From contig CDLV01000005.1 of NCBI GenBank assembly GCA_001244265.2, positions 62,001 to 126,000 of the forward strand: DNA of 64,000 nucleotides, in the 5' to 3' direction. The notes below the pieces were generated by a model. The model made no database searches. It was not told where the DNA came from and saw only the letters and a program-made list of their open reading frames with translations. Origin of the DNA: Microbotryum violaceum. Taxonomy: Eukaryota. Made by a program: the position numbers and the translations under genes. Below are positions 1-64,000 of the stretch, one piece after another (within the stretch, counting starts at the first letter, position 1; each line of letters opens with the position of its first letter).

Positions 1-215
1 TCGGAAATCGCATTTCCTCGGTTCCCAGCTCGGCTGCCAGGATTGCCTTGGGGATAAGTGGGCCGAGCTTCTTTCGATCTTCCGACGGCGAGTTGCACGC
101 GGACGATTAGCACTTGTCTCGCATCGCATTGGGCTCTCTCTTTCCCCATTCCCCCTTTCCCGTTACTTCCTCCCTCTTTCCGCTCCACCCCACACCGCCC
201 TTACATCTCGACACA

Positions 216-2094
216 ATGGCTGGTGGCGATGACTGGGTGTGAGTGACGGCTTCCGTCGGCTCATTGTGGCGCGGTGGCGCGATAAATCGTGCGTGAACAC
301 GATTGACCCCCGCCTCCTCGTCCCGTCGTCACAGTTACTACGCTTACAAGCCGTCCTATGCACTCGGTGAATATGCATTCGGTTTCTTTCTTTCTTTCGC
401 CTTCAGTGCGCGCACTGACTCATTTACCTCCGCGTCGGACCCTCGGGCCGTGCCCTCTCAACTGCCCGCTCTCGCAGCGATCGCGGCTTCGGCTGTGTTT
501 GGCGTCGTCTTCCTCGCGCACTTGTTTCTGATGATCAGACACAAGGCGTGGTATGTAAGCAACGATGCTCCTTTCTCGTAACCGGGATCTTGCCTCGCCT
601 GCACCGCATTCTGGATGGCCCGCGGACGCGCGTCGAACTCATAACAACGACGGATGGCCGATGGGCTCCTTGCTGCACTGCTCCGTCTATAGCCTCGCCC
701 GTCGTTCGACCCGATCATATGAGCGCGCGCCACACCGGTGGGCGCGGCGACCCATCCCGCCGGCGGAGAGCCAACTCCCGCGAGCGCGGGCGCACGTCGG
801 AACCGAGCCCTCTTCCGGTTTCACCTCAGCTCCCGCCGTACACGATCCATAACATCGGACTGCCCCGGCCGAGCGAAGAGCTTCGCTTTGCTTTTCACGG
901 TACTGATCCGTTTCTTCGATCATGATGTACAGATGTGGCCATTCACCGTCGGTGTTGCAGTCAGTACCTCTCCACCCACTTCGGGAACCCCCGTTGAGTT
1001 TGGCCCAGTTCGCTGACCTTGCTCCTTCTGCACCGCACAGGGAGAATGCATCGGATACGCGCTTCGACGAATCTCGGCGGAACACCCGCGAGGACGTAGT
1101 CAAGGACTGATTTGGTACATCACTCAAGAGGTGAGCACCCTCTCACTTCGTTTCTAGGAATTGCAATGGCGGTGGCTCCGGTGCAAGGAACTGATTTTCA
1201 TTCTGGTGACTCGACCCGTCTATAGCTCTTCATCATTCTCGCACCCGCTTGCATGGCCGCATCGCACTACATGTGTTTCGGGCGGCTGATCTCCTACGTC
1301 GGAGAGAAATATTCGCCCGTGCGAGCGCGACGCGTGACGGCGATCTTCGTCTTCTTCGACGTGACCTCGTTCTGCATTCAAGGTGCCGGTGGATCGCTCT
1401 ACTCGAGTTCGAACCGAAGCATCTTCCCTACCGCCAAGGCCATTGTGAGTTGCCGAGCGGGGCTCGTTTTGTTTCGTCCGAACTGACGTCGAGTTTTTTG
1501 TCGCGCTCCCCAGCTCACCGTTGGTTTCTTGATCCAAATCATCTCCTTCGGAATCTTTGCCATTTTCGCCATACTTTGTGCGTTCTCCACCTCACTCGCA
1601 AGAAGCGAAAGCATGTTGCTGACATTTCTTTTGTTCCTGGGCTTCGCACAGATCAAGTCCGTGCTCGACGTGCCGGTGAACTCGAGGGGAAATGGACCGT
1701 GTGCTTGTACACCCTTTACGCGGGCGAGTCTCTCCTTCAAGTCCTTCTCATACCTTGAATGTGCAGCTCACATATTGCCCAACTGTCCCCGCGCTTCACA
1801 GGCACGGCTCTGATCTTGATCCGAGGCATTTACCGTACGATCTCGTTCGCCACCGGCACGGGCAACAGCAATGGCTACCTCCTCTCGCGCGAGGCATGGT
1901 ACTACGGACTCGAGACGATCCCCATTCTTTTGTGCACTTTGTTGTTCCTCGCCTCTTACCCGGCGCGGTACATCCCTTCGGACCGCTCGTTGAGGCTTCA
2001 CCCCGAGGAGGTGAGCAGTGAGACGGGCACGGACGAGGAGAAGAGCGCGGGCGAGGACACGCGCCGAAGGAGGTGGTACGGCCTCAAGAGGTGA
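216..2094 (+). CDS. RTA1-like (lipid-translocating exporter family) multi-pass membrane protein, spliced; paralogue 1
   Basis: Spliced reading MAGGDDWV|YYAYKPSYAL|..HLFLMIRHKAWY|MWPFTVGVA|GECIGYALRRIS..YITQE|LFIILAPACMAASHYMCFGRLI..IFVFFDVTSFCIQGAGG..|LIRGIYRTISFATG..EAWYYGLETIPILL; typical RTA1 motifs and short introns. Confidence 0.9.
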
Positions 2095-2515
2095 TTACGA
2101 GACGCACACAAACTATGCTAGTGTACTTGTACCTCTTTTCCTTGCCGACTGTTTTATGTTGGAAGCTCCGTCTGGGTGTGTTCGCGCTGGTCGAGGAAGG
2201 AAACTTACCGAGATGGAGGCTGTGGATTTGACTCGTCTTGATTATTCATAGGCGACTGCTATGCTCGCTTTGTAAGCACCATATGCAATAGACCGTGCAT
2301 CTTGCTTCGACGGGCGTTCTTGTGCGTTATGGAAGTTCGGAAGCAGGGCGCTCCACCTCTTTCAAGTTGTCCGGCTCGATCGAGGCCGGCCAGGACCCCC
2401 GAAAGCCCAGCCATAGGCGGCCCTCTAAACAACGGCTTTTTTTGAGGCAAAATGTCCAAATTCTTCCCGGATTCTGACTGAGTGAGTCCAAATATGAAGG
2501 CCGCCTAAGCTCGAC

Positions 2516-2536
2516 GCCCCTCCCAAAGGGAGGGGC
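2516..2536. repeat. Perfect 9-bp GC-rich hairpin near the left TIR
   Basis: GCCCCTCCC-AAA-GGGAGGGGC. Confidence 0.7.
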
Positions 2537-2969
2537 TTGTGCCCTCCGCAATTATGGCCCTGAAAAGTGCCCCCCGTGGTGTAGCATGGCATATATTGGT
2601 GCTGTCTGAAAACTGGATGAACAAGTCTTTACTTCATCATTATTGATCGGGCTTCACCGAAACTTGAAGTCTAGGAACTCCGATTATCTCGCTACAACAG
2701 CTTGAATCAACTGATTCCGAACGAGACGCAGGTCGGCGCACGGACCAGTCGTAGTCCAATCCGCGTAGGCTTGAAACCCTGAGTGGCCCTCTCTTATCAA
2801 TGACCATTATTCCACCAAACCGACTTGAAGCACGCTGGGGTGCTTGGTCTCACGAACGTATCCAAGAGACAGATCACGTAACTAGAAGCATCTTTTTCTC
2901 GGGCAGAATCCTACAGAACATGGAGTGAGGCGAGGAAAGAACAAAAACTTCAGACGGTCCAAATCCTCT

Positions 2970-4392
2970 TCACTCGTAAAACCCTTTGAAAGCTTCCCAC
3001 AACCTCTCTTTATCCTTTCTAGCCTCGGCCTCGCACCACTTTGGTTCACCCACATCCTTCATCCTTTGATTCATAAAGTAACTCTTCCCTACTTGATTAG
3101 TCGGCGCTTTAGGATTCGCGGCTAGGTATACGGGGATGTCAGCGAAGGATTGAGGGGTGTTGCCGAGCGAGGTGTAAGTGAGCAAAGGGCCAAAGATGGA
3201 TTGCGCCAACGTGATGGGGTATGGGAAACCTTGGTTCGCCGCGGCTTGGCTGAACGAGTTGGAACAGGACGGGTTATGTAGGAAACGTGTCAGTGATCGA
3301 TGAAGGGTGGCACAACCTTTGGCGAGGCGCGGTCAAGGACCATATGATAATGATGGTGCTCACGTGTGGACGTAGCCTGGGAAGAGATGGACCGCTCGGA
3401 GATGGGGGTACTTTTTCGAAAAGGCCTGTAGTAGGTTTTTGGTAAGACATAAACTCAATACCACCCTCTCCAGCCGAAAGGAAGAAAGACGAGTATCAGA
3501 GGCTTGAAGAGAGAACAGACGAACCGAAACCAGTCCATCCTGGATCGCGCCGTCTTGCTTGGCCTGTTTCATGAATCTCTTGATCCAGCTCATTCCTTGG
3601 TCCTTCAGCTCCAAATCATCCAGAACTGGTGCAGCCGAGTTGGTTCCGGAAGGTGCGCAGACGGTGATCCAAGCTTCTTTCAACGTCTTTGATTCGGCCA
3701 AGAGGTAAGCGAGACCGAAGCGCGAGATGTGTTGGATCGCGAATCGCTTCTCGTGGTCTTCGGTCGTGAGGGAGAAGCTTCCATTTGGAGGTCCACCTAG
3801 AATGTAGTTGGAGGACCCCACGCAAGTCAGCAGTTATCTCACCACTTCGACGAGGAGGAAGACCGAGAACGAACCCTGTGTAGTGATGAGGTAGTGGATC
3901 CCCTTGTCTCCAGCCTTGGTCTTGAGCTCTTCAACGACTTTTTGGACGTTGCTGACGAGTCTGAAGGGTAATCAGAGCAGAATAATCAACCGCCATGCGA
4001 TAATCAGCATGAACTGTTTCGCTGCCGGGGGGGGCGAAGCAGCAAATGGCTGAACAACTGACGAGAGGTCGGCTTGAATGAACTCGTACGTCTTGGTGTC
4101 GGGCGCACCTGCTCCAGCTCCCTTTAACTCTCGCACGACCTCATCTGCTTTTTCCTTGTTTCTGCCGATGATGTAGACCGAGTCTGCACCAGCTTGAGCA
4201 AACCGAATCGCGGTGGCGGCTCCGATCCCCTGAGGTATTCCCCCCACATGTGAGCATGTGAGCAGTCAGCGCCTCCGATCGAGCCTACGCCGGATGGAGA
4301 GTCCTTCGGCGGACCTGTGTACCACCTGCGACGGCGACGTTCTTTCCCGCCAAGTCAAGCCCGACGTTGTTTTGTTTTGCTGTAGAGCTCAT
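2970..4392 (-). CDS. Short-chain dehydrogenase/reductase (NAD(P)-binding Rossmann fold), spliced
   Basis: ATG at 4392: MSSTAKQNNVGLDLAGKNVAVAGGTQ|GIGAATAIRFAQAGADSVYIIGRN..FIQADLS..GIHYLITTQG..RFAIQHISRFGL..HLFPGYVHT..ERLWEAFKGFYE*; GGTQGIG glycine motif spans an intron. Confidence 0.85.
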
Positions 4393-5576
4393 GGCGTTGC
4401 GGGCGGTGTGAATGGCAATCGGCGTTTACTACTTGACGATGACGTCAATCTCCGAGTCCCACCACGGCAATGATCGGGTTCCACGGCCGACGGTGCTGCT
4501 ACTGCGTGTCTGTTGTGTGTGAACACCTGGATCGGGAGGCCAGGTACTATTGCGTGTGAAAAGTGGTGTGCTTGTGCGGTTACCTGCCAATCGCGTGGTG
4601 CGGCGTGGGGGGAAGAGAAGAGCATGGACACATTGGCGTTCCCGAAGCCATCGGCGATCGAGACGAGTCGAGAATTCTGCATTACAAATGTATTAACGCA
4701 CCGCGGGGCGGCGACGAGTCCCTGAACCTCCAGTGCCCTCTATAAAGTCACACTCACAACTATGGCCCGAGGATAGGTACTACCTCCTACTTAGCCGCAA
4801 GCGAATAACCACCGCAAAGACAAGGCTAGAGACTAACGACAAAGTAAACCCACATTCCATTCAATTTCGACTGCATTTCATTTCAAATTTTCTTCTCTGT
4901 CGTATCCTCAATCAGACATTTCTATTTTCGTTTCCGTAATCTAGACGAGGTCCAGGAACCCTTTCTTTCCTCATCATTCGCTTGAGACCAATCAAGCATG
5001 AGCTTTCCCGGTCCTGCGGTAGGCGCCAGCCGGCCAGCCGCGCGTTCCGAAGAGACTTCATTCATGATCCTTGTCGGCGGCCTCTTTCGCCTGGGCGTGA
5101 GCCGGATTCTTGTTGTTGTCAGTGACTGTTGAACGCCAAGTAACCAGACCCGTTAGCCGGTATAAAAGTTTTAGCGGGAAATGCGGGCTTGAACTCATTC
5201 TCATGACCATCGGTGCTTGACAAGTCAATATTCAGCTCGGCGTCCGAACGCTCCGAGTCGACAGGCGAGGCGATGACCCGCCTGGGAGTGAGTCGGGCGG
5301 TCGGCGGGGGCGTCGTCTGGCGTATCATCTGCCGCACATCAGCCAAGGAGAGTCGTCAGACACATGCGATATGCACAAAAGATGAATTCAAGAAGTATTC
5401 ACGTCATTCTGGCCGTGCACGCGTATCCTGAGGGGCACGAAGTTTAGTCGTCCGTGCCATTTGCCGGAAGACCTCAGCTGTCCTTCCAAACGCGAGCCTC
5501 GACGGTGCAGACAATCGCACACAGATCAACATCACCGAGGATGGTGTGTGCAAATTGCCCGGGGTGCCCATCGAGA

Positions 5577-5758
5577 GTCACGGGGAGTGGCGTGGGATAT
5601 CCTTCGGCGCACTTGCAACCAGCAAAAAGCCCCTCCCGGGCAGCCGCATAAAATCGACTGTACTCGGACAGGTCGAGAATGTTGTCCCACGTGGGAACAG
5701 GCAGCGAACCGGTGCCGGGGCCTTGCGCCGAAGGATATCCCACGCCACTCCCCGTGAC
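5577..5758. mobile_element. 182-bp MITE-like foldback inside the Helentron
   Basis: Perfect 35-bp inverted repeat GTCACGGGGAGTGGCGTGGGATATCCTTCGGCGCA at 5577-5611 and 5724-5758; no clear TSD. Confidence 0.6.
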
Positions 5759-7383
5759 GTTTGAGGATGCAGTAACACGAATGCTCGACACGGGAGATGT
5801 CGTTTTACACACCGACCTGGGCTCTGCAGTGGATCGTAGTCTCCATGCCACGTTGTCGAGGCGTTGGGGTGGGAGGCAGTGTGAGAGAGTCCCTGAAATT
5901 GGCAAGACTGTCAGTACGAAGGTCACATGCAAGTTCGGTCCGGGGAGAGAGGAGTCAGCTGCGTGGGGGAAAGTCGCCGAATCGCCGGCAGTCGCCGGCT
6001 TGAGCGTCCCGTACACGGTACAACCCTCCGAGAGCGTCGAGTGTCGCCGGCATTTCGTGATCCCGAACCGAAGTGGGAGAATTGTTGTTCCGGGTAGCCG
6101 CCCCCTTACTACAGTTCACTCGGGCCGATGTTCAGTCCGTTCCCCGATTCTCCAACCACGCCTGGTATCTCTTTTCCGTGTCGGAAGCAAGCTTTTCAAG
6201 GCGCTTCAATTCCGCTTGCAGGGCCTCATCGTCCCGTTGCTTTTTCTTGCTTGAGTGGAGCAAGGTCGCATCCAGTTGGCCAAATAAAACCAAGTCTTCA
6301 CTCCTCCTCACTCGGGACAGCATGACGTACCGAACAGGAAGCGACGCCGTTGAACCAAGGCACGCAACAATTTTTCCCAGAGTCTGAACCTGCACTTTAT
6401 AGTCAGTTAGAGCATAAGCTGGCTGCAAAGGTACCTAAAGAGCTTCAGGGATTAACGCGCCCCCGGAGGGGGCGACGGGTCCCTGAACCTCTGACGGAGT
6501 AACACCGACTGACAACGTCAGCTATATTACTAAGAACGTGCCATGGATCGGGTATGCAGCACCGAGTTTCCGAGTCAGTTCGGTTCACATGAATGAGACG
6601 TGGAGCTGTGCCAAACTTTAATGAACTTTGCAGACAACGAGATCGAGCCAGAGCCGGGCCGGGGTGTAAATGCATAAGTTGAGATCACTTGACATCGCCC
6701 ATGTCAATCGCCCATGTCACAGTCCGCGTCTGGAGTTTGTGTTCGCAAATGGTCGTCAGCGCCGGGAACCCACATCGCGCGCTCACCGAAGTCAGCTAGA
6801 AGAAGTGGTTTCAGTTGAGTTGAGAGATCGCGACTTCCGGAAGCGACTTGGGCGCGAGACGGCTTGGCTAGGCGTGGTGAATGTGTCCACCGCTGAGAGA
6901 CATGGGAACCAAATGGCATGGGGTGTCAGTATTCCCCCACAGATCTTTCACAGTGGGAAAAGCGTTGCAACCCACGATTAGATGACTTTTTGTCGTTGGC
7001 CTAAACTGTATCTGCTTAGTCGAGAAACTCGTCCTTGATGCGCCCACTGCAAGGGTGAGGTACCTCGTCATCGCAACGGTGAGTGTAAATCTGCCAGGTT
7101 GACGGTGACGAAGAGGGTGTACATACTGAATGCGTTGACGTATCCGCGGATCTCATTCCTCATGTCGAGCATCTGCGCAGTTGTGCCGTGAATCTTGTCT
7201 CCGACACTTTGCAATTCCGCCAGAATACGGTTGATATGCTTCTCTGCTTCTGTTGTTGCCTTGTACCTTTTCGTGTCCTTGGATTTTTTGATCATTTCGG
7301 ACACAACATCCATGTCGTTTTCGAGCAGTGCTGCTGCGATTCGAGCCACCTTCTCTTTGAAGACCCGACAAGCAACTCGCTTG

Positions 7384-7533
7384 TCACCCCTCCTGAAATG
7401 GGAAGATCCCGAGATCGGGCCCCCGATTTGAAATCGGCGGAGCGATTTGAAATGCATTCCAAATCGGATGCGAGATTTCAAATCGGGGCCCGATCTCGGG
7501 ATCGTCCCATTTCGGGGGGGGGGGGGGGGGGGG
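7384..7533. mobile_element. About 150-bp MITE-like palindromic insertion in the Helentron Rep ORF
   Basis: Near-perfect inverted repeats of about 50 bp (CCCCTCCTGAAATGGGAAGATCCCGAGATCGGGCCCCCGATTTGAAATC versus GATTTCAAATCGGGGCCCGATCTCGGGATCGTCCCATTTCGGGG); TTG on both sides (7381-7383, 7534-7536). Confidence 0.7.
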
Positions 7534-9819
7534 TTGCTATGGAGTTGGCGAAACACTTCTCCTCGGCGGAGCATGTTCAAGACGACGAATGGGAAAGACG
7601 GGTCGCATCGAAGTCGCTGTCGTATAGGTTAAGCAAATGTTTGATGAGTTCGTCCAGAGAAATCTTGAGGTCGCGTTCGACACAGAAACCGACGAGACCA
7701 AATGGATCGTGGTGTGGCCACAGCTTTGAGAGAGCACGAGCTCGTCCGAAGGTTCCTGGCCCAAAGCTGAGGGGCGTCGCCTGTCGGAATGACATAGGTG
7801 GGCTTGTCCTGGTTGAGATAACGAAGAGCTTTCTCAAAGAGCAGCCATGAGTGAACTGGTTCGTCTGTAGGGGGTGGCGGCACATGGACGTGTTCGATTA
7901 CTGCTTCATGCGTTGTTGCGTAGGCTTCAAAGAGCGATGATGTTGGGTCTACTGTCTCTGCGGTCACCACATTCGCCAAAACTACGTCCGGCACGAGACT
8001 GTCTCCATCCGCTATTCGTCGATCCGATACTTGGGGAGCAACCCAGACGGAAGCCGAAGTCAAAGTGGAAACTGAAACCGCCGTAGAAGCTGGAGAGGTC
8101 GGGTTGAGCGCACCCGGGCCGGAACTGCGTCGAACGAGCTGTGCACTCGCCATCAAAGGAGACGGCAGAGTGCGCCGAATTCTTGCTTTCGTTGATCAAT
8201 TACCCGAGAATATTTTTGGATCCGACACTGCTTCACGATCATGGGTCGACACTTGTCCAGCTCAGCAAGGTTGGAGCTCCCTCCGCAGAATAAAACGCAA
8301 ACACTGTCAGCGAGTTCCTCGACTGACATGGGCAGTACATCGATGAACGAAGCGGTGTTCTGGCTGAAGACGAGGGTGTTTTCGCGCGTAGGTTCTTGTT
8401 GAGCTTTCGGGATTTCCGAAACGAGTTAGCTTGTACACGATCTTGTAGGCTCTGGCGCGCGCAGTGACGAGGTGCTCAAGCTGACTCGCGTTGGAGAAGC
8501 AATCTCAGACATCAGCGGGGACGTGATCCAGTGCGCGATAAAATCCGTTGTTCAACGACCGAGGGGGCTTAGTCGGTGGCCCTGTAGTAGGGAACAACCG
8601 TTTGAAGCAGTCTGGGCGCACTGAAGCGTGTTGTTCGTGGGCGAGTACGCGATCTGATCGATTAAAGAGTCGCTCGGTCGATGGAGACGTCGGGGATGGA
8701 TGAGCGCGCCCCGTCAAAAAATCGTAGGTCGGAGGTCCGTCCGTAGTGTAGAGTTGGTTAATTCCCTCCAAATCCCTGATTTCTCACGCTTGATGTCGTC
8801 TTCATGCACGCATCGTACGTTATGCCCGAAGACTCTCTCGGAACACACCCGGCAGCAGGAGAGTCGGGAACGAGCGTCGGTGAAGTAATCATTTCATTCA
8901 GAACGGTTCTCGGTCTTGAACTGATCGGATGCTGGCGCAAAATGCGATTTCACTCTACCGGGATCTTCTTGTTCGGGTTCGGGATGCAGCGGTGGACATC
9001 TGTGCAGCGTTTTTTTAGGGTCCTTTGCTGAGGCGTTCTCGCGATTCTTCTGGACTTCCTCGTTCAGTCAGGCTCGAAGCACGTCAACAGGTTTTGATGC
9101 GTATGCTCTGTGGTCGGAGAAGCAATGACGACGTGGCGGAGTCACGGGACTCGCCACTTGTTGCCTTCTGAAAACATATCCATTTGAACAAGCATTACAG
9201 TTGGGATCGCACGACCAAAGGAGCGCTTGTAGGGATAGCTCTTTCGCAAGCGGGTTACTCCTGGAGTATCCTTCCACGTGGTGCGCCCGAAAAAGCTCCT
9301 TCAGGAGATCCATGCTGAAGTTGATGATGCTGCACACGAGCTGCCCAAGACTGCATTTGACAACCACATCATCGAGTGCTGACATTGGACTGTTGCGTAA
9401 GAGCGGACCGGAATACACATACTGTGCTTGATCGGTGCGGCGGGAGGATCGGCTGTCGCTATGGTGGAGGCGAGGCTTAACACGTCGAGATTCGAGAGTT
9501 GTGGTCGATGGTGCGGAGGTATACAAGATCAGAAAGCAGTGACATGACGGCGGTTGCGTGAGAGCCTGTCTTGGAGATGCGAGAAAACTCGGTCCAAGTT
9601 CGAACAAGGCAGTACAAAAGACGGAAAGGAGAGGGCCGGTGGCAACTTGCCAGCGGAGGCCAGCCTGAGTGCGCTAGCTTGCGCTTGTCTGCGTTGGTAG
9701 TGCCCTCTGGCGCGGGGATTCGGGGAGGTTCATGACGCCCAAGCTGCGCGCTGAGTGCGCCGACTCGGCGGGTTAGCAACCGGGCTCGTAGCCACTGGCC
9801 ATTGAGTATTAATGATTGG

Positions 9820-12376
9820 TGCGCTTAGCCGGGGTCCTCCTATCCGGGGGAGCATTATTGTTTTAAGTTTTATGTTCATCCGTAATACTATTGCAAGGTT
9901 CGACGATGGTCAAACCGGCGACGATATCTACGCAATCGATCAGCTTCGAGCGATGAATCTTGCGAGACGAGCGTGGAACGACATCCGCCCCGAGACGATT
10001 GGTGGAGGAGAACCAGCGTGGCCAATTCTCCTCCAACTCTTCGGCAATGACCAGGTCCACAATCTCCCGATCGGTCATTTCAGCCCCACTAGCAAGGTTC
10101 TCCTCCTCCACATCGAGGGAGCGTGGATACTCATCTTCTCGTTGCTCGTAACTATCCCCTTTTCGACCAGCTCATCGTTCGCCGTCTTTAGAGCGTTCAT
10201 CGCGTTGATGATGCCGCGATCGCCATCAAGAGGCCCGCGACCGTTGGGAAAAGGTGTGTGGTCGGTCGATCCTTTGTTCTTGCGATCAGACAAGATTTGA
10301 GCGTGGCGTCAGCAGTTGGCAATCGTCTCGGGGCGGATGCCGTTCCACGCCTGTCTCGGAAGATTCATCGCTCGAAGCTGATCGATTGCGTAGATATCGT
10401 CGCCGGTTTGACCATCGTCGAACCTTGCAATAGCATTACGGATGAAGCTATCAAGCAGAGTGCATCATCATTGATCAAATAGGTTGGAAAACAGTCTCAA
10501 ACCTCGGGACTCACCTTCTGCGATATTTTGCCTTAAAGTTCGCAATGATTCCTTGATCGAACGGCTGGATTTTTGACGTCATATTGGGTGCAAAGTAATG
10601 AACTCCGATGTTGGTGATGGAATCAACATCCCTCGTGTGTCCCGAAAAGTTATCGAGCCAGAGTTGCACTTTTCGGCCCTTGCTGCGAAGCTCGAGATCC
10701 CGGGCTTTCAACCATTCGACGTAAAGCTCGCCAGTCATCCACGCGTGCTTGTTCGATCGATAGTAATGATTGTGGTAGCTGGCTGGTTTTTTGTTGATGC
10801 TACGAGGCTTCGCCGCGCTACCAATGATGGAGAGAGGGAGCCGTTCCGGTCCATCGGCGTTGACTGTGAAAGCGAAGGTGATGCGAGTCTTATTCATCTT
10901 GACACCATTTCGACCGTTCCGAGCAAGGCCCGTAGACGGACGCATAGTGTAGAAGAGACCGGGTTTTTCCATGTTGAAGATATCACTTGGATCGTATTTG
11001 TTCGTAAGATCAACGACTCTTTTGCGCTCCTCTTCGAGCGTTTTCGCATCGACCTTCTCGCCTTCGCCATGGAACTTGTAAGAGCGAAGATTGTGTCTAG
11101 ATTCACAAAGAGGAAATTCAGACACTGTAGAACGGCTGACTGGAACAAGAATCACGCGAGTTCCTTTTTTGAAGCCCTGAAGCCAGCCGTTCGAAAAGGC
11201 GAAATCCCGAACCTCGAGTTTGTCGGCAAGTTTGTTGACCTTTCAGGCGCAATACATCGGTGGTGATGGTAGTGCTCTGCTCGAGAGCTTGATTAAACCA
11301 GATTGCTAGCGCCTTTTCCAGGTTCGGGTGAATGACACTGTTGTTGCGCCGAATGCTTCCTTGACCGCTTTCGAGAAGGGCGCGATGCTCGTCTTCCTCT
11401 TTGCGCCATTGTGTGAGCTTTGGCTGGCTCCAGATCGGGATGTCTCGGTGGTTTGGTGAATTTTTGAAATACTTGACGATGGCCGTGAGCGTCAACTTGT
11501 GCCGTTTTTGATAGTCAAGGACCTTGATAATCTGCGCGGTGGTTGCCGCGCCCTTCGCTTTCGGTCCAGCTTTTGAGGCTTGGGCTTAGCCTTTTGTGAC
11601 GATATCGAGGCTGAAATCGAGCCCTTTGTATGTCGAGAGAGGGCTTGAGGGATTCGCTTTGTTGACGTTTTTTTTTTGGAGGCGACGAGGTCAGGTCGAG
11701 CATGGTGACCTCATTCGCGGCGGCCCGTGCGCCCGACTCCTCTCGGCAAGGCTTCAGAGGCGGCTGTGAACGTGCCACAGACATCATCAGAAGGTCTGCA
11801 ATGCAGCAAGCGATCAGTATGTAAATGAAAACTTAGCGGTGGGAGAGGTCCATCCCTTTCGAGTTCAACCAGGTGCTTGCGATACGCGTCCCTTTCGGCG
11901 CGATAGGGGGCGAATTGAGGATCGGCGGTGAGTTGCCCATGACGATCCTCAAATTCCGGGAAGGGAATGAGACCATGATGATATGAAGAGGAATTTCTGA
12001 TGAGGGCTTCTCGGATTGTGAAGAAGTTCATTTCGGCGTCATTGTCGGCGGAAGAGGAGAGAGAAGCACGTCGCGACTAGCCTGTCAACGTATCAACCGC
12101 CGCCTTTGCTCTCCTGTGCTCCCGTCTCGGCTGTTTCGGGGCATTTCGGACTCTTCCGGCAGGCGGCTCGTCAACAAGAACGCCGAAGGAGAGGCCAATT
12201 CCTAATCAACCGCTCATTTTCGGCTCTCTCTTATCTTATTTTTTGACCTGTAAACCCATCAATCATAAGGTATACGATTGGACTGGTTCTGTCAGCCAAA
12301 AAGGTCGGGAGATTGAAAAGTTCATAAATTTTGACAGGTATAAGATTGGCGATATAAATTTTCTCAGGTCTGACTG
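9820..12376 (-). mobile_element. pogo/Tigger-like Tc1-mariner transposon (CENP-B-type HTH plus DDE_1), frameshifted
   Basis: HPNLEKALAIWF (HTH), DIFNMEKPGLFY..KTRITFAFTVNADG..SNKHAWMT..LWLDNFSGH..PNMTSKIQPFDQGIIANFKAKYRR; TA-CAGTCAGACCTG terminus on the minus strand at 12376; GT-AG intron at about 10449-10515. Confidence 0.85.
9875..10446. repeat. About 125-bp inverted duplication of pogo transposase coding sequence
   Basis: 9875-10001 (+) and 10320-10446 (-) both encode FIRN(T/A)IARFDDGQTGDDIYAIDQLRAMNL..AWN.IRPETI. Confidence 0.85.
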
Positions 12377-12777
12377 TAGCATCATTTTCGAGGCTGGGAC
12401 CCCCCCATATTTCTTACAGCAAATGCAGACACTACTAACCCGCTCCAAACGCAAACAGCGCGCCGCTGGGCCGGCTATGCCCTGCGCCTCCAGCCGATCC
12501 AGCCTCCCGCTACCCTGGTCTGCGCTTCAAAGTTCAACCGGAGGGAGGAAAATGTTCAAAAATGAGGTGAGCCTTGACCCATCATGAGCCACAAAATGTC
12601 CAAATTCGCGGGCTGCCTAGCCGATTTTCGGGTCCCCAGAATGTTCAAGTTTTGCGGGCCGCTTCTGGCTGGGCTTTCGGGGGTCCTGGCCGGCCCCAAG
12701 CGAGGCGGTGCGCCACATCCCCCGCATCCGACGGTGCACGCCTTCCTCTTCACAACGACTCACCGCCACCCTCGATC

Positions 12778-13512
12778 ATGCGGGATGCACCACCGGCATA
12801 CACACCAGCACCAATCCCTCGCGATGCCCGAATCCATCGTACCAAAGCCAGCCTGTTGAGCCTGCCCGAACCGATCCTGTTGCTCATCATCTCGCACTGC
12901 CCCGTCTCCACAATCGCCTTCAGCCTTCGTGCTACATGCCACAAACTCTTCACCTACGCCCTCTCGGTCCTCCGATCCGTCTACCTCCCACTCTACGCGT
13001 CTCTAGTCCAAGCGCCCAATACCTCGTCGCCGCTGTCGCCGCCATCGTCTCGCGAACGCAAGGTGTTGGACCTGTTCATCCTCGGTCGAAGTTGGGTCGC
13101 GAACGAGCAAAGTGCGAGCGAATTGCTCCTCTCATCAAGGACCGAATGGTCACCTGATGAATCGCAAGCCGGTCTAGAGCGAGACATTTTCAATTTCCTA
13201 CAACCCAAAGCCAGGACCGAGGACCTCGTCATTGATCTTCTCTCCACCAAGTGCTCGGAGACCGACCTCGATCCAAATCTCATAAAAGATCTCAAACTCG
13301 TCCTCACGCGATCGCAAGTGACCCTGACACTACCTTGGCGATCCTCGAATCTCGAGACCAAGCGCAAACCCGTTGATAAGGTGATATTTCAGGTCCCCAC
13401 GAGGCAAGGAGAATTGTTGGAACGGCTCGCGAGAAGGATAGCGAGTGAGTTCACGTCGGGTAGGGTGAGGGTACGTAAGGATTGCATGATGGGTTGGTAC
13501 GATTGGGCGTAG
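12778..13512 (+). CDS. F-box domain protein
   Basis: LLSLPEPILLLIISHCPVSTIAFSLRATCHKL F-box motif; uninterrupted ORF from ATG 12778. Confidence 0.8.
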   Translation: MRDAPPAYTPAPIPRDARIHRTKASLLSLPEPILLLIISHCPVSTIAFSLRATCHKLFTYALSVLRSVYLPLYASLVQAPNTSSPLSPPSSRERKVLDLFILGRSWVANEQSASELLLSSRTEWSPDESQAGLERDIFNFLQPKARTEDLVIDLLSTKCSETDLDPNLIKDLKLVLTRSQVTLTLPWRSSNLETKRKPVDKVIFQVPTRQGELLERLARRIASEFTSGRVRVRKDCMMGWYDWA

Positions 13513-14523
13513 CTATCGAAATAGCTCGGATGAAGAGTCCATAAGGTTGTAACCCTATCCGGGTTTTCGCAATCGACATTCGAAAACCTCGATGCGGCAA
13601 AACCGTAGCTTGGCACTTTGTCCGCGATGACGGAGTTGAAAAAGTCGGAGCACCATGTGACTCGGAGAGGCACAGTGTGAGGGGCAAGGCACACTCTTGC
13701 GACGTCGATCGTTATCGCAAGCGAAGATCGCCTCAACTAGCACTCGAAGGCTGTGTCCGCCGCTTCTGGGAGCCTTGGACAACACGGTCGGCGGTATTTG
13801 ACTGGCGGCGACGACGGTCGCGCATTCTCGTCGCGAATTCCTCTCGGCCTGAACGACGGCCACCGGTACCTCTCGCGCATGCCAAGCCCTTCCTGCAGCT
13901 GGTCAACGACCGAGATTTTGCGGTATTGTCTAGGTGATAGGGTGATAGATGTCTAGGTGAGGGGAGGAAGAGTGCAAACCGCGAGGCAGTTGTAACTTTT
14001 GACTGATCCTGGGCTGAAATTTTGACAATCATCAGTGCAGATACTCGTTTTCGTAAGGGTGCCGCGAATTTTGGTCACGTGCGTGGCAGGCCTGGTCCTC
14101 TTCGGGCAAACGGGTCGCCAACGAAGAGTAGACGTCTCCAACGGTTTCCGGGGACGACTTCGGAGCACCGCCAACGAATGCCTACTCAACCATCCTCTTC
14201 TAAAACAGATGCCATCGACTGCAGATCTCCCTGTTTGTGTCGCAGGCGATGTCCAAATTTGCTCGCAAATAAATCGAGGTCTTGGGCCCGCGCTGGCTCG
14301 CTCGCTGCTCGGGCATTTGCTCGCTCTCGCGGGCGCGCAATCGTCGACGCGGGTGGACAAGTCGCTCGCCACGGACAGTTTTTCGGCGATGGCCTCTCGA
14401 GACTCGACAAGCAACACCTCGAAGTGGCGAACAAGGAGACGGCTTTCTCTCCTTCACATCACATCTCTCTCAAGCTTCACATTTTCCTTTGTCTCCCCCT
14501 TCCTTGTTATCGACTTTGCCACC

Positions 14524-15931
14524 ATGTCCACTGACGACAACAAGACCAAGTAGGTGCTTCTGGAACCTGAGGCCTGAGGCCCGGTCGAGCTTTCCCAACT
14601 TGTCGGACTTACCTGCCGACGCTCAAGACTGACACCGATGGTGCCTACCTTTCCACGCAGGCTCTACCACTATGATCCCTCTTTCGGTTTGGGTGCGTGT
14701 TTGTGTCACCTCTCTGTGTTGTTAGAATTTAGATTGTAAAGCTGACTCTCCGACGTTGGCTCCACTTCCCATAGCCATCGCGGCGACCGCGATCTTCGGC
14801 GCTGTTTTCGTCGGACACGTGTTCTTGATGATGCGCCACAAGGCGTGGTATGTAAGTCCAAGAGCGCCTTTTCGTCGCACGATAGACAAGAGGTCCCCTC
14901 GGATTGTTCCGCCTCAAACTTGTGCTGACTGTTTCTCCTCCCCTCGATCTCTTCAGATGGCCCCCTTCGTCGTCGGTGTCTTTGTAAATTACATCGGATG
15001 GTCGCTCGGTTCATCCTTCAGCAAGCTGACCCGTAAGCTCTTCTGATCTTCAACCCTAGGGTGAATGTGCTGGCTATGCCGTCCGTCGCATATCGGCTGC
15101 GAAACCCCACAATACCATGCTGTATATCATCCAAGAGGTGAGCTCTTTAATTCTATCCCTAGGTCTCCCGTGTCTAAAACAGCAAATCTGATCAAGTTCC
15201 ACTTTACAGATGTTCATCATCCTTGCCCCCGCCTGCATGGCCGCAAGTCACTACATGTGCTTCAGTCGCCTCATCACCTACGTCGGCGAAAAATACTCCC
15301 CTGTCCGTGCGCGTCGCGTGACCGCCGTTTTCGTCACCTTCGACGTCGCCTCGTTCTGTATTCAAGGTGGGGGAGGAGCTTTATATTCGGGCAACAATAC
15401 CAAGAACTTCCGCCTCGCGAAAGCTGTCGTGAGTGTTCTGTCAGACCTCCCCACATTTCGAGGTCACGACATTGACTTTTCTCCCTTCACCCTGGCGCAG
15501 CTCACCGTCGGTTTCTTGATCCAAATCATCTCCTTTGGCATTTTCGCCATTTTCGCGATCATCTGTAAGTTTTTCGTGCCAGCTTGCGATCAATTGGAGG
15601 ATCAGTGGACATATTACTGAAGGTAGTCAACCGTATTCTGCTCACTCTACCAGATCAAACCTGAGCTCGCCGTGCTGGTGAGCCCGCGGGCATGTGGACG
15701 AGGTGCCTATACACTTTGTACATTGGTCAGTTCAATACTTCACTTGGCTCAAATTCCACTCCCGAGTGTTGCTATGACTTGACAGACTTTGTACCATCTA
15801 GGTACTGTCCTCATCTTGATCCGAGGCATCTACCGAACCGTCTCCTTCGCCAGCGGGGACGTCACAACGGGAGGTTACCTCCTCTCCCACGAAGGATGGT
15901 ACTATGGACTCGAAACGAGTGGGCTTCATAG
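14524..15931 (+). pseudogene. RTA1-like paralogue 2, probably disrupted
   Basis: Same exon series as paralogue 1 (LYHYDPSFGL; HVFLMMRHKAWY; FIILAPACMAASHYMCF; LIRGIYRTVSF; WYYGLET), but in-frame TGA at 15662-15664 and no recognisable final TM exon. Confidence 0.75.
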
Positions 15932-16278
15932 ATGTTAAGACAGTTTTAACTCTCATCGTTCGAGTATACTGCTAACGGTGCTTAATGATTGCCGCTGCAC
16001 TGATGGGCCGAGAGAGCCTCTGTCAAATGGAAGCGCAGATGGATTAGAAGCGATGGAAATTCAGTATTAGATCGCCGCTGACGCGCTGACGCGGGATCGG
16101 CACGCTTGGCCTCCCGAAGCGGCCGAGGTTGAACACGTTTGAATGGTGTCGTCATCGCGGTCAGTTACTTTCCCTTTCGCCCTTTCGCCCTTCGCCGCCC
16201 CATCCCGCGCTCCAAGCTCAAGCTCACCTCACCCTTCCGCCTCCACCTCGCTCCTCTCCCCCCGCCACCTCGCACGCG

Positions 16279-17256
16279 ATGGCATCCTCAGCAACAGCGG
16301 CTCGAGTGAGGCCATCGGGCCAATCGTCCCAAGTCCCCGCTGGTATTACGACCCCTGGCACGCCCACCACGCGAGTACGACGACCAGCACCGTCCTCGAA
16401 CCGGCCTGCCCAGCTGCGCACATTCATCACCGTGCTCTTCCTCACGACCTTGCTTGGAACGTCTTACTCGAACTATACCACCTCAACGGATGTGCTCACT
16501 TTCCGGTCGCGCCTCCCGTCGTCGACGTTGACGCGGCATCTGAGCTCGTCGACGACCGGATCCTCGACCGAGTCACTCAAGGCGATCCTGCCCTACTTTG
16601 CCGACAAGCGCAACGTCATCAACCAATACTTTACCAAACAAGCCTGGGTCTGGGTTACGCTCGCCTACATCTTCTACTCGCTGTCGATCTTGGTCTTTGC
16701 TCCCAAACCGAGCAAGTCGGCCCACAAAGTGCAGTTGAACGAGCCTACGTTGGTGCAACACTTTCTCACCATCACCCGTCGCTTCGTCCTCTCGACACTG
16801 TACTGGTACTACCTCACCCAAGCCACCTGGTTCGGCGCCATTTACCGCGGCCCTTCTCTCGCCAAACATCTCCTCCTCTACTCCGGAGCAGTGTGTATGC
16901 CTTCGACGCTCTCTTCCACTTCATCATCGCTCGTCGAACGGAACCTTCAATGCACGGGTCAAAGAGGCGAATATTACCGAGGAGGCCACGATTCCTCGGG
17001 CCACGTTTTCCTAATGGTCCACGCTTCCATCTTCCTCTACTACCTCATCAACCCTTCTATCCAACGCGTGTTCAACCATTCCGTCCCTCAAAAGGACGTC
17101 GGCCTTCCCGAGCGGTTCGTCTTGTATTCCATTTTGACGTTGATGGGGTTATGTTGGTTCGTCCTAGGGTGCACGAGCGTATTCTTCCATTCGCCCGCGG
17201 AGAAGATGAGTGGCTTCTTGTTTGGATTGGGAGGTTGGCTCTTTGCGGGACTTTGA
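16279..17256 (+). CDS. SCS3: FIT family (Scs3/Yft2, FIT2-like) ER membrane acyl-CoA diphosphatase
   Basis: YFADKRNVINQYFTKQAWVW, GGHDSSGHVFLMVHAS, TSVFFHSPAEKMSG motifs. Confidence 0.88.
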   Translation: MASSATAARVRPSGQSSQVPAGITTPGTPTTRVRRPAPSSNRPAQLRTFITVLFLTTLLGTSYSNYTTSTDVLTFRSRLPSSTLTRHLSSSTTGSSTESLKAILPYFADKRNVINQYFTKQAWVWVTLAYIFYSLSILVFAPKPSKSAHKVQLNEPTLVQHFLTITRRFVLSTLYWYYLTQATWFGAIYRGPSLAKHLLLYSGAVCMPSTLSSTSSSLVERNLQCTGQRGEYYRGGHDSSGHVFLMVHASIFLYYLINPSIQRVFNHSVPQKDVGLPERFVLYSILTLMGLCWFVLGCTSVFFHSPAEKMSGFLFGLGGWLFAGL

Positions 17257-17507
17257 AGAGCGGGGAGAGGTTCCCCGAGCGTACGATGAACGGAGGGGGA
17301 CGAGGAAGAACATCCTCAAGACGAGTAATGTATACACACTAGTTTGAACCCTAACCAGAGAGTGAGTTTGTGAATTCCACGAAAAGAAAGAAGAGATTTT
17401 TAACAACATGCACAAAAGAAATAGGGACCAAACCCCCCCCCCCCCTGACAACAAAACTGCGACCAATCTAATTTTTCTGACCCCGCGCATCTTGACGCAC
17501 GCCCCTT

Positions 17508-20500
17508 TCACTTCCAACCCTGCCCGAACGAATCCCCATTCAAACCCGCGACCTCGACGAATCTTCCAAAACTAACCTGCATCTCCCTCATCTTCCTCGC
17601 CTCGTCCCCATTCTCTTCAAACAAATTCCCCATCGGGTCCATCGAATTCATCGGTGTCATAGGAAGGTCGAAAGCTGTATTCGAAGCTGGGGAGACGCCT
17701 GAACTAGAACCGATGTTCCGATGACTTCCGTTCCCACCAAGAGGTGATTCACCATCCGGTGAAACGCTTTGAAGACTTGTCATTGCCGGGCTCGATGAAA
17801 GACCTGTATAAGAAGCCTCATCGCTCCCTCCTCCTCCGATCGGGGCACCACCACACATCATCGTTTGCTCCTGATGTTGAGAAACGACGTGACTACAAGT
17901 CATATCCGCATTTGGTAACGCCAAAGGCGGGTGGTCCAACAAAATCTGCAAATTATGCGCGACGGATGCCCCGAGCGGCGTTTTGAAAGCTCGCATCGCT
18001 GCCAAGATCACTTGTACGTCGGCGACGAGTTGGTTCGTGTTCGGGTTCGGTTGCAGGGCTTGCTTCATAGCTATTTCACGTACGAGCGTTCGTCCCGCGA
18101 CGGACCAAGCGAGGTTGATGTGAGGCGCTAGGAGACCGATGTCGAAAGAAGTGGACCAGAGGTTATAAACGGACGCGAGGATCGACCTCGCCGACGCTAA
18201 ACATTTCGCGAAAGAGGGGTCGTTGTCCTGCATCGCCACCAGAGGTTCATGCATAATGATCGTCGCGACGTGGGGCATCGCATGGATCACACATATACGA
18301 TTATCGACCTTCGTCGACTGACCCTGTGCGTTCGACGCATTCGATTGTTGGTATTCCTTCGGGATCGACATACGGAACAGGACGGCGTCGTTCTCGAGTT
18401 TGCGAAAGGCCGCGGTCGTGCGGATGTCGACGACTCCGGATGGGGGGTAACGGTCTCTGGCGCCGTCGCGTTGCATGTAGGTCACCACGCGCCCTAGGAG
18501 GACGATAGATTTTATGTAGAGTTGCAAAGGTCCGACGAGGTGTGGTGGGTGGAAGGTGAAGAAGTTGGGACTGCGAAGGCGGAAGTAGCAAGATGAGCGA
18601 AGGTCTTCTTAAAGGATCTCCACCGGCACGACTCACTTTTTGATGGACAGAGGCGAGTCGTTGGGATCGGTAGTCTGGAGGAAGCAGTAACTGTCCATGA
18701 GAGTATGTCACTACAGTCACAATACTTCGGTGATCCTGACTCACATCCAACGAAGGATTTCTACACGGTAACAACGACGTAATATCCAATTCGTCCAGCG
18801 AAACCGGCCAATTCGTCGACGCGCTCGCGAACCGATCCCCACAGATAGTGAACCAAAACGTCACCGAACGCTCAAAATACTCTTCATCGTCCTTTATTGG
18901 CGGTAAAAGGTTCGCTTTCTTGCTGGTCGTCATGTTGCGCGTGATGCCGTGCAGTTCCTCGAGTTCTTGTTGGGCTTTCGACCGTAAATGGGAGAGGCCG
19001 AGCGGACCGGTCAATCGAGTTGAAAGACCGCATCCGAGCCAGACTTCGATGAAGCGAGCCGAGGTGTACCAAAAGTAGCAGAGCAAGACCATTGCCTGCT
19101 GGACATGGAACAATGCCTGCCCCTTGCGCACGGAATCATCCACCGCGGCCCTCGATTTCTGCGCATGATAATCCGCCGGCGATATCTCCTGCGCCACCCC
19201 GTCCTGACGACGTAGCCAATACCCGTGCTCGTGGCCGTAGAAATCGTCGCTAACCATCCTGACCGTACAAGCGAGGATGGCATGGAGGATCGAGCGATGC
19301 GGGAAGCCGTGGTGCGACGGAGGCAGCATCATCGAGGCCATAAGCCGATCCCTATTGATCATTTCCTTGAAGACGTGCGATTTGGCGAAAAAGACATCCA
19401 AGAGTCGGTTGACCAAGCCAGGACTGGGTAGATCGACCGGCCATCCGGGGTACAAGAGCTCAAGGAGGTACGAGTCATCCGAGACCGGAATGCTTGGGCC
19501 TGCATCGGACGTATACGGCGAAAAGAGTCGCTCCGTGGACGAGAAGCCGGAGGTGATCGTCGAGAGCATTGGTTGCTGACTTGTCGTGGCTTGCAGCAGA
19601 GAGTCTAAACTTGTTGCTGGCGACGTGATGTTGCCGCCATTCCTCAGGAGACCCATGGTTGAGGGCGAGTTGCTGAACGAGCCTGAGTCCATGACGACGT
19701 GAGCGGAGCTGAATGACGAGCCCGATCCCGAAGGCGAAGTCGCGGCAGCCAGTTTAGCTTCCAGTATAGCTGTGTGAATCGTTGTTTAAGGGTAAGCGCA
19801 GCATCCTAGTAATGTCCCAGATTTCGTGCTCGACTAACCGAGCTGTCTCTCGAGCTCTTTCTCGCGTGGTGTCGGTCCCGCCGAAGCCGGGGGCGAAGAA
19901 TATGCCGGTGCAAGAGCGATCGGTGCTGTAGAGCTCGCGGGCCTCTTGCGTTTGCTCGGTGGCTTTTCTGAGTCATCATAAGGGCATGCGAATGTGTTGG
20001 GGTCTCTGTAAGTGCGCGCAGCAACGCGCAAGTTGGCGAGCGAAGAATCAGCGTCCGACCCGAGGCGCCGAAGGCTTTGTTCGGGGACCTCCCGGGCCGA
20101 CTCACTCGCCGTGGGCAAGCGCCGAACGAGTGCATCCCCCACACACCGGTCTCGCTCCATCACACTTGACCTGTGGTAATGAGTCACAGGGCCAGCTAGG
20201 TTAGCTTGGTGGTTGGAATACCGGTCGATCGCTGCGACCTCAGCCAGGAACTTGGGCCGGATTCAGGCGCGGGCGAATACAGCGCCGTAGCTTATCCCGG
20301 GTGTGTGATCGCAGACTTGCCTTGCGTCTCCTACATGCGAGGCACGATTGCTGTGGATGAACAGACGCATCACGATCAGCTGGCTGCTGTTGTATTAGCC
20401 CCAAAAGAGTCTCATCCTGGCCTGCCGATGGGGTGGTTAGGACGCGCGCTGCTGCCTCCCGCCGGCAATCCCGTTCGTTCCGCGCTGAGCTCATGTACGT

Positions 20501-20622
20501 ACGCCTCTGGGCAACGATGCCGCGTGGGTCGCGCCTTTGCTCGACAAGGGCAATCCTAAGGCCAGCGCATCCCGGAACGAAGTCGTCGTGGCCTTGTTCG
20601 AGGGGTCCGGTGCTGGATCCAT
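17508..20622 (-). CDS. Zn(II)2Cys6 fungal transcription factor with fungal-specific TF middle domain, spliced
   Basis: ATG 20622 MDPAPDP..SLPRG|QSCLACRRRK|.KCDGARPVCGGC..ACPYD; middle region LLDVFF..ERSVTFWFTICGDRFASASTNWPVSLD. Confidence 0.88.
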
Positions 20623-20626
20623 GGCT

Positions 20627-20670
20627 TGGTGTGAGCGCGTGTGTTGGTGTGAGCGCGTGTGTTGGTGTGC
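20627..20670. repeat. 18-bp tandem repeat just upstream of the TF start codon
   Basis: TGGTGTGAGCGCGTGTGT repeated about 2.4 times. Confidence 0.7.
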
Positions 20671-21341
20671 TTGACCCGGAGAGCGTGAGACTTCCTGCGA
20701 GAAGGCTGGTAAGTTGGGAGCCAGAGAGGCGGAATGCTCACAAGTCGGGACTTTTCCGGGCTTCGGGTTCGAAAGCTCCCGCGTCGTGAGCTCGGACCCA
20801 CCATGGCGATTTTCCGATTTAGCGCAGCCGAAAAAATTTGGACATCGTCATGACCTCATTGGCGGCAACATCCGCAAGTCATTTTCTCTATATTGGTAAG
20901 TTTTCTGTATGGGCTCACCTAAATAGATCAACATCTCAATGTTGACTCCTTGCCTAGACTGAGTGACTCGATCAGTCGGCCGCATGGGACTCTCACACGC
21001 AGCCCATCGTCGAGTCACGTCTCTCCGCTTCAGACACGTCAGCCAAACTTTGGTGTCTTATCTGGCGCCAACCACGTGGTGCGAGCCAGGCCCTCGAGCG
21101 AGATGTAGCTTTTCCTCTTGATCACCTCAACCGATCACGAACGACTTTATTTGCGTACCAACACCCGGTACATCTCCTCTCTTGTACCTGCCCTCGAACG
21201 CCGAGTCGTCACGTGCTGGTGCCGTGACTGCCCCACATAGCGAACACCAGCTCCTGCGAACAGGACCCAGAGTTATACTCGTGCCTCAGGCAGCGTCTGG
21301 CGTCTTCTACTTCATTCCGATCCACTCCTCCATACCCAACA

Positions 21342-24300
21342 ATGTCCTCGAACAACACCCAACTTGAAGTCGTCACCAGCTCAAGCGTAGGCCCGGACGA
21401 CGTGCGATTGACCAGCGACGTCGTGCAAGTTCCCCTTCCGCTTTTCGATTGTCTCCAAACCCCTGCTCATAAATCTTCGAATTCTAAACAGACCATCGCA
21501 TTATGACCTCGTGATCAAGACTGATCTTGAGAACTTGACCTTTTCCGGTACGGCCGAAAATCACCCTCGACGTACTGCACCAAGTCCCTTCGATCGTGCT
21601 TCACGTCGACGAGTCTATCCAGATCAAGCACGCGGTCCTCTCACATGGTCGAAAATCTCCCAATCAACCAGCGACGAAGTTTAGATTGGATACCAAGCCC
21701 GAGCGCGTAGAGATCGTCTTCGAGAGCGGAAAGATTACCCCTGGTCAAGTTCGATTGGGTTTGCGTTGGGAGTCCAAGCTGGGCACGACAGCAGGGTATT
21801 ACCGTTCGACTTATCCGGCTCCTGGCGGACAAGAGGGTGAAATCGTCCGTGACACTACGTTATCTGGACTAACAATCACATTTGTGAAAGACGAGCTGAC
21901 CGGGAGGTAATACACCTCGTTTAGGCTTACTACGCCATCACCCAATTTCAACCGACCGCGGCCCGTCGAGCTTTCCCATGCTTCGATGAGCCAGCCCTCA
22001 AAGCGACGTTTGCGATTTAGATGATCTCGCGCACGGACTCGGTCTCGCTGTCCAACATGAATGTCATAGCGACGAAGCATCTCGGCGCCGGAGGGGACTT
22101 TCCTCGAACGTCGCTCTTGGAAAATTCTTTCTTCACTCAAAATGGACCCGCAGCCGACACGAAGCCCACTGCATCCGACAATGCAACAACGATTTCTGCT
22201 TCGTCCGTCTCCCACGGTGACTTCCAAGACGACTGGACCCTAACTTCATTCGCTACGATGCCCAAAGTCTCGACCTATCTGGTGGCCTTTGCAAACGGTC
22301 CTTTTGCCCATCTCGAATTGACCTTCACCTCGGCGATTTCGGGTAGGGTCATCCCCCTTCGCGTGTATGCGACTGCGGATTGTGTCGAGCAAGGAGCCTT
22401 GACGCTCGAGACCATGGCGAAGATATTGCCCCTCTACGAGAAGTTGTTTGATGTTGGTGAGCTCGACTTTTCACCGTATTAGCTTCGATGCCGCCTCGCT
22501 GACGTATATTCTTCTACTTTAGAGTACCCATTGCCCAAGCTCGATTCTCTCATCGTTACAGACTGCCCAGCCGCGATGGAGAATTGGGGTCTCATCATCG
22601 GCGTCAAGGACGGGTACGTCTACGACCCTACCAAGAGCAGTATCAAGAACAAGAAAAAAGTCGTCGTTTTCAATTCGCACGAAGTGGCTCACCAATGGTT
22701 TGGCAACATCGTCACCTTCGATTGGTGGGATGGCTTCTGGCTGAATGAAGCGTTCGCGACCTTGGTCGGGGAGGTGCTTATGCTTGATGAGATTGAGCCT
22801 TCGTGGAGGGTGCATAGTGGGTTTGTGAAGAAAGAGCTCGCGGAGGCACTGCGACTTGATGCGCTGCCTTCTTCGCACCCGATCCAGGTGCCTTGTCCCG
22901 ACGAAGCTGTAAGGATAAAGTGTGATCGAAGGGTTGGGACGGGTGTGCCACAGCAAGCTGAGTGTGCGATCTTGTGTTGTGCTTTGGTCCCCTGCAGACG
23001 ATCGGTCAAATTTTCGACGCCATCTCCTACTGCAAAGGTGCTAGCGTACTCAAGATGTTCTCCAACTTTATCGGCCAAGAAATTTTCATCCGTGGAGTGT
23101 CGATCTACCTCAAGCGCTTCCTGTACGGCAACACCGTCGCCAAAGATCTATGGGACGGTATCTCCGAAGCGAGCGGAATGGATGTGGCGACGATGATGGA
23201 GAACTGGACGTTAAAGGTTGGGTATCCGGTCGTTACCGTCGAAGAAACGGTCGAGGGGCTCAAGCTTCGACAGAATCGTTTCATCAGCACACGAAACGTC
23301 AAGGCCGAAGAGGACGAGGTCCTCTGGCATATTCCACTTCAACTCTTGGTCGTGCGGGACGGCAAAACCGCCATCAATCACGACTTGCTCCTCACGAAAC
23401 ACGAAATGACAATCCCTCTTCAAGACGTCGCCAACACGACTTACAAACTCAACACAAGCACATGCGGCGTTTACCGCACCTCGTATCCCAAAGACCGACT
23501 CGTCAAAATCGGCCAAGAAGCGGGCAAGCCCGATACCCCTTTTGATCTCAGTGATCGAATGGGTCTCGTCGGCGACGCGATAGCTCTCGCTATTGCAGGA
23601 CTGTCCAAGACGAGCGCTAGCTTAAGTTTCCTTTCCGAGCTTCGGAACGAAAAGGAGAACCTCGTTCTTCAAGCCGTTGCGGATTCACTCGCGACGCTGG
23701 CCTCGACCTGGTGGGAGCAACCCAAAGACGTGCGCGATGCGATCTCCAAACTCCGTCGGACGCTCTTTGGTCCCATCGCGGAACGATCGGGCTTTGATGA
23801 TTCGACCGAGGACGATGTGGATACGTTGGAACTGCGCGCCACGGCGATTACGACCGCCGCCGCCGCAGAAGATCCCAAGATCCTCGCCGAGTACCAGAGA
23901 CGCTTCACCCCCTTTTTGGAGAAGAACGACGAGTCTCTCATCCCTTCCGAGCTTCAAGAAAGCATATACGCTACTTGCGTCAAGAAGGGAGGGGAGAAGG
24001 AGTTTGAGAAGATGGTGAGCGTGTTCCGTGCGCCAGAGACGCCGGATCAGGCTGTAGCGGCCGTGAAGGGTATGTCTGCGACGCAGGATCAGAAGCGGTT
24101 GGAGAGGGTGTTTGAGATCATCAAGAGGGAGGATAGGTCAATTAATTGTGCGTTTCTATCGGGGGTTCACTTCGCGCCTTCGACCCTGCTGACAGCTTCG
24201 TCATCTCCTTCGTTCAGATTTCGTGCACTCCATCCGAGCCTTGAGCGTGAACCCCTTTGCTACGCGCGCGTTGTGGCGCTTCTTCCAGGATCACTATGAC

Positions 24301-24622
24301 TACATTTCCCGTCGCTTCGAAGGTTGTGAGTCATGTTACGATCGCCTCTTAAGACCTACAAGCAATCGATAGACTGACTTACCGTCTTGGCTTCTCTCCA
24401 ACAGCGCTCTTGATCACCGCCGTCGTACCGATTTGCTTCGCTCGTCTCACGACCGAGGCCGACGCGCTAGCAGTTGAGAAATGGGCTCAGAGTGTCGATT
24501 CGTCGGCTTTCAGTCAGGCTTTGGGCCAGGGTCTTGATCGGGTGAGGTTGAATGCCAAGTGGTTGGAAAGGGATGCGGGAGATGTGGAGGGGTGGTTGAG
24601 GGAGAGCGGGTATTTCGAGTAG
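21342..24622 (+). pseudogene. M1 zinc aminopeptidase (Ape2/puromycin-sensitive type) with apparent frameshift and premature stop
   Basis: [52 protein letters not shown]1-like C-terminus; extra A near 21557-21560 and in-frame TAG at 22018-22020. Confidence 0.75.
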
Positions 24623-24929
24623 GGGGTTACTAGTGGGGGTTGTTTTTTTCTTCCTGAAGAGCGGTTGGGTGCACGTCGGAGGTGACTATATATGCTTGCT
24701 CGGTAGAACTGGGAATGAACTTGAAAGTGAAGTACAAACGACTCGGTGGGAGTGAAACTGAGGCCTTATTATAGTGCGCCACGGTGTCGGGTCGCCACTG
24801 AAATCGTCGCGCGTGCCCTCGGGTGCCTGCCCGCGCGCTCAGGCCGCTCGGCTCGGCTCAGCTGTTCCGCAGGTGGGGGCGGCACGCGTATCGTCGTCGG
24901 CTTCAGCCTCAACTTGGACGACATATAAC

Positions 24930-26133
24930 ATGTCCTCCTCATTCCCATCGGTGCCATCGCCATCAAGCGCAACAGGAGGAAAAGATGATGATGTCGCTGC
25001 CTCGTCCAAGAGCCCGTTCGCCAAGCTGTCGTCGCTCGATTCGTCCAAAAAGTACACGCTCGTCTTCCTCGTCTCGGTCGGCACCACGCTCCTCATCACC
25101 GGAGCAAGTGGGGGTAGACTTCTCAAGAAAGTCAAGATGCCACCGACTGCAGACCCTATGGCCTCAACGAGGAGCTCGGCAACTGCCTCCAGTGCGGTCG
25201 CCTCAACGTCCAAGGCGCCCATCGCAGCCGCTCCGCCACCCGCCCGAGCCGTCAAGAAGGGATGGCTGGCACGAGTACTCAAGCCTACACCAGCAGCGTC
25301 CACCTCGACACCACCACTATCAGCCTCCCAAATTCAACCGCTTCTCATCCCTCCACGGCAGCTTTTCGCGGACCCGTTTTCCTTCCCCTCCTCTTCCTCA
25401 AATCGGGGCCGGTTCAGAATCTTACGCTCCTGGTCCTCGAACCGCAACGATCCCACCGCCTACTTCCTCCCCAACTCACTAATTTCGTCCCAATCAACCA
25501 TCTTCTCCGATAACGTCGACCTCGAAGACCGTCTCCACAACGACGGCACGCTCGACGAACCTTTCAAGGGGGAACTCGGCTTCAACCCCGCTCTAGACGC
25601 TTTCAAAGCCTTGGCCATTGCGACTGCCATCACTCTAAGTCTCTTCTCCGCTGGGATCTATGGTCTCATCAAGTGGTACAAGGTTGATGATGTGCGTCCA
25701 AGACATGCCTTTCTAGAGGCAAATGCTTAAATTTTTCACATGTCTCAATTTTTCTCAGTAGACGTCCCCACTGACACGATTGACTTGACTGTCCCCCATA
25801 CACCAGTTGAAATCACTCGCCTTGGCAATTTCCTACGACCTAACACCCAACCTCACAGGTCCGAATAGACCCACCGTCCCAATCTGGGCCCAGCCCACCT
25901 CCAACGCCAATCCCGAACCCGAGGAACTCGACTCGGATCAACGTCCGAATAACGACGACCGACTCACTCCCAAAGAGACGAATTATTGGACTTTGTTCAA
26001 GGCGCAACTCGACCAGGAGGCAGAAGAACATAAAGCACGCAAGGTGCAGGAATGGCAAGAATTGCAAGAGGTTCGACGGAGGAATGGGTTGGAGCGGAAT
26101 CGGCAAGTGCTGCGAGGATCGGTGGGGAAGTAG
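24930..26133 (+). CDS. Membrane protein, Aim11-like, one intron
   Basis: Two hydrophobic segments; FNPALDAFKALAIATAITLS resembles fungal Aim11-type proteins (recognised from memory, not searched). Confidence 0.55.
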
Positions 26134-26467
26134 CCAGGGACTGTGTACTTGATTTTTTAAAACCAAAAACCGCCTGAGTTCTATAGAAGTTTTATTCAAA
26201 CCCTTGCGCTTGGTATACAATACTACATAAATCGCTCCACAGTTCCGCACCACTCAAAAAAACTCGACAAAAACCGTACTCGGGGCTGTAACTCGATTTA
26301 TATGGTCCAGAAAATGTAGATATGGTCGTACATGACTTTTTGACCGGGATACCGATACCACAGGCAGGTGCGGCAGATTTGACAGTATGCTGGTACATCA
26401 CAGGCAACACAATCGAAAACAGCGACTTTGAGCTACTTGGGCGACACTTTGTTTTATAGATTGGTAC

Positions 26468-26514
26468 CAGTGGAACCCCTTAAATTAACGGGAGAATGAA
26501 CTTCAAATAGCAGG
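26468..26514 (+). mobile_element. Orphan pogo/Tc1-like TIR remnant in an AT-rich intergenic stretch
   Basis: CAGTGGAACCCCTTAAATTAACGGGAGAATGAACTTCAAATAGCAGG; a diverged inverted copy lies at 58733-58783. Confidence 0.55.
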
Positions 26515-27613
26515 GGTATTGAACAGTATACATGGTTTCAGTGGAGGTAAAAACACACGAAACAAAGTACAATATAAAATCTATTTTGGATTCATCGTCC
26601 TGAGAACAAGACGGAATACTGGGTTTGGAGGAAGTAGTAAGGTGGTAATTCAATCGGACGTCGAACCTTCGGGCGCACGGACCCCCCCCTCTCCGTTCGA
26701 ACGGCCACCTCCCCGAGCGCGAGAGATCATCCGAGCGTGACCCACGAGCGGCTCTTCCTCGTGAACTCTCTTAAATTCGATCCCAACCCTCAGGGTGAAA
26801 CCTATGAATAAGAATGAGGGTGACCAAGAGGGAGAGGGATTTGTTTCTTGAAAGAAAACGAAAAGATCGACAGTTTTAAGAGCTGGGAAGAGCTTCGAGA
26901 CCCGGGCATCTTAAGCTATGAGGAGCAGCGCAGTGAGCAAACGAAGATGCCGAGTAGAAGAGGATAGGGAACGTTAAGGGAAAAGAGAGGGAGAGCCGCG
27001 CTAGTCGCTGCCTCGGGTAATCTAAGTCAGAATCTAAAGAGGTCCGAGCGCGCCCGAGTTCCCATCCCCCAATCTCCGTATGCTGGAGTTGAGAGCGCCC
27101 CTGCAATGTAGTGTACACGATGACATAAGCTTCGCGATCGAGCGAGCGGGTCGGGGCCTCCCGCGCGGAGCTCGATTCTCGATCGAGGCGCTCAGCAGTC
27201 GCCGGGTCATGGAGACTGGAGACTGCTGCCCGCCGCCCGTGTGGTCGGTCGACCAGGCCTGACGTGGGATCGACGTTCTGGTTCTGGCCAGTGCGTGCGC
27301 TTCCATAGTAGTGTGCTCGACCCGTTACCAGAGATCACTTAGGTCACTACTCACTCGGCTTTGCAGTCGTTTTCCGGCCAAAAGACGACCGGGAAAGCAC
27401 CTCCTCTCCCCAGCCACCCTCAGCTGTCCCTTCGGTGAGTGGTCTGACGTCTGTCGCCTGCCCCGCTCTCTCTCCGATCACAAGCCGAGATGTGGCGGGT
27501 CGGCGTCATCGGCTCCGGCGTATTCTTCGACTCGAAGCTGATCGACATCTGCACGCCTATAGGCAATTCGGAGTAATTGGACTTTGTGTACCTACTCAGG
27601 CCAAAGGAATAAC

Positions 27614-28352
27614 ATGGCTTCACCAACAGCAACATCCATGACCTCCGCGTCGTCCGTCTCGAGCTCGCTCGCTACGAGCCCGAGAAACAGTCTCACCTCA
27701 GCTACGACTTCAAGCCTCACGACTATCCTCACAACGCAAACCTATCCGATGGCCTCTCAAGGCTCCTCCAACATCCCCGGAGCATCCATCACACACTCGG
27801 ATGCGTATTCGAAAGCGAAAGAATCCGCCATCTCGTCGGTAAACCAGTTCGTCTCGAACCTCATCTCGCAAGCCGCGGAGACCGCTTCAGCGACGGGGCT
27901 GACCACAGGGACGGGGAAGGAGAGTGGGATGCCAAAGGGGGAGAAGATAGGGTTAGGAATTGGTTCGGCAGTGATTGGGCTCCTATTTTTTGGCATACTT
28001 GTAAGTAGGCTCCTGCGCGTGGTGGGCTTGGTATGGCTTTGCGATCTGACCCTTGGCCAACTTCCATCTCGACTAGGGGTTCTTCTTCATTCGCCGCTCG
28101 CGAACACATGAACGTTCCCGCTTCCTCAGAAAATCAGAAAAGATCCGCGATCACGCCCCAGCGCAGAGCACACCCAACCCGTACAGTGGCTCCGCAGAAA
28201 GGCCACGCTCAGCTTTCGACAATGAAGAGGAAGAGGATTTCGGGTTTTACGGCAACGAGCCGGGGCATTTGGATGCGGTCGAGTTGGAGAGGAGGTACCG
28301 ACAGGACTCGACGTCGGCTCCGACGGGGGTGTGGAGGAATGAATCCTTCTAA
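27614..28352 (+). CDS. Ser/Thr-rich single-pass membrane protein, one intron
   Basis: S/T-rich N-terminus, KGEKIGLGIGSAVIGLLFFGIL|GFFFIRRSR TM segment with basic stop-transfer, TAA at 28350-28352. Confidence 0.65.
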
Positions 28353-29578
28353 AGGGACGATAGGGGACTCCTGGGGCCGCTGGGAATTGAAGGTGAGGAG
28401 GTGCCCAGGTGCAGAGAGGACTTTGAGAATGCACCCGAGTTTTTTTCGTGTTCCCATCTGTTATCTCAGTATGTTTTGTTCCCCTTGTAGCCGAGTTTCA
28501 TTCTTTTTTTGACATATACGTTTTTTCTGAGCTTGAAGCACACGCTCTCATTCTCGTATCGCATCATGCCCGTGGGGATCTCGGAGACCTCGGGCCGCCG
28601 AAAGACGTCCGGCTGCAGTGAGCCACAAGTGGGGGCCAGGGTTCCTTTCAAGATTCGAAGATGTAGAGGGCGTTGAAGTTCGACCGGGCGTGTAACATGG
28701 ACTCACGAACGTATCATGTAAGGTATTACTCGTTTTGAATGGAAGTGTCGAGCCTAAAACGACGATGACGACGATGGCGGGGTCCGCGTACGACCCACAG
28801 CCAGCAGCCATTCAGGGTCGTTGAGCCAGCCTGTGCGATCGAGATCGTCGGGGCCGACTCCAGATTCACGTACTCGCACTTGCCCTGCACGACGGGTGGG
28901 ATTGCTTGCAAGTGTTTCTTGAATTGTCCCATTGTCGAAGTTCCGTACTCTAATTAGTTTTTCAGGTGCTCGACCCACTGCAATTCATCGCAGCCTTGGA
29001 CCGCCCAATCTACAGTGTTCTGAATCGCTCGCTATTGTCGCTGGAGCTTGGCCGAATTCGGCGATGCCTCTTGGCCAGCGACTCGCCCAGAGTTGTGACT
29101 GCTGACGAAGAATTTGTGCAACGTCAGAGCCAAGTATTCACAATCGAATTAGTGTCGTGCAGTAACCAAAAAATCTATGTGCTTTCACTCAGCTCTTCAA
29201 ACAGGTCCAGTCGGTGTCTAGCTACTATCGGCGTCCGCCCGTAGTGCCCGAGGTGCTCGGACATCGAGACCGACTCCCAGGTGTAAGGGTGGCCTGAGCG
29301 GGCAGTTAGTGTGAACTTGTACTTGCGGTTCTTGTTCGTCTCTTTCACTATGTTGTTTTGCCTCTTTTTCTTCTCTCGTACGACCCTGGCGTCAGTGTGA
29401 CTTGTGCTTAGCTGTACTTGTAAGTTCCGATGCGCGGACCCCTTACTCCTCCCCTCCCCAAAGGCAGATAACGCTGACTCCTGCCAGAAAGTTCTGTCCT
29501 CCATCGAGCCGGTCTCGACCCATCCCTCACATAACATAACCAATTTATTCACTCTTTTCCCTTGTATCTCAACTCAAG

Positions 29579-31014
29579 ATGCTCGAAACCTTGTCTGTCT
29601 TGCTCTGGTTCGGCTCGATTGCTCTAGGCGCTCCTGTCAACAACCCCAGCGGCGGGGCCCGGTCGACCGTTGCCACTGGGAGCGAAACGTCCGCGACGGC
29701 GCCCCAAGCTCGAAACCTCGATGTTCGTGAGGTTATAAATGCCGCAACCCCTCCTACACCCGACGGAGTACATAACGGGCCCGCGACGTGGTTCACTCAG
29801 AACAATCTTGCCGGTGCTTGTGGGAAGTATAACCTCGACGCCACACCCCTAGTCGCTTTACAATATCTCCTCTACGGGGACACGAATTCTGAATCTCAAT
29901 ACTGCGGTCGTTATGTCAACATCACCAACACCGTCAACCGCAAGAACGTCATCGCCATTGTAGCTGATGCCTGTCCTTCGTGCGCAGGGGCTTATGCCCT
30001 GGATCTCTCCCTTGGAGCCTTCGATTTGATCGGCGACAGGGACGCGGACGCGGGCATGTTATCTATCAGTTGGAGCTTCTTGCCCAAGACTTACAAGCCG
30101 GCTTTTGTGGTTCCCATTTTGACGGAGCCTACGAGCGTCAAGACGACCACCAAGAGGGCTGTCAGATCGGATTCTGCACGCTCAGCGACGACTTCAAAGA
30201 CAGGGGTTGTGACAATCACCCAGAAGACGACGAAGAGCGGGTCTGGTGGCAATCTGACCACTACGCCGGTCAAGCGATCCATGAAGAAGGTGAGTCAATT
30301 CAGCTCGAGACGTCCGCCACCGTGTGATCAAGGTACTGACCCACCAGTCTCCCATAGCCCCCCTCCGCCACCTCACCCTGGGTCGACGCCCGCATTCGCA
30401 AAAATGGCATCACGGCCTTCCGAGCCACCCGTTGCGGCACGAACAAAGGCTCCATCGTCTCTTGGTTCAGCACCAAATCCACTACCGACTCCACGAACGG
30501 CAACTCGTGGTGCGGGTTTCCTTACGATGATACTACCCCTGGTTTCGCGATCAGTTTGAAAACGATGTTGGCGAATTTTGGGAATAATTATGAAAAGGCG
30601 GCGAAGGCGTTCTGTGGTATGGAGGCGGAGATTACGTCCAAGAGTGGGAAGAAGATCAAGTTGGTGCTTGTGGATGCCTTTGATGATCGTGAGCTGTCTT
30701 TTGAGGAGAATGGTGTTCCATGAAGCGCCGGTCCAGTGGGGTCCTAATCTTTCCTTGGCTTACAGGCTGGGTGCGCACCCCCAATTCGATCGACATGATC
30801 ACAAATTCTGTTAGTCTACCTTTACCAATATACCTCAGCTCCACGGCATGAACTGACCGATTTTCTGCTCTGGCCGTCTTGATTCTCGCAGTTCGCCAAA
30901 TTCAACGGCGCGCGCACGACGAACAAAAATGTCGTACAGATGGACGCCAGTTGGGTTTTCACTGGTCGTCGCAACCTGCGCTACCAGTTTAAAGGCGTTG
31001 GGAGTGGGAGATAA
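29579..31014 (+). CDS. Secreted expansin/RlpA-like double-psi beta-barrel protein with a second, divergent DPBB-like C-terminal domain
   Basis: Signal peptide; GPATWF..GACG..CGRYVNITN..VADACPSC..LDLSLGAF; T/K-rich linker; spliced C-terminus NGITAF..IVSWFSTKSTTDSTNGNSWCGFPYDD..KTMLANF..AFCG..VDAFDD..WVFTG. Confidence 0.82.
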
Positions 31015-31234
31015 TGGGCGTACTTTTCGACTTTAGTAACACTTCTTTTAGAGCTGGTCTCTTTTCCTCTTTTGCCTGCCCGAACCGCGTCCTCTTCAGC
31101 ACACCCTCGCCAGCCCCAACGCAGGTTGTAGAACTCGCCTTTGATGGAGACGCGTACAATAACATATGTATTTTCAACCCATTTAACCCAAGAAAAAGCG
31201 AAAGGAAACCCCGTCTACCCCTCGCACCGCAAAT

Positions 31235-32658
31235 CTACTCCTTCATCCGACGCAACATTTCCCTGATCCTCCCGGCGACCTGACTCTTCTCCCGATCCCT
31301 ATACCCCACATCCCCTTCCCCCTCACGACCTTCCTCAACGGCCTCGTGCAAACTCGCAAAGTCGTCCATCGCAGCTTGCAACTCCTTCCTCGCTTGCGGA
31401 TGCCCTTCCAATGCTTCCTCAACGAGGGCTTCGTTGGGTTCCGAATCGACCATCGTTAGGCCTAATAGGAGGCCGGAGTAACCTGTTAGGAAGGAGGTGT
31501 TGATCTGTGACGACGTGGGATACCGACTAGAGTAAGTACGAGACTGAAGCGAAAATATTACTACCGACTCCGGAACTGACCTCGTTGGTGGTCGCTGGCG
31601 TTTGGAGGTACAACCTAGCCAGCACAGCTAACGCAGGTTCGCGCCCCTCGCAATGGCACACAAACGTGCAGCGTCGTCGTTCTTGGCAAGTCGGGGAAAG
31701 CACTACACACCCTTCAAAGCCAATCATCAGTTCGCAGGTCGCCGTCTACCTTCACGCACCAGGATCCACTCACGCGTCTCCCTCAAAATCGTCTTGACGC
31801 GATCGACGCTCTCGACGAGGTTCGTCAACGTGCCCAAGGCCAAGCACAACAAATCCAAATCGAACGTAGACCTCGCTGCCTCTTCCGTCTCCTCCGCCCC
31901 ATCCGCCTCCCCCTCCCCCTCATCCTCCCCTCTTCTAATTCCCTCCCCCTCCCCCATCCTCTTCTTCGCACTCTGTAAAACCCTCACCAAACTGCCTACG
32001 ATCCTCCCCCTATGCACAGCGACGAATTCGGCGCTCCACCTCGCGTCGGCGATCGTCAACTGGAGGACGAGCTTGAGCGCGCCAGAGAGACAACCCATCG
32101 CTGCTCGTAACTCGGGTTGGGCAACGTCGGGATCAGTTTTAATGTTAATCGTTGATGAGCGAGGTGGACCAGCTGCGCCGCCGAAGATAACGAGTTCGGA
32201 AACGAGGATCAGGGTTGAGAGGGAGCTGACGATCGAATTGGAGTGGTCCGTGAGAGGTTCCAACGCTTGTTCAGAACATACCGAAAGACATGTCTCCATA
32301 ACGCCGATCTGCAATGCCAATAGCGGGAGGTGGGGGTTCGACCTTCCGCTCGGGGTAGTCGTGGTGCCTGCATCCTCAGGCAGGGGCAACAACTCCAGCC
32401 CTTTCTCATACTTGCCCAACCTCCCCTCCAAAGCTTCACTCCCTCTCATCAACGTCCCGACCAAAGCCTTCAACGCTCCCGAAGTACACACGAGAAGCTG
32501 AGGTCTGAAAATGGCACGAGGTTCGAACGAGGCGATCGTCGATAAGAGGTGGATCGCAAGTGATTCCAATGTGGTTGGGTAAGACCCGGAGGACGATGTT
32601 GATCCGATCAGTTCGTTGTTGATGATGAGGTTACGGAGGATAGTCAACTGTTGATCGG

Positions 32659-32692
<34 letters not shown>

Positions 32693-35219
32693 CCAAACCA
32701 AAGTAAGCCCTCGTGCCCAGGAAACTCAAAACGACCACCCAGAAAAGCACTCACACTCCTCAACTCGGCCTTTCCCACCCCTTTCGCAGGCGCCCCAATC
32801 TCCTCACAACTCCACCCCACTTCCAACCACCCTCTAACCATCCCCAACACATCGCCTTCATTCATCCCCTCTGCGCCTCTCCTGTTCCTAATTTCTTCCC
32901 CTCCAACATCCCCTCTCGTGACCCTCATAAGTGGTTCAAACCCCCTCTGTTCCCTCGCGATCCTACCCAAGAACACCGCCAAACACACTTCCAAGCACCG
33001 ATCGCCTGTCCGCTCACCCACCCCCACTCCCTTCCCACCTTGTATCGCACACCTCCTCAAAGCCTTGTAAACCGCTTCCTCCAATCCTAAACTTTTAACC
33101 CTCTTACCAAACTCACGCTCCTCTACGACCTTCCTAACCAATTCAATCGCGCTCGAACGTCGAAGTGCAAGCGAGGCTTCCTTCTCCGACATCCCCTCCA
33201 AAAGGTACGCTACTTCATCCGTGAACTTGGTCGATTCGCCCTTTGCGATCAATTGAGTGATCGAGGAGAGCGAAGAAGCTTGTTGAGATTCGAGTAGAAT
33301 GGTTTCCTCTTCTTCGACGCCGTATTCGATCCTCATAGATGAATAAGACCTCCTCAACGTCGCTGTCGTCGTCGTCGTCTTCATCCCCGTCGTCGTCTTC
33401 ATCCCCGTCGTCGTCTTGGAAAAACCCAAAGCTCGTTCAGGGTGAATGTCCCCCACCGAGTCATGCCACAAGTCCTCTTGCTCTTCTTTCCCGGAAGAAT
33501 TAATCCCCATCAACTCATCCTCATCCTTACTCCTCCTAAAAGACCTACCCCCACCAGCACCATAAGTCTTCCTCACCCCTGCACCAGAAGCACGGGGCGC
33601 AATCGCCCCTGATTCGATCAAGCAAGGCACGACGTTGTTCTGTAACGTTGTCGATGCGATATGGGATGTCGAAGGTGAAGTTTGTCGAGATGGGGAAGGC
33701 TGTCTACTCGCCGGTCGAGTAGGGGACAAGTTCGGCTGCGAAAATGACGGTCCAAGTGGTCTTGGTGAAAGCGCATTGATCGTTCTTGACGAAGTAGGTG
33801 TGAGTGAACCTGGGCCGGGGCGAGAGAGAGTGTAATGTAATCAACATCAGTGAAAAAGGGCCCTCCCAATTGACGTTGCACATTGACGATCCCGTACGGA
33901 CCTTGTCGCATCAACTCTGGACTAAATCCTCTCCTTCTGGGCGCCATACCCGCGACGATACTACCCGTCGACATCGTCTCCTTGAGTGGGATCTTGCCCG
34001 GGCGTTTGGGAGAGAGTTCATTTAATGTCGTCGAGCGCGCGCCGTCAGTTGCACTGGTGTTGACACTATCGAAGGAATCAAAGATGCCGCTAAGATCCTT
34101 AGCTGGGGATCGAAGGGGAGATGCGACAGGGGTATCGATAGGAGCGGCCAAAGTCGAAGTCGCAGCGAGTTTGGAAGCTGTGATGGACCGTGATGTGTTG
34201 GGTGTCGACGGTTTGGAAAGGCGGGCTGCTGGTGATGTCCGCGATGGTGCGGGAGGAGGTGGCGTCGAAGGTCTTGGTTTCGAGCTAGGTCTCGCACCCT
34301 TTTGTTCGGGTTCACTTGCCTTGCGCTTTTTGGTCGGAGAGACGTGCGGAGTATCGGTCCGGCTACTTGGAACATGACTGTTGGCAGCGGGTTCGGACGT
34401 CGGTTCGGCCAGAGTGGGTTTGCTGGTCGTCGAGACCGAGACGAGGACGGGGACGGGTGGTGTAGTCGTTTTAGAGGCAAGGGGTCGCTTTTTTCTCGGC
34501 GGGGGTGAGGGCGGTTCTTCTACATCATCATCGTCGTCGTCGTCGTCTATCTCTAGCACCTCTTCCGACTTGAGTTGGAGCGCTCGCTTGGGCGTCCAAG
34601 TTGAGGAAGCGGATGATGTGGTAGCGGAGGGAAGAACGGAGGAGGGCAAGGCACGTGACGCCGATCTGGGCGCTGAGACGAGGTCTCGGTCGGCGCTCGA
34701 CCTTGAAGCGGTCCGCTGCGGTTGCTTGACACGGAGTGTTGACGTTAAGCGCTTCGAGGCCAATGTCTTGACCTCAATAGATGATGTAGGAGGTTCCTCG
34801 GTTGGTGACTCCTTGCGCTTGCCCTTGCGCTTGTCGACGCGTGAGAGGGTCTGATGGCGGCTGCTGCGCTGCCCAAGGCCCAATTGCTTCTCGATGGATT
34901 CGTCCAGTTCGGTATCACTGCCACTACTACTACTGCTCGAGCTTGATGACTCCTCGTCGAGATGCAACATTGAGGCTTTGCGATGACTGCCGGTATAGGA
35001 AAACGTGGCCGAGGTGGAGTCGCGTATCGCGGCCGTCGTGGTCGTAGTCGTGGTCGTAGTCGTGGTCGTGGTGGTCTTGGTCGCCGATGCTAATGCTAAT
35101 GCTGATGCTGATGCGGCTGCTGCTACACCTCGTCGACCATAAGTCCTCGTGTTGTTCATCCGGGACTTTTCACCACCATCACTACGGGGCAGTGGTGAAG
35201 AGGTGGATGCGATCGCCAT
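31235..35219 (-). CDS. WAPL: Wings apart-like cohesin release factor (Wapl/Wpl1/Rad61), spliced
   Basis: N-terminal RTYGRR and long disordered region; SITQLIAKGESTKFTDEVAYLLEG..LALRRSSAIELVRK; LLCLALGTLTNLVE. Confidence 0.8.
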
Positions 35220-35611
35220 CCGCACACGACACGACCCCCGAGTCGGAAATGAGAATGAGCCAACAACTTGCGCGCTGAGATCCCGAAGAGAGAGCCGTGC
35301 GCGCGTGGCGAACGGATGGTCACGCGCGCACGGATCGTTTACTGATTTACTAATCAGCGCGTTTGATCTCCCGCGCCTTGTAATGCACAATTTCCTATCG
35401 CGCCACGAGTCAAGCGGTCTGTGCGCTTCTGCGCGCTTGCTTGCTCCTGTTTGCTGCTCTCCGTCCGGTGCGCTTGCCCGCCGGCCTGCCTGTCTGACTG
35501 TCTGCCTGCTCGTCGTCCTTTGCTCTCACCCGCTCAGGTCACCGGTCACCGCCCGCCTTCAACACGCCCGTCATACTCGGACACGCACCTGACCCACGCT
35601 GAAGGAAGCAG

Positions 35612-37216
35612 ATGGCCGCCGCTCGAGGAGGGATCAAGTCCCACGCCGACTTGCTCTCGGTCAACTTTAACCAGGACAGCACGTGCGTTGCAGTTCACTA
35701 GCTCGCATCCCCGATCAAGCCTGACCATCCACGGCTGCCCCTGTCCTGCCCCCCCATCCCCTGTAGCTGCATCTCGACGGGCACCCGACGGGGCTACACC
35801 ATCACCAACTGCGACCCCTTTGGCAGGGTGTACGGCAAGAGTGAGTAGTACCGCACACGCGACTAGACATCGTTTATCATCTCTGGAACGGAATCTCGTC
35901 CAATACTTGCAGGTGAAGGTGCGACATCGATCGTCGAGATGCTCTTTTGCACCTCGCTCGTCGCCTTGGTCGGAGCAGGCGACCGGCCCAGCTCGAGCAC
36001 GCGCAGGCTCCAGATCGTAAACACAAAGGTGCGCATCGTTTTCGACCTGAGAAGCGCGTGTTTTTCGTTCGACTCATCTTGCGTCCCACAGCGACAATCC
36101 ACAATCTGCGAGTTGACGTTCCCAACCACAATCTTGGCCGTCAAGATGAACCGGCGCAGGCTCGTCGTCGTGCTCGAGGAGAGAATCTACATCTACGACA
36201 TCTCCAACATGAAACTCCTGCACGAGATAGAGACCAGTCCCAACCCACAAGGTGAGACTGAGAGGTCAACGCGGGAGCAGTACATGCCTAGTCCTGACCC
36301 AGACCCCACCCCACCCCACCCCTCAGCGATCTGCGCCCTCTCACCTTCTTCAGAAAACAGTTTCCTCGTCTACCCTTCCCCCCTCCCTTCCCCGACAACC
36401 CCCTTCTCCGCGACCCCTCCCGCCGCCCCTCCCTCGTCCTCTTCCGCCTCCAACAACGGCGACGTGCTCCTCTTTGACGCCGTCTCCCTCTCCGTGACCA
36501 ACATCATTCAAGCCCACAAAGCGCCCATATCTTGCGTAGCCCTCAACCCCTCCGGCACCCTTGTCGCCACCTCCAGCGACAAAGGTACCGTCATCCGCGT
36601 CTTCTCCCTCCCCAACGGCGATCGCGTCCACGAGTTCCGAAGGGGTAGCTACCCCGCCAAGATCTACTCGATCACTTTCAACGCCGTTTCGACCCTATTG
36701 GGAGTTTCCTCCGATACGGAAACGGTGCACATTTTCAAATTGACGAAGGGAGGAAAGAATTCAGGAGCGGCGGGGTTTAAAGGGGGTAGGATCGCTAGTG
36801 GGAGTAGTGGGAGGAGTATGAACTCTGATCTCGGATCGTTCGATGACAATGGCGATGGTCCGATCGGAGGTTACGAAGCCTTCATCGACGCCAAGAAGAA
36901 CGAATCTAGCGTCGGCGGATCACTTCGTCGTCGTTCCTTCCACCTAGGTCGAAATCTCGCCGGTTCGGTCGGAGGTCTTCTCCCCAGCACCGTCACCGGC
37001 CTCTGGGACCCTCAACGTGATTTCGCCTTCCTTAAACTCCCCACCGCGGGTGTACGTTCCGTCGTCGCTCTAAGTTCGACGACACCTCAAGTGATGGTCG
37101 TGACGAGTGAAGGCGTGTTTTATAGTTATGCGATCGATTTGGAACATGGCGGGGAGTGCGTATTGCAGAAGAGTTATTCGTTGTTGGAAGGCCTTGCCGC
37201 GGGGGACGATGCATGA
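35612..37216 (+). CDS. ATG18: Autophagy PROPPIN WD40 protein Atg18, spliced
   Basis: [59 protein letters not shown] lipid-binding motif, RDFAFLKLP. Confidence 0.93.
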
Positions 37217-37399
37217 CGGCTTTGGAAGGGTCTGCTCGTGGGTTTACATTGCTTTTTGTCTATGCATAGGGGTTCCGAGTTCGTCTTTTTGTTGGCTCGG
37301 TTTTTGTCTTTCGGAGACCTATGAGATACTACCTTGGGTGAAAGTTCATACCATAACACATCTTACTTCAACTTTCTTCTCACAACATGTGAAGCTCCT

Positions 37400-38589
37400 C
37401 ACGGACAAATCGCAAATAACAAAGCGTGTCTGAAAAGATGAGTGCCCATCGACACATTCTTCACTTTATAGAATGCCGCCGTCGTAGGCCACAACACAGT
37501 CATCCCATCATCCGCGAAAACACCATCCTCGACCTTCCCACCTCCCACCTCCCACTCCCTCCCCCATAAACCCCGCGTGCCCTCAGGCTGTTCAATTCGA
37601 GATCCTGAACGTCTCCGTCGGTGGCGAGATGTCCGATTCCTGCCCCGCCGTTTTGGCCGCCTTTCCTCCATTCCAAAGTGAAAGGGAGCGCATTATTAAT
37701 CCAAACACTCGCATCATCTCAGTCCGACATGTAAATTCTCCATAATCCTCCCCCAACGCAATCTGATCCTTCCTAACCAGCCTATGATCCTTCCGGATAC
37801 CATAAACGTTAACATAAAGTTCTCCCGAACTCGTCGCTTGCCACAACGTATTTTACGCGCCCATGACGATCCCGTTGGGTTTGTGTAGACCTCCATTGAC
37901 GACGACGATTTCATTCCATCTTCCCACTCGAAGAAAAGCACAATGAGATGGTATCCGATCGAATTTCGTAATTACCTCGCCCAAGCTCATGTCCAATGCA
38001 CTTTTTAACACGATGATCATTCGTGACTAACATAGAAAGACTTTTTCCTCCATCGCGACCAAATTAATTCAGCGTCCTTCTCAAAACGCATGACGAAGCC
38101 GATTTTAATCCACGTATAAAGCGTATTTAATCCGCTAGTACGGGCTCTCAAAACACTTTCGACGACGCTATCCCGCTCCGAGTCCTAACTTGGAACTTGC
38201 AACTTGGGAGCGAGCCCACTCCCTCTCCCGTCCCTGCCATTGGGGCGGACGATGTGAACTCAAGTTGAAAAGCGTCAAAATGCTCCCTATCCCCCTCTCC
38301 CTATGAAAAAGTCTCAATAGACTGGGCATTTTCGAAATCCTTTTCTCACTTCGATCGGAGCGACAATCTCGAGTCGACGACGGGTGAGTCGGACCGAGGC
38401 TTGAACTCAGAGATCCCAAAAAAGAACTTACCCGGAGCCTGGCACCCTCCTCCGACATTTCGTATTGCGCAATTGTTGAGACGGAGCCTAAGGTAGCCAA
38501 AGACTTTGTACGATAGGTCATACGAAGCTACTGATGAAGAAGAAGAGCCGAGGGAGCGCGATGAAGAGGAGGTTCTTGAGACTCAGCAT
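37400..38589 (-). pseudogene. Decayed tandem copy of the neighbouring paraoxonase-like gene
   Basis: Fragments across frames: MLSLKNLLFIALPRLFFFISSFV*PIVQ..QLRNTKC; KPNGIVMGA*NTLWQATSS; GRIMENLHV; PTETFRISN; FADDGMTVLWPTTA, all collinear with 38901-40384. Confidence 0.8.
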
Positions 38590-38900
38590 GGCGAGCTTTT
38601 TCGTGCGCAAGCGGGTGGGGGAGAGGGAGGACTGAGCCAGGGCGGGGCAAGCGGTGACGGATGTGGGGGTCACCAGGCCGACAGAAAGGCGAGGCGATCT
38701 CACCGGTCGAGCATCTCTTATCCATTCACGCTTGACTCTCGCAATTTTTCCAAAAGACGGGTTCACAACACGAAACTTTGATTGGATTGCACGAAGGCAC
38801 AGTACGCATATCACTAGCACATTTCCTTCTTTTTTTCGCCGCTGGTCACCACAGAGCTAAGTCCATTTCTTTCAATTGCGTCCTATCGGCGCCCTCCCCC

Positions 38901-40384
38901 TCACGACAAATCGCACACGACGACGGTCTCCGAAAAGATGCCGGTCGAAATAAGCTTATTCTTCCAAGGCACGGCGCTCGTAGGCCACATGACGTTTGAT
39001 CCGTCATCCGCGAACGCCAATTCGACCTTGTACTTGTTCCCCAAGTGCCTGCTTTCGTCCGTATTGTTCGAGATCCTCCACGCTTCCGTAGGAGCAAGGT
39101 GCTTGTTCCTGCCGGCCGTAGCGGCGGCTTTGACCCAGTGCAAAGGATGCGGGAACGTATTGACGTAGACGGAGCCGTCGTCGGCGACGTGGAGGTTATC
39201 CATGATACGACCGACGGGGATGCGATCAGTCGGAATCAAAGTGTGATCACCGGATTGGATCTCGTACACGGTTAAGACCGGTTCGCCCGAACTCGCTTGC
39301 CACAACTTGTTCTGTGCGCCCATCGCGATCCCATTGGGGTTGTACACGCCTTCAGCAGCGACGATGCACTTGGTCTCACCTGAAGCAAAGTCGCAGTGGA
39401 TGATATCGGAGCGCACGTGGTAGAAGATGCCGAAGGCTCGGCCCCAGTGGACCTTGTGACGATGGTCATTGGTAACGTAGAAGGACGTCTCGCTGGTCGC
39501 GACAATGTTGTTGGGCGTACGGATCAAAGGATGTCGGATCGTCTTGAGCCACTTTAATTGGTTCGAACCTGTTCTCGTCTCGAAGACCTCGATGACACTG
39601 TCCGCTCCGAGCTTGGGTGCCAAATCTCGACCTTCGGCGGGAGGACGGTGCGAGTTGAGGAACAAGGTCAGGTGCTTGCGATCACTCGCGCGGTGGAAAC
39701 CTTCGATGGCATGGGTGTTGAAGTCTTTGGTCACTTCGGTCGGAGCGACGATCTCGAGGCGACGGTGCTTGAGCGTGTTGAGATCCATCACGGCGACGTA
39801 ATCGACCGAGTGTTCGGGTAGCTTGCTCGCATTGAGATGGAGGATCGCGGGGAGCCAATGCTGACGAGATTCTTGACTGGAGCCGCATCTGAAAACCAGG
39901 AGTAGGATGGAGAAGCAGTGTCAATGTTTCCGAGTCAATGTACGGGACGGTAGAGAAACTCCGCCTCGTCTCGCGCTCCGCCCCTTTTTGTTTAGCAGGG
40001 GAGGAGAGGCTCCACAGTTTGAATGTGGGGAAGAGGCGGCTTCTAGCGTGGGCAACTCGCACTCGCAGTAGACATACAGGTAGGCCTCGTCGGCGTCATA
40101 GTCGATCCAGGCATCTTCGACAGCCGGAAGATCTGTTCAATCCACAACAGAGCGGTCAATTCATGCATCCTCAACTCCGCAGCAACGCCTACACAGAAGG
40201 GCTCCGTAAAAGCCGGAGCTCTGCGGGGTGGGGATGGTGACGCACCTGGCACGCGTTGGCACTTGGTGTTGTGCAATTGGTTGACGGGCCTCGTCAAGCC
40301 GATCACCTGAACGATGGGCCAGATGAAGCTGCTGATGAGGAGCAGTCCGGGGAGTATGACGAAGAGCACGGCTCGCGTCTTCAT
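38901..40384 (-). CDS. Paraoxonase/arylesterase-like beta-propeller with N-terminal signal anchor, spliced
   Basis: MKTRAVLFVILPGLLLISSFIW; FNTHAIE, LFLNSH, IRTPNNIVATSETSFYVTNDH, NPNGIA, IMDNL motifs. Confidence 0.82.
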
Positions 40385-40630
40385 GGTGGATGGCAGGGTG
40401 GGGCAGCGCCTGAGGGAGTGTGGAGCTGGGTATGGGAAGGAGGAGGCAGAAGGCAGGCGCGCGGGCAAAGTCATGAGGTTTCCGGGTGTGCAGCGAGGTC
40501 ACGGCAGCCACTGAATGATAGGATCACTCTGTTCGTATGCATTACGACAGCAACAAACCTCCCGCTAGATCAAGGTGGACTGTGACATTGCGTACACTGG
40601 GAGTGAAGGAAGAGCGCAAGTGAGACAGTC

Positions 40631-43600
40631 TTACCGACGCTTGACCGCCGAAGCGCGATCCGACCCAAGGAGCAACTGGTCGAACAAGCCGACGCAACTC
40701 TGCTCCGTCTTCATCTGCAGCATGTACACGATGCCCGTCTTCTCCCCCTGGTTGCTCAACTCGATCGCGACACCCGTCTTGCCAACGCGCTCCACCCCAT
40801 CGGTCAAAACGATCGTCGAGATGATGGTCTTGTTCTTGTCCGAATCGACGACGAGTTGCTTCGTGAACGAAGGTTTGGAGAGGAACAGCTTGAGCTTGGC
40901 CGTGCCGAGCGACTTCCATTGTTCGTGTCCGTGCTGCAGGAAAACCTTGCACCTCATCTGCGCGATCACGGACGCTTGTTCTTTCCGAGCCCGTTCGATC
41001 GCCGCATTCGCGTCGGCTTCATCGTCGTCGACGTCGGGGTCAAAATCCATCGAGTTGCGTTCCTGGCGTCGGACATCAAAGCCGTTGTGGGAACTTCCAG
41101 GCGCAGAGCTAGCGGCATACGCAGACCGTCGATACTCGCGAGGATCACGCAGACCGTCGGCCGACCTCGAGCGATGAACGGCATGAGAAGGTGGGCCGAG
41201 CATCCCTCCGTGGCTATAGTTGTCGGCGCTGCGGTAACTGTCCTGGCTTCGGCCCATATTGAAGCGTGGGTCGCCACCGACGCTGCCGTTCGCAGACGAC
41301 CTGGCACTCGAGGGCACGGGCGGGATCTCACGATGGTTCGAAGAGTAGTGCGTCCCCGACGACGCTGACGATCCATTCGATCGAGATGACGTCGACTTGA
41401 CCAGCCGATCTGGAATGCCGTTAGGTGGTAGCGGCGGCAAATTCGATCGCCGGCTTACTGGCCCGTACTCGTTTGCGTATCCACCTTGCGAAGAGCCGCT
41501 GTAGGGTGACTGGCGTCCCGAGTAAGCCGAAGAAGGACCGGACTGGTTAGGGGAAGGCCCATGGCTTCCGTTCGAAGACTGGAATGCTGCCGATTGTGGA
41601 GAGGGAGAGACGGAACGACCGATCGAGTTGGTCGAAGCCGCCGAGCCGGGCAGGCCATAGTGTCTCGGCGATGAAGAAGAGGGTTGTGCGTACTGCGGGC
41701 TGGGGTACCCATTCGGCGGGGGCCTCGACGCAGGAAAGCTGGGATGTGGCCCTGCCGAGAACGCGCGGCGATCCTGTTGATACCCTGGCAAAGTCTGCTG
41801 GCGCGAGGTGTCGATTGTCAGCTTGTTCATAGCCGGTAATCGTCTGTCCATCGGCGGGGATGAAGAGGGAGGCACGAAGGACGGCACAGCGCTCGGAGAT
41901 GTGGTATAGCCAGCATTGATAGGGGACGGCCCACGAGGTTGTGCCGAATGCTCGTGCTGGTTGCTCGCCGGGGACCGCACGGGAAGCGGGTGCACCTCGT
42001 TCCACGACCTCGCTGGTAGACCTCCGGGCATATGACCAAGATTGAGAGGGCTGTAGGGTTCTGTCGGGGAGAGCACGGGCGGCACGGAGCTAGACGTAGC
42101 TGCCGTCGGTCTCGCCGATGCGACAGAGTTTGATCGAGCCGCAGAGGAAGGTTGGGTCGCACCGAACGCAATCGCATCTTCGAACGACTCTTTCCACTCT
42201 TCGAGAGTGCGCCCATCGCTGAAACGGATGATCAACGTCTCTTTCTTCATGACCGTGACCTCGAGAGTGTGTTCCGCACTTTGTGACCGAGCAACCCGAA
42301 GATGCTTGCCCGCCAACGGAGGGTAGACGACCCAGAAGTCGGAGTCGTCTCCATCGCCATCCGTGTTGGCTATCCTTTCCTGCGGTGTCATGCGTTGACA
42401 GACGAGGAACAGATCCGTGAGGAGGAACAGGTGGGCACGATCGATAACGACCTTGTTACCCCTCGGATCCGACCGTGGGTATAGTGAAAGGGTGACATCA
42501 CCCGCCCTCCGAAGAGAGCGCGTAAAAGGTAGGAAAGGGGGAGCCATTTGTAGTTTGCATTTCTGGTGAGGAGGCAAAGATGAATACGTCAGTGTCGGCG
42601 CCTTCTACCGGTGGATTTAGAACCGACGCGGCAAATTGACCTTGGGAAGCATCGTGAATATATCCAAAGCCCTCGATGTGTTCAATCTCCGTTCGAGATC
42701 CTGTATCCGCGGCGAGGCCGGGCCTTCGGAGACCGTCGTCGCGGGCGTATGTGTCTTGTTCGAGCCATCCGTGACAGACGATTGTACCGTCGCAGACGAC
42801 GATCGGGCGCTGATGAAGAAGATTGGGTCAGCTTCCACTTCCCCAGCATGATACCGTACCTCTGTAAGATAGGAGCCACTCACCTCGAATCAAAGCTCGT
42901 GTTGACAGTCCCACTCTCCCCGCTGCTGCGGAGCCCATTCGGCGCAGCTGCTGTGTTCTCCGCGCTCGTGCTCGTACCGGCCGTCATATCAGCCGGCGGT
43001 GTCATCCGTCTGACCCGTCTGCGTGCCTCCTCTGTCGGTTCGACCCCACCGTGCAGCACGACCACGCTCGTTTTCCTGGCCTTCTCATAGCTTTCCAACA
43101 GCGCGTCCAAGCGGGCGTTCGCGTCTACGAGAAGTCCACCCACAACTGCGGACTGCAACAGCTTCGCATAGAGTTTTTTGTAGTATTTGAGGCGGATGTG
43201 AGGCAAAGAGAAGAGCGCGTCGAGCGTGAGGTGTGTCGCGTCGCTCAGCTCGTCGTCATCGTCGAGCGTGTCGGGCCAGGGCAGTTGCTGTAGCAGCGGC
43301 CCGAGTTTGGGATTCCCTTGCACGGGAGGGAACAGGTCGAAATCGGTCGCGTATGCTCTGCTGTAGTCGGTGTAGGACGGTGCAAGGTCGTCGACCCATC
43401 GCATCAAGAGGTCACCGAGCGCTCTCGGCGAGGAAGGGTTCGGCCCGATGTCGACCAGTCGCTGTCAGCCCGAACGGTGTGGAAGGAGAGGTCAGCGGGC
43501 CAGCGGGACGATGATCGGAGTAGGTCGATGGACAGAAGCAACTCACGGTCAGAAACAACTCGTTTGTTTTGTAGATGGCATGCATGGACCGAAAGACGGT

Positions 43601-44300
43601 CACCAGGGCCGGCGGCGGAAAGTTCGTGGGCGACCACGCAGCCGCCACGCGCTGCGATTGGGATCCGGTAGGTCCGATCGTGTCAGCATATAAAGCAACG
43701 CGCGAGGCTCGCATCCTTTCAAGCATGCGACTGTACCTTTATCACCATGCCCAAATCATCGACGTAGGTCTGCTCCGTATAGATGAGATCCTCGAGCGGA
43801 TTGGCGCGCTTGGTCGACGTTGTCGTCGGGAAAGGCGCTGTGGTGGGCGAAGACGCTGTAGCAATACCGGCTATCGGAGCTGGTGTCGCCGGTAGCCTCA
43901 GGGGTGCCACAGCAGGAGGAGCCATCGGCGCTAACGGGGAGGCCGTTCTCTGACCCAGAGGAGCTGAGCCACCGGCTTGAGCATCATTGAGGCTAGGAGG
44001 TTGCTGCTGGTGCGGAACGGAGCCCGAGGGCACCGCCGGAAGCAGGGATGAGCGTCGGGGTCGTCTAGGAATGAAGGCGCCATCCTTCGAGGTCGATGTG
44101 CTCGCCATGGACGTTTCGGGGGCGCAACTGGTCGGTGAAGATGGCATAGGTGACGATGTTGATGGTCCTGCGTTGCTGTACGCGGCGGGCTGGTTGGGCC
44201 ACGCCGACCTCATCCTCAGCGACGACGAGAGCGAGGTCGAAGGTGGCGGCTCGTGCGACGGCGGCGGAGGTGGAGGGAGGGGAAGAGCAGACATGTCCAT
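40631..44300 (-). CDS. Dbl-homology (RhoGEF-like) plus PH-domain protein with a C-terminal PH-like domain, spliced
   Basis: NPLEDLIYTEQTYVDDL, LPHIRLKYYKKLY, HLFLLTDLFLVCQ..WVVYPPLAGKHL, C-terminal AQMRCKVFLQHGHEQWKSLG. Confidence 0.7.
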
Positions 44301-45379
44301 CCCAACCGACAAAGAGGTGAGGACCTGGGAAGGACGCCCTGGCAACCGCAGATGCGACGGCTACAGGGCTTGGGTTTGGGCGTGAGGCTTGAGCTGGCTG
44401 GCGAAGACGCGTGATATGCGCTCGGTGCTGTTGTCCGGCCAAAGCGCGCGCTCCGCGAGATCGACAAGCGCAGGCGAAGAGGAAACTGTGGCCGAGCGTC
44501 ACCAGACAAAGCACAGTTTTTAATCGGTGGCTCAGTTGAAGGAGGTCGAGGTTCACAAGAGAAGGATATACGCGGTACGAGATCGATGCATGTACAGGCG
44601 GACCGGGAGGCAGCGTCGATGAATGGCTTGGTCGGTCGTCGATGAGTTGAAGCCAGCAACAGCAGCGCGTCGAGGAGAGCGAGGCCGAAGTCGGTAGTCG
44701 CGAGTCGAGCCGCGAGCGGTCGGTCGCCGTCGGAGAGCGCGAGTCTGAAACGCTTGACGTGCAACTTGGTGGAGAATTTTTTTGGGAGAAAACACACGCA
44801 CACGAAGACAAACACGACAAGTGTATGCGATACGTCTCGAAAGGGCAGGGTCGAGTACACAGTACGAACGAATACCAGCTCTTGGGCGGTTGCCCAAGTT
44901 TGCCTGCGCTCGATCGTGGAACAAGTCACGACGATCTGTGCCAATCAGCGCTATCCGGCGTCAGCCACAGCCACGGCGTTCCCGGCCGCCGGGCGAGACC
45001 GAACGCGCGCATGCAGGCACAGCCCACGCAACAAGCACGGCGTGGGGTGGGTCATCGGGGCACAGCAGGGCCGGGCAATGGCCAATTTTTAGACCGCATT
45101 CTCTTCTTTGAAGTTGGGACTCGTCAACCCGCTACAGCCGCGCCTTTAATGTCGCTCTGGCCAAACTGACTGGGTGACAGGTAGTTCTACAACATCAGAA
45201 AGATTGCAAACGGCATATGCCAATTTTGACATGCTCGCACGAGAAATTGTCTTCCCGATGGGTTCTGCCTTCGACCGATCACTCGATCTCCGGCCGGGGC
45301 CAGTCGAGCTTGCGAAGGCTCGCCCCTGTCCTGTCCGACTGCCTCGCTAAGCCTACTCCAAGGCTGCAAACACACGTGC

Positions 45380-46942
45380 CTACTTCCACTCGCATCTGAT
45401 CCTTTTGGCATTGAGTACCCTCCATCGGCTGAGCACCTCGTCCCCATCGGCGTACGCGCCTTTCAACCATCGCCCCCTCTCTTGCTCATCAATCGTCTCC
45501 AACACCTGCTTGTCGCTCTCAAACTCAAACGCTGTCCGCGCGTGCAGCACCCTCCGGTTGTCGAACAGCGCGCAATCACCCGGCTGAAGTTGCGTGTCAT
45601 AGCGAAAAGCCGGGTCGTCGCATTGCTGTGCAAAGAGCTGCAACGCTCGGTGGAGTTTGGCCAACCGATCGGCCGCGTTGGGGTTCGAAGGCAGTGGGAG
45701 TGGTCCCTGGAAAGGCGGCGAGTAGTTGATCGCGGTCATGATGGGGTCGAACAGTGTTGACTCTGATGCGAGCTCGATCACGGGTCGGTCGTACCGCGTG
45801 TGGTAGTCTCCGTTTTTGTACTCGAAGCGCACGAGTTCTCGTGTCAGCACATCGAATGACGAAGGATCGATCGAGCGGATCGACATGGCCACGGCGTACG
45901 AGTCGACAAAGTACGAGGAACCTCCGATGATACCGCCGTTCAGAAGAGATTGTAGGAACTGCCATCGAGGTGGGTGTGCAAAGTGACTGTGTTCGAACAG
46001 GACAGAGAAAAAGAGTTGCACAATCAGCTTTTGCTGTGTCGGGTTACATCTCGCTGAAAGTCTGCCTCACATCAGATCCATGTGAAGTCCCAGATCCAGG
46101 TTCGTGTATGCGATATTCTTGGAGCTTTTCTCGGCCTTGACATCAAACAGATCGCCGTACCATGTCCTTCTCACGCTCGCGATCCTTGTGACCAGTAGTT
46201 TCAACTCGGTGTCCTGTCCTTCCTTTTCACTCGTCGGCACATTCTTGAGGAAGACCAAGCCATCTTTGAGCATCGCATCGACAACATCAAAGAGGGTCTG
46301 TTCCGAACGGACGAACTCGGCGTATTCGATCGTCTTCAGCCTTGACAGAAGCGCCTGTCTATCCCATGCCTTGGCTCTAGGGACGATGTCCTTCTCGCTC
46401 TGGCCTTCGAGTGCCTTGACCAGCAGGTTGAGAGGGGTAACGGAGAGCTTGGCGCTCTTGGGCTCGACACCGTGGACGGGAGCACTCCACTCCATCACGA
46501 GATGGTCCTCCCCCGTGATCTCGTGCACGCCGTACCCGATCACGTGGGCATCGAGTGGGATATCTGAGGTCCGGAAAAGCTTCTGCTGTGATGTAGGATG
46601 GACGTGCGATGGGTGTACGGAGGCGTCTCGCAGGAACAGGTTCGGCAACTCGAGCTCAACCTTGGGCGCCGTACCACGCTGCAATGATATCGTCGTCGAC
46701 TGATTCGGATTTCGCGAGGACGGTGATAGTGATGCAACCTGATACGACCTTGAAAGCGGCTTGGGGATGAAGGGCTGCGGTCGTAGGGCGGCTTCGCTCT
46801 CGGCTGTCGGTGGGGGTGGTGGAGGCGCCGAGGCGGCACTCGGCGACGACAGCACCGAGGCTGTACGCTTGGCCGACGATGAGCTATGTCTGATGCACCT
46901 TGCTATATGTGTCCACGCGGGTCCGTTGGTGCGTGCGAACAT
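45380..46942 (-). CDS. TauD/TfdA Fe(II)/2-oxoglutarate dioxygenase, gamma-butyrobetaine hydroxylase-like, probably mitochondrial
   Basis: NIAYTNLDLGLHMDL (HxD), GGSSYFVD, FDNRRVLHAR, RWLKGAY; Arg/Ser-rich presequence-like N-terminus. Confidence 0.88.
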
Positions 46943-49727
46943 GGTGCCGTGCCGCGTCGGGATGCGCGTGCGGAGGGAACCGACCGATCGGCTTGGGCCG
47001 GGAAAGCCCTTGGTCGAATTGCCGACGGCCCGATGATGGATAATCATGCATCACGGATATTGGCGCCGTCGATCGTCGGAGATGATTGATCGCCCGCTCG
47101 GAGCTCTCCGCACAAGTTAACACAATTTCAAAATATTTTTTTGGGCCCGAGGTCAGGCCACCAGTTCTTCTCGTTGAAGTCCAAATGAGTAGCTCTCACA
47201 CAACGGTTTCTTTTATACCAAAGGCCCGAATGAATATCTCAAGTATCCCAAACGCTAGTCCGGGCCAGCATCATTGCCATGTCCGGCAGCGTAGAAGGAT
47301 AATTGTTCTTCGCTCCTCGTGTTATGTATTTACAACAAGGACAAGCGGAAGGGAGGCGCTGAGCAGGCGTTTGACGGCTGGTAAGTTGTAGCAATTAACG
47401 GCCCCCTTTTCCTCGAAATTCGGAAAGTTCGGGTTAATTGCTTCGACACCTGCCGAAGTAAGGTCTCTGTAGTGGGTACAGCGGGACTCTTTTTGACGAC
47501 ACCCCCTGTGAACGTTCAGCTGAGATTGCGAAACTGCGGTGGCAGTAGGAGCGGCTGGTGAGTCGCCGAACCAGATGCTTGAGGTACAGCGAGTGCAAGT
47601 GTGAGCCGACGAACCTACCCTAAATAGATGTCCTAGAGGAAACCTTCCTGTTTTGAAGTTCATATCCGAAAGCGAGAACGCTCTGGTTTGTTTGTTCGAA
47701 ATGGAAGTCCAAGTGAGAACGTGATGCGATGTACCGAGATTTACTTTCTTGGGCAGGCTGAGGTTAACTTAGCTTGTCATTGGCAAAGGATTGCATGATC
47801 ATGTGACCTTGTCTACCTCAGAAGCTCTCATGCCAACGTCAAAAGTGGTCCAGAGTACTTTAAGAACGTCTCTCGTAGGAGCTCGTATACCGAATAGTAG
47901 CCAAACAGTCCGGCCTATCTCATTCATGAATTCTACTGGTTTACTACCCCGTATGAGATTGTAAAAAATCGCCGCCTCTCCGATCTGGCAGCTAGAATCC
48001 GGTATGAGATGTCATAAATTTTCCGAACACGCTCATGAAAATCTCGAGCCGGACGGCGGAGATACTGAACGACGGGTGTTCTGACTCAGGAGTCAGGGTG
48101 CATCGCCCCTGATCGACCTGAACCACGCGCGAGCCCCCGAGGACCCCGCGCCACTCGTCATGGCATCATTTCTGCACTGGCGACTCGATTTGGTCGGTTC
48201 GAAAGTGAGGGCATTGAAAGGATGGCGGGCAAATAAACAGCAAATGTTCCTTAACAAGCATCAAATGTGAAAATGGTCGTACACCGCAAAAGGTAATGCC
48301 TATACAACCTCGGAGCGTCGCGTTGACGTTGAGGACGATGCGAGTGATCGATCAGCACAGCCTCTCATGATCAGATCTATGGTAAACAAACTATGCGCAA
48401 ATTCCCCTCGGAAGCAAGTAGAGGTACACCGGAAGGAAGGGATGAGTAAGAGGACCAGCACCTGTGTCGACCGATGACCGAGAGTACGACCGAAACCGTT
48501 GAACGTCTCCGAGCCGGATGAACACACGCCTCTCCCTCGGCGCGACCCTCGGGAAATCTGTCGCGTCGGACAGATTGAGGAATGCGAATTTGTCACGCTC
48601 GGTCTCAGCTTAGTCAAAGGTGTGAAGAGGTCCACCGACATCACCTCGACTTTCGTTGTAAGTGGTACTCGTGTGGTTTAGCCGTGGTGCAATGATATTA
48701 GATATACAGGTAGGTAGTCTAGTAACGGTGGGCAGGACCCTGACGCCGCTGGGAAAAATGGATGATCATCGGCGGCCCGTCAGGAACGCCGAGCCAGAAG
48801 AACGGCTTTTTTGTTTGTGCGCGGGATCTTGTAGCGGAACTAATCGAGCTCATCCTCGAATGAAAAGGCTTGCTTGAAGTTCCAAATCTAGATTGACCCC
48901 GAGATGAGATCGCGCCGAGCCGAATCATCGTCACAATGGCTGGGCAACGCGCGCTTGGGTCGCTTCAGGCGCCCGCGGCGACGCGTTGCGACACCCAGCT
49001 TCACGTCGCGCCGCGTCAACGCGCTCGGGCGCCGCTCGGGCTCACTTCAATCAATGAACTTGTACGCGGCAGTGACGCGGCGGCGGCACCAGGCGGCACC
49101 GATGGAGCGGTTACGGTGCCGAGCATCCACAACGTTTTTACCTCCCTCCCTTTCCTCCGTCCTCGTCTGTCTCTACTTCATCCGTCAACCTCCCTCCTGG
49201 ACATCCGCTTTCTGTCCAGCAACCGATTCCTCCTGTCTCAGGTGAGCTTTTCTTCTTCCGGCTCTCGATGTGATCTGCCACCTGCGAGAGGAGAGGGTGA
49301 TCGACACTCGACCGCGCGAGTGCACGCGCCTCGCGCTGCCTCCTTTCAGACTTTGTAAAGTCGAGCTGTGCCCCAATCGCTGACCCGCTGATCCTTGTGC
49401 TTCCATCGTTTTCCCCGCCGCATCTGTACTCTTCTTCCTTCCTCCTGTGCTGCTACTGCTCTCTCCCTCTGTGACCGCAAACCTCCCTTTTGCTCGTTCG
49501 TGCGTGCCGTCCCCAGTCGTTCCGCGCGCTCTCGGTCGCTCGGCTCGCCCTCGCTCGCTCGCGCCTCCTCCAACCGTCCAACTCGCGCTTGGGCTTTGTT
49601 CAACTTTTGGCTGCCGGCTCAGTCACTCGGGAAGAACCAGTACACCATTCACGGCGCCCTCTCATAGACCAATCTACTTTTTGGTCCCTCTCCTCTGCCC
49701 TCTTCCCGCTCCTGCCCATCATACAAT

Positions 49728-51462
49728 AGTGAGTTTTCTCCCGGTGTGGCTGTCTGTGCTTGCCGCTCAAAGGGAGCGCGATTTCTGTCGTCTCCCTCGA
49801 CGGTGGCCGTGCTCTTCACTGGCCCAGCGCGCGCGCGCCGACGCCTCCCTCCGCCCCGCTACCAATTTTTTTGCTTTTGTGTCTGAACGCTCGCGCCTGA
49901 CCACTCTCGGTACCTCGTCAATCTTTATGTTATAACAGTGCTTTCCTCAATATTATCTCTTCCTTTGGCGTTGATCGCTATCACATGGGCTTCTGTCGCT
50001 TCGGCTTCAACTCACGGTCGTGGGCTGTCGTCTGACGCGGCCGCACGCCACCAACGACTCGCGCGCGCCCAACAAGCAGGTTCGGGGCCTCACTGGTCCC
50101 TGAACCAACTTCCCGGCGAGCCGCGGCATCGCTTCGTCCGAGCCCGACGGGGTGACAAGGCGCAAAGTCATGCGAGTGGCGTAACGACCTCGGAGCCAAT
50201 CAATCTGTCCGACGGGTCGCTCACCGTCGCTCAGGGTTGCACCAAGTTTTACAACGTCAAGCCCAACGACTCGTGCTACTCCGCAATTGCAGCGTCGAAC
50301 TCGAAACTCTCCCTCGAAGACTTTTACGCCCTGAATCCTCAGGTCGATCACAAGTGCTCTGATCTGTGGACAGGGTTCGACTACTGCGTCCAGAAAGGTC
50401 AGTCTGCCGTCCCCTATCTTCCCCTTGCCAACCGGAGAAGGGAAGCTGACCTCATTGGCTTCCCCACACCCCGAAGCAGCCTCTGGCAAGTCCAAAGTTA
50501 AGGTCCACGTCGCTTCGGCAAAGAAGGCCGCGACCGAGACCAAGAAGCCAGTCCAGACCAAGAAGCAAGTTGAAATCAAGAGGCCAGTCGAGACCAAGAA
50601 GCCCGTCGAGACCAAGAAGCCCGTCGAGACCAAGAAGCCCGTCGAAAAGCCCAGCTCCTCGACCGACGACGACGAAGATGATGATGAGGAGTGCGATGCT
50701 GACGACGATGATGACGATGATGACAGCACCCCGAACCCGACCACGAAAGAGCCGGCCAAGACGACGTCCCTCGCTGAGAGCAGCGGGACCTCGCACCCCA
50801 AAAACACCGGCGGCGTTGTCAAAGCCTTCGTCTCGGGTGGCACCAACCACAAAAGTGACAGTAGCCACGACGACTCTTCCACGAGCACTGCGCCGCCAGC
50901 CACTACCCAGCAACCGAAATCGTCCGCGCCCTCTCCGACGGGGTCATCGTCGTCGGGGAGCTCGTCTGGAGTCTCGTACCCGCCGCCGAGTGCTGTAGAG
51001 GGGATCATGCGCGGGCGAGGCATCACTGCTTTCTTGGGAACCAATGCAGGAGGGATTATCTCTTGGTTCCGGACCAACAGTGCTCAAGATTCGACCAACG
51101 GCCATTCGTGGTGCTACAACTCGTATAACGCGTACAACGACGATATAATGGGTTTCGCCATCGATGTCAAGACCATGCTCGCCAACTTTGACTATTCCAA
51201 CGTCAAGGCCGGTCAGGCGTATTGCGGCGCGCTCGCCAACTTCACCAACATCAACGGCGACGTCTACCAGCTCGCTATGATCGACGGCTTTGATTCCAAG
51301 TGGACCCAGGGCAAAACCAACGCCGCCGACCTGACCGTGGCCGCCTGGACCAAACTTGCTGGCTTCTTTCGCAACGACAAGAACGACGTCCTTCGTGGCA
51401 ACTGGCAATGGACGGGCACATTCGACTCCAAGTACGCTTTCAATGGTGGAAACCCCGTGTAG
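49728..51462 (+). CDS. Secreted LysM (CBM50) plus DPBB-like domain protein; start codon apparently split by an intron
   Basis: A(49728)|intron 49729-49938|TG gives MLSSILSLPLALIAITWASVASA; LysM CTKFYNVKPNDSC..FYALNPQVDHKCSDLWTGFDYCV; ETKKPV repeats and acidic linker; C-terminus GITAFLGTN..ISWFRTNSAQDSTNGHSWC. Confidence 0.82.
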
Positions 51463-52128
51463 TCGCACTCGGTTCCTTTTTCGACTCCTCCCCCAAAACA
51501 CTCCCCGCGCGAGTGCCTTAGGCTCGTCTTCCGCCCCCTCCTCTTCTGCTCGTCGCTATCAATCCTCGCATACGGTGTCGTTACGTTGAACGTACGACGC
51601 GGCTTTTCTTGTACTACCGGGACCCACAACCTCGCTTGACGTCGAGCGTTCTCTTCCCCCGGCTTGTTTCTTGCTTTTTCTTCATATGTCCACTTCCATT
51701 TGTTGATCTTAAGGGGTGACAGGCGGGTCTCTTTTTTCTTGGTTGCTTGCTGGTTGCTTTCTTCTTTACCTGCCCATATATTTCTACGCATTTCCCGTCC
51801 GTTCTCTGCTCCTCTCGCTTACCCCCCATCATCTTTTGCACGCGATTCGCTTCCTTTTCTGCAACACCTCTTGGCAATTTTTTTAGACGAACATTTGCAA
51901 AGACGCTACTTAACGCTTTCTCGGCCATGTTCATGTTCTCATGAAAAAAGGAAGAGCAAACCGTTGGCCAAATTCGATGGGATCGAACGACGACGTACCT
52001 TCCTTCTATAGCATGTACAGTACAGTCCTTCTCCATACAATACGATTGCGCACGAAAACACAAAAAAGAACAAACTCAAACACGGACAGAGAAGAGAAAC
52101 CTCTTCCAACCCAAGGCCCAAGCCCCAC

Positions 52129-54785
52129 TTAAACCTCATCCATGGCCAACCTCTCATAGCCCGTCCTGCCCGACTTGTTCGCCTTCGCCCCCCTCACCGT
52201 CGACATCGCCGTTGTGCCCGGTTTTTTAAGCCCTGCCTTCTCTTCCCTCTCTCTCCTTCTCCGTTCCCTAACAGCCTTCTGAAATCCACCCTCAGGAATC
52301 TCATGCAATCGCGTATAATCAACGTCCAATTCCTTACCCCTCGTCCAAAAATCCCTACAATTGCCCACCAAACCCAAATCAAAGGGATTCGCGACATGAC
52401 CTGATTTAGCCAAACCAGTTACAGCTTGACCGGTAGTGAATCGATCGATACCTAAAATCTTGAGCAAGAAACCTCCCTTTCGCACTCGAGTCGATTTGTG
52501 ATTGACGGCTTCTTCGTCTCCTACTTCTCGATCCACCGTAGCATGGGTTGAAGAGGTAGCTAAAGCGGCGGCTGTTCTAGTCGCGACTAGACCTTGTTGA
52601 GCAGCTATCGAAACTCCAGGTTTACCTCCCATATAACCATGTCTCCCGACGTTCGAAACTTCCAAAGAAGTCATTTGACGAACGACTTGCCAAAGTTGCG
52701 CGACGAGTAGGATCGAAGTCCACGTCAATTGTAATCCTGACCAGGACACCACAACCAACGCCAACGTATCGAAGCGCGACGAGACGCATAGCCAATTGGG
52801 GAAGTTGCACACCGCGTCGGGGGGCAGAGGCGGTGCGAGGGTCGAAAAGTAGTGGTAGGAGAGTTTGAGGAAGACCGAGATGGCAAAAACGAGCGCGATG
52901 ACGAACATGAGGAACTGGCGATGGTTGTTGCTACCGACTGTGAGAATGTGTGGTAAGGATCAGTCCATTGGATTGGATAGGAAAAACTGCGCAGGACTTG
53001 GGGCTGCTACCCACCATCGTTCCATACCCATGGGCAGTAATGATCGAACCGAGCGGTACACCGCTTGGTCATATAGGAATGCTTTGATCGCAAAGGCCGT
53101 CGAGTCTAAAGTGCAAAACACCTGTAAGTCAAGCTGATACCCAAAACTGGGGAATGGAGGAGTGGCAATTGCTCACCAAGCAGGGAAGGCAAAAGTTCAT
53201 GCCGTTGAAGTTGCCATGTTCGACCAAGTCCTCGATTGTCTGCGCAATGGGAAGATGTCAGTCCGTCGTGCCCTCCTAAAAAATTACATATATTGCCACT
53301 GCTCACCTCTTTGAGCTCGGAATCGTTTACAGGAAACGGTACATGGCCCGGATCGAGCGTAATGGCCCGGAAAAAGTTGTACGAGCACACTAGGATGCCG
53401 ATGCCGCACAGCAGCTGGCTGACCGCATGACCGGGGAGGGAGACCATGCGCGTCAAGTAGATGTAGGTCGCGGCGAGAAGACTGGCGGTGATGATGGACG
53501 CCAAGTAAGGGCTCTTGGTGATGCGGTCCGAGTTGTGCGGTCCCGAGACTCCGAGCAGGACCTTTGCGACGATGTGGTGCATCCCATAGATCTCGCCAAA
53601 CGCGAGCAAGAGACCTGACCACCAGGGTAGTATGACGAGCGATTGCAAGATGACGACGAATGCGAGCGAGGGCACGATAAATATGGCGACGATCGTATTA
53701 CGAGGTGAGAGAGTGCCGACCTGCTTGCGCCCATCTTCGTGATAGCCGGCGTCGAGCAGCCCTCGCTTGAACGCGGCAAGCGATTTCAGTTCTGCAGCCA
53801 TGTCGCGCGCCGTCTTTCCAGCATGCTCCTTGACGCTCAAATCGACTCCCGCTTCGACGAGTCGCTTGATGCAGGCCGCGTTGCCCTTGACGGCGGCCCA
53901 ATGCAGCGGAGTCAGTCCGGCGCCGTCGGGCCGACGTGGATCTGCGCCAGCTCGGAGCAAGAGGTCGACAGAAATGGCGTCGCCCTGGTAGCATGCCCAG
54001 TGCAGCGAGGTGTGTCCCTCGGTGTCGGCCGAGTCTACGGCGATGGGTTGCGAGGTGAAGAGCATGTACGCGACCAGGAGCGCCGAGGACGAGTGTACGG
54101 AGAGGTGGAGCGCGTTGAAGGATTGCGAGTCGAGCAAGGTCGGGTCGGCGTTGTACTTGAGCAGCAAATGCACGACATAGACATGACCGTTCCTGTGTGA
54201 AGTTTACTGTATAGTCAGTCTCAGGCCTAGCTCCCATCTCTGTCCTATCCCTGCTCGCGCAGAAGTGGGGGTTTCCTGGTGGGCTCACCTCGCGGCCCAT
54301 TGCAGTGGCGTAGCCGACAAGTCCCCTCCGATCGCGTCGACGTTGGCTCCCCTCTCGAGCAAAAACTTGCACGCCTGTACGTGGTTGTTGATCGCCGCCC
54401 AGTGCAGAGCGGTGACGCCAACCGGGTCGAGATCGTTCGCGGTGACGGTCGGTGCACCGTCCGCAGTGGCCGTCGTGGATGGCGCGTCGTTGGGTTCGGG
54501 TAAGAGCGAGTGCAGCGCAGTCAAATCCCCAATCTGCGCGGCATGGTGCAGCTGCGGTAGAGGTGGGCTGGCGGTGAACGGCTCGTGCGACTCGTGCGGC
54601 TCAGTCGGTGATGTGGGATCGCAAGCGGGCGCGTGGTCGGGGTTCGGAGGGGACGTCGCACCGCTCGCGTTGCCCTGCGCCGACGTGGATTGCAGCGAAG
54701 TCCGAGCCAGTGGCGTGGCCGAGTGTTCGACGATCGTCGCAGAGGTCGTCGCACTCGTCTTGGTCGCCAGAGGAGGAGGCGCCAT
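52129..54785 (-). CDS. AKR1: Ankyrin-repeat palmitoyltransferase Akr1, spliced
   Basis: Ankyrin repeats ([38 protein letters not shown]), TM segments, [12 protein letters not shown] (DHYC at 53034-53045), [25 protein letters not shown]. Confidence 0.92.
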
Positions 54786-55249
54786 GATGTCGGATTGATT
54801 GCCCAGGGGTGAGGGCGTGCGTAGACGACAGAGAGAGGCAACCTGAGGCCACGAACTCGGTCCTCGTCTGTCGTCGTAAGGGCGCCTCGCTCGATCACAC
54901 CGTCAGACACCGCCCCCACCCCGACCCGACGAGCCGCGCAAGCGGTGCCACTGCCACGATCCCCAGTCCACCATTCTTTGTAGATCAGGCAGGAGAGTGT
55001 AAATGATAAGTGGGCACCTTATTGCACGGGAAACAAAGCTTTTATGGTATGAAACTTCATAGTATGCGAAAACAACGACATTTAGTAGCGAGGTGCACAA
55101 ATATCTCCGGGCACGGGCGGTGGGGGAGGGTTGGTATACCATCCTATATGTACCAATGTTTTCCTGGGCCAAATTTCAAAAAAGCTGCCTTAACGCGCTA
55201 CCCACGCGACCTATTAGCTCATTTGTTAGGCTTAAATTTGACTCGCATT

Positions 55250-55452
55250 GGATCCTCCAGAAGCCAATTCTCACGCGCGCTTCCATAGCCTTTTCTCTTT
55301 CTAGCCAATTATCTACTATCATCTTCGGCTCTCCTACTTACGTATCTCGTGCCGGGGCCTCAGGTCAGTTTCTATGGAATCGAACTACCTTAATTATCAT
55401 CTTGAGCTCTCATACTTACGTATCCTCGTGCCTGAACCTCAGAGTTCTAATA

Positions 55453-55483
<31 letters not shown>

Positions 55484-56170
55484 TCGCCGGAGGACTGCAA
55501 ACTCACCGAGCACAGCAACATCGACTAGGACCTCAGCATGTCTCTCACTGTTGCCCCGTGTGAAGTCTGTGCGTGCGAGCATTCGTGCGCCGATCCTCCC
55601 TTCTGGGCGACCGATCCAGTATCGTGGCCTCAGTGGTGGCGGGCGCCGTTGCGTAATCCTCCCAGCGCGAGCGTACGGCCGTGGTCCACGGAGGGTCGAT
55701 CGTACCCTTGCGCAAGTACGAACAGACTTCTCGGGCAACAGTGAGGGGCATGTTTAGGTCCCAGTCAATGTAACTGTGCTCCGTGAGCTTGCAGTCCTCA
55801 GCGAAGGCAGCGGGCGCGTTCGGTGGCAGGAGGTGGCGGGGGGGCGTGGGAGCTTCTTCGTTGCGGGCTCGTTGGTTCTTCACTAGCAGTTCATACTCAG
55901 CGCGTGAGAATACGATAGAGCCGATGTGTGTTGAAATGGTCGTTATGGCCCGGCGTTGATGGTGGTGGAAGGGGTGGTATTCCGTCATTATCGGACATAT
56001 TGTCGACGTCTGCCGCTGGTAGGTCGTTGGGCTTATAACCTATTAGAATCACGAGATACGTAAGTATGAGAGCCGAAGATGATAGATAAGAATTTGTAGA
56101 TGTAGATAGCTGGAGAAAAAGAAGAAAGGCTATGAAAGGGGCGCGCGAGCTAGGCTCGAGGCGCGAGAGG
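55250..56170. mobile_element. Two convergent Ty1/Copia 5' fragments (LTR end, PBS, gag start)
   Basis: PBS-like GGTTATGAGCCC at 55453-55464 (+) and GGTTATAAGCCC at 56029-56040 (-); homologous LTR-like sequence in inverted orientation; gag-like [13 protein letters not shown] on both strands. Confidence 0.75.
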
Positions 56171-59100
56171 CAGGACCCCAGAAAGCCCAGCCAGAGGCGC
56201 ATGCGGAAAAAAGCCCTTTTTTGGCCTTTACTACCTCTCCATATAAAAAGGTGAGTTAAGGAATGTACCTAAAATCGCTGTTTTTAACTGGGTTGGCCGC
56301 CTATGGTGGATGTACCAGCATACTGTTGTGTCTGCCGCACCTGCCTGTGGTGTCGGGGTTCCGATCAGAAGTCATGTACAAGCCCAGTGGTGACTTTTGT
56401 ATTTTCCGCGCCGTTCCAACGAAGCTACAGCGCTCCCAGTATTTTCCTTATTTTTTTCGCTCACATAAAACAATGCTTCCACTCATATTTCATTTAATGA
56501 ACCGCAAGCGCGTGGCTTTGCATGATATTGCTTCTACAGCAGAGCTCTGCCTGACGTGCGAGGCGAGGGCTGGCGTTTGTCACGTGATGCGGTGCGCCGG
56601 CGGTGGAGTGTCATTCCGGCAGTCGACCAGCGGCATTAGGGGCTGAACAACAAATCAAACCATGTAAATAATCCTGCGCCACTCCCTCGAACCTTTCCTT
56701 TCTCCCTCCCACTCTCATCCAATTTTAGTGACACTCATTCAAGAACAAACCTTCGCTTCTGTGTAATGCCCCGGTCCCAAGGTCGCCAGGGAGGGCCATC
56801 GCAACCTCGCCAAGTCTTGGGCGCGAGGATAGCGCCGTACCATGGGCCAGCTCGAGCGCCCGCTGCTGGGCGCCCCGCGGCTCGACCCTCCTCTTCGTCC
56901 CGCTCCGATCAACAGAATCAGCCCCCGCGCGTCATGACAACAATGCAACCGATCTTGGCATTGCGACACGTATACGAGCCCGCCGTGCAGCTGTGCAGAA
57001 CGGACAGCGTCGTCAGCGCGATGGCCAACTCGACGCTGGGCTCGCCCCACCACCACCTCCGCAAAGGCGAGTGCGCCGGGCTCGAATCGCGCTCAAACCC
57101 CTCAAGCCCCACGTTTTCGCAGGGCAAGGTGCAGCTACCTCCCCCTCCCCAGCCCAATCTCGAGTATCGGCAGCTTCTTCAAGGCTCGGATAGCGGCCAG
57201 TTGCTCCGTCCAACAACATTCGTCTGCAGTATGGCCCACATGCTGAACTGTTCGACCCACCTACACAGAAGTTAAGGCATTCCGGCGTTCCGCGAGAATG
57301 CCCGGTCGTACAACAACGCGCTGTCGTTCACTTCGCTCGCTGGCTGCCCACTTTGACCAGACTCGACCAGGCACTCAAGGACCACGCGTTTTTGCGTTTT
57401 TGGTTGCTTTTACCATCGACTCGCCGCCCTGATTCCTACCGTCGATCAATGTCCAGCCTTGGCCCAGATATGGCTCATCGACCGGGCCGAGGCCACTGAC
57501 ACTCGACTGGGACCCGACGGCGCAGACAGTCGCATGCAACGATCTACTTTGACCAAGCTCGAGTCCATCCTGCGCACCGGCAATCGCTTTGTGAGAGAGT
57601 TTGCACCGGCCAAAGCTCGCGCAGGTTGGGATACGGCCAAAGAGTGGATCCTGCGCCTCTGCCTACCACCAGGCCGAGACCGACGCACCCACAACCTTCC
57701 TACGTCAAGCACGGAAATGGCGATGCTTATCTGCGATTCCGACACCAACACGGGAGATCGTGGACCGCAAGACCTTATTCTCCAGGTGCACGGTGATCAA
57801 TGTCCCGATGGTCGGCCCAAGTACCAAATCGTTAGCTCGCTCCATCCGTCCGCGATGCCTCTCCGCTACCCACTACTTTTTCCTGCACGGGAAGATGGCT
57901 TCCACCCCAACATTCCTCTTTGCGGGGTTCCACCAAGCCAGGCCGCCAATCGCCAGAAACTGAGAGCAGATCGACAATGGTGTCCAATTGCGCGAGGTAC
58001 TTGCCGGTCTCGGTCTGGATGACGAAGACGAACAGGAGGACGAAGACCGCGACAATGAGGATGAAGACGGCGAGGAAGGGGACGAAGAGGATGGTGATGG
58101 CGAACGTACGCGTCTTCGGCTCTTTCTCTGATGTTCCATTCTGTGTAAGGCGCAAGCACAGACTGACATTGAACTTTTGAACACCTAGGACGAAGGTCAA
58201 GTAAAGGGGTCGAGGTCGAGGTGGCGAGTCTCGCGTTCACAATTCTTTACTACTTGCCAAAGGCGACGAATACTTCTCAATCCCGCATTGCACCCAACGT
58301 CCCTTCCTGGAGTTTGTGATTTACGGATGTACTCCCAAGTCAAGACCGATTGACTCAACACATCCGGTTGCATCAAGAGAACCTACGCCTCACCACGACA
58401 CAAAGCATCAACGGCTTGACCCCGAACCAAATCGCGACATCACGCAGCGATACCAGGATGCGATGGCGTGCGTTGTCAAACATGGAAAGCCTCCGCTGCT
58501 CATCACTATGACGTACGACCCCGACTCACCGGAAATCAAGGCTGCACTGGGGCCGATAAAGCATGCAACCGTTCGGATCTCATTGCACAAGTGTTTGAAG
58601 CCAAATCCGGCAACAAGCGACATACAGGCTGTTTCGGCGATGAATGTAGGATGTGTGGATTTGTTTCTTTGCTGTACTTCGTAGGGTGTTTTCTTAACCT
58701 TTGCGCTGATATCATGTAGACTGTTCGATTATCTTGCTATTTATTGAATTTCATCCTCCCGTTAATTTAACGGGTTCCCACCGGTTTTGTCAAAGTTTTT
58801 TACCCTATTTTGGCCCCAAAATGTCAAAATTTCACATGCGCCTCTGATATATTATCAAAATGTGTTCTACATGCTCCAAAAATCGCTCAAAAGTCCTCGA
58901 AAACGCGTTCCGAGCGTTTGCGCGCGGCGGCCGATCGAAAGTGGCTTGCGGCGCGCGTCGCTTCGGCAGGTGTCGCGCGTGGCTCCAGGCTTCATACAAG
59001 CCTTCCCTGCTTTGCTGGCTGGCTCGCTGCTTCGTTGTCAGACTTCCTTTTTGCTGAAGTTGAGCTCCTTATTTACGCGGTGGCATTTGTGCGGCTTGTA

Positions 59101-60800
59101 GAGGTTCTGCCGGCGGCATCTCGCAGGCCGGGCACGCTCCGAAGGGTGGCAAACCTTTGCTCGGCATGTGCGCTCGTGCTGATTAGGCACTTGTCCGGGC
59201 AACATGAGGTGAGGTCCGTGGTTGGACGATATGTAGTCGTTGACGGGCCTAATGACTCGATGACCTGTCGACCATCAATCATGCGGAACGGCATAGTGCC
59301 ATCAATGAGGTGTGTGGAATAGCATGTTTTCTTGATGAGGTGAAGCTCCTGTACGACGACATTTGAGAGTAGAACCAACGAGGCGAGCGTGTCTTGGTTG
59401 CAGTGGTTTGTTGTCACTTTGCTGTAGATGTATCGCACTGTAGGACACAAGACTTGTGTCAAACGAGAACTTCACAGCTCAACTGCCATTCAAGGCATCG
59501 TACCAATTCCAATGAACAGCACTTCTTCTCCATAGGCAGTTTGATCGCAGCTGATTGAATGCATGCCACGCTTGAGGCCAAAGCAGACCAGAGATCCGAT
59601 CTCCGATGTTGTGGTAGTGGTTACAGCTCCGCCGTCAAGCGATCCAAAATGAGGATAGCGTTGTGCTAGTGCTCCGTCTGCTTGTTTCTCCAAACATTAG
59701 ATCCAGTTGCCTTCGCTCCTAAATTCAGCGACAACTCACTTGAATGCGGCCATCCTCAGTATAGACATTCTTCTGGATCCTCGTGTGTTGTGAGCGCTCG
59801 GTCCATCTGGTCACCTCTAGTCCAGCGAAAGCTCCTTGTCGTGCCCGCCATGTCTTCGCAGCGAGATGGTCCCATGGACTGTACCAACCCTTTCAAGACG
59901 CATGAATGTGCTGCACTGCGTCCTTCCTCTGTATTGCTAACCCCTACGCCTGCCTCTCCGCGAGTTGGGTCGCTCGATTCCATCGGCCTCCCTTGAGTAG
60001 AACAGCTTGAGGTGGCTACACTTATGAGCAGCTTGATGGGCATTCAGGTTGGCCAGTTCAGCGAGAAATTGGTATCGCGAGCATCGACAACTTGAGGCGG
60101 AAGTTTCAAGTTTGTGGGCTGTGTAGAACTGAACACGCGTGAGCTTAGACCAAAATTTCGATAGTTGAGCTTGGTAGACGCACGATTGGTCGTGAGAAGC
60201 TGTTTGCCTTCTCAACGGCATCGAGTAGATGATAAGGTCGAGTACTGGGTGTGCTCGTCTTTGGACAACTCGATGTGAAGAGACGCGTCGGCGGGAGCGA
60301 CATCGAAGGCGAGGAGCTCGGCGATCGTCATGTTCATGTTGGTGAGCGGCGATAATCAATCGAAGGTATCGTTCAAATAGTAGGCCTGCATGGGATGATG
60401 TTGTCGTGCTATGCTCCAATCTCGGACCGAAGTGAAGCGGAACGGAACCTGCGCCCCTTCAATATCGAATCGGCCTAATCCCTCACAGCCACTTAACTCA
60501 AGTGATTACCGAAGATGGCTAGTACTAAGTGACTTGTTCAGGCGCGAGCATCGCTAAACGCGTCTCGAAGCGAAGGCGAACGGGCCCAAAGTCATGCCGA
60601 AGGTTGCTCAGGGTAGGCCAAAATTGGGCCGACTCACGGGAAAATGTCAAAATCTGGACATGCGCCTCGGGGGCGAAACGTGTGTTTCGTCCCAAAATGT
60701 CAATTTTTTGCAATGCGCCTCGACGGTTTTCAGGATTTTGGGTCCTCAAAATGACAAACAAAAAAAAAATGCGCCTCCGGCTGGGCTTTCGGGGGTCCTG
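56171..60800. mobile_element. Second member of the CAGGACCCC TIR family, enclosing a Helitron fragment and unidentified decayed sequence
   Basis: 32-bp inverted repeats at 56171-56202 and 60769-60800 (30/32 identical); subterminal AAAATG(T/A)CAA..ATGCGCCTC units at 60641, 60694, 60748 and 58818; no TSD. Confidence 0.6.
56900..58610 (+). mobile_element. Degenerate canonical Helitron (Helitron_like_N) fragment, 3'-truncated
   Basis: FRENARSYNNALSFTS, AQIWLID, THNLPTSSTEMA, LHPSAMPLRYPLLFP..GFH, QRYQDAMACVVKHGKPPLLITMT..PEI; multiple frameshifts. Confidence 0.85.
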
Positions 60801-60837
60801 TCCCACCCGTCCGAGTAGGGGGAACCAACTGAATGAG

Positions 60838-61780
60838 ATGGTTGCTCACAGCTGGGCATGGAAAGTAGCGCCTGCCTTGGCAGCAGGACGTACGATCATG
60901 TTCAAGCCGGCCGAGAACGCACCACTTTCAACACTCTGAAGCGCGGAACTATTCCGGCAAGCGGGGTATCCCGAGGGTGTCTACAATGTGGTGAATGGTG
61001 CGTCCGTCAGATCCTCTTTTGAAGATGCGATTTGCGGGAACAAGCGCCGCTTTGGCGTCTCAGCCGGACATTGCCAAAATCGCTTTCACCGGTTCGACGG
61101 CAACAGGTCATTCGATCGCCCTCACCGCCGCTCAATACAACCGCAAATTCACTCTGGAACTCGGTGGAAAGTCACCAAACCTCATCTTCCCTTCGGCGGA
61201 TTTCGAGCAAGCGTCCGAGTGGGCTACATTGGGCGGGTTCGAGAACAGTGCACAGGCTTGTTCGGCGGGGAGTAGGGTGTTGGTGCATAGGAAGATCAAG
61301 GAGGAGGTCGAGGAGAGGTCGATCAGATGTGCCAAGAAGATAAAGGTGAGCTGTAGGACAGGTTGTTTGAGGCGGTTTGGGGTTTAGGTGATTCGAGTAA
61401 CTTTCTTCCGAGACTAGATTGGCCACCCGCTCGACCCGGAAACATGGCAAGGCCCTCAAGTCTCCCAAGCCCAATTCGACAGCGTCATGTCCTATGTCCT
61501 ACATACAAATCGGGAAAGAACCACGGATCCAAATTTCTCTACGGTGGAGAACGCCACGCCTCCGAAGAATAGTACATCCAACCCACCATATTCACAAACG
61601 TCTCTCCGAACTCGGGCATCGCCCTAGAAGAGATTTTCGGTCCCGTCATCGCCGTGATCGCTTTCGAGACTGAAGGGGAGGCGATCCATATGGCGAATGG
61701 CACGCCTTATGGATCTGCAGCGGGCGTGTATTCCAAAGATGCGGGTCAGATCGTGAGACTTACTCGTATACGTCCAAGTG
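60838..61780 (+). pseudogene. 5'-truncated aldehyde dehydrogenase pseudogene
   Basis: WKVAPALAAG..KPAENAPLS, IAFTGSTATG, LELGGKSPN, QACSAGSR, EEIFGPV, ANGTPYGSAAGV; stops and frameshifts; begins right after the TIR at 60800. Confidence 0.88.
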
Positions 61781-61856
61781 AGTCTTACAGTCCTCCAATG
61801 GCGTTACGAAACCGTCACCGCCGGGTATTTGTCAACGACATGACATGTTTCCATAG

Positions 61857-62207
61857 TGTCATTCGTAAATGGCCATATGGGTTGTTCCGTTCTTCATCTG
61901 ATTATCGTTCCTATTATGGTACTTGGGATTGAGCCTAGCGGCGTGTCATTCGCTCCTTAGTCACTCAATCTCCCTACTTTACTAGTCTCTATTCTCTTTC
62001 CTTATTAGCTTTACGCTTCACTTTCTAGCCTTCCGCGAGTCTGTCTCTTAGTCTCTGGCCACTCTGTTCTCGTCCCTGTTCATTGGACTGAGTCGTGGTC
62101 ATCATCAGGTCAGCTCTTTGGAATCTTACCTTACTCTGTTCTCGTCCCTGTTCATTGGATTGAGTCGTGGTCATCATCAGTTTCCACTTGAGAGCATTTC
62201 TGCGACA
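61857..62207. mobile_element. Solo LTR (351 bp) with 5-bp TSD
   Basis: TGTC...GACA termini, CATAG on both sides (61852-61856, 62208-62212); internal 48-bp direct repeat at 62061-62108 and 62133-62180. Confidence 0.8.
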
Positions 62208-64000
62208 CATAGTAGGATCCGAGTTAGGACAAGAGGTTGATGATGAGAGGGGTGATAGGAGTTTACTGAGGACTTGATCAGACCATATGGTTAAACGCAG
62301 TTATGGCAGTATCGTATCTTTATCATCACTTGGGCTCTCCATTCTGCCCTGACTGCAAGGCATATGCCAGCTACTTGTAGGGAGGCTGGCTGCTTGTTAA
62401 TTAGCTTGCGCCTGAGTTACACTTCTTCCGTTCTGATTCTTCATTCGCTCTCTCAAGAAGACTGACTGGAGTGTAGCTCAGGTCGTTTATATGCGAGGTT
62501 CACAGCGTCTCACCCACCTACCACAATAGTATTGACCTGGGTGAATTTGATGATCTCACAGCGCCGCCCCCTTTGATAGCTTCAAGGCTTCGAGTATTGG
62601 GAGGATAGAGTTCCCCTGACGCGCCGGGGATCCATGCATCAATGCATCAACATGTTGTTGTATTCCAAGCGGCTCAAGACGGGTCGCCAGTGACACGATC
62701 GGGGCGGCAAACACCAGCACGGAGTAGATGAATCCCATCTTCAAATCCGAGAGGAGGGGAGAGGAGCAACACATGGTCAAATCGCCAACTTGAGCGCGCG
62801 CCGGGAGGTCGATGACAAGGTGAACGGCGTGCGACCATTATTTGAGCGAGAGCGCAACGATTGCGTTAAAAGTTGTGGCGAAAGACGCAATAGGCATGGT
62901 GGCCATGACCAGGCGGCGTCTGGGATCATATAAGCTAGTCAGCTTATATAATGAGGAGTAGCGCCAGGTTAAAGGAGGGATCCTCGACCTCCACTCACGT
63001 CCTGATGGTCGCATGCGCTATATTCACGCTCCTAGACTTCGCTTTGAAAGCAAGGGATTGCATGGCCAACCCACTCAGGGCCAAGCTGAGCCCGACGGAG
63101 ATGCAGGAGATTGGGTCAGAGTATAGTGTGATGTTAAAGTATAGTTGAAGACTGATCCAGCTGAGGTTGAAAAGAATCAGGAGGATGCCGGCTGGTCTAG
63201 GCGACGATCGAGCGAGGAGCCACCATGTTCAGCTGGGCAGTCAGGAGAGGAGAGGAGCAACTCTGTTGAAAGAGGATTCGGTGCATGCATCTTGTGGGGA
63301 TGCCTTCACTTTTGGTGTACGGGTTAGGCAACCAGGATGGTTTACAGCAAAAGAGATGGGAGCCTCGCGCTATCGGTGGGTCAGGAACACTTTCATCTCG
63401 TGGTTGTGGAGAGAGGAAGCGAGAGGGTGCGGTGTGGGCTTGGGTAGGGACGTGAGGATGGGCGGAAGTGGGAGTGGATCTGAGATGTCGACTCTTGGAA
63501 AGGAGGTGAGGTGGGCAATGACCGGTTAGCACAAGGGTCCCAGCAAGTTGGTGGAGATAAGAGCCGTGATGATGGACGCATTATCAGTGACCCCTTACCT
63601 TGGTTGTGGAATTAAGTAGGCCAACCCCCGTGTGATCTTCTCGGTGGGGGTTGGATAAAGCTGGGAGAAGGTAGAGAGGGGAGAGCGAGAGCCCAGCTGA
63701 AGCTCCGGTCGCGGCCCCCACACCGGCCGTTGAGCGTCATCGCGTCATCACTCCGAATGAACCGAGCTCTGCTAGGCTTTGCCGGAATTCTTCCTCAGGG
63801 GCCAAGGAAAGCAAAAGAGAAACACATGGTGTAAGCAACATGCGGTCCAAAGATTACGTGCGTTACAGAGAACAAAGAACAGAGACCACAACGAAAATAA
63901 GCACGAGGGTGCCATATGCTGTAGCACCAGGGAGGCGGCGGGTGACTAGAGAAGACTTCATAGTAGGTCAGAGTTTCTCTGGTCGTTGGGTGCTTCGCGT

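What the first reader, a model, noticed from the sequence alone, without database searches (positions are those of the whole stretch)
2385..12694. Candidate gene-carrying TIR transposon with an intact SDR cargo gene
Seen: 33-bp TIRs (31/33 identical) starting CAGGACCCCC, with GCCGGC directly outside both ends and related subterminal motifs. Removing the nested Helentron and pogo leaves about 2.6 kb that holds an apparently complete, intron-containing SDR gene and no recognisable transposase. The right end lies about 90 bp upstream of the F-box ATG. Established: Pack-MULE and Pack-CACTA elements capture host genes, and a 6-bp TSD does not match hAT (8), MULE (9-11), CACTA (2-3), PIF (3) or Tc1/mariner (TA). 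Inference: a non-autonomous element of an unassigned superfamily that moved a whole metabolic gene. Caveat: GCCGGC is palindromic, so it may be part of the TIR rather than a TSD.
Basis: partly seen in the sequence, partly recalled or inferred. Interest (0 to 1): 0.8.

Follow-up and report, generated by a model that had tools for sequence, protein, structure and literature searches.

The report
Gene-carrying TIR transposon in anther-smut fungus
A 10-kb jumping-gene insertion in the anther-smut fungus Microbotryum holds an intact extra copy of an ordinary dehydrogenase gene whose original still sits elsewhere, a known kind of event (gene capture by a DNA transposon) that is rarely seen so cleanly in fungi.

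Summary
The 33-bp inverted ends (31/33) at 2391 and 12688 are real. They recur at 56171/60800 and belong to a multi-copy family. GCCGGC flanks both ends.

The window matches Microbotryum lychnidis-dioicae: the SDR is MVLG_05833, 314 aa, 5 introns. By locus tags, RTA1 and the F-box-like gene are neighbours in M. saponariae and M. intermedium, where the single SDR lies 63-76 tags away. M. lychnidis-dioicae and M. silenes-dioicae each have two intact SDR copies, one inside this element and one on another contig.

So the block is one insertion holding a DNA-level duplicate made before those two species split. That core has about 0.85 confidence.

Which vehicle carried the gene is not shown:
- the TIR element (my preference, about 0.45)
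- the Helitron-like element whose 3' end abuts the SDR segment exactly (about 0.3)
- repair or circular DNA (about 0.2)

The "unassigned superfamily" argument is weak. There is one usable flank pair, the second copy has no duplication, and 6-bp duplications are known (hAT6, IS3EU). "Helentron" is not shown, only degenerate Helitron-like remains.

Verdict: new member of a known kind, moderate interest.

The parts
216..2094 (+). RTA1-like gene (MVLG_05834), left neighbour
   Evidence: tblastn of P0028; Pfam RTA1 5.9e-54; orthologues Msap g04101 and Mint 4991
2385..2390 (.). GCCGGC, left copy of the putative 6-bp target-site duplication
2391..2423 (+). left TIR (A-type)
   Evidence: 31/33 to the right TIR
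2391..2772 (+). left end shared with other family copies (summed contig depth 14-29 times that of the flanks); holds the AAAATGTCCAAAT motif at 2449
   Evidence: read laying depth bins and loose end at 2766
2780..4694 (-). SDR segment: duplicated host DNA with about 300 bp of 5' flank, the whole gene and its 3' flank
   Evidence: about 2x depth in X1 and X15; joints at 2780 and 4692-4695; X15 second contig leaves at 2899
2970..4392 (-). SDR gene MVLG_05833. Exons 4392-4315, 4229-4063, 3960-3875, 3796-3525, 3425-3364, 3249-2970 (stop included)
   Evidence: read; equals P0001 (314 aa); Pfam adh_short 6.8e-13 over the N-terminal half
4695..6455 (-). Helitron-like remnant E1; 3' end TTAACGC plus GC-rich palindrome at 4694-4713; weak PIF1-helicase C-terminal remnant at 6135-6434
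   Evidence: direct repeat 4697-4730 / 6458-6491; sequence; PDB PIF1 hits E 0.014-0.023; joints at 4692-4695 in 3 of 4 runs
6456..9615 (-). Helitron-like remnant E2 with a Helitron_like_N fragment at 7071-7628; 7-bp perfect hairpin stem at 6458-6474
   Evidence: Pfam 5.3e-07; high summed depth
9616..9809 (.). 194-bp stretch that other copies replace by 4 letters
   Evidence: joint 9615->9810 in X12 and X15, 9616->9810 in X1
9810..12080 (-). degenerate pogo-like element (DDE_1 10514-11242, HTH_Tnp_Tc5 11121-11585); inverted 127-nt duplication 9875-10001 / 10320-10446; limits approximate, no TIRs found
   Evidence: deletion form 10318->11952 in all 4 runs
12080..12655 (+). right end shared with other family copies; motif at 12593; inner limit approximate
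   Evidence: depth and other-letter table
12656..12688 (-). right TIR (A-type)
12689..12694 (.). GCCGGC, right copy of the putative target-site duplication
12778..13512 (+). F-box-like gene (244 aa), right neighbour; ATG 90 bp from the element
   Evidence: tblastn P0026 100%; orthologues Msd g12371, Msap g04102, Mint 4990; no Pfam family
56171..60800 (.). second family member (B-type ends, 30/32) with a Helitron_like_N fragment at 58205-58681(+); no flank duplication

Best explanation
Window 2391-12688 is one old insertion of a composite, non-autonomous TIR DNA transposon into the roughly 380-bp spacer between an RTA1-like gene and an F-box-like gene of Microbotryum lychnidis-dioicae. It belongs to a multi-copy family with CAGGACCCCCGAAAGCCCAGCC termini and directly oriented subterminal motifs.

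Its interior has no transposase of its own. It is filled with degenerate Helitron-like and pogo-like DNA plus a 1.9-kb piece of host DNA. That piece is a complete DNA-level duplicate of a conserved SDR-fold gene, with about 300 bp of 5' flank and all 5 introns. The parental copy stays on another contig.

Shown: the ends, the flank repeat, membership in a multi-copy family, the intact gene, two copies in two sister species, and neighbour status of RTA1 and F-box in two outgroup species.

Inferred: the element acquired the SDR segment as filler DNA (template switching during gap repair after excision, as proposed for Pack-type elements; recalled) near the parental locus on the same chromosome. 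It then carried the segment to this site, mobilised in trans by an unseen autonomous relative. The event falls after the split from M. saponariae and before the split of M. lychnidis-dioicae and M. silenes-dioicae. The copy has since been kept intact, partly homogenised by gene conversion.

Odds: core statement (one TIR-bounded insertion that holds a transduplicated SDR) about 0.85. The TIR element as the vehicle about 0.45.
For: Ends. 31/33 TIR; the 22-mer occurs 4 times against 0 in shuffles. A-type ends pair with each other and B-type ends with each other beyond the shared 22-mer.

Flanks. Identical GCCGGC on both sides, P about 3.7e-4.

Multi-copy family. Summed contig depth of 2401-3000 and 12001-12600 is 14-29 times the flank depth in 4 of 4 runs laid (the tool warns that this is not a copy number).

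Identity. The SDR exon is 100% identical to MVLG_05833, and my gene model equals P0001.

Gene order.
- M. saponariae: RTA1 g04101, F-box g04102, SDR g04178.
- M. intermedium: RTA1 4991, F-box 4990, second RTA1 4989, SDR 4927.
- M. silenes-dioicae: RTA1 g12360, SDR g12361, F-box g12371.

Two copies per species. MVLG_05833 and MVLG_00657; C048g12361 and C016g08084. All are 314 aa and intact.

Timing. 5 sites group the copies by locus, all in the last 20 residues, against 2 that group them by species. The duplication therefore predates the species split, with conversion in the 5' part.

Support from runs. The SDR region has about 2x depth with two variants of equal depth in X1, and two diverging contigs in X15.

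Filler. The Helitron/pogo filler next to the right end recurs as a composite in other copies: joint 9615->9810 in 2 runs, 9616->9810 in a third, and 10318->11952 in 4 of 4. This fits TIR elements that move with foreign filler.

Context. M. intermedium is reported to have no TIR elements (passage of PMC10502011).
Against: Only one SDR-bearing copy of the element is evident (2 SDR copies in all, one of them parental), so there is no sign that the loaded element ever moved again.

The SDR segment's promoter-side limit (4694) coincides exactly with the 3' end of a Helitron-like element. That coincidence points to a Helitron or to a break at its end.

The other limit (about 2772-2780) is not at any recognisable element end.

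The second family copy in the window has no flank duplication, so the TSD rests on one case with a palindromic 6-mer.

The flanks of A are themselves inverted-symmetric (16/20).

No autonomous copy or transposase was seen.

Neighbour status in the outgroups is read from consecutive locus tags, not from DNA.

The element copies carry more private amino-acid changes (2 and 8) than the other-locus copies (1 and 1), so constraint on the cargo may be relaxed.
Confidence: 0.5

Rival explanations
1. Helitron vehicle. A Helitron-like element lying upstream of the parental SDR missed its 3' terminator and copied the gene downstream of it (3' transduction / end bypass; mechanism recalled). The composite then landed inside an already resident TIR element, which is only the landing pad.
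For: E2, E1 and the SDR gene all lie on the minus strand in a head-to-tail row. The SDR segment starts at the base after E1's 3' end, which is TTAACGC plus a GC-rich palindrome, repeated at 6456 for E2. Joints at 4692-4695 in 3 of 4 runs mark that point as an element end. Helitrons are the most expanded DNA transposons in this genus (passages of PMC4469406 and PMC10502011). Gene capture by fungal Helitrons is reported (PMC4289320, listing and abstract start only).
Against: No hairpin-plus-terminus like those of E1 and E2 is seen at the distal end of the SDR segment (2773-2780). In X15 the contig shared by both SDR copies stops at 4679, before the Helitron end, which hints that the parental locus does not continue into E1; a single base difference would give the same stop. 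Family sequence does not resume across the block: the loose end after 2766 is found nowhere in the window, so this is not a clean insertion into a canonical element.
Confidence: 0.3
2. Passive landing pad. The TIR element (with or without its Helitron/pogo filler) was already in place. The 1.9-kb SDR segment was pasted in by double-strand-break repair or by integration of a small circular DNA, perhaps at a nick made at the Helitron end.
For: X1 holds a single-copy contig that joins 4694 to 2780, the end of the segment to its start. X15's second SDR contig leaves the window copy at 2899, not at 2780. Together these fit a circular or permuted intermediate. The left junction shows 7 letters of unknown origin between family sequence and the segment.
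Against: One contig in one run. A tandem duplication in that strain, or a look-alike of 2780-2898 upstream of the parental gene, would give the same joint. There is no direct evidence for a circle.
Confidence: 0.2
3. No single element. Two unrelated family ends happen to bracket a resident SDR gene.
For: The second pair of ends in the window (56171/60800) has unrelated flanks, and its right flank is a truncated aldehyde dehydrogenase (Pfam from profile position 141).
Against: Identical 6-mer flanks (P about 3.7e-4). Both ends are of the same sub-type. RTA1 and F-box are tag neighbours in two outgroups, whose SDR lies elsewhere.
Confidence: 0.03

Closest known systems
hAT-mediated transduplication of histone H3 in Pyrenophora tritici-repentis and Pseudocercospora fijiensis (PMC6710886; passages read)
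   Same: A fungal TIR DNA transposon with a whole host coding sequence between its ends, and the original gene kept elsewhere.
   Different: There the vehicle is an identified hAT with an 8-bp TSD, the copy is intron-less (a captured transcript), and it was amplified to tens or hundreds of copies, mostly RIP-inactivated. Here the superfamily is unknown, the copy keeps 5 introns and its own 5' flank, only one loaded copy exists, both copies are intact in two species, and the host is a basidiomycete.
Pack-MULE / Pack-CACTA elements of plants (recalled, no call)
   Same: Non-autonomous TIR elements whose interior is host-derived DNA and other filler, with a TSD and no transposase.
   Different: Pack-MULEs mostly carry gene fragments and have long MULE TIRs with 9-11-bp TSDs. 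Here there is a complete gene, 33-bp TIRs and a 6-bp (or 8-bp) flank repeat.
Helitron gene capture, e.g. HELPO families of Pleurotus ostreatus (PMC4289320; listing and abstract start only)
   Same: The host gene lies directly 3' of a Helitron-like 3' end on the same strand.
   Different: The whole block is bounded by TIRs and a flank duplication, which rolling-circle elements do not make. No Helitron-type terminus is seen at the far end of the SDR segment.
IS3EU and hAT6 families with 6-bp TSDs (PMC12730594; passages read)
   Same: 6-bp TSD. For IS3EU, TIRs longer than 30 bp and presence in Pucciniomycotina. For hAT, a CAG-type terminus (recalled consensus YARNG).
   Different: IS3EU ends are given as TAYGG..CCRTA, whereas here they are CAGGA..TCCTG. 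No transposase is available to place the family. hAT5/hAT6 are said to sit among animal hAT lineages.

Membership tests
Transduplicating (Pack-type) non-autonomous TIR element | Terminal inverted repeats shared with a multi-copy family | tested here: met
   31/33 TIR; 4 ends in the window; 14-29x summed depth of both ends in 4 of 4 runs
Transduplicating (Pack-type) non-autonomous TIR element | Target-site duplication flanking the pair of ends | tested here: inconclusive
   GCCGGC on both sides of copy A; none at copy B; family-wide TSD not testable without the genome
Transduplicating (Pack-type) non-autonomous TIR element | Interior derived from a host gene whose parental copy lies elsewhere | tested here: met
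   MVLG_05833 against MVLG_00657, and C048g12361 against C016g08084; single copy in two outgroups
Transduplicating (Pack-type) non-autonomous TIR element | Empty site in relatives | tested here: inconclusive
   Consecutive locus tags for RTA1 and F-box in M. saponariae and M. intermedium. This is gene order only; no DNA of the empty site was seen.
Transduplicating (Pack-type) non-autonomous TIR element | The loaded element itself has transposed (further loaded copies, or capture shown to precede insertion) | tested here: not met
   Only two SDR copies per genome, one of them parental; about 2x depth
hAT superfamily | 8-bp TSD | tested here: inconclusive
   6 bp if the termini are CAGG..CCTG. 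8 bp (GGCCGGCC) only if the termini are AGG..CCT. 5 of 6 ends seen have the C, which favours 6 bp.
hAT superfamily | hAT transposase (dimerisation domain, BED or DUF659) in an autonomous copy | not testable with these tools
   No such domain in the ORFs scanned from the two copies and their flanks; no genome held
IS3EU | 6-bp TSD, TIRs longer than 30 bp, termini TAYGG..CCRTA (PMC12730594) | tested here: inconclusive
   6-bp repeat and 33-bp TIR are met in copy A; the termini CAGGA..TCCTG do not match
Helitron / Helentron (the nested elements) | Rep (Helitron_like_N) and PIF1-type helicase | tested here: met
   Helitron_like_N 5.3e-07 at 7071-7628; weak PIF1 matches, E 0.014-0.023, at 6135-6434. 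Both are fragments.
Helitron / Helentron (the nested elements) | Helentron-specific endonuclease domain | tested here: not met
   No endonuclease family in any ORF scanned
Helitron / Helentron as the outer element | No TSD; insertion at AT or TT | tested here: not met
   The outer flanks are C|CAGG..CCTG|G with a 6-bp repeat
Tc1/mariner-pogo as the outer element | TA target duplication | tested here: not met
   No TA at any of the 4 ends. The DDE_1 ORF belongs to a nested, degenerate copy for which no TIRs were found.
Short-chain dehydrogenase/reductase (the cargo) | Rossmann fold with a TGxxxGxG-type motif; catalytic Ser-Tyr-Lys | tested here: inconclusive
   adh_short 6.8e-13 covers profile positions 1-108 of 195 only; GGTQGIG is present; no YxxxK seen by eye

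The most novel reading that the evidence does not exclude
Microbotryum may harbour a so far undescribed family of TIR transposons with CAGG termini, a 6-bp duplication at palindromic GC-rich targets, and directly oriented subterminal motifs. Such a family would routinely move with kilobases of foreign filler and can duplicate complete, promoter-bearing host genes that then persist as working paralogues. The SDR segment may have passed through a circular, permuted intermediate (the 4694->2780 joint).
Probability: 0.15. Interest if true: 0.7.

Novelty: new member of a known kind. Interest (0 to 1): 0.45.

Why it matters
Whole-gene duplication by DNA transposons is well documented in plants but rare and mostly degenerate in fungi, where RIP-like defences destroy repeats. 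Here both copies of an ordinary metabolic gene have stayed intact, with signs of gene conversion, in two sister species of a fungus that has a RIP-like process.

The locus is a clean natural example of TE-associated gene duplication in a basidiomycete. It also gives a handle on an uncharacterised TIR family in a genus used as a model for TE accumulation on non-recombining chromosomes. The element ends 90 bp from the start codon of the neighbouring gene, so it may also have changed that gene's promoter.

Tried and rejected
Whole genome: none is held for this window, so no genome-wide pairing of ends or TSD table was possible.

Earlier findings of the scan: nothing for this genome, sequence or relatives. 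The word search returned only unrelated prokaryote and virus items.

Metagenome scan for the 22-mer TIR: 0 stretches.

Empty site in sequencing runs: among the joints listed for the 4 runs laid (15 shown, 6 more not shown), none joins about 2390 to about 12695. This is a blank, not evidence. Only X15 record 22 bridges a junction by the tool's 31-letter rule. The other junction contigs reach 16-29 letters into the element.

Expression: no RNA holder listed.

Loose-end letters of other copies were searched for in the window. There were no matches apart from 2 near-self matches, so the canonical interior of the family is not in the window.

Pogo TIRs: the best inverted match between the presumed pogo ends is 11 nt, so no limits could be set.

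Rfam and tRNA scans of the window: 0 hits each.

The Helitron_like_N fragments of the two copies are not alike, so a shared 'TIR plus Helitron' architecture was rejected. The motif orientation relative to the Rep frame also differs.

The outer element as Helentron/Helitron2 or as pogo was rejected on the flanks.

The joint 2414->12651 (21 letters on the short side) could not be interpreted. The two ends of A share a 30-mer, which also explains why contigs stop at 2413 and start at 12666.

Literature: 'Microbotryum' plus 'transduplication' gave 4 papers, none on this by title. The locus tags MVLG_05833, MVLG_00657 and MVLG_05834 occur in 0 papers. The TE consensus libraries in the supplements of PMC4469406 and PMC10502011 could not be seen and may already hold this family.
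Full report
1. THE OBSERVATION

The inverted ends are real. 2391-2423 and 12656-12688 are 31/33 complementary, and 36/40 if extended. The first 22 bases, CAGGACCCCCGAAAGCCCAGCC, occur four times in the window at up to 3 mismatches (2391+, 12688-, 56171+, 60800-) and never in 100 shuffles.

GCCGGC lies directly outside both ends of the first pair. Two random window positions share a 6-mer with P of about 3.7e-4.

The second pair (copy B, 56171-60800, 30/32) has other letters at those places.

A motif AAAATGTCMAAAT sits near both ends of both copies, always on the + strand: 4 matches against 0.10 expected.

The two ends of copy A agree with each other beyond the shared 22-mer (..GCGGCCC), and those of B with each other (..GGCGCAT). 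The ends are therefore of matched sub-types.

2. CONTENTS

Pfam scans of stop-free ORFs (23 ORFs of the interval) find only these:
- adh_short at 3975-4265(-)
- Helitron_like_N at 7071-7628(-)
- DDE_1 at 10514-11242(-)
- HTH_Tnp_Tc5 at 11121-11585(-)

The SDR gene reads ATG 4392 to stop 2970 on the minus strand, with six exons and five GT-AG introns. The model equals the public protein P0001 residue for residue.

ORF 6135-6434(-) has weak matches to the C-terminal part of PIF1 helicases (E 0.014-0.023).

A 34-nt direct repeat (4697-4730 and 6458-6491, 82%) is preceded in both places by TTAA and holds a GC-rich palindrome, with a perfect 7-bp stem at 6458-6474. It marks two Helitron-like 3' ends on the minus strand. 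Reading them as 3' ends is my inference.

No endonuclease domain was seen, so 'Helentron' is not shown. The pogo copy is degenerate: it has a 127-nt inverted duplication and no recognisable TIRs.

3. WHAT ORGANISM, AND THE KEY COMPARISON

The longest SDR exon is 100% identical to MVLG_05833 of Microbotryum lychnidis-dioicae p1A1 Lamole. The nearest others are M. saponariae at 96% and M. intermedium at 88%, then other Microbotryomycetes at 49-61%.

| Gene | M. lychnidis-dioicae | M. silenes-dioicae | M. saponariae | M. intermedium |
|---|---|---|---|---|
| RTA1-like gene left of the element | MVLG_05834 | C048g12360 | Chr2-1g04101 | BQ2448_4991 |
| SDR in the element | MVLG_05833 | C048g12361 | none | none |
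| F-box-like gene | window protein P0026, no tag shown | C048g12371 | Chr2-1g04102 | BQ2448_4990 |
| Second RTA1 paralogue right of F-box | at about 14.5-15.9 kb of the window | C048g12372 | not listed | BQ2448_4989 |
| SDR on another contig (parental) | MVLG_00657 | C016g08084 | Chr2-1g04178, only copy | BQ2448_4927, only copy |

In the two outgroup species, RTA1 and F-box carry consecutive tags. The only SDR lies 76 and 63 tags away on the same contig or chromosome.

In M. silenes-dioicae the SDR is tag-adjacent to RTA1, and ten tags separate RTA1 from F-box.

The 90% cluster of the SDR holds exactly four proteins, two per sister species.

The caveat is that it rests on tag order, not on DNA. 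A passage of PMC10502011 says that M. intermedium has no TIR elements and almost no Helitrons.

4. AGE AND STATE OF THE DUPLICATE

All four copies are 314 aa without breaks.

Five sites, all in the last 20 residues (296, 300, 301, 304, 308), group the copies by locus. Two sites (85, 89) group them by species. The duplication is therefore older than the split of the two sister species, and the 5' two-thirds have since been homogenised within species.

The runs agree:
- In X15 one contig of double depth covers 3438-4679. Two single-depth contigs cover the 3' part. One runs on to 2729 as in the window. The other leaves at 2899 into 4.5 kb of other DNA.
- In X1 two variants of equal depth (216 of 445) differ at intron positions 3800-3856.

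The element copies carry more private amino-acid changes (2 and 8) than the other-locus copies (1 and 1), so constraint on the cargo may be weaker.

5. THE FAMILY AND THE FILLER

Laying contigs of four coded runs on window 1-18000 gave the following.
- Summed depth is flat at the level of single contigs for both flanks.
- It is 14-29 times that level for 2401-3000 and 12001-12600.
- It is about twice that level for the SDR region in X1 and X15.
- It is 7-37 times that level for 4200-9600, and 2-5 times for the pogo core.

The tool warns that this is not a copy number. I use it only to say 'multi-copy'.

Other copies leave the window's left end at about 2766-2772. They go on with letters found nowhere in the window. 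The canonical interior, and any transposase, is therefore absent here.

The filler next to the right end recurs elsewhere as a composite. 9615 is joined to 9810 through four letters in X12 and X15, with 9616->9810 in X1. A form lacking 10319-11951 occurs in all four runs. This fits TIR elements that multiply with foreign filler, although a Helitron vehicle for that composite is not excluded.

6. WHICH VEHICLE CARRIED THE GENE

The SDR segment runs from about 2780 to 4694. Its promoter-side limit is the base next to the 3' end of Helitron-like element E1. Its other limit lies 7-8 bases from the point where family sequence stops.

Joints 4692->12348 (X15, X16) and 4695->12327 (X1), on opposite strands, have a short side of 31 or 41 letters. 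This fits the E1 side (4692-4722, one k-mer, the point where X12's contig ends). I read them as another E1-like 3' end beside another family right end, not as SDR junctions.

Three readings remain:
(a) The TIR element took up the segment as filler and carried it here.
(b) A Helitron transduced the gene and landed in the element.
(c) Repair or a small circle pasted it into a resident element.

For (b): the exact abutment and the shared strand.

Against (b): no Helitron-type end at the far side, and the X15 contig break at 4679, which is weak evidence.

For (c): a single-copy X1 contig joins 4694 back to 2780, and the second X15 copy leaves at 2899.

For (a): the whole block is bounded by matched TIRs and a flank repeat, sister copies move with filler, and donor and target lie on one chromosome in the outgroups.

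I put (a) at about 0.45, (b) at about 0.3, (c) at about 0.2, and 'not one element' at about 0.03.

7. SUPERFAMILY

- It rests on one pair of flanks. Copy B has none, and its right flank is an aldehyde-dehydrogenase fragment that starts at Pfam profile position 141, which suggests rearrangement.
- The 6-mer is palindromic, and A's flanks are inverted-symmetric for 20 nt (16/20; 10/14 outside the 6-mer, P about 4.4e-4).
- An 8-bp reading (GGCCGGCC, termini AGG..CCT) is possible. It is less likely because 5 of 6 ends seen have the C.
- 6-bp TSDs are described for hAT6 and for IS3EU, the latter with TIRs over 30 bp in Pucciniomycotina (passages of PMC12730594).

The termini CAGGA..TCCTG match neither the IS3EU ends given there nor, fully, the hAT consensus (recalled). 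Without a transposase the family stays unplaced.

An odd detail: GGCTCGA stands at the same distance (-18 to -12) outside the left ends of both A and B. That 7-mer occurs 20 times on both strands of the window. It hints at a target preference or at a longer, degenerate end.

8. COMPARISON AND VERDICT

The nearest described cases are the hAT-borne histone H3 copies of Dothideomycetes. Those have an identified hAT, an 8-bp TSD, intron-less copies, many copies, and are mostly RIP-inactivated (passages of PMC6710886). Plant Pack-MULEs are also close (recalled).

This locus differs in four ways:
- It keeps introns and its 5' flank.
- There is a single loaded copy.
- Both paralogues are intact in two species.
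- It lies in a basidiomycete with a RIP-like process aimed at TCG (passage of PMC10502011).

Searches for 'Microbotryum' with 'transduplication' (4 papers, none on this by title) and for the three locus tags (0 papers) found no description. The TE libraries in the supplements of PMC4469406 and PMC10502011 could not be opened.

I rate it a new member of a known kind, interest 0.45.

Noticed in passing
window 56171-60800: Second member of the same TIR family (B-type ends, 30/32). It holds the N-terminal part of a Helitron-like ORF (Helitron_like_N at 58205-58681+) and four subterminal motif units. There is no flank duplication. Its right flank is an aldehyde dehydrogenase that begins at Pfam profile position 141, and no N-terminal part was seen in the window.
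   Followed up: partly
window 2371-2390, 12689-12708, 56151-56170: The flanks of copy A form an imperfect 2x20-nt palindrome around the insertion (16/20). GGCTCGA stands at -18..-12 outside the left ends of both A and B. This suggests a target preference or a longer degenerate end.
   Followed up: partly
window 216-2094 and about 14524-15935: Two RTA1-like paralogues bracket the element plus the F-box-like gene. The same order (RTA1, F-box, RTA1) is implied by tags 4991/4990/4989 in M. intermedium, so the RTA1 pair is old.
   Followed up: partly
window 2780 / 4694 (run X1): One single-copy contig joins 4694 back to 2780, the end of the SDR segment to its start. It could be a tandem unit, a circle junction, or a permuted parental locus.
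   Followed up: no
window 9875-10001 and 10320-10446: A 127-nt inverted duplication (96%) of pogo transposase C-terminal coding sequence. A form lacking 10319-11951 is present in all four runs laid.
   Followed up: partly
window 5577-5611/5724-5758 and 7387-7423/7485-7521: A perfect 35-nt and a 92% 37-nt inverted repeat lie inside the Helitron-like region. The centre of the second (7426-7467) differs among runs, as for a small foldback insertion. 5729-6231 is covered by single-depth contigs in all four runs, although it lies inside repeats.
   Followed up: no
run X16, ends 12687 and 2391: In one run a family right end and a family left end lie only 12 letters apart, and that right end lacks the final G.
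   Followed up: no
window 56309-56356 and 26352-26399: A 48-nt match (90%, opposite strands) between the left part of copy B and an unrelated place of the window.
   Followed up: no
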